Assembly (NCBI GenBank): GCA_008632985.1
Contig: QPGO01000069.1
Coordinates: forward strand, 62,001-126,000
From: Psammoneis japonica
Taxonomy: Eukaryota
Reading direction: 5' to 3'
DNA length: 64,000 bases
In this document: in pieces, positions 1 to 64,000 of the stretch
How positions within the stretch are numbered: the first letter of the stretch is position 1
Layout of the letters: every line of letters begins with the position of its first letter
The notes under the pieces: model-generated
Told to the model about the DNA's origin: nothing
Seen by the model: only the letters and a program-made list of their open reading frames with translations
Database searches by the model: none
Made by a program: the position numbers and the translations under genes

Positions 1-400
1 CGATGCATGGTATTTTTACAAGACACCAATGTACGACAAGTATCTCAAAATGAAGGAGCTCAGTGGACAGGGTGCTGAGGTGTGTTCAGCGCAAGATCTA
101 GCCGAGATTACCGCGGCAGAAGCAAAACACAAAGATACAGAGGAATACCGAAAGGCGGTGGAAGAAACCAACAAGCGCGTGTTTGAAGAAGAACGTAAGC
201 AACGGGAAACAATGCGTCAACAGGCCCAGGTGATTCGATCTACGAATCCCGACATTTTGAGACAAACTGTTCCGTGGATGGCACAATTGTCCAACGAGGA
301 AATTATTGCCTTTGCCGACAAGATGGAGCGCATGGTAGATAGCGCCCATCCGTTGCAGGGCTTTTGGGATAGTCATGGTCGAGTTTTAAATAACAAGTAG
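1..400 (+). CDS. 3' part of a hypothetical protein (helical/coiled-coil), probably starting upstream of the window
   Basis: The reading frame is open from the window edge to TAG at 398-400 and encodes a charged helical sequence (KAVEETNKRVFEEERKQRE). It is convergent with the PPase gene. Confidence 0.5.
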   Translation, partial: DAWYFYKTPMYDKYLKMKELSGQGAEVCSAQDLAEITAAEAKHKDTEEYRKAVEETNKRVFEEERKQRETMRQQAQVIRSTNPDILRQTVPWMAQLSNEEIIAFADKMERMVDSAHPLQGFWDSHGRVLNNK

Positions 401-473
401 CCGTCCAATTTTGATCAAGTGTAACACTAGCGGTTTTGAAATTTTTACGCACTTTGCCATCTAGAAATGAGAT

Positions 474-3093
474 CTATTTGGAAACCTTGGCAATAAAGAG
501 CGGCCCGGCCACAAGAATCGTCGTTGACAACAACTTGATGACCACATGAAGAGATGGTCCAGCTGTGTCTTTCTGTGTATTGAACGCGTGGATGCGGAGC
601 AAGAGGCTGGGGTAAGATAGAACATGCACGGCGAATCGGCATTGGCAGACAAGAACAAGAAGATACTCACAAATGGGTCTCCCACTGTATCTCCCGTAAC
701 AGAGGCTTTATGAGCTTCTGAGTTCTTTCCTCCAAAGTGTCCTAATTCAATGTATTTCTTTGCATTATCCCAAGCACCACCAGTGGTATCCAAGAATAAC
801 GCCATTAGAATTCCTGTCACTGTCCCAAACATGAGATAGGCAGCCAGCACTTCGGCTCCAAGGAGAGGTTTGTTGAAAGCCTCGCCGACAAAGCGAAAGA
901 CCAAGCCACCATGACGGGAGTAATGACACAAACCAAGCCAGGGAATCGCATTTCGCGTAGCGCCGCTCTGGTTACGAGCCAACACATCGTTCGTAGTTGG
1001 GTTTGGCCTTGTATGTCATAATGTCTGGATTCTCTTCAAACTGTCTTCTACTTCCAGAACCACCTCATGGGCAGTTCGGCCAACGGCAGAAATGGCGAGT
1101 CCTGTAAAGTAAAAGATAATCATGCTCCCAATCAGACCACCCACTAGTACTTCTGGAGTTGCAATATCGACTGCTTTGAATTCAATGCCTGAAATTCCGA
1201 GAACTCATCCATAAATGCACCAAACAATAGAAAGCACGCCATGCTAGCGGATCCAATCGAGTATCCCTTGGTGACAGCCTTTGTCACGTTCCCGGCAGCG
1301 TCCAGTCGATCAGTTACATCTCTACTTCTTCTGGTTGCATCGACATTTCCGCAATGCCACCGGCATTGTCAGCTATCGGTCCGTAATTGTTCATGCTCAA
1401 GATGTAGACTGCGTTACTCAACATGCCCATGGTAGCCACAGCCGTTCCAAATAGACCGGCATTTCGGCCATTACCAATACCAGTGCTGGCACCCAAGTGG
1501 TAAGCAAGCAAAACACAAACCGCCACTGTAATGGTTGGGATAAAACACGCCTTCATTCCGACACTGATACCAACAATAATGTTGGTTCCGTGACCCGTGG
1601 TGCTTGCTTCGGAAATGCTTTGAACCGGTCTGTAATCGTAATCAGTGTAGTATTGAGTCGAAAGGACAATGACATAGGCACAAACCACGCCGACTATGCC
1701 ACATAGAAAATACTTGAAACCCGAGCCCGGGTTGGTGGGATCCTCCAAGAGCCACGCTGTAATAACATAGAATCCAGCCACGGACAGTCCCAACGCGACT
1801 CGATAACCTTTTTGGAGTTGAATCATGGGATTACTGTCAGCGTGTCCCTGAGAGTACCCAACAAACGCAATGCCAATACTCGACACAATGATATCCATAG
1901 CATGAACAACCAGAGGAAAGAATAGAAACTTGTTGGCATTGTACCGCTCCATGCCAGACTCGCTCGATAGAGTGGATCCTAGAATCATGGCTCCAATAAT
2001 TTCCGCAGCAACCGACTCAAACACGTCGGCAGACGATCCCACACAATCGCCCACCATGTCTCCCACCAAATCGGCAATCGTTGCAGGATTGCGTGGATCG
2101 TCTTCTGGGATGCTCTGCTCGACCTTACCAACCAGATCGGCCCCGACATCGGCAGCCTTGGTGTAGATTCCTCCTCCGAGTTGCATAAAGAGCGCGACAA
2201 AGGACGCACCAAAGCCATAGCCCACCAAGAGCATGGGAATATCGGATGAATTCAGCAGAGATTGGTCGGTTCGTGCAAAAAAGAAATGAAGAATCGTGTA
2301 CAAGGACGTGACACCCGCAATACAAGGTCAAATTGAGTACAGCACTAAAGGCTCCACCCCGAAAGCACACTACCAGTGCTTCTCCATAGGATCGTCTCGC
2401 TGCGGACGCGACTCGAATGTTGGATTGCGCCGCCACCCACATGCTGACATATCCAGAAATGGCCGAACAGACGGCTCCAAAGACAAAGCCCATGGCAGCC
2501 ACCATACCCAACAAGTTGTTACCCAGCACTGCCACACCCTGAGGATCTTGTCCGAGTGGTCTAAATTGATACGACACAACAATCAAGAGCGCCAGGGGGG
2601 CGGCAAATTTAAATATGGCGCTGTACTGTACGTGCAGAAATCCTTCGGCACCTTCTCGAATGGGATCCGAGACGGCCCGCATTTCCGACGTTCCATTGTC
2701 GCACTGTAGCACATTCTTGCTGAGCCATAGTGATGCGATTGCACCGAGCGAACACGATGCATACACCATGAGGAGAATACACCACTCAATGCTTAGAAAC
2801 GGACAAATCAAGCCCGTCACGACTGCAATCACGAGACCGTAAAATTTCAGAGTCGAAGGAGAATAGCGAGTCAAGTAGGAATGAGCCACCCTACGATGAG
2901 GTTTCTGTTTGGCATTGTAAGATGAATCAGCCGCATTGCTCAGACTGACATCCAGCGAGGTGCTCGAATGCAAACTTCCAGACGATGCTTGAGATTTGAG
3001 TAAGGGGTTCGACTGAACGCCTCCTTCCATGTCTTCAATGGCCATGACGGGTGCTCTACGGTTGTGACTAGACAAGGGAGCGCCTCTTCGCAT
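474..3093 (-). CDS. Membrane H+-translocating pyrophosphatase, K+-independent (type II/AVP2-like); one intron 573-670; several apparent frameshifts
   Basis: Signature motifs [57 protein letters not shown] and [16 protein letters not shown]. The GT..AG intron 670->573 restores the C-terminus. Indels of 1-2 bp near 2322, 1322, 1193, 978 and 905 break the frame. Confidence 0.93.
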
Positions 3094-3130
3094 GGCGTTT
3101 TTACCGTTGTTGCAATTGTTTTGTTTTGTT

Positions 3131-3340
3131 CTTTTGGGTGCAGGGTTGATACAGAACAATGTTGTTGTCACTGCGGTTGTCAACCCAGAAAAGTGAGGAG
3201 ATCAACAAGAAAAGGATGCCCTGGTACGATCTTGGGTGCAAGGTTGATGCAGAACAATGTTGTTGTCACTGCGGTTGTCAACACAGAAAAAATAAAAGTG
3301 AGGAGATCAACAAAAAAGTGTGCCCTGGTACGATCTTGTG
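3131..3340. repeat. Tandem duplication, two ~100 bp units
   Basis: GGGTGCA(G/A)GGTTGAT(A/G)CAGAACAATGTTGTTGTCACTGCGGTTGTCAAC...AAGTGAGGAGATCAACAA...TGCCCTGGTACGATCTTG occurs at ~3136 and ~3234. Confidence 0.9.
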
Positions 3341-3503
3341 TAGAATCTACGCAAGCAGGCATCCTTGGGGTCACACTCCGGGTGCCTTGTTTCTCCGAGT
3401 CCTTCGACTCCATGTCTCGCACACGTCATCGCGCGTCACGCGCGAGATTCGATCAGATTCCCTCCAACAAAAAACAAAAACAGCTCAACATAACATTCTC
3501 ACC

Positions 3504-4061
3504 ATGACGAAACAACAACAGCCACTCGGAACCGTCAGTGACGCAGTCGGTGGTGCCGCACACAAGCTTGGACATTTGGCCGATGATGCTGCTACAGCCG
3601 TGGGCGATGCGGCACAAAAGGCCACCGACGTTTTGCACACGCGACGCAACAAACCCGACTTTACAAAATTTGACTATCAAAAGGCAAAGAATCTAACCGA
3701 TGATGACACGGCTCTCATGCATACCGTTGTAATCAATAAAAAAGAAGGCATTCTACCCAATGACATGGCTGGAATTGAACTTGTGTTTGAGAATGATTGC
3801 GTAATTGTCAAGGACGTGGTGCCGCAGAGTCCGTTTTACGGTGGCGATCTCATGATTGGGTGTACGATTTTTGCAATCAATGGGACTTTTGATTTTACCA
3901 GTGCCGAGCAAGCCGAGAAACTAATCAAGGAAACTGAAACGGTCTTGACGATAATTTGTGGAAATGTCAAGGATGGAAGGCTGCAACCTCAAACCGATGT
4001 TTGGCCCATTGCGGAGCACTTGAAACACAAACATGAAGAAGCAACAGCAGAGTCTTCTTGA
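3504..4061 (+). CDS. PDZ-like domain protein with Ala-rich N-terminus
   Basis: GIELVFENDCVIVKDVVPQSPF..GDLMIGCTIFAING..F.SAEQAEKLIK..E.VLTI fits the PDZ beta/alpha pattern. Likely ATG at 3504. Confidence 0.7.
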   Translation: MTKQQQPLGTVSDAVGGAAHKLGHLADDAATAVGDAAQKATDVLHTRRNKPDFTKFDYQKAKNLTDDDTALMHTVVINKKEGILPNDMAGIELVFENDCVIVKDVVPQSPFYGGDLMIGCTIFAINGTFDFTSAEQAEKLIKETETVLTIICGNVKDGRLQPQTDVWPIAEHLKHKHEEATAESS

Positions 4062-4638
4062 ATATACAAATTCTTGTTGCTAACGATCATCACTTTTAAA
4101 ACTGTTCGTACAATGTGTTGTGCCTTGCAGACTGTTGAATCTTCGACGATAAAATGCACCCGGCGGGTTTTGTGAGGGGCAAGTTGATCTTGCAACTTTG
4201 TTTCGGAGATTAGAATTCTACAGTAGCGGCCTGGCCTTTTAGTGTTCACAATCACTTGAGAAGTAATCTTCTAAAGTTGTTATCAACATTTTTGCTGTGC
4301 TTTCTGTGGATCTTATTTCTATCAACCTCGGTCGTCACGAGGAATCGTCTCCCTGTTCTGAGAATTGCTAATCGAATCTTCTGTCCATCCTCTCTAGTAG
4401 AGGTTTAAACATTTTTGAAGTATTATGAATCATAGGTATGAATCGACTTCCATGTTGAACTCGAACCTCTAGCTAGCTCTACAATAGAGAGTAGACTATG
4501 GTAGGAGTGTGTCGCGGCGCGGCGGCGTCGATCGCGCGCTCGGCTCATCGGCGGCAAGTTCTGAACGAATCCCAAATCATCACAGCTTGAACATCAACTC
4601 ACAATACTTTGACTTCAGACCAAGCTCTATCGACAAAG

Positions 4639-5339
4639 ATGGCCAAGGAACTCTTTTACTTTTCTCTCCCCGCTCCTGATTTGGAAAAATCCAAAGCCTT
4701 TTACAGTCAAGTATTTGGTTGGAAGATTGGTGGCGGTTCCATGGGTGGTCACGTCGACAGCGCCACCACGCCGTGTGGACTCGGCGGTGACACTACCGTG
4801 GTGTATCTAACAACCATGGATTTGGAAGCAAGCATGAAACTAGTGAAAGACAACGGAGGACAAGTCGATCGGGTCGAGGACTTTTCGGTCGGTCCCTGTG
4901 CTTTTGCATGGACAATCAAAAGACTCGATTTGCTCTACAAGAACCGAGCGAGGAACTGCGAGACCACGCAAGAATCCACCAAAAGGAAAAAAGCACGGAG
5001 ATTTGTTTTTCTTTTCACTACCAGTCATGGACAAGGCCAAGGCTGTTGAATTCTATGGAAAGGTCATGGGATTGGGAGTTTGATGACAAGGAGGGATCTC
5101 AGGGTGGACTGGGTATCAAGAATCTATCGGGGCCAGATGGTGGCCTGGGGTGCGGCAGAGAAGGCCATGATCCATCCTTTTGGATCCGTGTGGATAATGT
5201 GCAGGAGACGTGTAATCAAGTTAAGACTGCATTAGGTACAGCTGGAGAAGTATTTGATGCACCAGAAGGAACTTGCAGTGAATGTGTCGATGATCAAGGA
5301 GTCAAGTTTGGTATCATAAAACCTGCTGCCGGATACTGA
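4639..5339 (+). CDS. Two-domain VOC (glyoxalase/bleomycin-resistance) family protein; apparent frameshifts near 4905, 4975 and 5070
   Basis: Two homologous halves: FYFSLPAPDLEKSKAFYSQVFGW and FFFSLPVMDKAKAVEFYGKVMG-W. C-terminal CVDDQGVKFGI. The pieces lie in different frames. Confidence 0.8.
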
Positions 5340-5430
5340 GACGAGTTTTGGTGTATAACATTAATTCAATCAAAATTTTATCGTGTTTAAATGGCTGCAG
5401 CAACGTCAACCCTATTCTCCTGCCGAAATC

Positions 5431-7347
5431 TCAACGATTCCACCAAAGTTCAGCAGCGTCCAGGTCTCGATCGCTTTGGATTTCCTTCATGTAGATTTTG
5501 CTTTTTCGTTTGTGGTTGTAACTCGCTTGCCGACTCGGAGGAAGCTTGTCGACACTTACAGACTCGAATCCACGTTCCAAAAACCATTCCATGGTTTGCG
5601 TCGAAAGAACAAACACCTTTGTCGCACCACTCTGTACACAGAGCCGTTCCAAGTAGCCCAACATGGCGTCGCCACGTCCATCCTTGCGGTATTCCTTCTT
5701 GACCACAAGGCAACCAATCTCGGCAAAGCCGTTTTCAAAGCGTTTCAATTGACCGCATGCCACAATCAGTGAATCTCGCGTGTACACAAAGTAGCTATCG
5801 ATATCCTTTTCCATTTGACTCTTGGGCCGATCCACCAGGGTGCCCATTTTGATGAGTGGCTGGATCAAATCGCTAATGCCCGAAATATCCATGACATTGG
5901 CCCGTCGAATACCCTCGTACAAGTCACGCGAAATGAGTGTTCCGCTGCCATCCCGCGTGTAGAGTTCTTGCAATAGCGCACCACGGGTGGGTGCAATAAT
6001 GTGAGCACGTTTTACGCCGCGTTCCACCGCCGTCATGGCCCATCCCAATTTCAACAGCATATCCACCTCTGGCTCATTCATGATTGGTGCGGTGACACTC
6101 TTGTCATGCTCCAAGGCTTGGTTGTGATCCTTGACATTGGCAAAACCACGACTATGGATCTCCACCCCACGATGCTTTAATAAATTTTGCACGTCACTCA
6201 GTCTCATGTTTTGCACCAACTTTCCAGTAAGCGTATTTCTCAGCACTGTTTCTTGTTCTGTGAAAAAGATAATCTTGCTTGCCTCCATGGCACCCGCCAC
6301 GGTTGCAGCCAAACTCTCCGAGTTGACATTAAAAACTTCACCACTTGGACTGACACCCAATGTAGTCAAGAGACAAATATCCCGACTGTTGTGCACATCA
6401 CGAATCTTATCCACCTCGACACGACGGACAAAGCCCGTGTATTTGTAGTCGATTCCGTCCAACACACCAAAGGGCTGCGCCGAATAAAAATTCCCACTCA
6501 CAACATTTCCATCAAACGTCGCTGATGACGACGAGGATCTGCGCGAAGAGGACGACGTGAGTCCTCCATGCAATCGCAAGGATCGTGCCAATTGCCGTTC
6601 CACTTCAAAACGAACATAACCGGCTTCCTCCTTGACGACACGCAGGGTTTCCTCGTCTGTTACAGACATGCCGTGGTGCATTTCGCGATGACCAGCCATG
6701 CGCTTATCGACTTGATAGCGACATCCCGCCACCAAGACAACCTTCATTCCAAGCAGCCATGTCAATGCAATATCATCCATCAAATCCCCAAAAGACTCGT
6801 CTTGACATTCCAACAGCGAACCGGGAAGATGATAGACGGCACAGGTGTTGCGATGATTGGCAATGTACGCGGCGGATCCTCGAAACATTTTGACAAAATT
6901 CAAACCTCGACGCTGCGACACATTTTCTGTCGTCTTGTCGTGAATACGCGGTTTGGATTCAATATCCAATGTGGACGGATCCACGGCCAGAATCGACGTG
7001 GAATGAGCGGCAGTCTCGGCTCGAGTCACGTCAATGGGCTTTCCGATACCGTTGTTGTTGTTATTGCTATTGACCGTCAAATGTTGATAGGTTGATGTGT
7101 CTGTTACGTTGGACGCGTCATTATTATTGTCGTCGTCGTCTTCTTCTTGTATTCCTCCAATTTCTGTCTCAACCGTGGGTTCTTCTTCAACGGCAAACAG
7201 AGGCCTTTTCTGTAGAGACGCAAAGAAACCGACTTGACCACGAGGTGGAATTAGTATTCTTGGAGGTACTACCTTGTTTTTCGGAATAACATTCTTGGCT
7301 GACAGAAACGCCGCACGACCAGTCCTTGACATCAGAGACAGCATCAT
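5431..7347 (-). CDS. argA: N-acetylglutamate synthase (AAK + GNAT domains), with organellar transit peptide
   Basis: FRGSAAYIANHR, VVSGNFYSAQPFGVLDGIDYKYTG, GVKRAHII, LLQELYTRDGSGT, then the GNAT part AEIGCLVV..EYRKDGRGDAML, FVLSTQTMEWFLERGF and YNHKRKSK. Confidence 0.95.
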   Translation of the reverse strand: MMLSLMSRTGRAAFLSAKNVIPKNKVVPPRILIPPRGQVGFFASLQKRPLFAVEEEPTVETEIGGIQEEDDDDNNNDASNVTDTSTYQHLTVNSNNNNNGIGKPIDVTRAETAAHSTSILAVDPSTLDIESKPRIHDKTTENVSQRRGLNFVKMFRGSAAYIANHRNTCAVYHLPGSLLECQDESFGDLMDDIALTWLLGMKVVLVAGCRYQVDKRMAGHREMHHGMSVTDEETLRVVKEEAGYVRFEVERQLARSLRLHGGLTSSSSRRSSSSSATFDGNVVSGNFYSAQPFGVLDGIDYKYTGFVRRVEVDKIRDVHNSRDICLLTTLGVSPSGEVFNVNSESLAATVAGAMEASKIIFFTEQETVLRNTLTGKLVQNMRLSDVQNLLKHRGVEIHSRGFANVKDHNQALEHDKSVTAPIMNEPEVDMLLKLGWAMTAVERGVKRAHIIAPTRGALLQELYTRDGSGTLISRDLYEGIRRANVMDISGISDLIQPLIKMGTLVDRPKSQMEKDIDSYFVYTRDSLIVACGQLKRFENGFAEIGCLVVKKEYRKDGRGDAMLGYLERLCVQSGATKVFVLSTQTMEWFLERGFESVSVDKLPPSRQASYNHKRKSKIYMKEIQSDRDLDAAELWWNR

Positions 7348-8199
7348 GGTCGACGATAGAAAAAGATGAAGAAATTGTCGGAACATTTCTTTCTCATGCA
7401 CGCAACGGGAGGCTCTCTAAAAAAGATATTTCACTTGGTCCCAAACGCGTTGGTGAAGCGAGTTGATTTGGGTTCTTTTGGGAATCCTTTTAGTACTGTA
7501 AAAGGAATTCCCAAGCAAAATTCAATTCCAAGCACTTCTTCCTCTTTGAGCAATGTCAACAACACAACGGATAAGCCCTCTGGCCGATGATGAGCAGCTA
7601 GCTGGTGCTAGTGCTACCGGTATGCTGTTGTCTCTGAGAGAAAAAGTGCCAGCAAGATTTGTGAGAATGCAACGATTAGAGCTGAGGCATTCTACAGAGG
7701 AATTGGTACAACACTACGTAGCAACTCCGAACGGTATCCAAGCGATCGTGTTGACGGCCAGAAGGCACCGACCCATTCGATCGAATCAAAATCATCATGC
7801 AAAGTTGCGATTTGAGATTTGCCAAAGAGTACCTACTCTCTACTCTCTACCCCCTCTCTCTACCTAGAGGTAGAATACGGGAGGCCTACCCAACTCTAGA
7901 AGAATAATACGCATAAGGGACAGAGTTTTGCTTGCCGGTGCTCAAGCTCAGGGAGCGAAAATCTCTTGTTTTAGTGTTTGTGTACAGCATGCACGAAAGC
8001 GCTAGGAAACTAGGGCCCAGTCAAAACTCCAACAAAATGCTACGGTACGGTAGTTCTTGCGTAACCCAATATCCGCAATAATTAATACGAACACAAATAA
8101 GCATTGACAGAATACCGTACAAAACAATTTAAAACGAAGAGAGTTGACTATTAATGGCAATCATTCAAATTCATCGTATTCGGGCATGCTGTTTCTCTC

Positions 8200-11100
8200 T
8201 CAACTGTCCATTAGAACCCACTTTCGTAGATCCAACAACTCGAGCCAAGGGATGCTGCGAAATCCTGTGCTGGTGTACCATTCCGCAAAATCGTCAAAAG
8301 AAATCAAATCATGATCACCTGTCCCCCGAAAGCCAGATTTGAAGGCCTGAGACGCAGCCCAAGATGATCCAGCATCCACGGCCCGCGCAGTCTGGGCCAG
8401 GCTCTGGTCGCACATTTCGCCATTTTGGAACGCAATCATATCCTCGTTCACGTCCATATCTAGGGAGGGTGCGGTCGCCACGCTTAGCAAAGACGTCAAG
8501 AAGGACCGAAGGTAATTGGTCATGTCTCTTCGTGAAAGCTTTCCGTCTTTATCCTTATCGATCAGATCGAATGCGTACTCCAGCTTGTCGCTCTTCTTTC
8601 CACTGCAGAGCACTGTGAAGCCGCAAGCGACCTCCATTGCAGACGGCATGCCGTCATGGTTTCGATCGAAGGCGTTGAAAATACCACTCAAAATATCAGA
8701 CAAAGTCTGCTGTGTTTCTGGACTCATGTTGGGTTTCGTTCTGCCGCCAGCAATGATGCTGCGCATGGCAGAATCAAAGTCGTCCTTGGATAAGACAAGA
8801 ATGTCCCCGTCATCCGTCCCTCTACCCTTTTTCTTCGATCGGACACGGGTCCTTTGCTCAAAATCTTCTTGCAAGCGAGCTCCGCGTCAACCCTACAAAG
8901 AGCGCTTTCCATGAGTACATGCCGAATGTGACGAACGCGACGCTGGCTGATGGACAGCATATACGGGCCATGGTCTTCGTTCGTCATGAGTTGAAATTTC
9001 AGCGAGTTGGTCTGACGCCCCCGTTGGTTGTTCCGGGGAGTCGTTGGGAGTGGAGCCCGGTGGCTGTTATCCACCTCGTTTTCCTTGTCTCCCTTTTCAT
9101 GGGAGGGCGGCTGCATAGTATGTAATCCATTTCATCCATGCTTCCGAGTGGCATAATCGTATCTTCGTCAAAGAGAGAGGCAGGATCAACAGAATCATCG
9201 GGCGGCGGAGGCGGGATGGATCGAAGTCATGGTGGCTAACGTGGAATCCGTCTCGCTCGTGCTGTGGCATATTCGGCGCCCTTGACGAAGACCGAGCCCC
9301 CCTGCTTTCCACAGTTTCGACATCATCCACCATCACCCACTTCTGGAGATCTAAGAGCTCTAGCCACGGAGCCGTCTCAAAGCCACCTTCGTTGTACCAT
9401 TCGCCAAATTCATCAAAGTCCACTCGATCGCGTTTGTTGGTGCGCCACTGATATCTCATCACGTCTTTGGCAACCATGTGGGCAGTATCAGATATGTTTC
9501 TGCTCACGGCTTCAGCGCTCAAATCTAAACTCTGTCGGCAACACGAGAACATAACGATCAGGAAGGACCGCAGAAAGAGGAAAAGTTCTTCGCCGTTAAG
9601 GGAGTGGGTCTGGTTTTCCGGATGACGATTCGCGATTCTGTCATCGTTCCGACTGTCAAACAAGCCAAACGCAAACGCCAACTTGCTGCTCTTCTTGCCG
9701 CCGCATAGAAGCGTAAGACCTCCCATCAATTGATTGAGAGAGACGTGATCAACCTGATCGAGGTCAAAACTGTGGTAGAAGTTCGCGAGTGTTTCCTTCG
9801 TCATGGAAGATACCTTGGCACTTGACGACGAAGATCGTTTTCTGCCATTCGCCTTTGTCGAAACGACTCCCTCCATAGCGTTGACGAACGTTACTTGGTC
9901 AATGTCCATCGTTTTGTGAATTCCGTCACGCTCCTGCGCCCTATTCCATTTTTGTGACGATCGCGGTGGACGGAACTTGATCCCTTCGTAAAGCGAGCCC
10001 CACACATCATCTGGAGTCATGTTGACCAGACCCATTTTCTCCACCACGGAACGCACGTACGTGGCGTCTTCTCGAAGAACCACAAGCGACTGGTGGTTCG
10101 CCAACGGGAACGTAAAGAGCACTTCAACAGGCGGCAAATTTGGAGTATCCGGAGGGCGACGCGGAGTTGAATAGGGAATCCTTCGGCTTGGACGAGCGCT
10201 TGAAGAAGCGGGTTGTCTCTGGGTGCTGGCATGTCGCCAAGCAACGTGAGTAGCTTGTTTAGGTCAAGCAGTTCAAGCCAAGGAGCAATGTTGAAACCTC
10301 CGTCGGTGTACCACGCAGCAAAATCTTCGAACGAAACCTGTAGGTTTTCCGTGCCCAGGCCCTTTGTGAAATCCTTGAGAAAGTGGCCCAGCGTCCATTT
10401 GGCTCCGTTCTCCAGTGCGCCGCACATTTCTTGTCGACGAGACCCTCGAAGCGCTTTGGCCGCTTCCGCCTTCCCTTGCTGAGTACCGGAGAGCAAAGCG
10501 ATTCCGGCAAGCATAGTTAGATAGGATCGAAGATACTGGACCAACTGGTGCTCCCGTAGCACGCCAGTATTATCATTGTCCAAAAGCTCAAACCCAGCTG
10601 CCAGCTTGGAGCTCTTGTTTCCTTGACACAAAAACGAAAATCCCACAGCAAGCTCCTTGACATTGACTTGATCTCTACCCAGGCTCCCGTCTTCGAAGCA
10701 CGAGAAAAAATTGACGAAGTAGGCCGAATACGTTTCCGTCTCAGAGGCTGTGAATCTGCGGGACTCTTCTGGTGGGACGAGGTCCCTGATGCACTTTCCA
10801 AACTCGTCTCGATGCAAAACCATTACGGATCCTCGCTCTTGAATGCGCTCATTGGAGTATCGGAGGAGTACTTGGCAAACATCTCGCGGAGATCTCGAAG
10901 CGAGGCCAGTGCGATAAACAAGGTTACGGAGCATCAACAGATTCTCTTCTGTGATACTAATTGAAAAAGGTGCTTGCTTGATTCCATCGCCCGAAGCACC
11001 CGTAAAGTCAAAAGATACCAGCACTCTACCTGTCGTTGGCGGAAGTGGTGGTTGATCGGACCCCGTACTCTTGAAGAAGTTGGGAGGGGATGTCTTTCTG

Positions 11101-12362
11101 TCGGTGGACGACTCGTTGGCCGACTCGCTTTGGTTTGGTGTCGGTAGCGCCTCTTCCTTAATCGTAGAGAGGGTCGACTTGGTAGTTGCGGGATCGGATG
11201 AGCTTGATTCCTCCGTACCATTACCGGCATAGGTCCACTTTGCTAGGTCCAAAAGCTCCAGCCACGGAACAATTGAGTATCCTCCAGAGTTGTACCAATC
11301 CCCGAATGCTTCAAACGGTATCATGGAGGCATCTTGGTTCTTTTTTCGTGTGTGCTCCAGAAGACGATCCGCAGCAAACGTCGCCACCTCCTGAATTTCC
11401 TTGACAGTTTGTTCTGGTAGACTCCCCTTTGTCTTGTCGGCAGTAGAGTCCGAGTTCTCGGAAGTATCGAATGATGGAGACGGACATAGAGGAACGCTTG
11501 CATTCTTGGAATCTGCTTCCTTTACGTCCGTGGACTTGGAAGAGGACGTTGGTGAGGATTGACTGTTCTCTTTCAGCGCCTTTCTTGGCTTTTGTTGTTC
11601 TGGTGTGCTTGGTGAAGCGCGTTTCATGGAAGCAGAGGCAGGATCGTAGTGAATGCAGATGGAGATAGATGTAAGAAAGGACCTGAAGAGAATAGCTGCG
11701 CCGCTATGTGTGAGAGGCAGCGGCTGTTTCTCATCGGCTGAGTCCTTGCTATCGCTTTCTTCAATCTTGTTTGATTCTGCCGCCCTTTCGTTGGTGTCTT
11801 CGTTGCTAGTCTCCTCCTTTGATTCTGCCGGAGAAACTTCTCCCAACACGTTGAAGGCGGCTAGTAGTTTAGTGCTCTTGTCCACGTCAAGAAACAAAAG
11901 CAGACAGGTTTCGATTTCGTGTTTTGATGTCTTTGACTCTTGCATACGGTCCAAGAAGGCTCCGATAAGGGCATCACCGCACTCTGAAGCGGCCTGCAAA
12001 AGTACCTGTCGGACTTTTTCTGGGTCATCTTCAACTCGCGAGTCAAAAGTAGACTGAGGCACCGGAGCTTCTTCTGTGGACGATACTGATCCACTATCAG
12101 ACGTTGAAACCACTCGCTTAGGAACCGCCTCGTCCTCGGGGCAATCTGTCGTCGTTTCGTCAGTAACTGGTTTCTGAACTCCATCATACTTTTCGGTGTT
12201 TTCGGCTTTCTGAGCTTCCGATCGATTTTTCTGAAGACGAGCAACGCTGGAATTCAAGGCCTTGCTCGCCGTTACCATACGCTGGGCTACCTCACAACTG
12301 ATAGCCAACGTCATGGAGGTCTGTGGCGTCGCCGATTCAGGACGAGAGATGGTGTCTGTCAT
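8200..12362 (-). CDS. Large EF-hand (recoverin/calcineurin-B-like) repeat protein; split by apparent frameshifts near 10170, 9200, 9120 and 8880
   Basis: Four consecutive ORFs on one strand share the module (L.L..G.KS.KL..AF.L.D...F..WY..GG...PWLELLDL.KW). EF-hand loops include DKDKDGKLS, DRNHDG and DNDNTGVL. Confidence 0.75.
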
Positions 12363-13099
12363 TATGTGTCGAATGTTTCAAACTCGTGTTCGAAACGACT
12401 GGGCCCGTAGAAATCACGTAGAAACTGTACTGGGGCTTTTTGAATACCCCAAGTGCGGCCGGCAGAGGCAGAAGAGCCTGCTGTGAATGACAGTCTCGTT
12501 TCCAAAGCGAAACCACCTCAGCCCAATTTCGCTAAAGACGATCAACGATGCTTAGGTCGGTCTTGGAGGGGTTTTACCGGGATCGAACGTCACAGTCGTG
12601 CACCTCTCTTGCTTGGTTAGCACACAAAAGAACACAGCGCGCTTGTTCGTGAGTGGTTCGATGATGCCAAACGCGAGCACGCAAGGCGTGGTTGCTTTTT
12701 GAAATTATTTTGGCCATCAGTACAAATCCTACGTACGCAGCGCGTGCGTGCGTTGCATTTGAACTGAATATGACTATGGTGATTTCAGAAGGGACACTAA
12801 GGTTCAAGTTGAATGTACAATATTTGTGAATATATAAGTAAATATGGATGTGGCACATCCCACCAACCGCCAGAAAGATCGAAAGTGACGTCATGTGTAC
12901 GACTTTGTGACTGACGAATGACGAACGAAGCACAGATTTCTTCTTGAATCACGTTCTTATCACGATGGACCTGACAACAATGTGAATGTTTTCTGTTTTA
13001 GAACTCTCGATTACGCCCCTGTTCCTTACGGAAAGGACAGCTTAGAAGGCATTTGTCTAATCTTTTAGCGTTTAAATTATTTCTGCAGCTGCAACAACG

Positions 13100-14242
13100 A
13101 TGGATTTCGGGTCACTCCTGAATCAATTTCAACAGGATGCGAAAAAGGTGTCTTCCAACAACAATCGGTCGAGATCACCAACGGATAATGATACAGAGGC
13201 ACGCAAGCGACAACGTCTTGAACGAGATGTATCGTCCTTTCCTCCTGTTTCTGCAATTTACTGTGTATGTCCGGCTGGAGTACAAACAGGTGGTCCCGAA
13301 GCGCTCCATCAGTTCTGTGACAAAGTTAATTCTTCTGAGAAGAGCGTCAAGGCCTTTATGTTGTACGTCCGATCCAATGGCCGAACTGTATCATTTGCAT
13401 CCCGTGCAAATAAACCAGTAGCATATCATCATTACAATGCTACTACAGCAAAGTGGAATGCTCTAGAGAGTGAGTCGCGAGATCACCTCTTGATTTGGCC
13501 AGAGTGCTGGACGGACGAAATGCTGCAATACATGGATTCGGGAGGCAAAAGTCAGTGTGCGATTTGGTGGCTCAGTGTCAACAACAATACTCGACGATTT
13601 CAAGAATGGAAACGAAACGACATTGTACATTTGTACCAAAGCGAATACGCCAAACAGCACCTCAAGACAAATGGTGCTTCTCATATTTTTCCCTTGACCG
13701 AGTACATTCGAGAACAACCGCCTCCAGATCCAGGAGCGAACGAAAAGGAGACTGGCAGATTTATAGATGTCTTGTACAATACAGTCAAGGGATTGCATTG
13801 CACGGACGAAATTATAAACCGCAGTGGCAAATCCATCAAGTTTCGACCGATTGGAGGAGGCGTCGACGGTCGCACACGCATCTCTCCAGAGGAGGTACGG
13901 AAGCTCTTGGCACGGGCAAAGATATACATTGACTTTGGACCGCATCCAGGAATGGATCGGTTGCCGCGAGAGGCAGCCCTGGCGGGATGTGTTGTTGTGA
14001 CAAACATGGAGGGTGCTGCTCAGTATAACCAAGACGTTCCGCTCCCGGCAAAGTACAAGGTCAAGTCATTCAACGTGGATAATATTCACAAATTGCTTCA
14101 AGACGTGTTACAGAATTTTGAGGAACGATCGAAGGATATGGAGGAGTATCGAAATTGGATCCACGGCCAACAGGAAAAAATGGTCGAGTGCGTCGAGAGT
14201 TTACTAACCCAGCTCACAGAAAACCGAAAAAAGAAAGGATAG
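13100..14242 (+). CDS. Putative GT-B-fold glycosyltransferase (bacterial-like family)
   Basis: Intronless 380 aa ORF with TGGPEALHQ, IWPE, IWWLSV, HLYQSEYA and AKIYIDFGPHPGMDRLPREAALAGCVVVT. Confidence 0.7.
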   Translation: MDFGSLLNQFQQDAKKVSSNNNRSRSPTDNDTEARKRQRLERDVSSFPPVSAIYCVCPAGVQTGGPEALHQFCDKVNSSEKSVKAFMLYVRSNGRTVSFASRANKPVAYHHYNATTAKWNALESESRDHLLIWPECWTDEMLQYMDSGGKSQCAIWWLSVNNNTRRFQEWKRNDIVHLYQSEYAKQHLKTNGASHIFPLTEYIREQPPPDPGANEKETGRFIDVLYNTVKGLHCTDEIINRSGKSIKFRPIGGGVDGRTRISPEEVRKLLARAKIYIDFGPHPGMDRLPREAALAGCVVVTNMEGAAQYNQDVPLPAKYKVKSFNVDNIHKLLQDVLQNFEERSKDMEEYRNWIHGQQEKMVECVESLLTQLTENRKKKG

Positions 14243-14345
14243 CAATCTGGTTCCAGCTAAATGCTGTATCTTATACCATAAAATCTAAGTCGCCCAGTTA
14301 TTTCTCTTGCACACGGCAGGCTGTGATCACGTCACCGAAAAAACA

Positions 14346-14651
14346 TTATTGGTAGTACCTGAAGAACAAACATGCCGAAGGTTAGCGCTTGAAATCGAGA
14401 TTATCCGCACACACATCATGGCTGAAAAGCAGCATAACTTACAGCTCCAAACTCATTCCATCATGAATTTCATAATCTTCCAGTGTTATATGGTCCTTAT
14501 ATATTGTGTACCACTTTTGAATCTTGAGCTTCTCGGGTCGTGTTCCCAATTGCGCCGCCGCAAGCTTTTTTAAGTCACCTATTGTATCGTCTTCATTGCA
14601 TTTTACTCGAACCTTCTTCCCCAAACGATCATTCAGGAGCACTTCAATCAT
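14346..14651 (-). CDS. UBL5: Ubiquitin-like protein 5 (Hub1); intron 14359-14442
   Basis: [30 protein letters not shown]...HDGMSLEL. Splicing GTAAGT..CAG adds the conserved terminal YYQ*. Confidence 0.97.
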
Positions 14652-15187
14652 ATTTTCGAATCAGACGTGCGCTGTCCTCTGATTGTGCGGTGAGATATAA
14701 AGCAGTTGCCAGTTGCAATGTGTAAAATGTGTTGTTGCTGTCGGTTACAGAGAGATGAAAAATGAAAAATCCAAAAATGCCGGTTTGGCCAAGTTTGGCC
14801 TTTTGTCTTCGAGAGTTTTCGCGCGCGGACGGACGCATGACGAACATCGTCTTGCTCTACATGCATGTTCTTCATCACTGAAGGCTATGAAATGGAAAAA
14901 TCGGAGTCGGAATATGTTATTCAACGTTTTAGGTTGGATTTAGATTTTTACTTATGACGGGGTGAAATTTCATGCACGTGGCGTAGATTCTACGTAAAAA
15001 ACAGCTGGCTCCGTTGAACTTGCAATTTGTCGTGACATGCAGCCAATCACAAACTCCGGAACCATAAAAAAAAGATCGCGCGACTCCGCCTACAAAAAGT
15101 ACGATTCGCGATGTGCTCACAATTTCCAACTGCTTCGCTTTTTACGCAATTGCAAGTTCTTTCTGACTGTCTTGCAAGTGATACTGC

Positions 15188-16633
15188 ATGATGTCAATAA
15201 TACGCAGCGGGAGTGCCATGATTATTGCTGTGGCGCTCTGTGCATTGAATCGCAATGTTGATGGGTTCGCAACAAATAGCAGAATGCCGTTTTTGCGAGC
15301 TAGTTCAATTCTTTCTCCAACGGATGCAACACACGCATATGTTCCATGGACTGTGTCTACCAGGTTGAATGTCGCCACGAGTACGCCTACAACCACTCAA
15401 AGCCTCAACCTTACAGATTTGCTGCCGTCACAGTTCCCTTTTCTTGAACAACCCGATGTTCTCTCAGAGCTTGATCTTTCGAGCCGGTACCCCAATCCTT
15501 GGAACATTGACTTTGTAGATGCAGAGGAGGTGACAACAAGCGACGACGAATTTGAAGAAGAAATGTCAGCAAATGACATGCCTCTCTTCGTGAACATGCT
15601 GCGCGGTTCGGGTAGTTACATTGCGGAGCACCTCGACCAGGTAGCAGTCTTTCACATTCCTGGAGAAATGATTGATACTAAAGGCTTCTCCAACCTGATG
15701 GACGACATTGCACTCTCTTGGTTGCTTGGAATCAAGATTGTCATAGTCCTTGGCAATCGGTTCAGCAGTGATGTCTGTCCCGCCTTTGATCATGGCCACG
15801 AATGCCAGAATTCGCTTCGCGTCCTGGACGAAGAGACGACTCACGCTCTGGAAGAAGACGCTGGATTCGTTCGTTTCGAGGTGGAGCGCCAACTGAATCG
15901 ACGTCTTCGTCTCAACAATGGACAGGCCGGATCCGATCGGAAAGATGCCCCAGCTCCCAATGGCAACGTCTTGAGTGGCAACTTTTATACCGCGAAACGC
16001 TATGGTAAAGTTCTTGGTGTCGACTACGAGTTCTCGGGTGTGCCCGACCGAGTCAATGCCGAGAAGATCAAACAAGCCCACAAGAAAAACGACGTGGTCC
16101 TTCTCACCACCGTCACCAACAGCCGTTCGGGTGAACTTGTCAACGTCAATGGCAATCACTTGGCGGCCTATGTTGCTGCAAGTCTTGGAGCATCCAAGCT
16201 GATTTACTTTTCGAACGAGAGCTTGGTTCTTGTTGACAAGGAGACAAACAAGCACATTCAAGACCTGCCTCTTAGTGTAGCAAAGTCGCTTGTCGACTAC
16301 TACAATGTCCACATACATCAGGCTGGCTTTGCTTCCTTTGAAGATGCTCAAGAGGTTCTCGACCCTCCCGCCGTTGAGAAGCTATTGCATCTCGGATGGA
16401 GTGGCTGGGCACTTGACAACGGGGTCAAGCGTGCTCACATTGTCGGCCCTAGCGATGGGGCACTCCTAGAGGAGCTCTTTAGTGCCAAGGAGGGTGCAAA
16501 CACTTGCATCATGCACGATGACGATGGAATAGAGGAAGAAGAAGAGACGATTGATTTCGAAGGGTTCCCCAACTTTGTGGAACCTGCTACCCGCGAGAGC
16601 TTTGCTCCAAGAGACGCACCGCCGTTTAGCTAA
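15188..16633 (+). CDS. NAGS-like amino-acid-kinase-domain protein lacking the GNAT domain; probable plastid presequence
   Basis: Aligns by eye with the AAK half of the NAGS at 5431-7347 (MDDIALSWLLG, AGFVRFEVERQL, GNVLSGNFY, GVKRAHI, GALLEELF). It then ends in an acidic tail. The N-terminus is signal-like (IIAVALCAL...DGF). Confidence 0.85.
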   Translation: MMSIIRSGSAMIIAVALCALNRNVDGFATNSRMPFLRASSILSPTDATHAYVPWTVSTRLNVATSTPTTTQSLNLTDLLPSQFPFLEQPDVLSELDLSSRYPNPWNIDFVDAEEVTTSDDEFEEEMSANDMPLFVNMLRGSGSYIAEHLDQVAVFHIPGEMIDTKGFSNLMDDIALSWLLGIKIVIVLGNRFSSDVCPAFDHGHECQNSLRVLDEETTHALEEDAGFVRFEVERQLNRRLRLNNGQAGSDRKDAPAPNGNVLSGNFYTAKRYGKVLGVDYEFSGVPDRVNAEKIKQAHKKNDVVLLTTVTNSRSGELVNVNGNHLAAYVAASLGASKLIYFSNESLVLVDKETNKHIQDLPLSVAKSLVDYYNVHIHQAGFASFEDAQEVLDPPAVEKLLHLGWSGWALDNGVKRAHIVGPSDGALLEELFSAKEGANTCIMHDDDGIEEEEETIDFEGFPNFVEPATRESFAPRDAPPFS

Positions 16634-16754
16634 ATGCTTGCTACGCAATTTCCATATTGAAGGATGGCTTTTGATAATTCATCTGTTAGGTTTTATAAAA
16701 TAGATTTTAGACATTGGATATATTACTTACAGATTGTGTTTCTGAACGTATCTA

Positions 16755-17420
16755 AACTAGGCAGAACAGTGCATAAGTCGATCTATCCAGACGATAGTTG
16801 CAATAACAGTGCATGTGCTGAAGTAGGAGTTCAGCTTCTCTTTCTCATCTCGCTTGACAGATAAGCTGGAAATGAAAGATCGACTTTTCAGGTCAACGAG
16901 CCGAGCACAGAGTTGGGACTATGAGTTTAATCTCAGTTTTGCGACACGGTTGCACCGTAATCAAAAACTCGTCATCTACCTCAAGTAGAGCTGGCCTATT
17001 GTACAGAAAGGTGCCGTTTCTCTCTTTTCCATAGCCATGCTCAACTCAGGGGCTAAGAGAGAGAGAGAGTCTATCTCTATATGTACTCTTATTACCAGAC
17101 TCGGCAAGACAGAACAGCGCATCGGAGGATTTATCCAGACGACAGTTGCACCATGCATGTGCCAAAGTATGCATTCAACTTCTCTTTCTCATCTCGCTTG
17201 ACAGATGAGCTTGCGATGAACGATCGACTTTCAGGTCTACGAGCCAAGCACACAGTTGGGACTCTAGGGCCCTAGGAGTTGAATCTCAGTTAATCAAAAA
17301 CTCGCCCTTTACTACCTGCAGTAGAGCTGGCCTACCGTACAGTAAGGTGCCGTTTTTCACTTTTCTATTGCCATGCTCAACTCAGAGGACACAGACTCTA
17401 GGAGAGAGAGTCTACCATAT
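16755..17420. repeat. Diverged non-coding tandem duplication, two ~340 bp units
   Basis: Shared blocks TATCCAGACGA, CTTCTCTTTCTCATCTCGCTTGACAGAT, GTTGGGACT, TAATCAAAAACTCG, GTAGAGCTGGCCTA, AAGGTGCCGTTT and GCCATGCTCAACTCAG occur in both ~16755-17085 and ~17096-17420. Confidence 0.9.
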
Positions 17421-17778
17421 CTCTTTAAAGTAGGGCCCTCTACTTACTAGAGGCCTCTACCGTACCGTACTCGGCACTGGAAGTATTGTCTACAGTAGCC
17501 CTTGCTTGCTTTCACGAAATTTGAAATTGAAAATTCAATATGTAATTCAGCATTGAAGATAATAAAAAGCTTTCTTGGCTTCTGATTGGCTGAGTCAGTC
17601 ACCCATGTTCGGTCGGCTCTGACGATCGATTGACGATGACGAGCGAAAATAAATCACAACCTTCTTTGCGGCCGACCATCACCTTGATAAAAATAATCAC
17701 CGTTCCCGACGCATAGTTTTGTTCACCCGTTACTCTTTATGAACCTGTGAAGACGGAATCAATACGACAACATCTTCC

Positions 17779-19586
17779 ATGGCCAGAAGAATTATTACTC
17801 GACGTCCACTGACTGCTGCAACCATCTCAGGCGTTTCGACATGTTGCTTGTATGCACAGTACGTTGAATCGAGGACCAACCAACGAGATGCAGAGGTTCT
17901 TGCCGATCATTTTTCGTTGGGTACGACGGAAAGGTTTCCTGGTATGTTGCTCTTTCTCACTCCTCTCTAATCTATTCTCTTTTTCTTTATCCTTTCCCCC
18001 CTCAAACAGACTCTGGATTACCACGTCGCTACGACAGAGAGGCTTTGGAAAAATATTGGTCTGGCAGGCCAGTCAGCGTGGCAAAGCGATTTTTCACTGT
18101 AGCCAGTGAACTGGGACCGCGTCTTGGGGCCTATGTGTGGGATTATCAACTGTTTGCTCTCCCGCCCTTGGGAGCTCACGAGGAGTCTGCAAAACAGCGA
18201 CTCCATGCAGAGAAACTGCGAATTGCACTGACTAATTTAGGTCCAGCGTTTGTCAAGGCCGGTCAACAACTAAGTATTCGACCGGACCTTGTACCACCCG
18301 GCGTTTTGAAGGAGCTGCAAAAGTTGTGTGACGCCGTTGAACCAATCCCTGACTCCGTGGCCTGGAAGCTCATGAGAGAAGAGCTTCACTGCAATGATTT
18401 GTCGGAAATATTTGAAGACATGCACCTGGTTGCTTCGGCAAGCTTGGGACAAGTGTACAAGGCCAAGATCCGGGGAACGGGAGAAGAAGTTGCCATCAAG
18501 GTCCAGCGTCCGGATATGAAGCGAAGCGTTAGTCTCGATTTGTATCTTTTGCAAAAGTACGGTGCGTTCTTGGATGCATTTTGCACTACATTTACAAAAC
18601 AGCCGCCGTTTCACAAGGCCCTGTTTGACGATTTTTCCCGAGGCACCTATTCGGTAAGTTCTGCAGCATACCAAACGATGTGAAGTTGCTAGCACACTAA
18701 GAGTTGCTAACTTTCCTGCGCAACAATCGTTTCTTTGTCATACACAGGAACTCGATTACGAGAATGAAGCGGCTAACCAGTTGCGGTTCAAAACAGAACT
18801 AGCTCGACGCAAGTGCAAAGTCGTGATACCCTCCGTTTTCACGGAACTTACAACACAGCGTGTTCTAACAACAGAATGGATCAACGGAATGAAGTTGGCC
18901 GATGCGCCAAAAGAAACAATTCGTGAGCTGATCCCTGTGGGCGTGGAACTCTTCTTGACACAGCTCCTTGACATTGGTGCTTTTCACAGTGACCCTCACC
19001 CCGTAAGTTGACGAAACCAAGTTGTCGATCCTCGAATTATATACAATGACGCTTACTCGGTTTTTGTTTCTTTCAGGGGAACTTGTACGTTACGAATGAC
19101 AACACCCTCTGCCTTCTTGATTTTGGATTGTGCGCGGACGTGGAAGAAAGTGCTCGACGTGCCATGACAAAAGCAATTGTACATCTCTTGACAGGTGACT
19201 TTGACACGCTTGTATCCAGTGATGCAAAAGAGCTGGGCTTTCTCCCGCACGACTTAGACACCAAGGATCTTCAGCCCATTCTTACAAAAATTCTGACGGA
19301 TGGTCTGCTCGAATCTGGATCAAACCTGCACAATAGGAAGCGGAAACTGATGGAGATATCAAACGAGTTGAATGAAGTCTTCTTTCGGTACCCATTTAGT
19401 GTACCTCCCTTTTTTGCACTCGTTACACGTGGACTTGGTTTGTTGGAGGGCATCGCACTCAGTGGTGATCCTGACTTCGATATATTTCAGGCAAGTTATC
19501 CTTATGCGAGGCGTAGAGCAATAAGCCTCATGGGTGCTCGTGGCTTCAATCGCGTGATGAGATCACATACCAACAGCGGAACATGA
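17779..19586 (+). CDS. ABC1/UbiB-family atypical kinase; introns 17942-18009, 18654-18747, 19003-19076
   Basis: LGPAFVKAGQQLSIRPDL, VASASLGQVYKA, VAIKVQRP, ELDYENEA, FHSDPHP|GNL and LLDFGL. Canonical GT-AG introns restore a single frame. Confidence 0.93.
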
Positions 19587-19818
19587 AGAGTGCTTTATAC
19601 CTAGACTACATATTTTGTCTATCTAGAGAGTGAGTTGGAGTAAACTGGACAATCTCAGATCAGACACACGTTCCACCCACGATCCTGTTGGCGACCCAGA
19701 TACTTTCCATCGACGAACTGTCCTCCCATATCTGTCGCGGCATGTGGAAAAAACATAAGACAATTTTCCTTATTTGGAAGGATTCTCTCTACGGAATCTC
19801 CACGCTTCAATATGACGT

Positions 19819-20523
19819 CTATTCCGTTTCGGTAATATGAAGATTTGCGCGGACCTGTTGGGGTACTTCGAGTACTGTTTCAGTTTGGCCGCCAGGCCAA
19901 AGAAGCCTTGTCGCCTCCGAAATGGGAACATCTTTGTCTTGCAATGCTTGGGCGGCAGCTCGGAAATCTTCGGTAACGTCTGTAATTTTCTTGACTACCT
20001 GTGGGTCCAAGAGAATTTTGTTGGCGGGAGGTCGCAGTCCAATTTGAATGGACCGCTGCATCGGCAACGGCCGTGTAAGTACCTGGCCTTCTGAAGCATT
20101 CTTGTTCATGACACGCTCGGGGTCCCACTGCACAACGACACTGCTGTCACGACACTTGCGCTTATTCTTTCCGTTGTGTTCGCTGAGTACAGCCTGTTCC
20201 AACAATTCTTCGAACTTGGATCGGTCAATATCGATTGCCAAGACTCGAGATTGGTTCGAATCCTTCAGTACGGTCCAGCCGCATCGATACGCCATCCACA
20301 CCTTGCTTGGCTTGATCCACGTCATCCGATGGGTCGACCACAGGCCGGATTCGGCAGCGGGTTGAAACGACTGTGCTTTCACTACCAAGTCGGCAATATC
20401 ATTGTTGTAGGCTTGGTAAAGTCGTACCGTGTCATCCGTGTGGACGGCTCGGATCAATCGTGTCGTTGTTACACCGGTTTTTGTAGTCTGGGTATTGCTG
20501 CTGTGGTTCGTAGCTTTTCCCAT
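19819..20523 (-). CDS. DUF4291-family protein
   Basis: IRA...DTVRLYQAYN, RMTWIKPS, WMAYRCGW, VVVQWDPER and RSIQIGL motifs. Confidence 0.8.
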   Translation of the reverse strand: MGKATNHSSNTQTTKTGVTTTRLIRAVHTDDTVRLYQAYNNDIADLVVKAQSFQPAAESGLWSTHRMTWIKPSKVWMAYRCGWTVLKDSNQSRVLAIDIDRSKFEELLEQAVLSEHNGKNKRKCRDSSVVVQWDPERVMNKNASEGQVLTRPLPMQRSIQIGLRPPANKILLDPQVVKKITDVTEDFRAAAQALQDKDVPISEATRLLWPGGQTETVLEVPQQVRANLHITETE

Positions 20524-20770
20524 AGAGTTTGCCTTTCTACCTTTTAAAAACTAATAGAAGAACTCTTTGCAACCCTAGTTCTCTGTGACTCTGAGCCAAT
20601 GGCGAGGATCGAAAAAGAGGAAGTGGAATGAGAACTGGATGGTCGCTGAGATGGTAAGACGTGCTCGTATGATACGGTCGGTACGGTGGCGCTGCGAGAT
20701 GGTGAGACGTACCTTGAGTCGTGCCAAGCGCGACGCGCTTTGAGTCGTGGAGTATGATGGTGCGTTGGGC

Positions 20771-20895
20771 CCTCTCTATCTGCTCTTCTCCTCTAGAGAG
20801 AGAAGTAGCTAGAGAGTAGAGAGAGCTGCTAGTAGAGCTGCTAGCTACTAGAGAGTAGCTACTCTAAAGAGTAGAGTAGCTCTTGCTCTCTAGAG
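20771..20895. repeat. Low-complexity CTAG/TAGAG/CTCTA tract
   Basis: CTCTAGAGAGAGAAGTAGCTAGAGAGTAGAGAGAGCTGCTAGTAGAGCTGCTAGCTACTAGAGAGTAGCTACTCTA... Confidence 0.85.
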
Positions 20896-20919
20896 TGGCC
20901 AACTAACGAGTCTAATCAG

Positions 20920-22075
20920 AAAGGTGCCAAAATCGCGACATTCGAGTTTCAAAGAGCAGCCACACAAAAAACAAGAAACCTGTGAAAACTTGTGGCTTCT
21001 CTCCACAAACAAGTTGAGGGGAGTGCAATGGAGTGGTCCAAACACGTTGTTGTGTGAAATGTCCAAGTTTCCATCATCCGGGAGAGGGCTCAAGTTGGCA
21101 AGCCGACTTTGGCGATTTGTGTGGAAAACATGCTGAGCTCCACGTGTGCAGAATCTGGCTCACTTTTGTGCCCGCACCACCTCAATGACTGTGGAGTTGG
21201 TTTGGCAGGGTTTTACAACCTTGAAGTCATTGCATGCAAAGACCACTGAATCATGTGGTGTCCCAGCCACTTGCTTCAATCTTGAATCACGGCTCCAGTT
21301 TGACCAGAAAAAAATCGTGCAGCCAGACAAAACCAACACATGAAAACAAACCAAATCAACCCACAAAAGCTGCTCCAATTGTTGTTGAGTTCCAAGTGGA
21401 GCAAAAGTGCAAAATTGCCATGCAGCACTTCTTCCGGCAGATTGCTTCCACTGGGGTGTGACGCAAATCATGCTGCTGGACCGCAAGGACACATTGCCAA
21501 ATGAACCCAAAATGAAATGAAACAAATCAATTGTGCATGGAAATGGTTCACACAAAAGTCATTCCAACTGTCTTTGATGAGATCCAAGTCAAGCTGTTGT
21601 GCAGAGTTGACATGACGTGGTTCCACCCCACACTGCCTTGCTCGCTGCTCAAATGCCTTGTGCGTTTTTGGTGGGGGAAAGGTTTGGCAGCAAAATGGAG
21701 CATTGGTTGTTGCTGTGTAAGTTGTGAGAATCAAGTGAGAACAGCAGCAAAAACCAAAGGAAGGATTTTTTGTCCATTTTGGGGTTTCCCTCACCTCTCT
21801 TTTCATTGATGCACTTGTCAGAGAAAAATGCAGCATGTCACGCATGTTGGCAATTTTGGCAGGAAAAGGTCTGGCGGCAAAATCGAGCATCGGTTGAGCC
21901 TCACAGTGTTGATGATGTGTTGTTTTTGTTGTTGCGGCACTCGTTGCTCATTTGTGTCGAGGGAATCAAGAGGATTCTCCTCCTCAGGCGTCCTTGTCAA
22001 ATTTGTGCCAAAACGAACCTTTGCTTTTTCTGCTTTTTGCTTGTCCTCATCAAAATGGAAGTGCGTCTCATCAAA
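20920..22075. mobile_element. Decayed repeat/TE relic, TpA- and CpG-depleted (family not identifiable)
   Basis: Abrupt compositional switch with very few TA dinucleotides, excess TG/CA, no Tyr in any translated frame and no intact gene. Confidence 0.55.
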
Positions 22076-23107
22076 TTCTACAGAAGTTCCAGCATAAATC
22101 CCACACGTTTTATAGAGAGCTACCTACGTAGCTGGACGATTGCCGATTGTTCATAGATTTTTTAGGATAGTTGTTCACTCCTGCGGACGTCATGGGCCAT
22201 CACGCACGCACATCACGCAAATCTATTCAAACGGTTGCTTGCCATCCGGTCTGTACGTATGCCGTACAGTACGTATCGAATTTGTCTTCCGATATTTTGG
22301 AATTTTCGAGGCGGAGGAAACAGCAGGAAAACGAGAGCCTGTGGCCCGCCTGTTAGGGACCGGCTAAATGCGCTGTGCGCATTTTTGAGTTTTTGGGGCT
22401 CATTTTGCGCTAAATGCGCAAAAATGCGCTTGTACGTAGAAACGTACCAGGATTCTACGTGGTGTCACACCGAAACGTTGCAACCTGCTTGTGATGAGCT
22501 AGCAACTGCACAGAAGTAATTAGAAACAAGTGACAGCCATAAAACTCACTATTACATACATTTGCAGCTATTACCTACTCAAGCAAGTGATGGTCTTTGC
22601 CGTGCAGTCGTTCAAACATGAGGATCTCAAGAATCTCGTGCAGGGTCTGGCCACGGGCAATGGATTTGTGCGGTTACGGTTGGTGAAGCTCGAGGCAGCG
22701 CGCAGAACGCGCGCAGTTAGTGTTGGAGGGAGGCTGTGACGTCATCGATCAGTACTGTATCTACGCAGAAACACGTAGCCAGTTTCAGCGCATTTTTGTG
22801 CGCAAAACCTGGTTTCGACGAGCGCATTTAGCCGGTCCTTACCGCCTGTGGCCTGTGGCCTGTGGCTGCTTGACCATGATGGTCCTGTCCTGTCGTTACC
22901 CTGCTAGACCATTTCCAATCAACCTACGAGTAATCGGGTAGATTGCTCTTTGATACTCTCATAGAGAAGTGGTGGAGAGCCTGGAGGAAATCAGTTTGAA
23001 CGGTACCACAAGCTGCGACGCAGGACGCGCAAAGCATACCTACCTCACATCGTATTAGTGTTGGTACGGATTCAAAGCTTCTCAGCCTAGTCAGTGGTGG
23101 GATAGAA

Positions 23108-24725
23108 ATGGCTCTACCACCTACAAATTCTCGTACCTTCAATGAATTGAACTCTGTGGATGCCCCGGGTTACTTGGCGACCGACCATCCGTTGTATGAG
23201 CGAAAACCTGTCACGGATCTATGGAATAAATTGACAAACACGGCGGAACTGCAACTAAAGTGGAACGGCGTTGTGAATAAACGAGATGTGATTTGGCTTG
23301 GTCGAAAATCCCGTCTGCTGCAAATTAGCGGCCCACCCGGAAGCGGCAAGAGTAGTTCTGTCTACGCATGGGCACACAGAACATGCCGATCAAGTGGCTA
23401 CTCTGTTGCATGGATTGATGTTGCGAACAAGACAGCCGATAGTCGCTGTTGGTTATGAAACGCGGCGATAATCAGGCTGTCGAAATAGAGAGGGTAGCCC
23501 CGATCAAGTTGAGGCTTCGATTGTTATCCTCGACGGCTTGAGATCAGAAACGATTGGTGACTGGGAGAGGTATGCGAAGGACCTTTGTGAGACAGGTGTA
23601 GCGACGTTTCTCGTGTCGTCGGAAGGTGTTCGACTCCATGGAGGTAATATGAATAATATTGCGGGACTTCAATATCGCTTTCCGTCGTGGACAATGACAG
23701 AATATCAGCATGCTTGTCGAATCGATGCCATCTGGAGGAGCATTGCTTCCGACGCCTTTGGAGAAGGACGTATCGAGGACGGCCCTGCAGCAAGAGATGT
23801 AGCGCTGGAGAAAAAGTACCATTTAGCAGGCCACAGTGTGCGGTTCATGCTTAGCAGTAATACTTCGGCCGTCACAACAATTCTGCGCGAATCTAGCGAG
23901 GCGCTTGATACTCTCACGAGTTTACGTCAAGCGTTGATTCGCCGTCGGAATAGGCGAGCCGTCAACACATTGATGGCATGGCTGTACAAAAATGGTCCGA
24001 CGCCTAATTACACAGCCAGATTCCTGGACGGAGTCGTTCCGGCGGCAACGAACAAAGATGAGCTCAGAGTCGTAGATCAAGAATATCAGAACATTCCCGA
24101 CTCCGAAGATGAAAACCGTCTCGTCAGCTCCTTTGCTGCAAAACAAATTATCGAGAATATTGAAACAAATGTGACTGTTCTCAGAACAGCCGGAAGAACG
24201 CTGGGCGTTCGAGTAGTGGAAGGATATGCCTTGGAGGCAAGCTTCTCAAAATCTTTACGAGATGCGGTCGGTGGGACTCGTTCCTTCACAGTATATGGCG
24301 CGGAAGGAAAGGGGGAGCAATGGAGTGCAGCATATTTGCGTAACACAGACAACGTCCTAGACGCCATTGTCGCAAACCATAACATTGGTTCGTGGATCTG
24401 GATTGGAAAGAACCAAGCTGGGTTTGATGCTGTGCACATTTATGACGCGAGAAAGATCCGTTTTGTCCAAGTGACTGCCGGAAAGAAGCACGATTATCTG
24501 TTTTCTGCAATTCAGAGTCTGCTTGCAGTGCTCGCATCGCAGGACATTACTTTTACTCATGTTGACTTCGTTGTAGTCAGACCCTTAGACGACGATCGTG
24601 ACTTCTCTAAAGGCGAAGTAACTGGGAGGCTTGATCAGGGATGGAAGGATTTCTCTGGTAATTTGTGGAATACGAGAGATCCATCTCTAAATACACGTAT
24701 ATTGAAAATTGATTGGTCCATTTAA
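23108..24725 (+). CDS. Crinkler/RHS-type P-loop NTPase + C-terminal PD-(D/E)XK-like nuclease; apparent frameshifts at ~23455 and ~23500; true start uncertain
   Basis: Walker A ISGPPGSGKSS, Walker B IVILDG (after frame correction), FPSWT..EY..AC, KYHLAGHSVRFM, GYALEA.F and nuclease-like NQAGFDAV...RFVQVT.GKKH. Confidence 0.65.
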
Positions 24726-25121
24726 AGTTTTTTCTGTTCCATGCGCATGGAACATTTGGCATTGTATTGGGAGTTTGTTCATGGCAACAGTCAGAGTTTG
24801 TGCACGAGCTTTCCTCTGCATTTTATACATGATGAGTACAGCTGTGGATGAGATGGGATTTATGAAGACCCTGGGTGCTCAATTGGCATATTATATTAGT
24901 GGCTATTTGGGTTACCGTTCACACCCTGCTGATCGTAATCAAGGCAGCAGCCAAACGTTCGCGCGCTGTTTCTGGCGCACTGTAGATTTTAGTGCGAATT
25001 CTACTCTGAACTCTAGGATTCAGCTTGGCCGAACCACACTTTCAATCGTCCATATTTTCATCAAAAAGAGGAGCATCACAATGAAAAAGAAGATTCAAAC
25101 TGTCACAAGTGCCTGCGGGGG

Positions 25122-25262
25122 AGGTCAAAGTGCAATTTTGAAATTTTGAAACTCATGGCGCAAGATGAACACACCTTTGCACCAAATCAGAAAATGCAAC
25201 ATGTTGGTCATTTTTAGACAATGGCATCTTCGGACACGGGGGTCGAAATTGCACTTTGATCT
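25122..25262. repeat. Short inverted repeat pair (~20 bp arms)
   Basis: AGGTCAAAGTGCAATTTTGA (~25122-25141) versus TCGAAATTGCACTTTGATCT (~25243-25262; reverse complement AGATCAAAGTGCAATTTCGA). Confidence 0.7.
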
Positions 25263-27679
25263 GCTCTTGTGATCTTTAGATGATGCATGATTTCCTGGGT
25301 CTTACGAAGGGACATCATCATCCATCACCTGTGAGTCATGTTCCGCTTCTACAGTCCCGGGAATCTGTTCAAGAATTTCTGCGGGATTCACCGAACCACA
25401 CATGGAATTGTTGTCGCCAGTCAGTTTTGGTTGTGCCTGAGCACCTTGATTTTGTGCATTTTCTACACAACCTTGTCTGGTGGCATCAATTTGTGCATCC
25501 CCGTTTGAGTCCTGTGTGGAAAGATCCAACATGTTGCTGCTGCCTTGAGGTCATCTTGCACCTGTGCTTCTTTCTGTCACTGGGGTTGGATTTGTCACAA
25601 GTGGTGGAATGAACATTGACAGGTTTGTTTTGCTTGAAGGGGTTGAGGGACAAGACAGGAAAAGAGAGTGTGCCATGCTGAAGATGACAGCAGCACAAAA
25701 GTTTGCTTGGGACCACTTTGTTGCACATTTTTTGGCTTGTGTGCACTGCATTGCACACATGTTTAGAAACACAAAGGACAAGAACCCGCTTCTCTGCGGC
25801 TTTACAAGCTTCACAAAGGTTCATGTCAGAGCACTCAATTGAGCTCCAATTTGATTTTCACAAAGAGCAACTGTGTCACAAATGACTTGAACTGGGGACA
25901 ATGATTCTGTCACACAGCTTTTCATGGCTTTCCAAATGTCATCAGGAGGCTGAATGTGTTGAGTCCTGGTGTTGGAATGAGTCATTCTGGTGGGGTTGTG
26001 AAATTTTTTCCATTGTTTTAGAGCAACTTCTTTTGCAGCACAAGGCCATGGCAAAACAAGAAGTTTGCTGCAGACCGTCACGTGGTGTTGTCATCACATG
26101 GTTTGGCCACTGTCTCAAATTGGTTTCAAAGCTTGGCAGTCTTCCTTGTGGTCTTGGCCCAGCAGGCTCCTCCTGTGACCAGCAAAAAAGCCATTGTTTG
26201 GGTGCTTGCTGCACAGATTTGTCTGTTCTGCAACATCCATTGTGAGTTTGTGTGGAGCTGCCCAGCTGGTTTGGTGTCAGGTCCTGGTGTGTTCTGCAAC
26301 ATCCGCTGCGAGGTTGTGGAGTTGCCCAGCTGGTTCGTCAGGTCCTTGTGTGACATGCCTTGGCTCAGACAAGCCCCCGGACCCCAGCCCAGTGGTGATC
26401 AGCTTCCACTCACCCAATCAAATGGTCCTCATCAACCTGACGCTGCCAGCGCACATCACAAACTTGTCGCAGGTTGGTGTTGCAGCGGGCTTCATGCTGG
26501 TGTGAGTGGTGCAGGGAGAAAGTTGAAGCTGCCAACCCCTGCTGGCAGCTGCCATGCAGCATGGCATCTGTTTTGTGGTGCACAGGTGATCTTCTCAGCA
26601 GTTTTGGACATGGCCAAGGGGCTTGCAGGTGCAGCGCACACCCCCTGGCATGCATGTGTGCATTTGCAAAGTTGCGCAAACCAAACAAATGAACTTGTTG
26701 TGATGCTTGAAGTTTTGCCAACAGCATTGTTTGTCATTCTTGACACAAACAACCAAGGAAAACACTGACGCCATTTTGTGTGTGGCAGAAATGTGCAGGC
26801 ATTTCATGCTGTGGCTGTGCTTGGCACAAAACAATGACGGCATCAACAGCACCTGCTGCGTTGAGGACAGGAAGAACAGCATCATGCGCGCCAGTGGACC
26901 AGAGTGCAGGGGTGGTGCTGGCATTCCCGGTGGCATCTGTGGGAGGCAGTGGAGCATGGGGGGAAAAGTGTGTGTTTGCAGCATCAGTTGTGGATGTTGT
27001 GGGCACAAGACAATGACAGTGACAACAGAGTCTGTTGCGCTGAGGGCATGAGTGACAGCATTGGGCACGCCAGTTGAAAGAAACACAGGGACAGCACTGG
27101 CATCTTTGACAGTGTCTGTGGGAGGCAGTGGAGCATGGAAACAACAGCGTCAGTTTGTGGCATCTTGCTTTGCATGTGTCAGGCTGTTCAGAACAGAAGC
27201 GATGACATTGCCTGTTGCATCAGTGTTGTTTGTGACAGTGTTGGCAGGAACGGTGTCCTGGGAAAACATTGGAAAAGAATTGTGAGGCATCATCATGGTC
27301 GATCTGATGTGATGGGTGCTTTTTTCATGGCTGCAAGAAAGGTCAAAAAGTGTCTTTATTTGGGGTTGGTTCCAGGCAACTTGAGATTTAGGGGAGAACA
27401 TGGTTCAGGATTTTTCCTGTTGCCATTGGCATTTGTGCACAAATGCAAAATTCTCAGTGATGTGACGACACAAAAAAAAATTCATGACATGAACATTGCA
27501 TCGCCATGACATCAACACCATGTTCTCCACATGCAAAGAGGTGTCTTAAGAACAGACCTTTTTTGGTGGAAGATGTGCAGACAAAAATCACTGTTTGTGT
27601 GATGGCACCAACTGTTTTTCTGTTTTTTTTTTCAACACTGTCATCGCACATTGTCGAGGTGCAGTTGCTGAAGTCCTGA

Positions 27680-28449
27680 GACCCTGTCCAAACTGGACCA
27701 TGCCCACATGCATGCCTGATGTCATGGAGCCAAAAATGAGCCTCTTTGAAAAAGTCCGTGGTTGTTGGCCCTGTGCATGACATGATTTGGGCCGTGCATG
27801 CTTTGGTGAGGAAGGCTCCTTGAAAACATCATGCCCCAAACACCATGCCCCCCAAGTTGACACACGAGATGACCCAGAAGTGGCTTTTTAGATGCAACAA
27901 AAGTGCACATGGCTGCATCTTGTCCCCCCAGAACAACCCACAAACCTTCTGACACATGAAGCACTTGCTGTGTTTGGGGCACTTCATGCGCCATTCTTGT
28001 CTCATCATGATGCAGCATCTTTCCTGAACATTCTCTCAATCAATCCATGGCAGACACTCCTCATGCAGCAAAGTTGTTCACACATGAGTTGTGCACAAGT
28101 TTAACGCTGTGATTGATTTTCATCATTTGCTTGGCTTGTTGTCACCTTGCAGCTGTGTTCTCATCATCATGGTGGCACTGCTCTCATTGTGTGTTTTTTT
28201 GTTCTGTTTCATTCCAGCTTCATTGATGCAGCTGGCTTGGCACCCTGCTTGAATGATCAGCCTGCATCAGTGACAAAATGTGTGAAGTTGGGTTTGCACT
28301 GTGTGTTTGTGTGTGGATGAAGTGGGGACATGCGCAAAAGTGTGTGATGCAGTTTGGAAAGCACTGCACATGTGTGACCCTGTGATGTCTGAAAAAAGGC
28401 TTTGCAATGTCAGGCATGCACATGGGTGTGGTCCAGTTTGGACAGGGTC
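27680..28449. mobile_element. Non-autonomous TIR element (PIF/Harbinger/Tourist-like MITE), ~770 bp
   Basis: Terminal inverted repeats of ~45 bp begin GACCCTGTCCAAACTGGACCA at both ends. The flanks TGA (27677-27679) and CAA (28450-28452) can both derive from a TAA target-site duplication. Confidence 0.7.
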
Positions 28450-28673
28450 CAATGTTCTCTGAGCAGCCCCACAGGAATCCACGGGCTTCCACCACTGGTG
28501 CCCATGCCCCCAAACAGGCCAGAGACATTTTGCCATCTGAGTTTTGGGAAACACAGTGTTTCATTTGATGCAGCAGGCTTTCTTTGAAGCTGCATTGCTG
28601 GATCCTCTGTCTTGTGTTTGAAGGTTCCAAATGCTTTTGTTGCATCTTTTTCAATGAAGGTGCTGACATTCAA

Positions 28674-28674
<1 letters not shown>

Positions 28675-28706
<32 letters not shown>

Positions 28707-28707
28707 C
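28675..28707. repeat. (AAC)n microsatellite
   Basis: About 11 perfect AAC units. Confidence 0.95.
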
Positions 28708-29083
28708 CATGAGCAGTGCCAAAAGTGCTGATCCTTCCATGGGCTTAAAGTGAGTTGTCATGTGCCATGCTGCAGTCAGCATCAAGTGCAGTTGGCAGTC
28801 AATGTGTGCCACTTGCAAGCTTGTTTTTCCTTGCTGTTGTTTCTTCTTCACACTTGCATCCTTGCACAGCAGCATGGATCTCGTCATTGACAGCCAGCTC
28901 CATGAGTGAGGAGAGTCCCTTTGACAAGGCCATGCGTGCCAATCTGCATGAAGGCAACATTGTCTGTGCACAGGGTGAGTGCATGTGGCTTCACATTCAT
29001 TTGATTCATCCCTTGATTCAATCCATGTCCTCCACCTGCACTGCTGACATGACCATTCCAACTCATTCATTGGGTCAAATCAG

Positions 29084-29456
29084 NNNNNNNNNNNNNNNNN
29101 NNNNNNNNNNNNNNNNNNNNNNNNNNNNNNNNNNNNNNNNNNNNNNNNNNNNNNNNNNNNNNNNNNNNNNNNNNNNNNNNNNNNNNNNNNNNNNNNNNNN
29201 NNNNNNNNNNNNNNNNNNNNNNNNNNNNNNNNNNNNNNNNNNNNNNNNNNNNNNNNNNNNNNNNNNNNNNNNNNNNNNNNNNNNNNNNNNNNNNNNNNNN
29301 NNNNNNNNNNNNNNNNNNNNNNNNNNNNNNNNNNNNNNNNNNNNNNNNNNNNNNNNNNNNNNNNNNNNNNNNNNNNNNNNNNNNNNNNNNNNNNNNNNNN
29401 NNNNNNNNNNNNNNNNNNNNNNNNNNNNNNNNNNNNNNNNNNNNNNNNNNNNNNNN
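29084..29456. other. Assembly gap (N run)
   Basis: Run of Ns. Confidence 1.
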
Positions 29457-30026
29457 TCAGATCCATTCTCACCACTGAGGGATGGGAAGATTGCAAGAAA
29501 TCAGCACGCATGCCAAATGCCAAGGTTCAAAAGCAATTGAGGCATTGAGCAATTGAGGCATTGTGCACCCAAGGTGCATGAAGCAGCCTTTGTCTTGCTC
29601 ACCTTTGCTCAGCAGGACATGTTTGGTGACAAGCAACTGGCTGGACTCACAGAGCACACACGCTGGCTCTTTCTGTCTCTCAAGAGAATCTGCAGCATGT
29701 GTGTGCCCAAGCCAGAGCATTTGCCAGAACTTCATGAAACCCTTGATGACGCTGATGCCACATTTGCTGGGAGCTGCTGAGCAAGGTCATTTTGGATTAG
29801 AGCTTCCCTGGGACATGACGCTTCTTTGTTTTTTTGTGTGCAGCCACAGCACCTGGCCACTGTGGCTGCTTCTGCCAGCATGAAGTTGCTCCCAGCCAGG
29901 CCACTGGCAGGTTGCTCCTGCTGGTGGCTTGAGATGATCACACATCACAGCAGTTGCCAGGCCCCAGCTGCAGAAACCCAAGCAACAGATGGCGCTGAGC
30001 AGGGACATTGGCACGGAAGAAGATTG

Positions 30027-30490
30027 CACTTGGGGTGTGTTTTGACTGATCGCTCGTTGTCATCCCTTTGTGCTGTGGTGGTGTCAATTCACTCTCAAGA
30101 GCCAGAGAAATGCAATGCAGGCACAACTCTGTTCCAATCAATGATGTCATGCATGCACATTTCACCAGTTCCCAAAATCTCTCTGCCACACATTGTGGCA
30201 CCCCAGCACCACTCCCCTGTCACTCAATTTTTTGCTCTTTCCTTTTCTCCAAAAATGCAATCAAGGCAATGGCATTGAAGAATGTCTCACTTGGGGTGTG
30301 ACATGACTGATTCCTTTGCTTGGTGGTGTCTTTTTGTCCTGGCATCAGTTCACACCCAAGAGCTGGAGAAATGCACTGCAGGTGCAAACACACTTTGATC
30401 CATGATGTCGTGTGTGCTCATTTTACCTTGTCAACAAATCTCTCTGCCAAAGATTGTGGTGCCTCAAGAACAGCACTCCCCTCTCATCCA
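30027..30490. repeat. Diverged ~260 bp tandem duplication inside the TE block
   Basis: CACTTGGGGTGTG...TGACTGAT...CAAGAGC..GAGAAATGCA.TGCAGG...ATGATGTC...AAATCTCTCTGCCA...CACTCCCCT at ~30027 and ~30288. Confidence 0.8.
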
Positions 30491-31397
30491 AGTTTGTTCC
30501 ATGTCATTGTCACTGTCACTGTCTTGAGTCAATGTGCCTGAAAAAGTCCTTTGGCATCACTGGCGCCACAATGACCCCAAATTGAAAGTCTTGCTTGTGG
30601 CTCCCACAAACTTTCTTGTGAATCTTGTCAGCCTCGTGTGCCAGGATGGGTGTGGATTTCACTGCTTGACAAACACAAATCAACAAGGTGGCAATGTTTT
30701 GAGTGGCCTCGTCCTGCTCCTGTGTTTGCAGGATGCCAACAGCAGCAGGGTTGGTGTTGTCTTCAGTCTCATGCTCCACTTCTTTTTCTGATTTCTTCTT
30801 TTTCAGTTCTTGCTTGTGCACTTGCAATTGCTTCTGGCTGGGCTTCCTTCCACAGATGCTTTTCCTCATCCAACACCACCAGTTCCACCATGCTGAGACT
30901 CAATCCCTCCTGCCTGGTGGCACAATTCAGCTCATGCAGCTGCTTGGTTCTGAGCAGACACTGTTGCTTTTGCTTCTCCTTTTTCTTGAAACAATGCTTG
31001 GCTGCTTCTTGTTTTTCCAATTGCTTTTGTTCTTCAAGTTGTCTCTCTGCATGACAGTCTCATGCTCGAGACACATGTCTCTTGCACTTGCTGAGCACCT
31101 GCCACCATGGCTTGATGAGCAGAAACTCAACATGGGCTGCCTCAACAGCCTTGGTCTTGCCTTTGTTGTCAGCAGAATTCCACTGCAGCTTGGCTTGAAG
31201 CTGTTTGAGTGCCTGCACATGATGAGACCAAGCCACCGTGGCAAGCACACTTGTCCCAACAACAACAAAGAACTGTTCCAACCATCCAATTGATTTTGTG
31301 TTTGTCAACATCATCTTGAAAAGTGTCCTTGCACAATGCTTGGACTGGAGCCTTGGATGGAACCTTGGCTTCAATGGGGCATTCTACAAGTGGTCGT

Positions 31398-31423
31398 GCA
31401 GCAGCAGCAGCAGCAGCAGCAGC
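31398..31423. repeat. (GCA)n microsatellite
   Basis: About 8-9 GCA units. Confidence 0.9.
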
Positions 31424-32294
31424 AAGCAGTGGGCAGTGCAGATGTTTTGGGATGCTTTTTGAGAGTTGACATGGGTGACTGCAACTGCAGCAACATCAAG
31501 GAAATTGGATGCTTCCTCAACAGTGTGCGAGTTGCAAAAAAAAACATTGCAATGTCAGCAGTGTGAGCCAGGGCATCATTGTCATTGTGGCTGACTCTGA
31601 TGTTTTGTGGCTTGTTTTTGCCTGAAGTGCCAATGCCACCACAGTCAATGGCCCATCAGTCATCTGCCAAAAAAGGTCCATGGAAGTGACATGCAAGCAA
31701 TGGAGGATGATGCAAAGCAGGTGTCCCTGATGGAGGTGTGCCAATTTTTCCACGACCACTGGCCATTGGACAAAGTGAGAGCCAGCTGGTTCTAACAGCA
31801 TTGTTGGTCACTTCAGGGGAAAATCAGAAGGTGTCCTAATCTCCCGCGCAAGTTTCTTACATTGGGTGTCCAGTGAAAGCTTGGTGGGGCTGATGAAGTT
31901 CCACCAACTTTTAAAAGTGAACGCTTGTTGTGATGTCTGAGCTCAAAGTCATTTTGATGTGAGAGTGGTGCATTGTAGAATCTTTTTTTGAGCAATGGCA
32001 TTGCCCTTGAAGGGAATCCTTGTTGTGATGTCTTCACCAAAAGTCATTTTGACCTGAGAATGACCATGCACAGAACCTTCCTTTAAGCAATGTGTTTTGT
32101 CACTTGACAAACCAACAAAACTTCCTTGAGCAAAAAAGCCCAATGAAGGGATTGTGTGAACCTGCTCAGTGGCACACAAGTCATGGATTTGTGTGGAGCG
32201 CATGTGTGTGATGTTCAAATTGTTGTGTTCCTGAGATGTGCGTGCAAACAACTTGAGCCTTCTCATTGTTGGAGTTGTGGATGTCAATCATCTG

Positions 32295-32625
32295 TTGTTT
32301 TAAAGTTGTCCCAAGATCTGCTGGCTCAGGCATCAAGCCAGCTTCATTGCCACTTTGGTGGTTCAGGACTGCAGTCACCCTGAGCTCTTGCCTCTGAGTG
32401 TGGTCCATTGTGAAAACTGGTCAAAAACAACTGCAAAACATGCTCTGGTTGTTGGAGTCACTGTCTTGCTTTTGGATTGCAAAGCATTGCAAGTTTGGTC
32501 TCTTGTTCTAAAGTTGTCCCAAGAGCTGCTGGCTTGGCATCAGGCCAGCTTCTTCATTGGCACTTCTCAGTGGTTTTTGCTGCAGTCATGCTGAGTTGTT
32601 GCCTTTGAGTGAAGTCCATTGCCAA
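32295..32625. repeat. Diverged direct repeat (~115 bp, ~210 bp spacing)
   Basis: AAAGTTGTCCCAAGA.CTGCTGGCT..GGCATCA.GCCAGCTTC...CTGCAGTCA..CTGAG...GTCCATTG at ~32302 and ~32510. Confidence 0.8.
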
Positions 32626-34269
32626 GCTGGTCAGAGACAACAGCAAGACTTCAAACAGTTTCAAAAATGGGGCTTGGCACTCCATGACTTGGCGATGCTC
32701 CACCTCCTCAATTTCCGTCAGAACAAGAATGACCAGATTTGGTGATTCAAGAAAACAAAGGCACCACTCAAGTTCAAACCCAAGGACATCAAGCAACATG
32801 GATTTCTCTTGAAAAAGCAGAAGATGGGGTCTGTTGTGACACTGGAGGCAGCAGGAGCAAGGACTTGTTTTTGTCAAGACATGGACAAATGAACCGCACA
32901 GCTAAAATCCTCATTCTCATCATGGGAAGCTTGACAAAGTGGCAAAAGAACAAGGTGTTTGTGTTGCCAGAGCAAAAGAGATGTGTGTCTGCCCCAGCAG
33001 TTTAGTGTGCAATGACCATGAAAACAATTTTTGGCACAATTGTTTCGCACCCCCCATTTGTCCAAGCTGGCATGAAGGATGTGGTTGACAACATGTTGAA
33101 GAAGTCTCATTTGGAAGATGCTGGTCATGGTCGATGAGGCAGTGTGCTGCTGCGCAAATGGCAAACATGCTTTGCAAAACACATGGTCAAGTGAAGATGG
33201 AGCAACAGAACCTCAGGTCAAAAGGGGCTCATTGGGCAGAAGCAGCACATGGAAAATGATGTGTTGCATGTCTGACATGCTTTGCAATTGAGCAAGAGAG
33301 CTGCTGCTCCCGGATGAGATGAGGTGCCATTTGCTGTGGACAAACAGTGGTCACTGAGTCCACACACAAACACATGGCAAATCCAGGGTTGTTGCAGGAA
33401 AAATCTGCAGATGACAACAACCTTGATCCTGATCCCCAGTTGTGCCCACTGATCAAGGTTGTTGGTGTGTGACCAACACAGGTTGACATGTTGTCTTTCA
33501 TTGACATCAACAAGCACCAGCACACAAATCCTGTTTCATCTCTGGGAAAATCGGTGTCTTTGGGATGTCATGGAAAGTGTCTCAAGTTGAGCTCTGTCTC
33601 AAGTTGAGCTCTGGGTGCACACCATGGGTGCCATTGCCAACAGCTGCTTCTTTGGTGCCTTGTGCACTGCTGCACTGGCTTGTCAAAGAACCAAATGACA
33701 TGTGACCAACAAAATGTTGCACCACACCTGTTGGCTCAAACTTGTGCCACTTTCAACTTTCAACTCCCGAGCTGGGGTGCCAATCTGGAAAACAACTTGT
33801 GGAGCATTCAAGTGAAGTGCAAAAAGAGCAAAAAGTTGATTCCCCGGTCAATTTTCCATGTCAGCTGAACTCAATTTCACTGCAGTCTCTCCAAACAAAT
33901 TGCAGCCACTAGATGGATGCACAGCCAACAATGGTGAGGCAGATTTTGTTGGTGGAGTGCATGGAGCTGGCCCTCCCTTTGGCAACATTGCTGCCAGAGC
34001 ATTGGGTTGAGGGTCAACAATCCCTGCCAGCTGCCAAGGAAAATGACCAGGCAAGGATCAGCAGCTGCACCTGGAAGATCTTAAAATTCACCTGTGCCCA
34101 ACAACTTTGCTTCCCCACATTCTTTCACATTCATGACGTGATGTCTGGCCATCTTAACTTTAATCTGCATCTTCATTCACGTTTGTCCCTTCCTTTTTTC
34201 CATCATCCACCATCGCATCCACTGCCCCCCCTCCTCTTTCCCTCCACACATCTGAGAGACCGCGCCCTC

Positions 34270-34480
34270 TATCTCGACGCCAGACCTGCTGTACTCTACT
34301 TCTACTCTACTAGCAGGCCTACCTACCAGGCCAGGCCAGGCCAGGCCAGGCCAGGCATTCGACTCACTCATACAGTACGTTCTAGCTAGAATCATCCCTG
34401 TTCTAGCTACTAGAGTAGAGAGAGAATGCCTTAGCTATTGTTGTTCACTCTAGAGCTCCAAAATTCATTTATCTAGAGAA
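34270..34480. repeat. CTAC/TAGAG low-complexity tract with (CCAGG)n array
   Basis: CTCTACTTCTACTCTACTAG, about six CCAGG units at ~34326-34355, and CTAGCTACTAGAGTAGAGAGAG. Confidence 0.8.
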
Positions 34481-34483
34481 TTA

Positions 34484-36082
34484 TTATCTCGTTGGAAGTT
34501 GCAACAAGACGGGTCCCAGAGCTAGAGCAATGGCCGTTGCCGTTGCGTATCCCAGAATTCCAATCAAGAGGGCCGGAAGAACGAGTCGCGGCCATTCTTT
34601 TGCTTGCGCCATTGCCGCCGCTGTCGTTGGACCGCCGACATTTGCATTCGATGCCAGGTACAAGTCACGGGGGTCTAGTCGAAGCAGCCCTCGTCCTAGT
34701 GTCATGAGGGTTGCAAAGTGAACTCCAATCTGCATTGCAGAAAATGCAAATAGTGATGGTGCTGATTTGATCACGAGCTTGATGGAACCAGCGGCACCGG
34801 ATGCCGCAAAGAACATTTGAATAAAAATGATACCCAAGGCTGTGCCAGCTGCTCGAATTCTAGAAAAGAATCGGGGAAAGGTTGTTGCTGATAGCACTGT
34901 AAGGATGGACGTCAGTGGGAGCGAGGAAGTCCCTGTTGGTAGAATGAGCTTGGTGAGAACGCCGCCTAACGTAACCAAACAAGACGCGACGGTGATAGAC
35001 GCCCCCAAGGTTGCCAACGAAATGGAGCTGGATCCCTCTGTTTCTGCGTCCAGGTCCTCGGGGTCGGTAGGCATGTCCTCTGACGCAGTGTCTGTCTTTT
35101 TGGAACCAAAATTGTAATCATCCTCGCCCGTCTTGGCAATCGAGAACAAAAAGGCAAAGTACAGAGCGACAACAATGTTGTCAGCTGCAATTGCAGCAGA
35201 TACAGCGCTCCCTGCCACATTGAGTGTATCTGCCACCGCAACAAAGTTGATAGCACCGCCTATGTGCCTTGCTGCAAGAGCACAAGCAACTCGCCAGCCA
35301 TCAGGACCCAAGGATTTCAACGGGATCAAGGGAAACGCAACGAGGGTACCCACAATTGTTGCTATTGCTCCAACAACGAAAGCAATTAGTAATGACCCGG
35401 TATCAGCAAAGATCCGTCGTAAATCAGAATCGAATAGGAGCATGGGAACAGCCAGTGGAACCAAGAACTTGTTCACCATCGAATCTGTTATGTGTGGAGT
35501 AGACGCGAGACGATGAGATTCACACCATGTAACAATGTGGAGGCGATTGCTAGCAAGAAATAGTCCAACTCACAGATTGGCGAAGAAAAAGGCATAAAAC
35601 CTAGATTGGCAACTGTCAAAGCAAGAGCCATAGTTGCGAGCGGCGCCTACTGAACCAGAAAGAAGGATGTAAGTTCCACATCTGTGGACGGCGAAAAACC
35701 TTGCCAGCAATACTACAGTAATACTCACTGAAAGGGCTTTTCCCAGAGTAGTGCGGCGTTCCAGAGCAACGCCAAATGTTGACGTTAGCAGCACACAACT
35801 CAGAACAAAGGTTGGGTCGCTGTGAAGAAAATCCCTTGCATTCACCACTGATGAAATCATGCTGGATCCAGTGGGAACAGCTTCGAGGGAGGTATTGGAT
35901 CGACCTTTTATTCTCGCGCTTTGAGAAACAGCATTGTTCATTGGAAAAATTGTGTTCATTTTCGTAAAGGGTAAGAGTGATGGCTTTAACCTCGGTGCGG
36001 TGGATACCACAAAACCATGCACCGGAAGCAACAGTTTCAGAAAGATGATGCCGACGCATCTTGTTTGAGACTTGAAACGCAT
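34484..36082 (-). CDS. DUF819 (YjcL-like) multi-pass membrane protein, probably plastid-targeted; introns 35647-35728 and 35485-35573
   Basis: GKALS|APLATM, LVPLAVPMLLFDSDL, HIGGAINFVAV and ASNANVGGPTTAAAMA. N-terminal signal ends VHGF. GT-AG introns restore the frame. Confidence 0.88.
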
Positions 36083-36454
36083 TCTAGTTTCTTCGGTTTC
36101 CTTCCAAATTGTGAAAACCTTCAAAGGACGATCGAGTGGCAACCAATGGAGGTATTAGATTGTTCCTCTCATGTGGATTGTGGCCTTTAAGCACGGTGGA
36201 AGCTGTCAAAGGCCGACAGCAAACGGCAGAAAAGATGAATGAGGGATGAGGGCAACGAAGAACGAAGATGCCGATGCCAATCGCGATCGCGCCCGCCCGG
36301 TGACACCACGTACAACAATCATGGTACGATTTCTACATACAGAGCATGTACTGCGCTTTGCTCGTGAGTGCGTGTCGAAATTTTTGCGGAAACAAACCAC
36401 AACACAGCGAAGCACGGCGTGTTCCTGTTTGTTCACTCTTCTTGTATTGGCATC

Positions 36455-36947
36455 ATGTTGTCCCGAGCATCGTCAACGCTGTTGCGTTCCTCAGCAGGAG
36501 GAATGCTTCGAATGAAAATGGCGTCTAGATTGCAGATGACGGCACAACGCACCATGGCTGCAGGAGGGTGAGTTTTGGGAATGTCCGAGAAAGCTAAAAA
36601 ATTCGCATTGAGAACCGCGATTTCTCACTCACTTTTTTCTTCACAGCATTTCGAGGCAAACCCATGCCAACCTTGGAACGGCGTTTGGCTTTGTTTGCTG
36701 GATGTGGATCTTTTATAGAGCACAGCATGACTTGCCGGTGGTGTTGGGATGGAGGCACCCGTGGGAGCACGGTCCCGACGAAGGTCATCTCGTTCCGGTT
36801 GCCAACGAGGAGGAGCTAAATGAGGAATGGGATAGCTTTTACAGCAAGTCCGTCAAGCCAGGCGAAGATGATGATGATGAGGAAGATGAGGACGAAGATG
36901 AGACGAAGAGGAAGAGGATGACGAGTAAAAACATTTCATCAGTTTAG
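36455..36947 (+). CDS. NDUFB2: Mitochondrial complex I subunit NDUFB2 (AGGG)-like; intron 36568-36646; acidic tail, end uncertain (probable indel ~36900)
   Basis: Mitochondrial presequence MLSRASSTLLRS. After splicing it reads CWMWIFYRAQHDLPVVLGWRHPWEH, matching the plant/algal NDUFB2 motif. Confidence 0.8.
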
Positions 36948-37411
36948 CGGTTCGCGGCGAACCGCTGGTGTGTCAAGGATGTTTGCAGCTCGGATAGTGT
37001 AGTGGTATCCCCAGATTACGTTGGGGATTCTGCAGAACCGCTCTCAGGTTTATTTGGTGTGGAGACTGCGTAGAAGATTGCTTGAGTGTGTTTCGCTCAG
37101 ATCGTAGATTTGTGAGAATTTTACTAGCTCTATTTTGGAAGTTTTGTACCATGGCGTTGATCCTTTTCTCCTACCGGTACTGTACCGGTAGGTTGTGCCA
37201 TAGATAAGAACAGGCATTGCAACGACCAACGAGCTACCGTAGAGCGGATGTGGGGGNNNGGGGGGGGAGCCGAGACGTACTGTACCGACGATACAAATAG
37301 AGTGTAAAATTATGGGTCGGTCGGGCGGTCGACGGCAAGGCTCGCGACACACAAAATTTTGCCGCACTTACTGCGACCTGAGACCTGAGACTGCGACCGC
37401 TGCAATCGACA

Positions 37412-37939
37412 ATGGGATTTCTTCATCTCTTCATCGTGAACAAATCTGGTGGACTGATCCATCATCGACCCCTGGGTCCAAAGGCACCAAAAATTGGCAC
37501 CAACGAATGGTTACGGATTGGTTCAACGTTTCACTCCCTCCATGCAATTGCTGCTGAAGCGTCTCCGCTGAGAATGCCTGGAAACAAGAACAAGTACGGA
37601 GCTGACGATGGTATCGAAGTTATTGAAGCAGGTGGGCTTGTTCTGACGTGCTTTCAAACTAGAACAGGAGTCAAGTTCGTTATTACGTAAGTGCTCTCGG
37701 TTTCAAGATCTTTCTCATGCTTCCTGCGCGCTCATCTTCCAAATTTTCATTATTTCAGAGCCGAACCGGGCACTGCCGACATTGACTACGTTTTAAGAGA
37801 AATATATGTACTTTACGCCGATTGTGCACTGAAGGATCCCTTTTACGAATTAGAAATGCCGGTCCGCACAGAACTCTTCACACAAGCTGTTGACGCCTTG
37901 ATTGAACGGGTTGCGAAAGGTGGAAGTAGGGCACGGTAA
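37412..37939 (+). CDS. TRAPPC4: TRAPP complex subunit 4 (Trs23/synbindin); intron 37687-37758
   Basis: LFIVNKSGGLI, NEWLRIGSTFHSLHAI, CFQTRTGVKFV and IYVLYADCALKDPFYELEMPVR.ELF. Confidence 0.95.
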
Positions 37940-38372
37940 AAGGGGGCACTCTAGAGAGTAGAAAAGAGATTAGAGAGACAGTTATTTGGTGAACTTCTTC
38001 TGTGTAAAGCCGAATTAGCATTAGCCACAGCACTGACCCAATGGCAGCAACACTTTGGTCTATGATAGATAGAGGAAAAAGAAACTATGAGTGCAACGAA
38101 AGCTCATTGCCCATTCGTACGAAAAGTAGATTCAAGATGATTCTTTCAATTTTCTTTTCTATATTCGAGTTGGTAGCGCAGATGGATTGGTTCTAAATTG
38201 TTGTTGCGTTTCGGTCGTACCGGTAGGGCCTGGCCAACAAGTAAGGACAAAGCGACATGTTGTTGTTCTCAAGTTCGTTCGTTTCCAGTTCTCACACATT
38301 TCTAACGGTCGACAGAGTCTTCGTCATCGCCTGAGCTGCCCTGTCTCCCAAACCAATCAGAGATAGCAGAAG

Positions 38373-40906
38373 TCAGCTGCTCGGTTCGGATTTCGTGAAG
38401 ATCTTCCTTGGTGACTTTGCTCCAAGGTAGCCTTCAACAAAGCGAGAAAAGAAACTTTTGGATGGCGTTGTCGGGAGTTTCTCCGGTTTAGCCAGGGAGA
38501 CGCCGTTCTTTTGTGGTTCGTTGAACGCCAACGCAGACGCCGGATCGTCGCTTTCTTTGATTGCTTCGATATCATTCTTTAGTTTCTTTCGCGCAGCTTT
38601 TGCCAGTTTCTTGTTCTTTCGGGCAGCACGAATGCCCTCACGCACCCGTTCCATTGTAATGATGAAAGTGCGGTTAGGCACAGTAAAAGCGAGATAATGG
38701 TTTCCGAGAAAACGACCAGGGCGCAATACGGCACTCATCTGTGGGTGGAACCAAGTTCAACAACCGTCAGATATCAGGGCGACTTTGAATACTCCTTTGG
38801 TCGTCATGATTGGCAATCTACGAACAAGACTCACCTCAAATCGTAGAGCGCCGTCCTTGATATAGATAGATTTAAGGCGATTATCTTCTCCCATATCGAA
38901 CCCATCCTTGTCGCCAACTTTGAATTTTGAGTAAAGAGGAAAGTACGAATATATCGGCGCCGGGCGAGTTGGCACTGGAAGATCTAGCTTTTTACACAGA
39001 CTGACAATGCTGTGTAACAAGAGGGAGTCGAAAGAAAGAGCAGGTAACAGTTGAGAACCATGCGATTCGTGCGCATTCAACATACCAGATGGGGAAAAGG
39101 GACTCACTTGCGTTCCCATGCTTTGGGGCATTCAATAACAAGAGCTAGTTCAGGATCGACCAATCGAATGACTCTCCCATTTGCACGAGAGCCGATAGAA
39201 CACCGCACTTTGAATGCCTGTTCGATTGGAGGCAGATCTGGACTGGTGCGTACAAGGGTGCGGCCAGTAATAATCATTCGGTCACGCTTGTCAAATTCCA
39301 CCTTTTCCAATTTAGGAACATCCACAACTGGTGCGTGATCACTTGTCACTTTCCAATTACGACCATAAAACACAGCGCCATCAAGGAGATCGCGCAGTTG
39401 GAAAAAGACGCGTCGGCGAAGAACTCGGGCCACCAGACGACGTAGACCAGCATCCAATAAGAAAGACTCCATAACATCATTCGCGTCAAAGGATCCCGAC
39501 AAAGTTGCCGTGAATGGTTCGAGAATTAGTGGCCCGCCCGGAGTAATCTGTAAGGATAACGTTAGGATAATAGTCAGCCAAGACGAACACAGGTACGAGA
39601 CAGTCGCAGCAAATTGTTTGCCCGAACTTACAGTCTTCACTAGTGGTACCGCCCCAAACAGTAGGCGCCGAAGATCTAATTTCAGATCCGAAAGCACAAT
39701 GGAGCCTTCTCCTTTAGCCATCGAATCCATCAAGACAGGATCATCAGGAAGTTCCTTGATAACCTCTCCAGCTTTCGAGCTTGTCATGTTTGTCGGGGCG
39801 GCAGAACTCGTGTCTCCAAAGCCGAAAGGTTTCATTGCGCTTTTCATCATTCCTCTCCAACCTTTGTTTGCAGCTTTTTCCTCTTCTGCTTGCTGCTCTC
39901 GTAGCTTCTGCTCTTTTCGAAGCACAGCCATATCTTCCACCATGCTCTGGTACTCCCCGCGATCTACAACGCCATCTCCATTGAAATCGTAAATCGCTAA
40001 GAGCTGGGAAGCCAATCCTGACAGCACATCCTTGTTCACCTCGGTAGACGCCGTTGCTTCAAGAGCCTCAGAAAGTTCCTCTTGATCCAGAGCACCGCTT
40101 TTGTCAACGTCAATTCGTTCAAAAGCTTCATCAGGGCAGCACACCGCTGCCAACAGTTTTTCATCAGAGTTCAAGGAAGACCCCAGCTTTCGTAAGGCCT
40201 TGTTCAGTCCACTTATCCTCAGAGGCTTGAAGCCCAGTCGTGAGAATTGAATACGAACTTCCTCTACCTTCTTTTCTCGCAGTGGGGTCTTTTTCACGGT
40301 CTCCACTTCCACGTCAAGGCCCTCTGCCTCTTCGGCCAGGGCGTGAATCAAACCTGAAATCGTCCGCGCCGCGTAGTTATTTCCGGCATCCGTAATAGCT
40401 GAATCCGAGGCAATCGACTTTGCTTTGGTAAGCAGGGATGATAGTTGGCTTGACGTTTCTCTCCGAATCCCTTCCTGAATACTTCTCGCATGCCGATGTT
40501 CCCAGATTTCCTTGACGCTCTTTGATTCTTCGACTCCGTTCCGTTCTGGATACTCTGCAACGAAGAGTGGTTCATAACCCGTGGAGTTGTCCGATCGTTC
40601 CAGCTTTTGAATTTCCACCTCGACTTCCTCAGTGATGGCATCCTCTACTGTAGCTCGAAGCCTTCCGTTGGGACAGAAACCTCGATGTTTTCCTCTCACA
40701 TTTCGCATCAGAACGGTCGTCGAGAATGAGGGAGGTTGAAAAGGAGCAGCTGCTGGTAAAAGCGATGCTATTATAACATACTTCCAGACACGAGGTGCTT
40801 GCAAAACAGAGTCATACCAGGACAGGTGCCGGTCATGTCTAGGAGAGCGTCGTTTCCTCTTCCAATTGAGACTTTCAGGAGGATCAAGTCTTGATTCCTT
40901 TTTCAT
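38373..40906 (-). CDS. EF-hand-containing protein, probably plastid-targeted; introns 39548-39631, 39010-39107, 38739-38834; start uncertain
   Basis: Two canonical EF-hands (DVDKSGALDQEE, DFNGDGVVDRGE). Signal-like VIIASLLPAAAPF. Three GT-AG introns join the ORFs in frame. Confidence 0.8.
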
Positions 40907-41430
40907 TATCTCTTTTTCTTTTTCTCTTAACTAGATGGGCGTTTCTTCACGAATATTCGATTCAAGAGCTTCAGGCCTGACTCGGATAAACTTCTTTCTA
41001 TATATTCGCGATGCTGATGAGTTGTTGGCTTCGCGTCGATGGGATTGGTTGAGAAAGCTGAGTTAGCTGAGCGACACTTTTGCCGTGCGTATCTTCGAAG
41101 TTGAGCCAGGCGGGCGCTTCTTTCTATCTTCCCTCCAACATCTACGCAATTCCTGGTATATGTTCTACGTACAATAAGGACAGCGTCATCTCACGGCGAA
41201 GTTACTAAATGCTGATGACGTCAAAAAGAAGCTGACTCATCCATCATCATTCAACCGCAAAATTGCCCTCCAGTCTTAACAAAGGGCACCAAAAACTCAA
41301 CGCCGCGTGGAGCCGACAAGCTAACAGTAAGTTGCTTTCCCGCGCAAAAAGCCTGAAACTTCAACTTGCCGATCGATCGATGCTGTCGCGGCCATCATTC
41401 AGTTCATCTCTTTGACCGTTCATCTTCACC

Positions 41431-42330
41431 ATGAAGCTTTCGGCCGTCGTTTTTCTATCCTCCGTTGTGGCGTCCGCCACCGCCTTTGCTCCTCCTAAAC
41501 ATCAACAAAGAATGACATTCGCGACCGCATCCCGCACACCCTTACGCATGTCTGCCACGGAAGAGGACACGGCCGCACCGTCGGCTGCCGCAGAATCAGA
41601 CTTTGGATCTGCCATGCCCGCCGCAGGATCAGCGTATGAAAGAATGGGTATCACAGAAGACCAACTTGCGATTGGTATCGATCCAACCGATGTCCTTCAG
41701 TGGCTTGGAACGTGAGTTTTGTTTTTCAAGGGTTGATGTTCCGTGAATAGTCATGAATATTTACTCATGCCAATTTCTTTTTTAAATTCAACAGTCGTAG
41801 CGAGATTGTCGACAAGTTTCTTCGGGATAACAAGAACTTTGATCAAGCGCGTGCCGAGTCGGAAGTCGACAAGTTTCTATTGGACGGAGAAATGTTGACG
41901 GCGTGGATCAACTATGAACGGAAAAAGGCCACAAACCCTGTGGATCTCAAGCAGGAGGCAATTGATAACTTTTCGGATCCAAGGACAATCTTGACATATG
42001 TCGCCTGGATTGCAGGTGGTGTTGGATTCTCTATTGTTAGGCAGAATTATGTTGAACCAAAGTTTGCATCTGGGTAAGTGTTCTACACTCGCAGATTTGA
42101 CGACAGCCTCAAATCAACATGACCCCGGGAAGTACGATCCATAATCCATAGGTACTCACGAATTATGTTTCCTGTTGTGACACTATAGCGAGTGGGAGCC
42201 GATACATGTCAACATTGATGGCTTGTTTGGAAAGGGAGCCGAAACTGCTGCTGATGCTGTGGATGCTGCAACTAGTTCCATTGCCGAAACTGCTGCGGAT
42301 GCCGTGGATGCTGCTTCGAGTTCCCTGTAA
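41431..42330 (+). CDS. Plastid-targeted hypothetical membrane protein; introns 41712-41794 and 42074-42188
   Basis: Bipartite presequence MKLSAVVFLSSVVASATA|FAP, one TM helix and a C-terminal duplicated AETAADAVDAA. Introns are canonical. Confidence 0.85.
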
Positions 42331-42780
42331 GGACTTTAACAGAAGCTTTCATCTTTGATTGATCATTCTATGACAAACAAGATACAACCTGGTACAATTA
42401 GAAGGACAACGAACGTATCAACATCTCAGAGGCTCCAACCGTAGTTTGTAGTACAGTACGGGTTCATAAAGCTGAAAGCCACTTCTCGGCATGTTTCGTC
42501 TTCGCTGTTCACTTAGTGTCCCCAGTTGCCTTTGTCGGTAGTTTTGAAGTGACAAAAGACTTTCTTCTTGCGTCAGATCTACTCTCTATACCGGTAGATA
42601 GAAGTGCCGGTAGCCTCTAGCTAGAGTTAGCGCCAAGTTTGGCCCCGATTTTTAACTTTTCAGATTGGACCACAGATTGGCCACCAAAAAAGAAAAAGAA
42701 ACCCGGAAACTCGAGCCTCCAGGTGGAGCAAAATCCTTCAGCAGGTTGTGATGTGCCGCTTGCACAAAAGCTCTTTTACC

Positions 42781-43826
42781 ATGATGGCATCCATTCGTCG
42801 CTTTGTGGGCCTTGTCGCCTTTTGGGGAGTCACATGTGTTGTCGTTGATGTGTTACCAGTAAATGCATTTTCAGCGGCGTCTTCTCCTCTGTTTGGGAAA
42901 CCGAACCTGGTCATCAAGAATCATGTCCGTCACATTTCACCATTCCACAAGGCCGCGACGCGCAATTCACCGCTATCTTCACCTCAATTGCAAGCAATTC
43001 TCGGAGAAGACGATCGTGAAAAAAGGCTCAATCTGCTAAGAAAGTTCTCGCCGAATCGAATGTCTCGGATTGTTGGGAAGCGAGTAGCCGTATGGAAGAA
43101 ACAGTTTCGTCGCCTGATGGCTCTGTTGTTGACTGTGTCGTTGTGTTGGTTTAGTACTGCGAGAGTGAACACGTTGCCTTCTCATGCATCGACATCTTCT
43201 CCACAAGCAACCGGCACGGTTCGTATGGCTTCCACTGGAAGGACGGCATCGTTGGACCAAATGGTGGATCGCTACGTGAAGGATCACATGTTTGATGAAG
43301 ATGTGTATGATCCAGTCGAGTCTACCTACCGAGAGGTTCATCATGATGTAACATCAGGACAGTATCCTCATGCCCTGCAGGAGGTCAATGAGGGTATTCT
43401 TGGAAAGAAACTAGCGGGAGAACTCTCGGGCAAATCGGATCAGAAAGGAGGAGCCTTGCTGTCGCTGATGCAAAAGGGCTCGTTGGTGTTTCAACGATTC
43501 GGAGTGTCTCAGGCATTGTCCTTGGCCTTGACTGCGTTTGCATCATTGGCTTTTCTCTTTTCCTCTTTATCATATATTGGAATCACATACAGTAGGCTTC
43601 AAAAACGTAGTGTTGACAAGATAAACAGAAAGCGATACGGAGACGACTACAGGTACGTAAAACCAGCTCGTGCACGGTGCCGTCTTTTGTCAATCATGTA
43701 CTCACAACGTTGCTTCGTTGGCGTAGCGTATCGGCGATAGAGCGGGTAGAGGAGGATATCGAGGCTCCAGATGATGAGGAGGATGAAGATGATGACGATG
43801 AGGATCTTGACGACGATGAGGAATAG
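42781..43826 (+). CDS. Hypothetical plastid-targeted membrane protein with acidic C-terminus; intron 43653-43726
   Basis: Signal peptide ending VNA|FS, hydrophobic helices, and a spliced D/E-rich tail ending TAG at 43824-43826. Confidence 0.7.
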
Positions 43827-43872
43827 TTTGTATAAAGCTAGAGCTACTACTTGTGACCATGCGTCTGACAGC

Positions 43873-45176
43873 TTAAAGCCCAGCTGCTTTTTGCAAATTG
43901 TCCATCATGGTTTGCACCTCTTCTGGTGTATTCTTTGTGAAAGAACCTTCCGACATGAATGGTCCAGCAATGTGTTTCTTTTGTGGTTTTCTATCCAGGT
44001 AAAACGCTCCACCTTCCAAGTTCTTGCTTTCAGTTGCCATGAGCCACGCGATACCTTCTGCGCCCTGCCACGGCTCACGCATGGGTTCAAGATACTTTTT
44101 GAACCCTTCTAGCGAGGAATCCACCCCGGGTGTGCCGGTCCATCCAGGATGGCATGACACCCAAGTAGGGCTCCGGGAAACTTTTTCGTCCACTCTTCAG
44201 CCAACAGAACCTAAAGAAGCGAGAACGAGGTTAGGGATTTTGTTTCACACCGTGGCTCTTTCCCACGACAGCGACGACGACGATGGCGACACTGTCGTAC
44301 GACTCACCTGTCCTCTCTTTGCATACGCGTACGCAAATTGACCATCATACTTCTTTGTGCTGTCCTTCGCGCTAGTGGCGATACTCCATTCAGGGAAATT
44401 TGACAAATACATGCCGCCCGAGGAAATGAAAATAACCCTCGATTCAGAACCAGCTGCTTTGAGCTGAGGCATGAGCAACTGCGGAAGAAGATACGATCCT
44501 CCCAACAAATGGCTGCTGAACGTAATCTCATTCCCCTCACTTGTCTCTGTGCGTTCGTTCAAAAGAGCACCCGCATTGCAAACCAAACAGTCCACCTTCT
44601 CTTCCATTGACTGAAGTTCTTCGGCCGCTTTTCGCACCTGTGCCAATTCACCCGTGTCGACCAAAACTACTTTAACCTTGTCATTGGACGTCAATTTTGC
44701 AATTTCATCTCGTGCTGTTTCTGCACGTCCCTTGGAACGACAAAGCATGTAGACATTGGCTCCTTTTGCTGCCGCGTATGTTGCCAACTCTTTACCGATT
44801 CCCGAATTCGCGCTGCAAATAATGAACAGAGCGTGAGTCGTCGCCCAAAGCAATAAATCGCAGAGAGGGCTGTCAGGCAAAGCCAACTTCCAACTCACCC
44901 GGTGATTACCACCACTTTCCCGTCCATATCTACCCCGTCTGCACCTTCGGCACCACGAAGGATTGACGGACTCGTTTGAAATGGCGTGTTATATGACTTT
45001 ACATGCTTGAGGTAACCCGTCTTTGTAAAGTTTTTCTTCCCGTAAACAAACCACTGAAAAGCAGAAGGAGAAAGACACAAAAGGTAAATTAGCTCGAATC
45101 TTGCCAAATCAGCAAATCGTCAAGGCAGAACCAGAGGCCGCGCCCTTACCTGTGCTGTTGAGATACCCTGACCCAT
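43873..45176 (-). CDS. Short-chain dehydrogenase/reductase (DHRS12-like); introns 45054-45149, 44813-44898, 44212-44307; apparent frameshift ~44172
   Basis: VVVITG|ANSGIG, LVCNAG, FISSGGMY, YAYAKRGQ and SCHPGWTGTPGV. Confidence 0.88.
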
Positions 45177-45609
45177 GGTTTTTCTGAACAAAGACAAAAA
45201 CGAAAGCGACGCCGAAACTTGGAAATAGAACGCAACAAAAAACAGCAAGACAGCAACAACGCCGTTTCTCATGAAAATGACAAGACAAACACAATCAGAA
45301 TCGTTTCTGGCAAGGATGTTCGAGAGAGTTCTCGCTCTGTCTGCTGTGTCAACAAGCGCAGTCGTTTCAACACGTGAAAAACCATCACGGCACTGACGTG
45401 TTGCGGACAATTGGTGGCTTCTCAGTCGTGGATCAGACTCCCTCAACACGACTGAACGGACATGAAACACCCATCGAAAAAGACACACAGGTTTGAGGTT
45501 GAAGATCGGATCGTGATAATCGCGACGAGCAAGAGCAACGAGCAACGACCTTTCACAAAACACCGTCTCGAAGCAAAACAGCATCTCGCAACCAGCTGTA
45601 GATAATGAA

Positions 45610-46530
45610 ATGAGGATCCGAAGACTTCTTGCATCGATAAGCATAGTCCCGTTGACGGGAAGCTTGATAATTTTGTTCGGGAGCTCTTTCGTATTGTCTT
45701 TCTCACCAAACGGGAAATCGTGCATAAGACGACAGAAAAGCATGCAAGTGCGGGGTCAATCAACGACGGATGATGTAATAGTAGTGGCTTTGACGAGGGA
45801 AGATGGAAAGAATGACAAGCTTTATGATGCTTTGTCATCAAATACAAGATTGACAAAAGATGTTCAGTTGGAGGAATTGCCATGCATTGCCCACGCGAAC
45901 GGAAAGGATATTGGACAACTTGGTAATGTGTTGGGACGCGACGAGTCTTGGGACTATGTTGTCGTGACTTCCCCCGAGGCGGCTCGTGTATTGGCGAGTC
46001 AGTGGGATAGCGTGAAAGAATCGCCACCTGACGTGGCTGCGGTTGGAAAAGCAACACAAGCTACATTGGAGAAATTTGGAATTCCAGTGAAATTCTGCCC
46101 AAGCAAGGCCACAGCAAAGACTTTGGTAAAGGAATTACCAGCCAAGGGTGATCAAACTTCAGTTCTCTATCCAGCTTCCGCCAAAGCAGCTATAACGCTG
46201 CAAGATGGATTGTCTGAACGAGGGTTTGAAGTAACTCGACTTGATACATACGACACGGTCACATCGACCTGGACGTCGGAACAAAAAGATGTCGCAAGTC
46301 GTGTTCGTGTTGCATGTTTTGGGAGTCCATCTGCTATAGAAGGCTGGCTACAGAATTCTGGAGACAATAAAGATGTCTTTGCTGCCTGTATTGGCGAAAC
46401 TAGCGCGTCAGCATGCCGGAGGCACAAGTGGCCAGAAGATCGCATATTTTATCCCGACAAACCAGGTGTTCCTGGCTGGGCCGATGCTGTCGCAAATGCG
46501 CTTGAAGGCATTCGAGTCACACATGCATAA
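45610..46530 (+). CDS. hemD: Uroporphyrinogen-III synthase
   Basis: VALTREDGKNDKL, YVVVTSPEAA, AAVGKAT, PSKATAKTL, VLYPASAKA, RLDTYDT, FGSPSA and ACIGETSA. Confidence 0.93.
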   Translation: MRIRRLLASISIVPLTGSLIILFGSSFVLSFSPNGKSCIRRQKSMQVRGQSTTDDVIVVALTREDGKNDKLYDALSSNTRLTKDVQLEELPCIAHANGKDIGQLGNVLGRDESWDYVVVTSPEAARVLASQWDSVKESPPDVAAVGKATQATLEKFGIPVKFCPSKATAKTLVKELPAKGDQTSVLYPASAKAAITLQDGLSERGFEVTRLDTYDTVTSTWTSEQKDVASRVRVACFGSPSAIEGWLQNSGDNKDVFAACIGETSASACRRHKWPEDRIFYPDKPGVPGWADAVANALEGIRVTHA

Positions 46531-47081
46531 ACTAGGATTTCGTGAAATAGAGAGACTCTCCGGTGACTTGACAAGGCAGGTCAGATTGCATCGAGCCACA
46601 CTGGTGCAAACTCAACCAGTCGCATTACTGTATCTCTTTCGTGAAGAAGAGTCCATATCTCCAGGCACTTCCTACCTCCTAACCATCGTATGCATTCTCT
46701 CACAGGCCTCCCGTGTTGGGAGCGGCATTCTCTTCGTCTGCTCCTGCTCTTGCAATGTTTTGTGTTTGGAAGTTGTTATGGTATCACACTTTAGGCATGT
46801 GTGCCTTCAATTTTTCCGATTTGCCCATAATTTCTCCAGATTTCATCAAAATTCCAGATTTCCTCCAGATTTGTTGGATTTCCTCAAAGATACTGGATGG
46901 ATTTTGGATTTGCTGTTGAGTACAGTGTTGTTGTGCCCTGTCGCAGTTTGACGATGATGGTGGGTTGTCGTTGCTGGGCTCAACACCGAATGTACCTTTG
47001 AACACAGTGAATATCTGAGAATTGTACTACGGGGGAGCGAACAGTTTGAGTGTAACGTCCCGGAATAGTAGATCGAGCAAA

Positions 47082-47945
47082 ATGTCGTCCCCCCATGTGA
47101 GAAGGTTTGCCATGTTGGTTGGCGGCGGCGGTGTTTACGCAGCATCCGTTCTACTAGGATATTATTATCTTACCGCTGGTCAATCAGACCAAGAAGAAAC
47201 ATCCGAACGGCTGAAACAGGATAAAGGCTTTTCTTATGTAAATGATCCACAACGAGTGCAGAGATTTCAAGAGATTGCTGACGCCTACGATACTCAAATT
47301 GGTCGAGATGAATTCTTTATGGGAATCAATTGGCTGAGACGAGCTCTTTTGTATTTTCATGCCAAAGGGGATGTCTTGGAGGTGGGAGCTGGAACGGGGC
47401 GTAATCTCAAGTACTACCCGTCTGCGGTGAATCGGGTGGTGCTGAGTGACTCGTCAGATCAAATGCTCATGCAGGCGAAACAGAAACTAAAGGCCATGCC
47501 TCCTTCTGATCGCCGGAGATTTGCATGCTTACAAAGTGATGCGCTCAAATTGGATTTTCCAGAGAGTTGTTTTGACACAGTAGTTGATACCTTTGGCCTT
47601 TGTAGCTATGACGATCCTGTTTTGGTTCTCAAGGAAATGGCACGGGTTTGCAAGCCTGACGGGAAGATACTTTTGCTTGAGCACGGACGCTCTAAATCAT
47701 GGGAGGGTCTGAGCAGGTACTTGGACAACAATTCAGAACGACATGCCAAGAATTGGGGATGCGTTTGGAATAGAGACTTGGATAAAATTTTGGCAGAAGC
47801 AGAACTAGATTTGGATCGAGTTGACACCTGGCACTTTGGAACTACCTATTACGTCGTTTGTGGACCTGGCAAAGAACAAGCTAATGCGCAGAAACGGGTT
47901 TTGGCGACTACTATGTTTGGAAGCACGTTTCCATGGAAGCTGTAG
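47082..47945 (+). CDS. Class I SAM-dependent methyltransferase (Methyltransf_11; OMS1-like)
   Basis: VLEVGAGTGRN, FDTVVDTFGLCS, RVCKPDGKILLLEHG and WGCVWNRD, with an N-terminal TM anchor. Confidence 0.88.
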   Translation: MSSPHVRRFAMLVGGGGVYAASVLLGYYYLTAGQSDQEETSERLKQDKGFSYVNDPQRVQRFQEIADAYDTQIGRDEFFMGINWLRRALLYFHAKGDVLEVGAGTGRNLKYYPSAVNRVVLSDSSDQMLMQAKQKLKAMPPSDRRRFACLQSDALKLDFPESCFDTVVDTFGLCSYDDPVLVLKEMARVCKPDGKILLLEHGRSKSWEGLSRYLDNNSERHAKNWGCVWNRDLDKILAEAELDLDRVDTWHFGTTYYVVCGPGKEQANAQKRVLATTMFGSTFPWKL

Positions 47946-48542
47946 CCTGTTTAAGAACCTTTCTATGCGTTCAGAGTCGCGGCAACAACGTGTCTGGTCT
48001 CTGTTCTAAGCAGAATAATTTTTTGCATCACTGTGGTTCGACTTCTGTCAGTTCTCTCCATACTTCGTTCTCTCCATACTTATCAAAGGTAATACTCTAG
48101 ACATGATAGTTTCAAAACGTTCGGATTTCGCAGTGTTTCGTCGTTGGTGATGATTTACTCCTTCCTAGAAGCAGCTCTACTGGAGATCTGGCTTTTTTTG
48201 TAGCCAGGACTGGCTTCTAGAAGCTCTCTCGTCCTTTGTAGTGCTGGACTTTGCGTTTTGTCAGCACCCTCTCTAGAGCTAGCATGGTACTCCAGCCCTC
48301 TAGCTAGAGAGAATAGTAAGTAGTAAGTCCTCAACCTCCTTTAGCTCTCACAAAAATTGCATTGAACATAAACAAAAACCACGTGACGAAATCGTGACGT
48401 GGACACAAGGGTGTGTCGTCATCGGATCATCGGAACGTGTGTAGTATCTTTTACGTAGGATTCTACGCAACGGAATTTGCGAGAACCACCGAATTGTTTT
48501 TGCTCTCACATCATCATTTCTCACCCTCCGATCGTCGCAACG

Positions 48543-49880
48543 ATGAACACCAAGCAACCTGGATCCGTTCTCCTCGCCCCGTCGCCTGCGGGTGGCACAT
48601 ATGATCTCATGTACTACCTGAAGGGTGCTGCTGCTGGTGGAATTTGCTGCTCCATCACGCACGGCGCTCTTACCCCCGTTGATGTGGTCAAAACTCGTGT
48701 GCAATTGGACCCTGCAAAGGTGAGCCATCGACCGTAGAATCTGTACGAGTTTCTACGTATGCAATGATCAACGGATGAAAATGCGAGAGTGATCTTTGAA
48801 GGTCACATATGGAATCAGAAAACAGCGGCGCTCGCTGTGAATGATTCGTCGAAAACCAATGTCAATTTCACAGTATCGCCATGGATTTTTCTATGAGATT
48901 CATGGGTGTAAATATTTGCTTTTTCGCCATGGTTTGGCGAGTGGTCGGATGACCGGTCATCTTGTTCCATTCGTGGTCTCGGAAGTGTTTGCGTTTTTCG
49001 ATACTTTGTCGCGAAGTGCTATATTTTTAGTGTCGACCCGCTCACATTTTTTTCGTCACTTTTTTTCAAATTTTTCAATGAAACACAGTACAACCGCGGA
49101 CTGATTGGAGGATTCCGCCAGATCATTGCCGAAGAGGGTGCAATGGCCCTGACCACTGGATTGGGTGCCACTGCTGCCGGATATTTTGTTCAGGGATGGT
49201 TCAAGTTTGGTGGAGTCGAGTTCTTCAAGATCAAGACCGCCAACTACCTTGGAGAGGAAAAGGCTTGGGACAATAAGACCGCTATTTACCTCGGTGCCGC
49301 TGCCGGTGCTGAGTTTATTGCTGATATTTTCCTTTGTCCTTTGGAGGCCGTTCGTATCCGTTCGGTTTCGGATCCCGAATTTTGCGATGGTCTTGCTGAT
49401 GGATTCGTAAAGATGGCCAAGGCTGAGGGTATCGGTGGATTTTACGCTGGTTTCCTTCCCATTCTTGGAAAGCAGATTCCCTACACCATGGCTAAGTTTG
49501 CCGTCCAGGGATCCGTTGCCGATGCCACGTACGCTGCGCTTGGAAAGTCCCCGTCCGAGATGTCCAACGCTGGCAATCTTGGTGTCTCTCTTGGATCCGG
49601 TGTTGTTGCAGGAGTTGCCGCCGCCATTATCTCGCATCCTGCTGATACACTCCTTTCCAAGGTCAACAAGGCCGGTGCCGGTGGAGATGGCCCCATGATG
49701 TCGCGTCTTGCGAACATTGCCAAGGAGATTGGCTTTGTCAAGCTCTGTACGGTCGGCCTCGGTCCCCGTTGTGTTATGATTGGTACCCTCACTGCCGGAC
49801 AGTTTGGAATCTTTGACACGGTCATGAGCGCATTGGGTGCATCTAAATTCCACTTTACAAACCCCAACGCAGCACACTAA
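48543..49880 (+). CDS. Mitochondrial phosphate carrier (SLC25A3/Mir1 family); intron 48720-49088
   Basis: GGICCSITHGALTPVDVVKTRVQL, GYFVQGWFKFGGVEFFK, LCPLEAVRIR, KQIPYTMAKF and SHPADTLLSK. Confidence 0.95.
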
Positions 49881-50049
49881 ATAACCGGATTGCTCTGTAA
49901 ATGTATGTAGATACAATAAAGTAAACACACTTTGGTGACGTTTTACTGTATATTATGAGGTTGAGCGCTAAACATGGACTAGCCTAGAGACAGGAGAGAA
50001 AATGTTTGCGTCCCATTTTACGACCTACGGTAAGAGCAACACACTCGAT

Positions 50050-53000
50050 CTACCCAAGTTTCTGAATGGTGTCCAGAGGCTGGTGAGAGCAGGAGCTTCC
50101 CCACTGTGCACCGCGTGGAAGCTGGACCTTGACTCTGAGCCCATTGTTGCTCCGGTGATTGCTCCACTCCACTAAAGGAATGAATTGCACACCACGATTT
50201 TGGTGGCACAGGACCATGCCTGGCAAGAATTCTTCCAGTTCAACATGTCAACAAACAGATTGCAAGACCAAACTGTTCCAAGTTTTGCTGAAATGAAAGA
50301 GCAGCTGACAAGAACCCACAATTGTCACAATGCACAAACATCCTGAACAAGACTCATGACATGATTTTCCACATGATGTGCACTCTGCATCAGATTTGCC
50401 AAGACCAGCCCAGCTGACAAGGGCATTTTCCCACCCAGAGGAGCACTGGAGACAAAAGCAACAAGCACCACCTTTCCCCCCACTCAGCTTCAAGCATGTG
50501 GCTCATAGATGGGAAATGCAGGAAACTGTGAATGTGCTGCATGCCATGGCACCCCAAGTTCAGGTGTGCCTCCCAATGCAGTGAGCTGTGCCCAGCCCTC
50601 TTCACATGCCACAAATGACTCAAGACCAGCTCTTGCAAGATCAGGTGGCTGGAGAAAAAATGCAAAGACCATGATGATCACAACCTCGGCTCACCTCTGT
50701 GCAGTTGAAGGATTGGCTCAAGCTTCATCACAAGGAGCACTTGGCAGTGACTGGAGACTCAACGGACTGCCAAGAAACAAAGTTCCTGGAAAAACAAGCA
50801 GAGCAAACAGCAAAAGCAAAAAAACTTTGTGGCAGAGATTCAAATGAGCAATGGGAAGAATCAAAAGATCAAAACTGCTGGGCAAATGAGACCTCTGGCA
50901 AGCCACCCAGAAAAGTGCGCAGTTGTCTGTTGAAGCAGCAAGAGGGTGGGGCTGAAAAGATTTCTGACAAGGAGGCTGCAATGGACATGACAGCAAAGCA
51001 CTCCAAAAATGTCTGCATCAAACAACTGGTGCAGACTTCATGCAACAACCTCTGGCAAACAATGTCCAGTTTCTTGGTGTGGGTCCACCTTTGGAACAAG
51101 CAATGCTGGGTGGCACTCTTGTGCCCCGCCTTTGTCTGCCATGCAATGCACAAGGGAGCACTTTGCTCATCATCTGGCTTGCCCAGCCAATGCTCCTTCA
51201 TCTCCACCACTGCAGATTGTTGCCAAAGAGCATGTCCAGTCTTGGGGCTGGGTCAAAGAAAAAGATTGAAGATCTGTGTGGGACCATCTGTCTTCCACTC
51301 AGTGCACTTTCAGGCGGCAAACTTTGACAAGGCTCTCTCTCATGTGGGTGCCATCACAGCGAACTTTCCATGTGTTGCCAGACATTCTCCCAAGTGCTGG
51401 CAGCAGCAGGGCGGGGATTTTCTCATTCCAGACAAAGAAGCGCACAAACACACAGACTTGGTTTGGCTGATCCCATGTGCTTTGAAGTCAATGCCAATGA
51501 CAACAACAACAACAACAAGATTCTGGGGCAAAAATGACAAAACATGCAGAGGCTTGGCAGTCAGTTGCAGTGGACAGGAGAAGTGAGCAACAAGGGAGTT
51601 GCAAGGACACTCTGCAGAAGAGCAGGCACTGAACAAAATGCCCGCATTTGACCCAATTTGAGTGGAGCAGATTTCAGTGGTCATGATGCAGCACAGTTGA
51701 CCTGTGGCTTGGCTGCAATCTTGTTGTCCACTCTTGTGCATTGCCAAGAATGAGAAGCAAAGGAGCCTCAGAGCCACCTGTTGATTTTTCCACTTCCAAC
51801 AGATGCACCGCACATCAAAAACTGTCTGTGGCTGACCAAAGCAGTCCTTTGGGTCACTGCAGGGGGCCTCTTTGCAGTTGCCTGTCAACCAGACAACTTT
51901 GACCCACCACCAGATGACAAGCTGCCACAGGGCCTTTGACAACAAGGAAACAGCAATAAATCACAGACATGAAGCCCCTTGAAATGAAAGCATGCTGTGG
52001 AACATGGCACAGCACCCTGACCTCATCAGCAGGGGTGAGCTCCACCTTGTTGGTTTTGCCTTCTTCCTTGTCAACAATGGCAATCCTCCTTGCCAACCTG
52101 GGTGGGGACTGCCAATGATGCCCAGACAGGACAGAGCCCATTTGCAGGTGGGGTGCATGTTGTGGGTGGAGACACTGGGCTGGACAAATGCTGGTGGTGT
52201 CTCATTGAATTTGAGTGAGAAAAGGGATGTTGGTGGCATGTCAACAACAATGATGTTGACCCTGATGATGCAGGCCAAACACACACAAGTGTTGAACACA
52301 AGAGCAGCATCAGGAGCTTGTGGCTTGCACCTGATGGCAACTGCAGCAAAAAAGCAAAAGAGCTGTGCTGCCCAGCAGAAGGACACCGGGCTGGTCAGGC
52401 ACGATCATGTGGCAACTCTCTTGCAGCCTCTGATGCCTGCTGGCCAGCACTTGTGCAATGAGCATGGAAGACAATGGACAATCCTCTGGTCATGCTCACC
52501 CTGTCGGGGAGCAAGAACAATGCAAACAGGTCAAAGTGCCAGCCCCATTCTGGGAGCTGCCACAAGCTGGGCTGTGTGTGCTCTCCAAGAACCAACATGC
52601 CTGCAAGGCCTGGGCTTTGAGCCCATCTTGTTTGCCATGTTTTGCAAGCACATTGAAGTGCTTGTTGATCATGGCAAATGCAGCTCAGCAACTGTGGAGC
52701 TCTTCAAGACACTTCTCAAAAACCACAAGCTTGAAATTGGTGTGAGCAACCTTTTCAGTCAGCGGCATTCTTGTGACTGAGTTGTGGGCCACCCACACAT
52801 GAAAGTTCCTTTTGATGATGATTCCATTTGTGCCAGGGAGGGCACCCTGTCTCCACATCTGTCCAGGGAGAACAATGTCTTTCTCTCATTCTTTGCTGAA
52901 GATGGGTTTTGGGGTGCATGGCTGGAAGCTGGAAGCTCTCAGTTGATGTTCTTGTGCATTTCTTTGAGCCACTGCTCTAACAGACATCACATCAAGTGAA

Positions 53001-54555
53001 AGCAAAACAATTCTTGAAGACATCTGGAAGTTCAAGCAGAGTCCTGCCTTCTCATCACTTCATGTCTGACAAAAAACTCAAACCTGGTTTTAACTGCTCC
53101 TGGGCAGCCAACACAATCACTGCTTGGGAGTGCCAAGCATGGAGACTTGGCACAGGTGCACCCCTGCAGGCTTGACACAAGATGTTCTTGTGAACTCAGG
53201 TCACCATCCAGCCATGCACTCAAGTGTTTGACATCACAGAGTGTGACAATGTCTGCAGCCCTCCCTCCCATTGTTGTGCTCAACAGGATGAGGAGGAGGC
53301 CAAGGCACCTCAAAGAGACCCATCAAAAAGCTCGCTTCTTCAAGTCATTTTTTTGTTTGCACTTCATTGCTGCAGCTGCACTGGGGACCTGCTTGTGCTT
53401 CCTTGGAAACTGACAGTCAACATTGCAGCTGTGAAGCAGCCTGTGCCAGGGACTTGTCAGGTGGGGGTTTGGCTTGGACACAACTGATGGCATTGTGGCA
53501 TTGCTCCTCAGCAGCAAGTCAAGTTGAGGTGTCTGTGGGTTTCTCATTTTTTCCTTTTGGGTGCCAGTCTTTGACATTTCTCCATGGAGTTTTGTGACAA
53601 CACTTGTGTGTTGTTGCACTCACAACTGATGGTCTCACAATTTCAGCACTTTTTTTGCTTCGAAGTTTGACCATGCAGGCCAAAACCTGCCTGCCCCCAA
53701 AAAAGTCTGCAACACATGGGTGCGGGCAACAAACGTGCAGCCATTCCTGGCCATCATGTCTCTTCTTGCACAAGAAGTGTGGCACACATGTGTGGGCACT
53801 TGCTGTGCCAGCACAAATTGGAAGCTGGTGGAAATGACAAACAAAGCATGTGCAAAGTGAGCCTGTTCTTGGACTTGATCATGTGGCCCAGTTGCTGCAG
53901 TGCCAGTGGCCAGATGTTGTTCTGTGCCCACTGACCTGGAAAGAACTCATGGCTGCTTGCTGGTTGGGGGTCAGTTGATTTGACTTGGCTTGGTTGTGTG
54001 GATAACTCACTCATCAGCCACAATTGTTGAGAGCACAGCATGCCAGTGTGTGATGACCCTCATGATGCTCAACACAGACTTGGCACCAAAGTGGTGTGGG
54101 GAGACTTTTTCTCCTCTCACACCACAGGGCCAACCGCCACATGCTTTGAGTCTCGTGCACACCTTCTGCTTAGAAGGAGATTGACCTTCTCCCAGTGCTC
54201 TGCTTGCATGCAAAACTTGGGAATCCAACAAAAACAGACTTGGGTTTTCCAAGTTGGGCTCAGGAACAGGTGCAGATGAAGATGATTTGGGTCACAAAAA
54301 GGGCTGGATTTTGGGCCAAGGACTGGAGCATGGTTGAGCACAAATTTGCTTGGTGTTTGTCACCAGCTCATTGCTTGCAGACTTTTTGAGATGACAGTTG
54401 GCTGGCTCAGCCAAAGTTGCACACACCTGCTGCAAGGGTGCCAGTGGCCGGGCTTGAAAGGAGAAGGCATCTGAGTCAAGGAGAAATGACAGGCACTCCA
54501 AAGACTGTGGTTGAGGAGCTGGCCAGGAAGGAAAAATGGGGCTGGCAAATCAATT
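50050..54555. mobile_element. Decayed TE relic block, TpA/CpG-depleted (family not identifiable)
   Basis: About 4.5 kb with only a handful of TA dinucleotides, scarce CG and Tyr-free spurious ORFs in all frames. Confidence 0.65.
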
Positions 54556-54898
54556 GTTGGTTTATGCGTAATTTCTACACATAAATACCTGATATACATA
54601 TAGAGTACCAAAATACTACCAAATTACATAGTAACGGCCGTTAACGGTTTTTAGAATTACTTAGGGCCACCCACACTCGAGCAGTGGGAGTCCGGGAGTT
54701 CGGATACTGTACTCGCCTTGTTTGCTGTGAGCTGTGATGACCGAATTTGAGAATTCCAGAATGCTAAAGTGGACGAGCCGACGAGGCGGGTTGAACAATG
54801 GCCAAGAACGACCCACAGCTTGTCGTGTGGCCTTCTCGTCGGGCTACGTACCGGTAGTTGTTGTTGCTGGGAATAAGGCCCAAAGCAAAGTAGGAACC

Positions 54899-56679
54899 AT
54901 GGTATCACTAGAAGAAAGAGAATTGCTAGTTGCAGTGGCGTGCAACAGGGAGGAAGAAGTTGGCGTTCTTCTCGATCGTGGTGTCGACGTCGACGCGAAA
55001 GACGATAGAGGCGAAACGTCGCTGTTCAAAGCCAGCTGCAAAGGAAACGAGCCGATCGTTCTGATGCTGTTGACGCAAGGAGCGGACGTTGATCTTACCA
55101 CCGTCAGCGGCCGGACGCCTCTCATGATTGCGTCTCATTGTGGACACGCAAAGATTGTCCGTCTTTTGCTGAATGCTGGGGCTGACACGGATCTGGAGGA
55201 CAGCTGTGGAGATACGGCTATCAACGATGCCGATTCAATAGGCCGTCACGATATCGTCAAAATGTTGAAAGAGGCTCGAGAACAACGTCGTGTAGCTCCC
55301 CTGTTTTATGAAGATATCAATAAGATTGCGGAGCTCTTGGAAGAATCGTCCGACGATGATGAAGTAATAGCCATTGTGCCATTGTTGCGCAAAGCCTGTG
55401 AAGACATGTCCGACTTTCTTCAGCTCAAGTACTTCTTTACAGCCGTAAATTCGCAATATCGTCTCCGTACCATCGATTCGAAAGATCGAGAGTCCTTAAT
55501 CCGCGATTCTCTACAAAAGTCATGTGGGTGGTGCACATCAGCGGGTCATGTGGCGGTGTATGTAGTAGCCCTGCAATACGCTCTGTCTCAGGGTATTATC
55601 GTTTTTACTGACTACACTTTCTTGGAAACGAAAGCTCGTGAAAATAGTATAGCGGAGACAGACTACATACAGGCCATGCATGCCATGATCCAACAGAACA
55701 CCATGCGGATTGACCGTGTGGAACATCACTTGGTCTCCTTTCAAAAGGCAGTTGAGAATCTCGAACAGAATGTCAAGAATATCCATAGCGACGTGTGTCG
55801 CATGTCCGCTGCTATCGAGATAGTTGATGCCAACACACAGACTGTGGCCGGCGCATTAACGGATTTAATCGCCGGCATCCGGTTCAACAATCGAGTTAAG
55901 GCAGGATTCAGTATCGTTTCTGCTGCTTTGAATGCCGTGTCATGGGGAGTTGCCGGCAGTGCTCTTCAGGGCATCCTGGATCTGACTGTGGCTAACATCG
56001 CTGACTTCAGTGACCTGCAGCATCTCCTCAAAGTTGGGAAAATGTTGCCCAACAATACATTGGAAACGGTGGGGAGCGTTTCCGTCGAGGACATGCTAGA
56101 GACGGGAATTCAACTTGCCGAAGATCGCCTTGCCAATTACAATCTCGATGAAGCTTTGCTAGAGGGGAATTCCATTGTCATGATTGCAGCTTCGGCCAAG
56201 ATGTTTTCGAATGCTCTGAAATTGAGTGGACTTGGCGCACCGGAGACATCTGTAGCACAACTTCCGACTTTGCTGCAGAGACCATCGAACAGCCAACGGG
56301 ATCTCCAAGATTCGCGATTGAGCGTCCGAGGCATTCCGATGAGGGCATTCCACCTGAGAATACCGATGGTGCTCTCGAAATGAAACTAGCAAAGCTAGAG
56401 AATGAACTGAAGCGGTGCATTGAAAATGCACAGATGTTCCGGAAAAATGACTTTGATATCGACAATATCAAGGAAGAGATTCAACAGATCGATGGGGAGC
56501 TCGAGGAGCTCTACGAATTAAGCGAAAGAAAAATGTGTCTAGACAAAAAACTCAAGCGCCGAAGCAAAGCGGCAGAGTTGGCTCACGAGCTTGGCTACCC
56601 CGTTGCCCCTATCTTGAATGAGATCGAGCAGGTCAAGGGGAAGATCGCAGAGCTAGATAAAGAAATTGGGAGCATCTGA
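54899..56679 (+). CDS. Ankyrin-repeat protein with central coiled coil, hydrophobic helices and C-terminal coiled coil; apparent frameshift ~56290-56380
   Basis: ANK repeats (DDRGETSLFKA, VSGRTPLMIA, SCGDTAINDA) and a heptad region. ORF 56380-56679 appears to continue the protein in another frame. Confidence 0.75.
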
Positions 56680-56915
56680 GTTGCTTCGTTCTTGCGACGT
56701 CGGGTGTAGGATCGGACATGGCACAGTATTGTGAAAAATCAATAACAACAACGTCAGACAAGTCAAAGGATTCATACTACTATCCACTTTTGCATTCATG
56801 CCACTGGCAGAACACACGCTCTAATACAATGCTAAAGTAAAGGGCCGACGTGGCTCGTCTATTCTGACTGTAATCGGCCTTACCTCCCCGAACCATATGG
56901 TAAGGGTTGAGGCGG

Positions 56916-58886
56916 CTAGTCGATTCTGATTGTGGTCGACCTTACCTCCCCATCCTGCCGACTAACCTCCACACGGATGTCAGTGCCGAACGTAAACGAA
57001 ACTGCAAATTTATCGCCATACTTGCACGGGATCTCAATAGTTCCAATCTGTTTGCAATCAGACTCCGTAGTTCGTTTGGGATTGTAACTTTCAGACCGAT
57101 AGACGGGGAACCCCACTCTTTCTTGATCCTCGTAGGCCGGACTGAAGTCAATGGCATCGAACTTCTGAAAGGGGTCAACGGAAACGCCTTTTTTGACAAT
57201 GCTGGAGAAACAGTTCAGGACCGTCAACTCTCGCTTCCGCTTGTTCCACTCGGCCTCTTCTCTTGAAAACCTGCCCCCCTCTTTCCACCTGTTCGTCGTT
57301 CTGATTCCATATGTGTACTTTGTTTTTCGCTGTCCAATGACCGACGTGCTCAGGCCAAAGTAGGCCGCTCCAGTCACAACGGCAGCTTGAGGCCGCAACG
57401 ATCCCCCGCTGGCAAGGTCCACGATGGTCTTGTTGAACGGAGCACTTCCAAACTCACTCCTGACCCGATGTACCAGAACTTTGCTCGATCCGTAGCCCCC
57501 AACAATTGTCAAGTACTTGACTGCCTGGTTATTGTTCAGAAGATCCCTCACACATGTGCAGATCCCCTTGAGAGTTGGCTCGAAGAACTCCATCATCTGG
57601 TCTCGGGAAAAGAACAGGATGTTCCGGTCACGAATTTTCTTCTGGATACGGCTCGATGACAAGTCAAACGGGGCTCTAGTCTTATATTGAGCATTGTACT
57701 GTTCCACCAGCCTGAGAAGATCAGGTATCTCTAGGGCCTCTGCCGCACCATCGCTAAACAGAGCACCAATGCAAATCTCTGTCATAGCATTCTCGTTCAT
57801 TGGATCAAATTGGATCTTTGCCGTGCGAAATTCGTCCATGAGGTCAGACGCTTCGACGGAGTGGACGCTTTTGAGTATTTCAAACTTGTCCTTGCCGATA
57901 AGACGGCTCAGAAAAAGATTGAACTGTTCGTCAACGTAGATACCACCCCATTTCCCGCCAGTAGGAGGTGCAGCTTCATCCAATCTGAGAGGGTGCTCCG
58001 TTGCTACCTTGTGCATGGTGAAGTCTGCTGTCCCACCTCCTATATCCAGATTCAAGAACGTAGTGCCCTTACCGAAGAGGTTGTACTTCTTCGATTCTGT
58101 GTGGACTGCAATCGAAGCCGACTCCGGCTCCAGGGCCAGAAGCAGTTGAGCCGAGCTCTCATCTTTGATCATTCCGGCGTTGAATGCCGCCTTACGCATG
58201 AAAGCTTTCCCAAAGTCATTCCAAATGGCTGGAACGGTCAGAACCCAAAGAACTTGACTCGGTTTGATAAGCTTAGCTCCCAACCAACCGACCTTGATTT
58301 GTTCGAGGGCGTATCCGGAAAGATGTTGAAGCGTCTTGGTCATCAGATCTAGCAGACTGTGCGGCTCCTCCATGGTCGACTTGGCCATGATAGTTTTAGC
58401 GCCCTTGACCTTGTCTTTCAATTCCATCTTGTAGTTTCGAAAGAGCGCACAACCTTTGCTCTTCAGTGTGTCCGTGACAGACTCGTCTTCGCCAATTTCG
58501 CGATTGGTTTTTTCCACCAGTTCCTTGTACTTGTCCTCTGCGAACTTCCCGAACAACCAGCTATCATCAGGGCAACGAAGGAGAACAGTGGGGGTCTTTG
58601 TTTTGTCCATTGTATTCTCGGCCCCGGGGGCACCACATTTCACACTGCTCGGGTTATCGGGAGACACAATGGCCGTGCCCGAATAAGTGGTGCCAAGGTC
58701 GATGCCGACAACAACCTTGTATTTTGGGTCAATCTTCAACTTGCCTACATAGGTAGCGGTGAACTGATGCATAGGCCTCTCAGGCTCCATCACTGACATC
58801 GCGGAGAACTGTCCTTTCAACATAACTTTTCTGGGCTGGCTTATTCTTATATCATTGAGATCGAGATCTTGTAGTTTTTGTTGCAC
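56916..58886 (-). CDS. Atypical Hsp70 (HSPA12-like), intronless; start uncertain
   Basis: VVVGIDLGTTYSG, WVLTVPAIWNDFGKAFMRKAA, LALEPESAS, DIGGGTADFT, WGGIYVD, IVGGYGSS, AVVTGAA and KYTYGI. No EEVD or ER-retention tail. Confidence 0.88.
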   Translation of the reverse strand: MQQKLQDLDLNDIRISQPRKVMLKGQFSAMSVMEPERPMHQFTATYVGKLKIDPKYKVVVGIDLGTTYSGTAIVSPDNPSSVKCGAPGAENTMDKTKTPTVLLRCPDDSWLFGKFAEDKYKELVEKTNREIGEDESVTDTLKSKGCALFRNYKMELKDKVKGAKTIMAKSTMEEPHSLLDLMTKTLQHLSGYALEQIKVGWLGAKLIKPSQVLWVLTVPAIWNDFGKAFMRKAAFNAGMIKDESSAQLLLALEPESASIAVHTESKKYNLFGKGTTFLNLDIGGGTADFTMHKVATEHPLRLDEAAPPTGGKWGGIYVDEQFNLFLSRLIGKDKFEILKSVHSVEASDLMDEFRTAKIQFDPMNENAMTEICIGALFSDGAAEALEIPDLLRLVEQYNAQYKTRAPFDLSSSRIQKKIRDRNILFFSRDQMMEFFEPTLKGICTCVRDLLNNNQAVKYLTIVGGYGSSKVLVHRVRSEFGSAPFNKTIVDLASGGSLRPQAAVVTGAAYFGLSTSVIGQRKTKYTYGIRTTNRWKEGGRFSREEAEWNKRKRELTVLNCFSSIVKKGVSVDPFQKFDAIDFSPAYEDQERVGFPVYRSESYNPKRTTESDCKQIGTIEIPCKYGDKFAVSFTFGTDIRVEVSRQDGEVRSTTIRID

Positions 58887-59252
58887 GTATGAGGTCTTGG
58901 AACGACGAGAGGGCTTGGGTTGTTCTTTGTATGGTTTTATTATTTGCTATTGTGGGTTCGGATCAACGAGGAGAGCTTGGATATTGTTCTTTGCTTCGCT
59001 TCTGGGTTCGGATTCGACCATCAAACTCCGCTCATAAGTTTTGAAGATTCACGTCAGCATGAACTATCAACTAAAGTATATTTGTACGCAACACTGGTTA
59101 AAGAATCATTAAACAGTGTAGACCCATCAGTGTGACTTGTAACGTCATCGCACTTTAATCCGAACCAACTTTGAGAATCCGAGGAGATTTCCCAAGGATT
59201 TCCAGCACTTCACGGTTTTGGCAACTGTCACAAAGAGAGAGTCAATCACAGG

Positions 59253-60884
59253 AATGAATGGACTACGCCAATTGTTTGGGCATTATCACAGTGGTGAAGA
59301 GGAAGAGACAGAAGTTGACGCAACCATGGCACCCCCACCTAGAGAAGGAAATTATGATGTCGGAGAGCTAAATCGTCGGCTCAAAGACACAGAAAATCGA
59401 CTTAATCTCTTCGTGAGTCGTGTTGTCAACTTCTCTAAACATGTAGATAACCAAATCGTCAAACTGCTCGAAGACCAAGGCTTCGATTTTGAGACGAAAC
59501 AGCAAGCTCCTGGTGAGACCCGTGTATCTCAACAGAATGGAAGCCTGAATGATATCGGAGCTCTCGACCGTCGGCTCGAGGCCACAGAAAATCTACTTGG
59601 TCTCTTGATGAGTGATATTGTCAGCTACTCTGAAAAACACGGAGATAACCAGATCTCCAAATTGCTCAAAGAACAAGGCTTGGATGTTGAGGCGAAACAG
59701 CAAAATCCTCGTGAAGCTCCTGTATCTCAGCATGATAGAAGCCTTATGATGAATCGTCGGCTCGAAGACACAGAAAATCGACTGAATCTCTTGATTAATT
59801 TTTTTGGAGTAGGAGGGGCTACCTCGTCAGACAAGAAGTTGGTAAGTCAGCTGAAACGAGATAAAAAGGCACTGATCAAGAGAAAGAAAGAGCTAGAAAG
59901 TTGGTGTGAGCGAGATGAACGTCGAATCCGCGAATTCAGCGAAGAAAACCACATTTTAAGGCAAGAGCTGAGCAACGCCACGCAGCGCACAGTCGACGCT
60001 GACGAAGTGCGAGACAAGCCCAAGAGCGAGCATCTCGTGCTAAAGAAGCTAAGGAAGAAGCCATTGCTCGCCTTACCCAAGCTCACGAGGCTGCAGAACG
60101 AGCTACCGAACGCGCAAACTATGCCGAAGAAGTCGAGCAGCGTATGCGCCAGATTTATGAATCATCCGTTGTCAATCGCGGGGATGTGGCCACCAACTCG
60201 TCTGCCTTCCCGACTGGGGATCAGATCCTTTCCAATGTTCGAAGTAGTGCGAAATGCGCCGAGGATTTCCTTTATGACTTGGTTGAACTTCGGGGGGAGG
60301 AAGACGGTAATAGGAAAACCACAATCAAGGATTATTCGACCATCATCCAGGAAGTTCTGGTCCCAGCCGCTAAGTTCGCACATCACCAAGTTGACTCATA
60401 TGTGTCGAGCAAGGAGAGACAATTGGAGGCTTTGCTAGAAGGCAAAGACTGTCGCGATGCAGGGCTGGTCAAGCTCTTTATGGTATTCACCATGCAACGT
60501 TTGGTTTGCAGACGGCTGAATGAGGGTGCAACAGAAGCGCCCTTTGAAGCCCAAGGCACGAAGTCGGAGGTGCTCAGATGGGCCATGAGTGACAAGGTCA
60601 CCAATGACAAAAATATGGAAGGCAAGTCAATTGATAGTTTCATCCACGACTTGCGGAATCTGTACCTGCAGTGCCAATGCAGTGAGCCACCTTGTTATTT
60701 GCATCCCATGGTGGGCAAGGAGGTGAAATTCTCTCCCGAACACCACAGGCAGTGCTTCCATTTCTCCTCCAATGCAAAGCCTGGCGATGTCGTCTACGTC
60801 CTATATCCAGGAGTTTACTTTGGCGATCCCGGCAAGGCCAAGGACGGGCCTGTTTACAAGGCGCGAGTCTTACTGCTGAAGTAA
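59253..60884 (+). CDS. Coiled-coil protein with N-terminal repeats and a C-terminal GrpE/Mieap-like domain; apparent frameshift ~60005
   Basis: Frame correction joins ORF 59218-60438 (5' part) to 60144-60884 through RQAQERASRAKEAKEEAIARL. C-terminus: LYLQCQCSEPP..VGKEVKFSPEHH...GDVVYVLYPGVY...VYKARVLL*. Confidence 0.7.
59365..59800 (+). repeat. Intragenic ~190 bp repeat, about 2.3 copies
   Basis: LNRRLKDTENRLNL / LDRRLEATENLLGL / MNRRLEDTENRLNL. The following DNQI.KLL..QG.D.E.KQQ.P.E..VSQ occurs twice and is visible at DNA level. Confidence 0.9.
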
Positions 60885-60999
60885 TCGTGCTTGTCCATAA
60901 ATTAGTAGTACACGAATCTGTAGTTTTACTGTAGCACCGGCTCCGCATACGGTCAGCCATAGGAATGCTTCTAATTGACAAAGAATCTGCTGCACATGT

Positions 61000-62660
61000 C
61001 ACATGCTTAGCAAACAAGTGTTCAAGGAGTCAACCCCTGCTTTCGCGTAGGCTTGTTGCTTGCAACCTCATTGAAAAGAAACAGACTTCTTTGACATTTC
61101 ATTGTCGCAGAATTAATTGGGAAGTCTGACTCAGCATCATTCTTTTGCTTCATCATAACTTGTTTGTCATCCTCATCTGACAAGGAGGCTTGACACAGTG
61201 CCTGGAGCAAGAGTGAGATGAAGCACAAGAGGATCAGAGAATCAGTTTCCTGCCAAAACACAGACCATGCCTGAGACTCGGTGTTGCAAGATCATGTCTC
61301 TGTCCAGCTTTGCAACATCCATCCCTTCAAAAGATAAACAAAACAGTGGAACAGCAGCTGCAACCAAGGCTGTGTGTGTCAAGAGGCTGTGCCCTCCAAG
61401 CTGGCAACCAATTTCATTTCATCCTGTTCTTGTGTGATGTTGCAACTTGGGCCTCCTTTGCACTTTGGATCTGATCTGATCCACCACAAATTTTGCATTT
61501 GCACACTTGGCAACTTCCTCAACCAGAGCCTCTGGGGTGGCTGCAGCACTGAATGGACACCCCGGTTGCTTGACATGAGCTTCTTGAATTTGCAAGTGCA
61601 TTGATCACTGCACTCACTTGAGCTTGCTGAGCAAGGCATGCTGCAGGCCATCGCAATTCTGAGCTGCATGCACACTGTTCTGCACAGCTGTGTGCTGACA
61701 ATTTCTGTGTGGAATTTTGTGTGCATTTTGCACCAAACTTTTGTCACCATGACAACCTCTCCTCCGACACAGGCTGGCCCTGTCTGCCAGCACTTTTCCT
61801 CCCAGTTCTTTTAATGCCATTGGAGATGCTCTTCCCAGCCACTCCTGCCAGAGCTGGCAACAGCATTGCTCCCTGTTCTGGACACTTTTTCTTGAATGAA
61901 TCCAACATGTCTAAGGTGTTGGCCATGGGCTGCACAATGATGTTGCGACCCTTGCAGCAAAAGGCCTTGCAAGATCCTTTGGTCAACAAGGGGGCATCAG
62001 TTTTCTTTGACAGCAAAATGTTCTCACAGAAATCAACATGGCCAGCTTGGCATCTGGTTTGACTTGTTCTCAACATTCTGCTGTTCACATTGCATTGGCA
62101 GCAATGGTCATCAAAAGGCTGCATGCACTGTTGTCATCCATTGCCCCTGGACTTGCCTCACCTTCTTCAAGATTTGTGGTGCTGCTTTCATGAACAAAGC
62201 TTTGAAGGATGACTCCATTTTCATGTGGCAACATGATTGGGATGAAACACCATGGACATTGTGTGCAACTTGCAAATTGCAGTTAATTTGCCTGAGCACC
62301 ACTCCACTGACCTCCTTGCAAAATGCCTTTTCAAGCAGTTGTGCCTGATTGTCGTCAAGCAAATTGCCTGTCTGTCTCATTCCTCAGAAGGTCATGTCCC
62401 TGAAAGACAAATCTCTCTGTGTGCAAAAGTTGAGATGCAGTCTGCAGCTTGGTGGGGTGGACAAGACCTTGGAGGTTGGCAGCAATGCATGATGGCAACA
62501 GAGCAAACAGACGCTTTGATGAAAGTTGTTGTCCAAAAGTTGTGATGAGAAGTTTGTTGTCATTTTGAATCAATTTGTGGGCTTGGCCAAACAAGTTGCT
62601 GAAAAGAGCTGAGTCTGGGATGCAGTCGTGACATGCAACCACAATGACATTGAGTCATGA
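61000..62660. mobile_element. TpA-depleted repeat DNA, probably including the Copia 3' LTR
   Basis: Lies directly downstream (minus strand) of the Copia polypurine tract and shows the same dinucleotide signature. Confidence 0.5.
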
Positions 62661-64000
62661 CTCTCCCTCTCAACCAAGAGAGCTCACCAGCCCACAACAG
62701 CCTTTCCAGCTGTGTGGAACACATCAGTCCGCAGTCCCTTCGTGAACTGATTGGCTGGTTGCTCCAGAGTGCTGATGGGTTGGATGTTGATCTCCAATTG
62801 CTCAACTTTGGTCCTAAACCAGTGGTGTGGGATGCCGATGTGTTTGGTTCATGGAGACAACTTGGGCATGAATGCAAACTTGAGGCATGCAGAGTTGTCT
62901 TTGCACACAACGGACGCAGGTGGGACATTCTGCTCAACAGGCAAGTCATCGGTGCCTTGGTTTGCAAGCTCAAAAGCCTTGGAGTGAGTCATGATGGGGT
63001 TTTGGTGGTCAGACTTTCCAAACGCATGGTGGTTGAGCTCCTTGAGAACTTCATGAATGGGGATGAGATCACGCACAGCTTGAGAAAGTGCAACATGTTC
63101 CACTTCCACAGTCGACAATGCTGCAAGAGTCTGCAGCTTGGACACCCAGATGAGCGGGCAGCCGGCACAGCAAATGAGGCGTCCAGTCCTGGACTTGACA
63201 GAAACTGGGTCTTGACCATCTTCCACACCAAACAACCCCACGAAGTCAGAATTGACGCAACAATCAACTCAACAATCTTGTGCAGGCTTGAGAATGAGAC
63301 CTTCAGCAGCAGCAGCAGCAGCAGCTTTGAGGTGTCAGAGCATCTGCTTCACTGCAGCAGTGTGGAACACTCAGGGTGCAAACAAGAGTCAAGCTGCTTG
63401 ATGCATGGCATCCTTTGCTGCCAAGTGCATCAACATTCCAACAACTGAGCGACAATCGCAGGGTTCATCAAAAGGTGGGCCGTCCGTGTCAGCACCGAGA
63501 GGTGCAGGTAGAGCTGGAGCAGATGCTCCATTGCAATCCTCCATCTGTGCGGTGCGCAGGACCTTGTCAATCAGACCTGGTTGAGTGAGTGGAAATCGAC
63601 CCTTGGAGAGCTTTTCAATCTTGATGCTGAGAAAGTTGCCGACTTCTCCTTTGTCTCTTAGTTCAAATGTGCGGCGATGCTTGTTGTCAGAGACTCCTAA
63701 TTTGCGAATCTCCTCCTCCAGAGCTTCAGCTGACGCACCAGCGAAGACCGTGTCGTCGATGTGCACAACACACATCATGCCTTCCTTGACGCACAGGCAT
63801 GGGTCAATGGCTGAAGGCACCCATCCGTGCTCCATCAACCCGTCTCTCAACTTCTCATGGAAACCCTTGGGAGACTGTTTTAGGCCGTGTGGTCCTTTCA
63901 AAAGCTTGAGGACCATGTTGAGTCCCGACCTTGGTGCAAAACCCTTTGGCGGTGTTGTGTGAACTTCCTCGGCAATGTCAGCTTGACAGAAGGCTGTTGT
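62661..64000 (-). mobile_element. Mutated Ty1/Copia LTR retrotransposon: RT and RNase H region plus polypurine tract
   Basis: TAFCQADIAEEV, LKG(PH)GLKQSP, DPCL, VV(HI)DD, FLSIKI, LTQPGLID, RSVVGMLM, SRTG, WVSKLQT..ALST.EVEHVAL, DNSAC, TKHIGIP(H)HWFR and ANQFTKGL. PPT GGTTGAGAGGGAGAG at ~62660-62674. Confidence 0.93.

What the first reader, a model, noticed from the sequence alone, without database searches (positions are those of the whole stretch)
25030..34150. Kilobase-scale TpA deserts with sharp borders (four blocks, about a quarter of the window)
Seen: blocks ~20920-22075, 25030-34150, 50050-54555 and 61000-64000 contain TA only once per several hundred bp by eye, while neighbouring genes and spacers have normal or high TA. 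TG/CA is in great excess and translations contain essentially no Tyr. Borders fall within about 100 bp. The signature spans unrelated element types (LTR retrotransposon, TIR MITE, unidentified DNA), so it follows the chromatin domain rather than one element family. A side effect is loss of TAA/TAG stops, which creates dense spurious ORFs that would mislead gene annotation.
Basis: seen in the sequence. Interest (0 to 1): 0.8.

Follow-up and report, generated by a model that had tools for sequence, protein, structure and literature searches.

The report
TpA-erasing hypermutation of inserted repeats
Four inserted stretches of repeat DNA in this gene-dense eukaryotic region have had nearly every TA and most CG dinucleotides rewritten to TG or CA, the footprint of a targeted DNA-mutating defence so far reported only once, in a 2026 preprint on the alga Bigelowiella natans.

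Summary
Four blocks (20914-22078, 25015-34154, 50052-54562, 60973-64000) hold 52 TpA where base composition predicts about 1165. The neighbouring DNA is normal, and the change happens within about 100 bp.

The TG+CA excess equals the TA+CG deficit.

The direction of change is shown in block 4, a Ty1/copia RT-RNase H remnant. All 13 conserved Tyr codons are lost, 10 of them to His (CAY) or Cys (TGY). Four conserved Arg codons are now TGA. Replacements explained by TA or CG loss outnumber the reverse 43 to 2.

Both strands are hit equally and without tracts, so the damage is at DNA level rather than edited RNA.

Surviving TpAs are mostly YTAR, which implies that T-A-pyrimidine is the preferred target.

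80 related copia loci from metagenomes never fall below rho(TpA) 0.47, even when their CpG is decayed.

A multi-copy TIR element lying between two deserts is untouched.

The closest precedent is TpA>TpG/CpA hypermutation of integrated viruses in Bigelowiella natans. This window probably comes from another, intron-poor organism.

The enzyme and the targeting signal are inferred, not shown.

The parts
20914..22078 (.). TpA desert 1. An unidentified 1.17-kb insert in an intergenic region.
   Evidence: It has 2 TA against 85 expected and 27 CG against 61 expected. No Pfam hit on ORFs of at least 80 aa. No similarity to the other blocks.
25015..34154 (.). TpA desert 2, the flagged block. A 9.1-kb composite of unidentified, partly multi-copy DNA lying between two genes.
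   Evidence: It has 30 TA against 599 expected and 86 CG against 497 expected. Summed depth of the laid contigs runs from about 60 (single copy) up to 1035 in parts. No Pfam family was found: ORFs of at least 80 aa were scanned over the whole block, and a six-frame read-through was scanned for 29457-34150 only. The left 1 kb is less saturated.
29084..29456 (.). Assembly gap (run of N) inside desert 2.
   Evidence: A contig of run X1 joins 29079 to 29457 (table 5).
50052..54562 (.). TpA desert 3. An unidentified 4.5-kb insert that starts about 170 bp after one ORF and ends about 170 bp before the next.
   Evidence: It has 7 TA against 283 expected and 25 CG against 280 expected. No Pfam family in six read-through frames at E<=0.1. 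Flanking ORFs are 48912-49880 and 54731-56383.
60973..64000 (-). TpA desert 4. The 3' part of a Ty1/copia retrotransposon, cut by the window end.
   Evidence: It has 13 TA against 198 expected and 49 CG against 181 expected.
62687..64000 (-). Copia RT-RNase H reading frame of 438 codons. It contains no Tyr and no frameshift, and TGA stops sit at Arg columns.
   Evidence: Pfam RVT_2 at 1.3e-16. In tblastn, 11 of 14 homologous polyproteins align over 62687-64000 or 62687-63940 as one segment. None of 13 conserved Tyr columns is kept. Replacements by TA/CG loss outnumber gain 43 to 2.
22354..22841 (.). Comparator. A TIR (MITE-like) multi-copy element between deserts 1 and 2 that is not hypermutated.
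   Evidence: Its 21-nt arms are 95% complementary. It has 25 TA against 31.7 expected and 35 CG against 32.5 expected. Summed contig depth is 674 in its bin against about 58 in single-copy flanks.

Best explanation
The four blocks are insertions of repeat or foreign DNA; one is a copia retrotransposon and three are untyped.

After insertion, two context-specific transition processes, confined to the inserts, rewrote them in place.
(1) A:T>G:C at TpA, giving TpG or CpA depending on which strand's adenine was hit. This ran almost to exhaustion.
(2) C:G>T:A at CpG, the usual footprint of 5-methylcytosine decay in silenced elements.

Shown here: the direction of both changes, their restriction to the inserts, equal and untracted action on both strands, a roughly four-fold preference for T-A-pyrimidine over T-A-purine, and partial independence from CpG decay.

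Inferred:
- That process (1) is enzymatic adenine deamination to hypoxanthine on DNA. An ADAT2/TadA-like deaminase is a reasonable guess. As I recall, its natural tRNA substrate is U33-A34, followed by C in tRNA-Arg.
- That the enzyme is recruited by whatever silencing signal also brings cytosine methylation.
- That the net effect is a genome defence that destroys Tyr codons and, together with CpG decay, introduces TGA stops.

This is the same kind of process that a 2026 preprint measured in real time in integrated viruses of Bigelowiella natans. Here it is seen at saturation in transposon DNA of what is probably a different organism.
For: Budget. The YpR dinucleotides sum to 0.2417 in the blocks and 0.2376 outside. 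TA+CG fall by 0.0805 and TG+CA rise by 0.0847, at unchanged base composition.

Direction.
- In 298 conserved columns of the copia RT-RNase H, aligned with 13 of the 14 homologues (P0014, the 25%-identity hit, was left out), there are 88 mismatches. 43 are explained by TA or CG loss and 2 by the reverse.
- All 13 conserved Tyr are gone: 6 to His CAY, 4 to Cys TGY, and one each to Trp, Arg and Ile.
- 204 of 268 other conserved residues are kept.
- 4 of 17 conserved Arg are now TGA.
- The 14 homologues have 2.5-4.0% Tyr; this copy has none in 438 codons.

Not a family trait, and not a by-product of CpG decay. 80 related copia loci have rho(TpA) 0.47-0.90 and rho(CA+TG) of at most 1.41. Their rho(CpG) goes as low as 0.14. 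The copia part here has 0.07, 1.66 and 0.43.

Both strands. In the single-step list, TA>CA and TA>TG are about equal. The order of TG and CA along the blocks is random (runs-test z between -1.6 and +0.7).

Context. The 3' neighbour of surviving TpAs is a purine in 84 of 104 strand readings. The share is 44% outside the blocks and 47% in the 80 loci. YTAR makes up 33 of 52 against 302 of 1757 (Fisher p = 4e-13). Survival is 0.5% for RTAY, 4.9% for mixed contexts and 28% for YTAR, which fits independent hits on the two strands.

Other read data.
- Contigs of run X1 at single-copy depth reproduce the desert sequence. They carry 1-8 differences per 600-1600 nt (table 8).
- The differences tallied for X1 are 95 transitions and 27 transversions.
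- Of the 40 differences listed, 7 are TA<>CA/TG and 14 are CG<>TG/CA.

Precedent. In mutation-accumulation lines of B. natans, 230 of 231 mutations in two integrated viral regions are A>G or T>C. The preprint states that all of these fall on TpA. I read the Results, Discussion and the dinucleotide methods of bioRxiv 10.64898/2026.01.13.699255.
Against: - No enzyme, methylation data or whole genome was available, so the deaminase and the targeting signal are inference.
- Blocks 1-3 could not be shown to be transposons or viruses. Only their over-coverage in parts marks them as repeats.
- A multi-copy TIR element next to the deserts is untouched. Copy number alone is therefore not the trigger.
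- The ratio of TA loss to CG loss differs between blocks: -ln survival ratios run from 1.5 to 4.6 on the counts. The two processes are therefore not strictly coupled, and I cannot show that they share a recruiter.
- The context inference assumes that the inserts began with a TA context like that of the flanks or of other copia elements.
- The contigs may derive from the same sample as the assembly, so they are not fully independent.
- In-place mutation, as against mutation before integration, is not proven: no LTR pair, target-site duplication or empty site was found.
Confidence: 0.8

Rival explanations
1. The footprint comes from a heritable symmetric base modification at TpA in silenced DNA. 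Candidates are N6-methyladenine, or an oxidised thymine such as 5-hydroxymethyluracil or a base-J-like mark. Its mispairing or decay would cause TA>TG/CA in the way 5mC causes CG>TG/CA. A dedicated DNA adenine deaminase would not be needed.
For: - TpA and CpG are the two self-complementary YpR steps, and they disappear from exactly the same blocks.
- Both strands are hit independently.
- Borders are as sharp as those of a methylation domain.
Against: - No such TpA mark is known to me.
- From memory, eukaryotic 6mA is reported at ApT and in active genes.
- The loss ratios of TA and CG vary 1.5-4.6 between blocks.
- 80 copia loci with strong CpG decay show no TpA loss.
- Nothing in the window can test for a modification.
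Confidence: 0.1
2. The elements were edited before integration, as RNA (ADAR-like A-to-I) or as cDNA, and were inserted already mutated. This would explain borders that coincide with the element ends.
For: - Borders are sharp.
- One block is a retroelement.
- ADAR favours a 5' U (stated in the preprint's Discussion).
Against: - RNA or single-strand cDNA editing should hit one strand. Here TA>CA and TA>TG are balanced within the sense strand of the RT gene, and TG and CA are randomly interleaved.
- CpG decay accompanies the TpA loss.
- Three blocks show no retroelement features.
- A copy with every conserved Tyr lost, including the one in the HIDD stretch where the homologues' consensus reads YVDD, cannot have replicated autonomously.
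Confidence: 0.04
3. The composition is intrinsic or selected. The inserts would come from a donor, or have evolved, to avoid TA and CG, as many RNA viruses suppress UpA and CpG.
For: Joint CpG and UpA suppression with a TpG/CpA excess is a known viral signature (recalled; PMC2707012 seen only in search listings).
Against: - Conserved catalytic residues are destroyed and in-frame TGA stops are created.
- The depletion is about ten times deeper than in any of 80 relatives.
- It covers non-coding DNA and both strands.
Confidence: 0.03
4. It is a sequencing or assembly artefact caused by modified bases being miscalled.
For: - The platform of the assembly is unknown.
- The window differs from both runs at a few single-copy sites, for example 23497.
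Against: - Contigs assembled separately from a public run, at single-copy depth, reproduce the desert sequence.
- Miscalls that differ between the two strands would not give a clean TG-or-CA outcome with no residual TA or CG.
- The same mutation type was measured with short reads in another organism.
Confidence: 0.02

Closest known systems
TpA-specific hypermutation of integrated NCLDV and virophage DNA in Bigelowiella natans (Mettrop et al., bioRxiv 10.64898/2026.01.13.699255)
   Same: - The change is TpA>TpG/CpA only.
- It is regionally confined.
- It targets non-host DNA.
- Long-term TpA-poor, CA+TG-rich clusters are enriched for reverse transcriptase and DDE domains.
[quoted passage not shown] They form three clusters of at least 3 windows.
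   Different: - Here the process is saturated (rho 0.01-0.13). Their NCLDV region has rho 0.45, and their virophage region is TpA-rich.
- Here the typed target is a copia element.
- CpG is co-depleted. The preprint's main text never mentions CpG (0 occurrences).
- A 3' pyrimidine preference is visible here. The sections I read do not mention one.
- The organism is probably different. Exons are long and unbroken. 34% of the 1-kb windows are below their 5% TpA cut-off. There are three clusters in 64 kb, against 124 reported for their genome, whose callable part is 85 Mb or 90%.
Repeat-induced point mutation (RIP) of fungi
   Same: It is a DNA-level, transition-only, dinucleotide-specific mutation of repeats that ruins their genes, with sharp limits at the repeat.
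   Different: From established knowledge, RIP is C>T, mainly at CpA, and it enriches TpA. Here TpA is erased, CpA and TpG are enriched, and adenine (or thymine) is the mutated base. Neither duplication dependence nor a sexual phase could be tested.
5-methylcytosine decay of methylated transposons (CpG>TpG/CpA)
   Same: The CpG half of the footprint matches: rho CpG is 0.06-0.48 in the blocks, and CGA>TGA stops occur. The same decay is seen in many of the 80 related copia loci.
   Different: It cannot explain TpA loss. Relatives with rho CpG of 0.14 keep rho TpA at 0.56.
APOBEC editing of retroviral cDNA and ADAR hyper-editing of repeat RNA
   Same: Both are deaminase-driven hypermutation of selfish elements. 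ADAR prefers a 5' U.
   Different: Those act on one strand (single-stranded cDNA or RNA) and leave strand-biased tracts. Here both strands are hit evenly and no tracts are seen.

Membership tests
B. natans-type TpA hypermutation of integrated foreign DNA | Mutations are A:T>G:C transitions at TpA, giving TpG or CpA. | tested here: met
   10 of 13 conserved Tyr became His CAY or Cys TGY. Replacements by TA/CG loss outnumber gain 43 to 2. The YpR budget balances.
B. natans-type TpA hypermutation of integrated foreign DNA | It is confined to delimited regions while the surrounding genome is normal. | tested here: met
   The 22 longest TA-free gaps all lie in the four blocks. Flanks have TA observed/expected of 0.68-1.13.
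B. natans-type TpA hypermutation of integrated foreign DNA | Targets are of viral or transposon origin. | tested here: inconclusive
   Block 4 is Ty1/copia. Blocks 1-3 have no recognisable domain and are only partly multi-copy.
B. natans-type TpA hypermutation of integrated foreign DNA | The de novo rate is elevated, measured across generations and in some lines only. | not testable with these tools
   This needs mutation-accumulation or population data. The only hint is that single-copy-depth contigs differ from the window at about 0.5% inside block 2 and about 0.16% in the flanks (my count from table 8; small numbers).
Fungal RIP | C>T at CpA (or another CpN) that leaves a TpA excess and a CpA/TpG deficit. 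| tested here: not met
   The block TpA odds ratio is 0.05, and CpA and TpG are 1.85 and 1.80. That is the opposite sign.
5mC-driven CpG decay of silenced transposons | CpG is depleted, with matching TpG/CpA gain, and the effect is restricted to the elements. | tested here: met
   CpG observed/expected is 27/61, 86/497, 25/280 and 49/181. It is 0.97 outside the blocks. CG>TG and CG>CA replacements appear.
5mC-driven CpG decay of silenced transposons | Cytosine methylation is present on the elements. | not testable with these tools
   No methylation data were available.
ADAR- or APOBEC-type editing fixed by retrotransposition | Strand-asymmetric changes that occur in tracts. | tested here: not met
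   Runs-test z is between -1.6 and +0.7 in the five block segments tested (block 2 was split at its assembly gap). TA>CA and TA>TG are balanced within the sense strand.

The most novel reading that the evidence does not exclude
TpA loss and CpG loss may be two faces of one silencing system that marks both self-complementary YpR steps of invading DNA. In this reading a heritable modification (or a dual A/C deaminase complex) is aimed at TpA in the same domains that receive 5mC. TpA would then carry an epigenetic mark analogous to CpG methylation, with this footprint as its mutational shadow. The system would exist outside chlorarachniophytes.
Probability: 0.12. Interest if true: 0.9.

Novelty: new member of a known kind. 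Interest (0 to 1): 0.62.

Why it matters
A:T>G:C hypermutation directed at TpA in chromosomal DNA has a single precedent in the library I searched, a 2026 preprint.

This window shows what that process looks like at its end point. About 97% of TpAs are gone and every conserved Tyr codon of a reverse transcriptase is destroyed, while genes 170-400 bp away are untouched.

It also adds three testable facts:
- a preference for T-A-pyrimidine;
- independent hits on both strands;
- co-location with CpG decay.

If the organism is indeed not Bigelowiella, adenine-directed genome defence is more widespread than one lineage. That would give a counterpart to fungal RIP that uses the other purine-pyrimidine chemistry.

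Practically, such deserts lose TAA and TAG stops and fill with false ORFs, so gene callers need to mask them.

Tried and rejected
- **Whole genome.** None is held for this window, so no genome-wide or copy-versus-copy analysis was possible.
- **Structure at block ends.** I found no LTR pairs, TIRs or target-site duplications.
- **Similarity between blocks.** Self-BLAST gave 8 local pairs and none between blocks.
- **Pfam on ORFs.** Of 113 ORFs of at least 80 aa in the blocks, only RVT_2 matched. There was also a sub-threshold DUF7042 hit (E 0.0012, 19.3 bits against a cut-off of 27).
- **Six-frame read-through** (stops read as X). No families for block 3 or for 29457-34150.
- **Close relatives of the copia RT in metagenome contigs.** None found. 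The alignment-based scan gave only distant relatives, which I used as controls.
- **Taxonomy from the Atlas.** The nearest DUF819 cluster is mostly Chlorophyta, and the HSP70-like clusters are mixed. This is not enough to name a lineage, and organism names of the runs are coded.
- **Earlier scan notes.** None on this genome and none on a like case.
- **Runs.** No RNA holder is listed.
  - Run X2 looks like cDNA. It holds a contig that skips 89 and 82 bp at GT-AG borders.
  - X2 has almost no cover on the blocks.
- **No joint across a whole block** (an empty site) was seen.
- **Literature on TadA context.** One review only says that an engineered TadA-8e A48E editor prefers 'YAC' (passage read, PMC13109818). 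PMC9399415 used YAC to mean yeast artificial chromosome. The natural U33-A34-C35 substrate is from my memory.
- **Searches for other reports of TpA-directed repeat mutation** returned only the B. natans preprint.
- **Classical RIP** is rejected, because the sign of the TpA change is opposite.

Full report
**Observation**

The window is 64 kb of gene-dense eukaryotic DNA. It has long ORFs with ordinary Pfam domains such as H+-PPase, DUF819, mitochondrial carrier, ankyrin and EF-hand. It also has canonical GT-AG introns of 82-89 bp.

Sliding 500-bp windows show four stretches where the TpA odds ratio falls to 0.00-0.16. Everywhere else it is 0.23-1.04. The borders, set by the last and first TpA, are 20914-22078, 25015-34154, 50052-54562 and 60973-64000, the last cut by the window end.

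Observed against composition-expected TpA is 2/85, 30/599, 7/283 and 13/198. The 22 longest TA-free gaps of the window (300-1451 bp) all lie in these blocks. Outside them the mean gap is 26 bp and the maximum 291 bp. Flanks of 260-470 bp have observed/expected of 0.68-1.13.

Six-frame Tyr is 0.06% in the blocks against 2.13% elsewhere, and TAA+TAG 0.24% against 1.68%. ORFs of at least 80 aa number 6.5 per kb against 3.8 per kb.

CpG is depleted in the same blocks: 27/61, 86/497, 25/280 and 49/181. Outside it is normal, with an odds ratio of 0.97.

Base composition does not change, and the four YpR dinucleotides together make up 0.2417 of steps in the blocks against 0.2376 outside. The TA+CG loss of 0.0805 is matched by a TG+CA gain of 0.0847. 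This is what one expects if TA and CG were each converted to TG or CA by single transitions and little else happened.

**What the blocks are**

They share no nucleotide similarity with each other and have no LTR or TIR structure that I could find.

- Block 4 is the 3' part of a Ty1/copia element on the minus strand. Pfam RVT_2 scores 1.3e-16. Of the 14 homologous polyproteins, 11 align over 62687-64000 or 62687-63940 as one unbroken segment.
- Blocks 1-3 gave no Pfam family. This rests on ORFs of at least 80 aa for all blocks and on six-frame read-through with stops as X for block 3 and for 29457-34150. Block 1 and 25030-29083 were tested by ORFs only.
- When contigs of a public run are laid on 19500-36500, parts of block 2 and the edge of block 1 are covered 2-20 times more than the single-copy flanks. 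258 of the 459 contigs laid from run X1 are only 90-95% alike. So these blocks contain dispersed repeats.

**Direction of change**

I aligned the copia frame (438 codons, no frameshift) with 13 of the 14 homologues. P0014, which is only 25% identical, was left out.

- None of the 13 columns where at least 70% of homologues have Tyr keeps it. Six are His (CAY) and four are Cys (TGY). These include the Tyr in the HIDD stretch where the homologues' consensus reads YVDD.
- By contrast, 204 of 268 other conserved residues are kept.
- 4 of 17 conserved Arg are now TGA.
- Over all 298 conserved columns there are 88 mismatches. 43 are explained by loss of TA or CG, 2 by the reverse changes, and 43 by neither.
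- The homologues contain 2.5-4.0% Tyr. This copy contains none.

So TA>TG/CA and CG>TG/CA happened to a once-normal element.

**Controls from elsewhere**

No close relative exists in the metagenome collection. A profile search fetched 80 loci with related copia RTs. Their rho(TpA) is 0.47-0.90 (median 0.63) and their rho(CA+TG) is at most 1.41. The copia part here has 0.07 and 1.66.

Many of those loci have decayed CpG, with rho down to 0.14, and still keep TpA. TpA loss is therefore neither a family trait nor a by-product of CpG decay.

**Mechanistic clues**

(a) Both strands are hit. Within the sense strand of the RT gene, TA>CA and TA>TG are about equally common. The order of TG and CA along each block is indistinguishable from shuffled (z between -1.6 and +0.7). 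Two of the three control stretches outside the blocks show strand runs, with z of -3.6 and -4.0. This argues against editing of an RNA or a single-stranded cDNA and for action on chromosomal duplex DNA, site by site.

(b) Context matters. The 52 surviving TpAs have a purine as 3' neighbour in 84 of 104 strand readings. The share is 44% in the rest of the window and 47% in the 80 copia loci. YTAR makes up 33 of 52, against 302 of 1757 outside (Fisher p = 4e-13). Scaled to the density outside, survival is 0.5% for RTAY, 4.9% for mixed contexts and 28% for YTAR. That is close to the product rule for two independent strands, and it implies that T-A-pyrimidine is hit roughly four times faster than T-A-purine. 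This assumes the starting context resembled the flanks. An alternative is that residual TpAs are newly created; the neighbours of TG and CA in the blocks do not predict such a purine bias.

(c) The processes are only partly coupled. The ratio of TA loss to CG loss differs between blocks. Block 1 has the deepest TA loss and the mildest CG loss.

(d) Targeting is not by copy number alone. A MITE-like TIR element of about 0.5 kb at 22354-22841 lies between deserts 1 and 2 in a bin covered about ten-fold, yet has normal TpA and CpG. It may be too short, too young or differently marked.

(e) Insulation is tight. Block 3 begins about 170 bp after one ORF and ends about 170 bp before the next.

**Read data**

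- Contigs at single-copy depth reproduce the desert sequence with 1-8 differences per 600-1600 nt (table 8). A pure assembly artefact is therefore unlikely, although the run may come from the same sample.
- The tally of differences for run X1 is 95 transitions to 27 transversions.
- Of the 40 differences listed (86 more were not shown), 7 are TA<>CA/TG, 14 are CG<>TG/CA, 11 are other transitions and 8 are transversions.
- Three TA>CA differences lie just outside the blocks, at 22168, 22293 and 24723.

**Comparison with what is known**

Four literature searches returned one relevant paper, Mettrop et al., bioRxiv 10.64898/2026.01.13.699255. I read its Results, Discussion and the dinucleotide methods.

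- In mutation-accumulation lines of Bigelowiella natans, two integrated viral regions mutate about 1000 times faster than the rest of the genome.
- 230 of 231 changes there are A>G or T>C, and the preprint states that all of these fall on TpA.
- The genome holds 124 clusters that are TpA-poor and CA+TG-rich.
- TpA-depleted coding sequences are enriched for reverse-transcriptase and DDE domains.
- The authors propose an ADAT2-like DNA adenine deaminase.

By their own cluster criteria, 17 of the 64 1-kb windows here qualify. They form three clusters of at least 3 windows.

The present case is the same kind of process. It differs in four ways:
- It is saturated.
- Its typed target is a copia element.
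- It shows co-located CpG decay.
- It shows a 3' pyrimidine preference, which the sections I read do not mention.

I think the organism is not B. natans, for three reasons:
- Exons of 1.6-2.4 kb are common here.
- 22 of 64 windows lie below their 5% TpA cut-off.
- Three clusters in 64 kb compares with 124 for their genome, whose callable part is 85 Mb or 90%.

I could not name the organism.

Fungal RIP works in a similar way but with the opposite chemistry and the opposite TpA outcome. APOBEC and ADAR editing fail the strand test.

**Verdict**

The MITE claim is wrong, CpG was overlooked, and chromatin could not be tested.

The best explanation is in-place, DNA-level, insert-restricted A:T>G:C hypermutation at TpA, together with methylation-type CpG decay (confidence 0.8). 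The deaminase and the recruiting signal are inferred.

I rate it as a new member of a kind known from one recent preprint. Interest is moderate to high, because it extends a barely described genome-defence chemistry and yields concrete, testable parameters.

Noticed in passing
window 22354-22841: A MITE-like element with 21-nt terminal inverted repeats (95% complementary). Summed contig depth in its bin is about ten times that of single-copy DNA. Its TpA and CpG are normal although it sits between two deserts.
   Followed up: partly
window 20841-20853 and 34403-34415: The exact 13-mer CTAGCTACTAGAG occurs twice, each time in TA-rich, CTAG-rich intergenic DNA. One copy is 60 bp left of desert 1 and the other about 250 bp right of desert 2. 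With up to 2 mismatches there were 3 matches, against a mean of 0.39 in shuffles. The bin 20634-21200 is covered about 24-fold, so this may be a common intergenic motif or small repeat.
   Followed up: partly
window 34497-35941, minus strand: Run X2, recorded as 'DNA?', holds a contig that skips 35485-35573 and 35646-35727 at GT-AG borders in the DUF819 gene. X2 therefore appears to be cDNA.
   Followed up: partly
window 5431-7416 (-) and 15182-16633 (+): Two ORFs with an amino-acid kinase domain lie 8 kb apart on opposite strands. The first also carries a GNAT acetyltransferase domain, an N-acetylglutamate synthase/kinase-like fusion.
   Followed up: no
window 59354-59795: About three tandem copies of a unit of roughly 190 bp (75-95% identity) lie inside the 431-aa ORF 59143-60438, which has no Pfam family.
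   Followed up: no
window 23497: Both runs read A plus an extra C where the window has G. This is either a small assembly error or a strain difference in single-copy DNA.
   Followed up: no
window 34325-34355: A short (GGCCA)n microsatellite lies in the intergenic DNA right of desert 2. Reads seem to be cut there.
   Followed up: no
loci L020, L036, L024, L053 and others: Many environmental copia loci related to block 4 have strongly decayed CpG (rho 0.14-0.35) at about 38-40% GC, with normal TpA. Methylation-type decay of this copia lineage is therefore common in other organisms.
   Followed up: partly

Follow-up and report, generated by a model that had tools for sequence, protein, structure and literature searches.

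Blocks nearly devoid of TpA in the diatom Psammoneis japonica as probable fossils of a TpA-specific hypermutation of silenced mobile DNA

The window, by which we mean the whole 64,000-nt stretch of Psammoneis japonica DNA analyzed here, carries genes for an H+-pyrophosphatase, an N-acetylglutamate synthase/kinase, a uroporphyrinogen-III synthase and a DUF819 protein, mostly as long uninterrupted ORFs. For a 661-aa ORF located at 5431-7416, every named best match is from a diatom, with 53-69% identity. The stretch also holds four blocks from which TpA is almost entirely missing, as revealed by scanning the 64-kb stretch for depletion in 500-base windows; the genes neighboring the blocks are unaffected. 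The blocks and the features associated with them are given below, with observed/expected ratios abbreviated as o/e.

20914-22078, block 1: TpA o/e 0.02 (2 TA in 1165 nt), CpG o/e 0.44 (half depleted)
25216-34081, block 2: TpA o/e 0.05, CpG o/e 0.17
29084-29456, N gap within block 2
50174-54562, block 3: TpA o/e 0.02 (6 TA in 4389 nt), CpG o/e 0.08
54564-54710, TA-rich stretch adjoining block 3, not TA-depleted; one contig skips 145 bases here
61157-64000, block 4: TpA o/e 0.05, CpG o/e 0.27, TpG o/e 1.77, CpA o/e 1.76
61157-62456, left 1.3 kb of block 4, single copy and without recognizable coding remnant
62560-64000, minus strand, 3' part of a Copia-type pol relic, cut by the end of the window
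63389-64000, minus strand, C-terminal half of the reverse transcriptase (RT; Pfam RVT_2)
62849-63268 and 62684-62848, minus strand, RNase H pieces in frames other than the RT frame

A preliminary description of this DNA had placed the loss of TpA at 62661-64000. The signal is present there (5 TA against about 51 expected from the background frequency of the window), but its extent proved larger, as the depletion starts at about 61157 and three further blocks exist. Jointly, the blocks span 16,891 nt (16.9 kb) and contain 44 TA where about 638 would be expected from the background, which corresponds to a TA frequency of 0.0027 compared to 0.0378 outside. CpG depletion occurs in the same blocks: the joint o/e ratios are about 0.04 for TpA and about 0.18 for CpG, with an excess of TpG (1.80) and CpA (1.86). 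In terms of frequencies, CG drops from 0.0558 in the background to 0.0104 in the blocks, while TG and CA together rise from 0.1439 to 0.2289. The sum of all YpR steps therefore stays the same (0.2420 in the blocks, 0.2375 outside), as does the GC content (0.46-0.50 in the blocks, 0.48 in the background), which is what conversion of TA and CG into TG or CA by single transitions predicts. AA, TT, AG and TC show no comparable depletion (AA o/e 1.26 and TT 1.20 in the blocks, compared to 1.18 and 1.19 in the whole window; AG 1.02; TC 0.95).

The seven block edges are abrupt, and TA and CG change points fitted separately agree within 20-365 bp at all seven. Loss of TA is nevertheless more complete than loss of CpG: in block 1 and in the Copia part of block 4, CpG remains at 0.4-0.56 of expectation and TpA at 0.00-0.14. 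Among the stop triplets of the blocks, TGA accounts for 82-88%. The removal of TAA and TAG stops and of all Tyr codons leaves long spurious ORFs.

Comparison of the four blocks with one another revealed no similarity. Of 87 ORFs of at least 90 aa, 81 were searched, with no family matched at E 0.01 apart from a sub-threshold hit to DUF7042; three others were scanned separately, and the remaining three (62654-63445 on the plus strand, 62992-63348 on the minus strand and 63585-63959 on the plus strand) were left out. Frames read through on the plus strand of block 3 matched no Pfam family, and a tblastn search with 270 Copia proteins found only two weak matches outside the relic (E 0.006 and 0.009). 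Mobile origin is thus seen in the window for block 4 only. Blocks 1-3 have no recognizable origin, and that they are mobile DNA as well is what we infer.

The relic in block 4 belongs to the Ty1/Copia type, with an RVT_2-type reverse transcriptase followed by RNase H. Residues encoded by 63389-64000 on the minus strand match RVT_2 with an E-value of 1.3e-16 (61.4 bits for a cut-off of 31.6), and the RNase H columns align with those of relatives (tblastn, 153 relatives). The LTRs, gag and integrase of the element lie beyond the window. No Tyr is left in the 203-aa RT piece, for a mean Tyr content of 3.6% in 119 aligned relatives. We defined as Tyr columns those with Tyr in at least 40% of at least 15 relatives, across RT and RNase H and using the same 153 relatives. 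Ten columns qualified, with Tyr in 41-95% of the relatives. In the relic, seven of these now read CAC or CAT, two TGT or TGC, one CGC and none Tyr, as follows (except for the catalytic codon, each codon is named by the window coordinate of its first base).

63961, minus strand, former Tyr codon, now CAC
63889, minus strand, former Tyr codon, now CAC
63761-63763, minus strand, catalytic Tyr codon of the YxDD motif, now CAC (His)
63454, minus strand, former Tyr codon, now TGT
63427, minus strand, former Tyr codon, now CAC
63334, minus strand, former Tyr codon, now CAC
63259, minus strand, former Tyr codon, now TGC
63181, minus strand, former Tyr codon, now CGC
63097, minus strand, former Tyr codon, now CAT
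62827, minus strand, former Tyr codon, now CAC

The preliminary description had recognized a Copia pol relic in which conserved Tyr residues are replaced by His or Cys, and the codons bear this out at nine of the ten columns (CAY or TGY, the tenth being CGC), all ten fitting A:T>G:C transitions at TpA. Five of its six examples hold at the level of the individual site: Tyr is found in 130 of 151 relatives where YVDD has become HIDD, in 124 of 132 where LYGLKQ has become PHGLKQ, in 66 of 117 where EEVY has become EEVH and in 92 of 113 where MLMY has become MLMH. The YDY example is sound for its second residue (Tyr in 103 of 114 relatives) and fails for its first, which is Trp, not Tyr, in 74% of the relatives; IPYHW is weaker, with Tyr in 24 of 58. 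When only strongly conserved columns are considered, the relic kept 0 of 7 Tyr columns compared to 117 of 152 (77%) of the others (Fisher, 6e-5).

The substituted bases are backed by reads, since the blocks are covered by contigs of a public sequencing run that differ from the window at few places or none, although this run may itself be the source of the window assembly. A 2379-base contig of the run covering 51077-53455 is identical to the window (0 differences), and a 7642-base contig covering 54817-62456 differs from it at nine places. Contigs of the run reach 315 kb, which indicates that the reads are accurate. Sequencing depth, counted at 90% likeness so that less similar relatives are not included, ranges from 33 to 80 in block 3 and is about 60 at 61157-62456, for a single-copy depth of about 60. 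By contrast, the bin at 54511-55011, which holds the TA-rich stretch at 54564-54710, has a depth of 588, roughly 10 times that of single-copy DNA. The loss of TpA had been described as confined to repeats. Neither this confinement nor a repeat-induced trigger finds support here: block 3 and 61157-62456 are at single-copy depth at this likeness, the four blocks are unlike one another, and the TA-rich stretch of about tenfold depth at 54564-54710 is intact right beside block 3.

The Copia family of the relic amounts to about 30-50 copy equivalents (depth of 1700-3070 compared to about 60 for a single copy). Between 62588 and 64000, among the 11 listed places where the window and the run contigs differ (there are 64 further ones), the reads have TA at two (62588 and 63591), and six are of CpG type. 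The other copies are thus also TA-less, which implies that the hypermutation is older than the spread of the copies. This state common to the copies counts against our main reading. It might have come about by mobilization in trans or by segmental duplication, both of which are guesses.

Several observations indicate that TA was lost by mutation in place. In four pairs of tandem duplicates within block 2, CA in one copy faces TG in the other at 18 of 73 adjacent double differences, compared to 1 of 39 in three duplicate pairs outside the blocks (Fisher, 0.003). Such differences would arise from ancestral TA or CG sites that changed separately in each copy, and their excess therefore suggests that the copies mutated independently where they lie. 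At the single-copy site 62126-62127, the window likewise has CA where the contig of the run has TG.

Among the relatives of the relic, three public Copia proteins are nearly free of Tyr and have His or Cys at conserved Tyr columns, the choice of residue differing from one protein to another. Tyr makes up less than 1% of the residues in six of the 216 Copia proteins that are 300 aa or longer. The Tyr-less public proteins are P0074, P0101, P0088 and P0327. A profile of the three nearly Tyr-free Copia proteins retrieved 33 loci from metagenome contigs, and in five of these the TpA o/e falls below 0.15 over a 1-kb stretch. These five represent four distinct loci, since L002 and L003 are one locus (99.93% identical). 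Six metagenome Copia loci are CpG-poor with normal TpA. Two TA-less loci that are 96.5% alike, L009 and L011, differ at 51 places, mostly of CpG type or unclassified and four at TA; their comparison is uninformative on timing. Viral contigs scanned with the Tyr-less Copia profile yielded no relative.

L003, which comes from a metagenome contig and not from this genome, is a complete Copia element with 238-nt LTRs. Its two LTRs differ at 18 positions, all of them transitions. At 13 of the 18, TA in the 5' LTR faces TG (7) or CA (6) in the 3' LTR, and the reverse never occurs (binomial, 2.4e-4), whereas the 14 differences between the LTRs of L014, a TA-normal control locus, show no bias. Because the two LTRs of an element start out identical when it inserts, the changes took place in the chromosome. 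Taken alone, the LTR differences would also be compatible with the opposite direction, in which the 5' LTR gained TA in a RIP-like manner. The direction is nonetheless that of TA loss because the internal region of L003, which is continuous with the 3' LTR, lost its Tyr codons: its 26 Tyr-majority columns now read Cys (11), His (8), Arg (1), Tyr (1) or another residue (5), while 397 of 472 other conserved columns were kept. The TA-poor domain extends between about 1500 and about 8125, sparing the 5' LTR and leader and ending about 30 nt before the 3' end of the element, and the flanks are TA-rich. A hand count of strand-coordinated runs of TG versus CA among the 13 LTR events gave 6 against about 7.5 expected, which is not significant.

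Protein homology thus polarizes the change from TpA to TpG or CpA as a mutational loss in both the relic and L003. Both outcomes lie on one strand, with seven CAY and two TGY codons in the relic and eight His and 11 Cys in L003. The earlier proposal of a process at the DNA level also stands, as the 13 LTR sites that differ in one direction only place its action after integration. Furthermore, the TA-poor domain of L003 (TpA o/e 0.11) has nearly normal CpG (o/e 0.89), so that TA loss is separable from CpG loss. In this element, conversion has reached 13 of 20 TA sites in the LTRs and, among the 21 Tyr-majority columns that now read Tyr, His, Cys or Arg, all but one (20), for a divergence of at most 5/238 at non-TA positions of the LTRs. 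TA loss would accordingly appear to be far faster than CpG decay, and we estimate that it exceeds background substitution by about two orders of magnitude.

For the TA dinucleotides that survive in the blocks, the strand-symmetrized 5' neighbor is a pyrimidine in 72 of 88 cases, compared to 1572 of 3544 for background TA, and it also differs from the neighbors that TG and CA have in these blocks (chi-square, 1e-8). In L003, it is a pyrimidine in 62 of 74 cases. Y-TA-R is therefore relatively protected; for a deaminase, this amounts to a preference for TAT and TAC over TAG and TAA.

The blocks probably represent the fossil end state of an A:T-to-G:C hypermutation that is specific to TpA and acts on silenced chromosomal DNA of mobile or foreign origin in the diatom nucleus, a process of the kind seen in Bigelowiella natans. 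The sequences show conversion of TA to TG or CA after integration, with both outcomes on one strand and within sharply bounded domains. As for the chemistry, an enzyme would presumably deaminate the adenine of 5'-TA-3' in either strand of the DNA, and the resulting hypoxanthine would be read as G at the next replication. Targeting would depend on the silencing state of the DNA and not on its copy number. CpG was lost separately from the same domains of the window, as is expected where CG methylation marks the transposons of diatoms. In Phaeodactylum tricornutum, transposons are reported as the main targets of CG methylation (PMC9998398), which accounts for the CpG loss in the blocks.

The same sequence outcomes as those of adenine deamination would be obtained if thymine were the target instead, with a TET/JBP-type dioxygenase oxidizing T in TpA to 5-hydroxymethyluracil (5hmU) or 5-formyluracil (5fU) within silenced chromatin. 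Both 5hmU and 5fU mispair with G, which would lead to T>C changes. Were the same or a related enzyme also acting on 5-methylcytosine in CpG, the joint loss of two palindromic YpR steps would be explained, and the TA and CG change points do agree within 20-365 bp at seven edges. A precedent exists in dinoflagellates, in which a TET/JBP homologue is reported to make 5hmU that replaces T preferentially in TA and TC and helps silence transposons (PMC11572971). We find this explanation unlikely, however, as L003 lost TpA with CpG intact (o/e 0.89), making the two losses separable, and as no effect is seen on TC (o/e 0.95 in the blocks). A pol-eta-like polymerase, which the preliminary description had listed as a candidate, fits poorly. 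In this scenario, error-prone patch repair at methylated or deaminated cytosines would involve resynthesis that mutates A in WA motifs, the motifs that pol eta prefers. It would tie the mutation of TpA to methylated chromatin, in line with the coincidence of the TA and CG edges, and because repair restores CpG, TA could disappear before CpG. Yet ApA is not depleted in the blocks (AA o/e 1.26, TT 1.20; AG 1.02) and every hypermutation reported in B. natans is at TpA (10.64898/2026.01.13.699255), which makes this scenario very improbable.

Least plausible of all, and about equally so, are editing before integration and the absence of any hypermutation. The former would consist of ADAR-like A-to-I conversion of retrotransposon RNA, or of cDNA deamination; one block is indeed a retroelement, and ADARs are described as favoring U before the edited A (10.64898/2026.01.13.699255, Discussion). 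TG and CA outcomes both occur on the sense strand (7 CAY and 2 TGY in the relic, 8 His and 11 Cys in L003), however, and the two LTRs of L003 are unlike, so that the preliminary description rightly argued against ADAR editing of the retro-RNA. Moreover, ADAR prefers a 3' G, and TAG sites are among the TA that survive. The targets reported in B. natans are DNA viruses that have integrated and whose mutation was followed in real time (10.64898/2026.01.13.699255). The latter would ascribe the blocks to selected avoidance of CpG and UpA in expressed RNA, to a foreign composition or to modified bases that misled the assembly or the base calling. CpG and UpA are indeed both suppressed in RNA viruses and in many mRNAs (PMC3829696), but selection would not remove a catalytic Tyr, nor would it leave 0 of 7 conserved Tyr while 77% of other columns were kept. 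As for an artefact, run contigs of up to 315 kb reproduce the blocks, and the same pattern appears in metagenome assemblies of other projects.

A broader proposal, which we advance tentatively and regard as possible but short of probable, is a silencing-coupled defence common to diatoms and chlorarachniophytes, in which a DNA adenine deaminase preferring 5'-TAY-3' would, quickly on the evolutionary scale, clear TpA out of transposons and integrated viruses soon after their silencing. Such a defence would be the chemical mirror image of fungal RIP, and its agent would be a natural enzyme that targets chromosomal adenine. In that case, many "TGCA-rich" intergenic blocks that resist annotation in algal genomes would be relics of it. 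A natural deaminase of adenine in chromosomal DNA would also be of interest for base editing. Hypermutation of this kind would explain how old mobile DNA escapes homology-based annotation, as exemplified by the ORFs and frames of blocks 1-3 tested here, none of which gave a significant Pfam match. It shifts the composition of the blocks toward GC, opposite to the usual mutational bias. Diatom knock-outs could make the responsible enzyme findable, and they are feasible in at least one species, as DNMT5a of P. tricornutum was knocked out using CRISPR (PMC9998398).

Among known systems, fungal RIP resembles the process proposed here in that it hypermutates chromosomal DNA by transitions, within sharp domains, and so inactivates mobile elements. 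RIP, however, changes C:G to T:A, mostly at CpA, and thereby creates TpA (PMC2621366). Here, TpA is destroyed (o/e 0.04), CpA is in excess (o/e 1.86) and GC is unchanged. The process is therefore not RIP, as had been argued from the start: TpA is lost and there is no AT-rich product (GC of 0.46-0.50 in the blocks compared to 0.48). RIP also requires duplicated sequence, while the depth of block 3, counted at 90% likeness, is that of single-copy DNA. The decay of CpG that follows from 5-methylcytosine deamination accords with the CpG depletion of the blocks (o/e 0.08-0.44) and with their TpG and CpA excess, but it cannot remove TpA. That such decay does not suffice, another point made at the outset, is confirmed by the loss of TpA as well and by L003, which is TpA-poor with normal CpG. 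Together with the six CpG-poor loci that have normal TpA, L003 shows that these are two processes.

The APOBEC3 and ADAR systems of animals also inactivate retroelements by deaminase-based mutation, and ADAR shares the preference for a 5' U/T before the edited A. Their substrates are cDNA or RNA, and the resulting G>A or A>G changes are confined to one strand, whereas here both strands are hit, after integration. The 5hmU of dinoflagellates, another group of SAR algae, is comparable as a modification of T that prefers TA and is linked with the silencing of transposons, but it is described as an epigenetic mark and not reported as a mutational process (PMC11572971).

The closest counterpart is found in B. 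natans, a chlorarachniophyte. In its mutation-accumulation lines, two integrated viral regions are reported to mutate at about 1000 times the genome rate (bioRxiv 10.64898/2026.01.13.699255, 2026-04-14). A>G or T>C changes account for 230 of the 231 de novo mutations in these regions, and all lie at TpA; the targets are integrated NCLDV and virophage DNA (10.64898/2026.01.13.699255). The authors also describe a subgroup of 324 CDS with a TpA frequency of 0.0018, enriched in reverse-transcriptase and DDE domains, and propose an ADAT2-like adenine deaminase (10.64898/2026.01.13.699255). The kind of process is thus already known, though only just, from this 2026 preprint. The earlier statement that no characterized pathway exists is accordingly outdated, since the same signature has been measured and an adenine deaminase proposed (10.64898/2026.01.13.699255).

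The two cases differ in several respects. The window is from a diatom, and mutation was measured live in B. natans, whereas here a near-saturated state in transposon relics is known from sequence alone. We observed a coincidence with CpG depletion, and CpG is absent from the main text of the preprint. We also observed protection of Y-TA-R, while the words "flanking", "context" and "trinucleotide", as well as diatoms, do not appear in the text of the preprint accessible to us (10.64898/2026.01.13.699255). Our literature search, in which this preprint was the one match, found no report of TpA hypermutation in diatoms, nor of its coincidence with CpG-depleted blocks or of a protected Y-TA-R context. 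What is new here is therefore the occurrence in a diatom and the same signature in the LTR element L003 of a metagenome, together with the coincidence with CpG-depleted blocks, the separability from CpG decay and the flank preference. The likeness lies in the core of the process: as in B. natans, A:T>G:C transitions at TpA are found on both strands, TpA changes to TpG or CpA only, presumably here as well within discrete non-host regions and at a rate far above that of the genome, and the TpA frequency of the low-TpA CDS (0.0018) is close to that of our blocks (0.0027) (10.64898/2026.01.13.699255). If a single process operates in these two distant SAR lineages, it would represent a general algal genome defence and not the curiosity of one strain.

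Several contigs of the sequencing run compared with the window cover the TA-erased (TpA- and CpG-depleted) block at 50174-54562 at a depth of ~33 vs ~60 elsewhere, and within this block positions 54058-54365 are covered by two alternative run contigs, each at a depth of ~34. Together, these observations suggest the presence of two haplotypes that diverge more within the erased block than in genes. Adjacent to it, the segment at 54564-54710 is TA-rich, falls in a depth bin of ~10 times single copy and is left out by one run contig. It looks like a small, young mobile insertion, with one form carrying it and another lacking it.

The H+-pyrophosphatase frame changes between two overlapping ORFs at 2125-2327, where an ordinary intron would not fit, and at 56273 the run contigs have one inserted base that is absent from the window. 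The assembly may contain small indel errors.

The features between the erased block at 50174-54562 and the end of the window include three ORFs and a microsatellite, which lies inside the Copia relic with the RT piece on one side and the RNase H pieces on the other.

56916-58946, minus strand: 676-aa ORF, weak Hsp70-like N-terminal match (E 1.7e-4, slightly below the Pfam cut-off)
59354-59795: coiled-coil-like ORF with internal repeats, between the Hsp70-like and MIEAP-like ORFs
60003-60884, plus strand: ORF, weak MIEAP-like match (E 0.0045)
63296-63332: (CAG)n microsatellite, treated as a repeat and omitted from the read comparison over the relic

CTAG/TAGC-rich low-complexity DNA at 20770-20900 and 34375-34430 adjoins TA-erased blocks or lies within a few hundred bases of them. 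One example, GCTACTAG, occurs at 20844 and 34406; these two exact matches in the window compare with 0.28 expected, and at least two were obtained in 3 of 100 shuffles. A comparable stretch (8159-8260 of its locus, L003) flanks a TA-poor full Copia element with LTRs assembled from a metagenome.

Six Copia loci from other metagenomes (L025, L028, L030, L031, L032 and L033) have CpG at 0.23-0.44 of expectation with normal TpA (0.61-0.76). Judged by these dinucleotide compositions, CpG decay without TA erasure is common, and the TA-erasing process is specific to some lineages.
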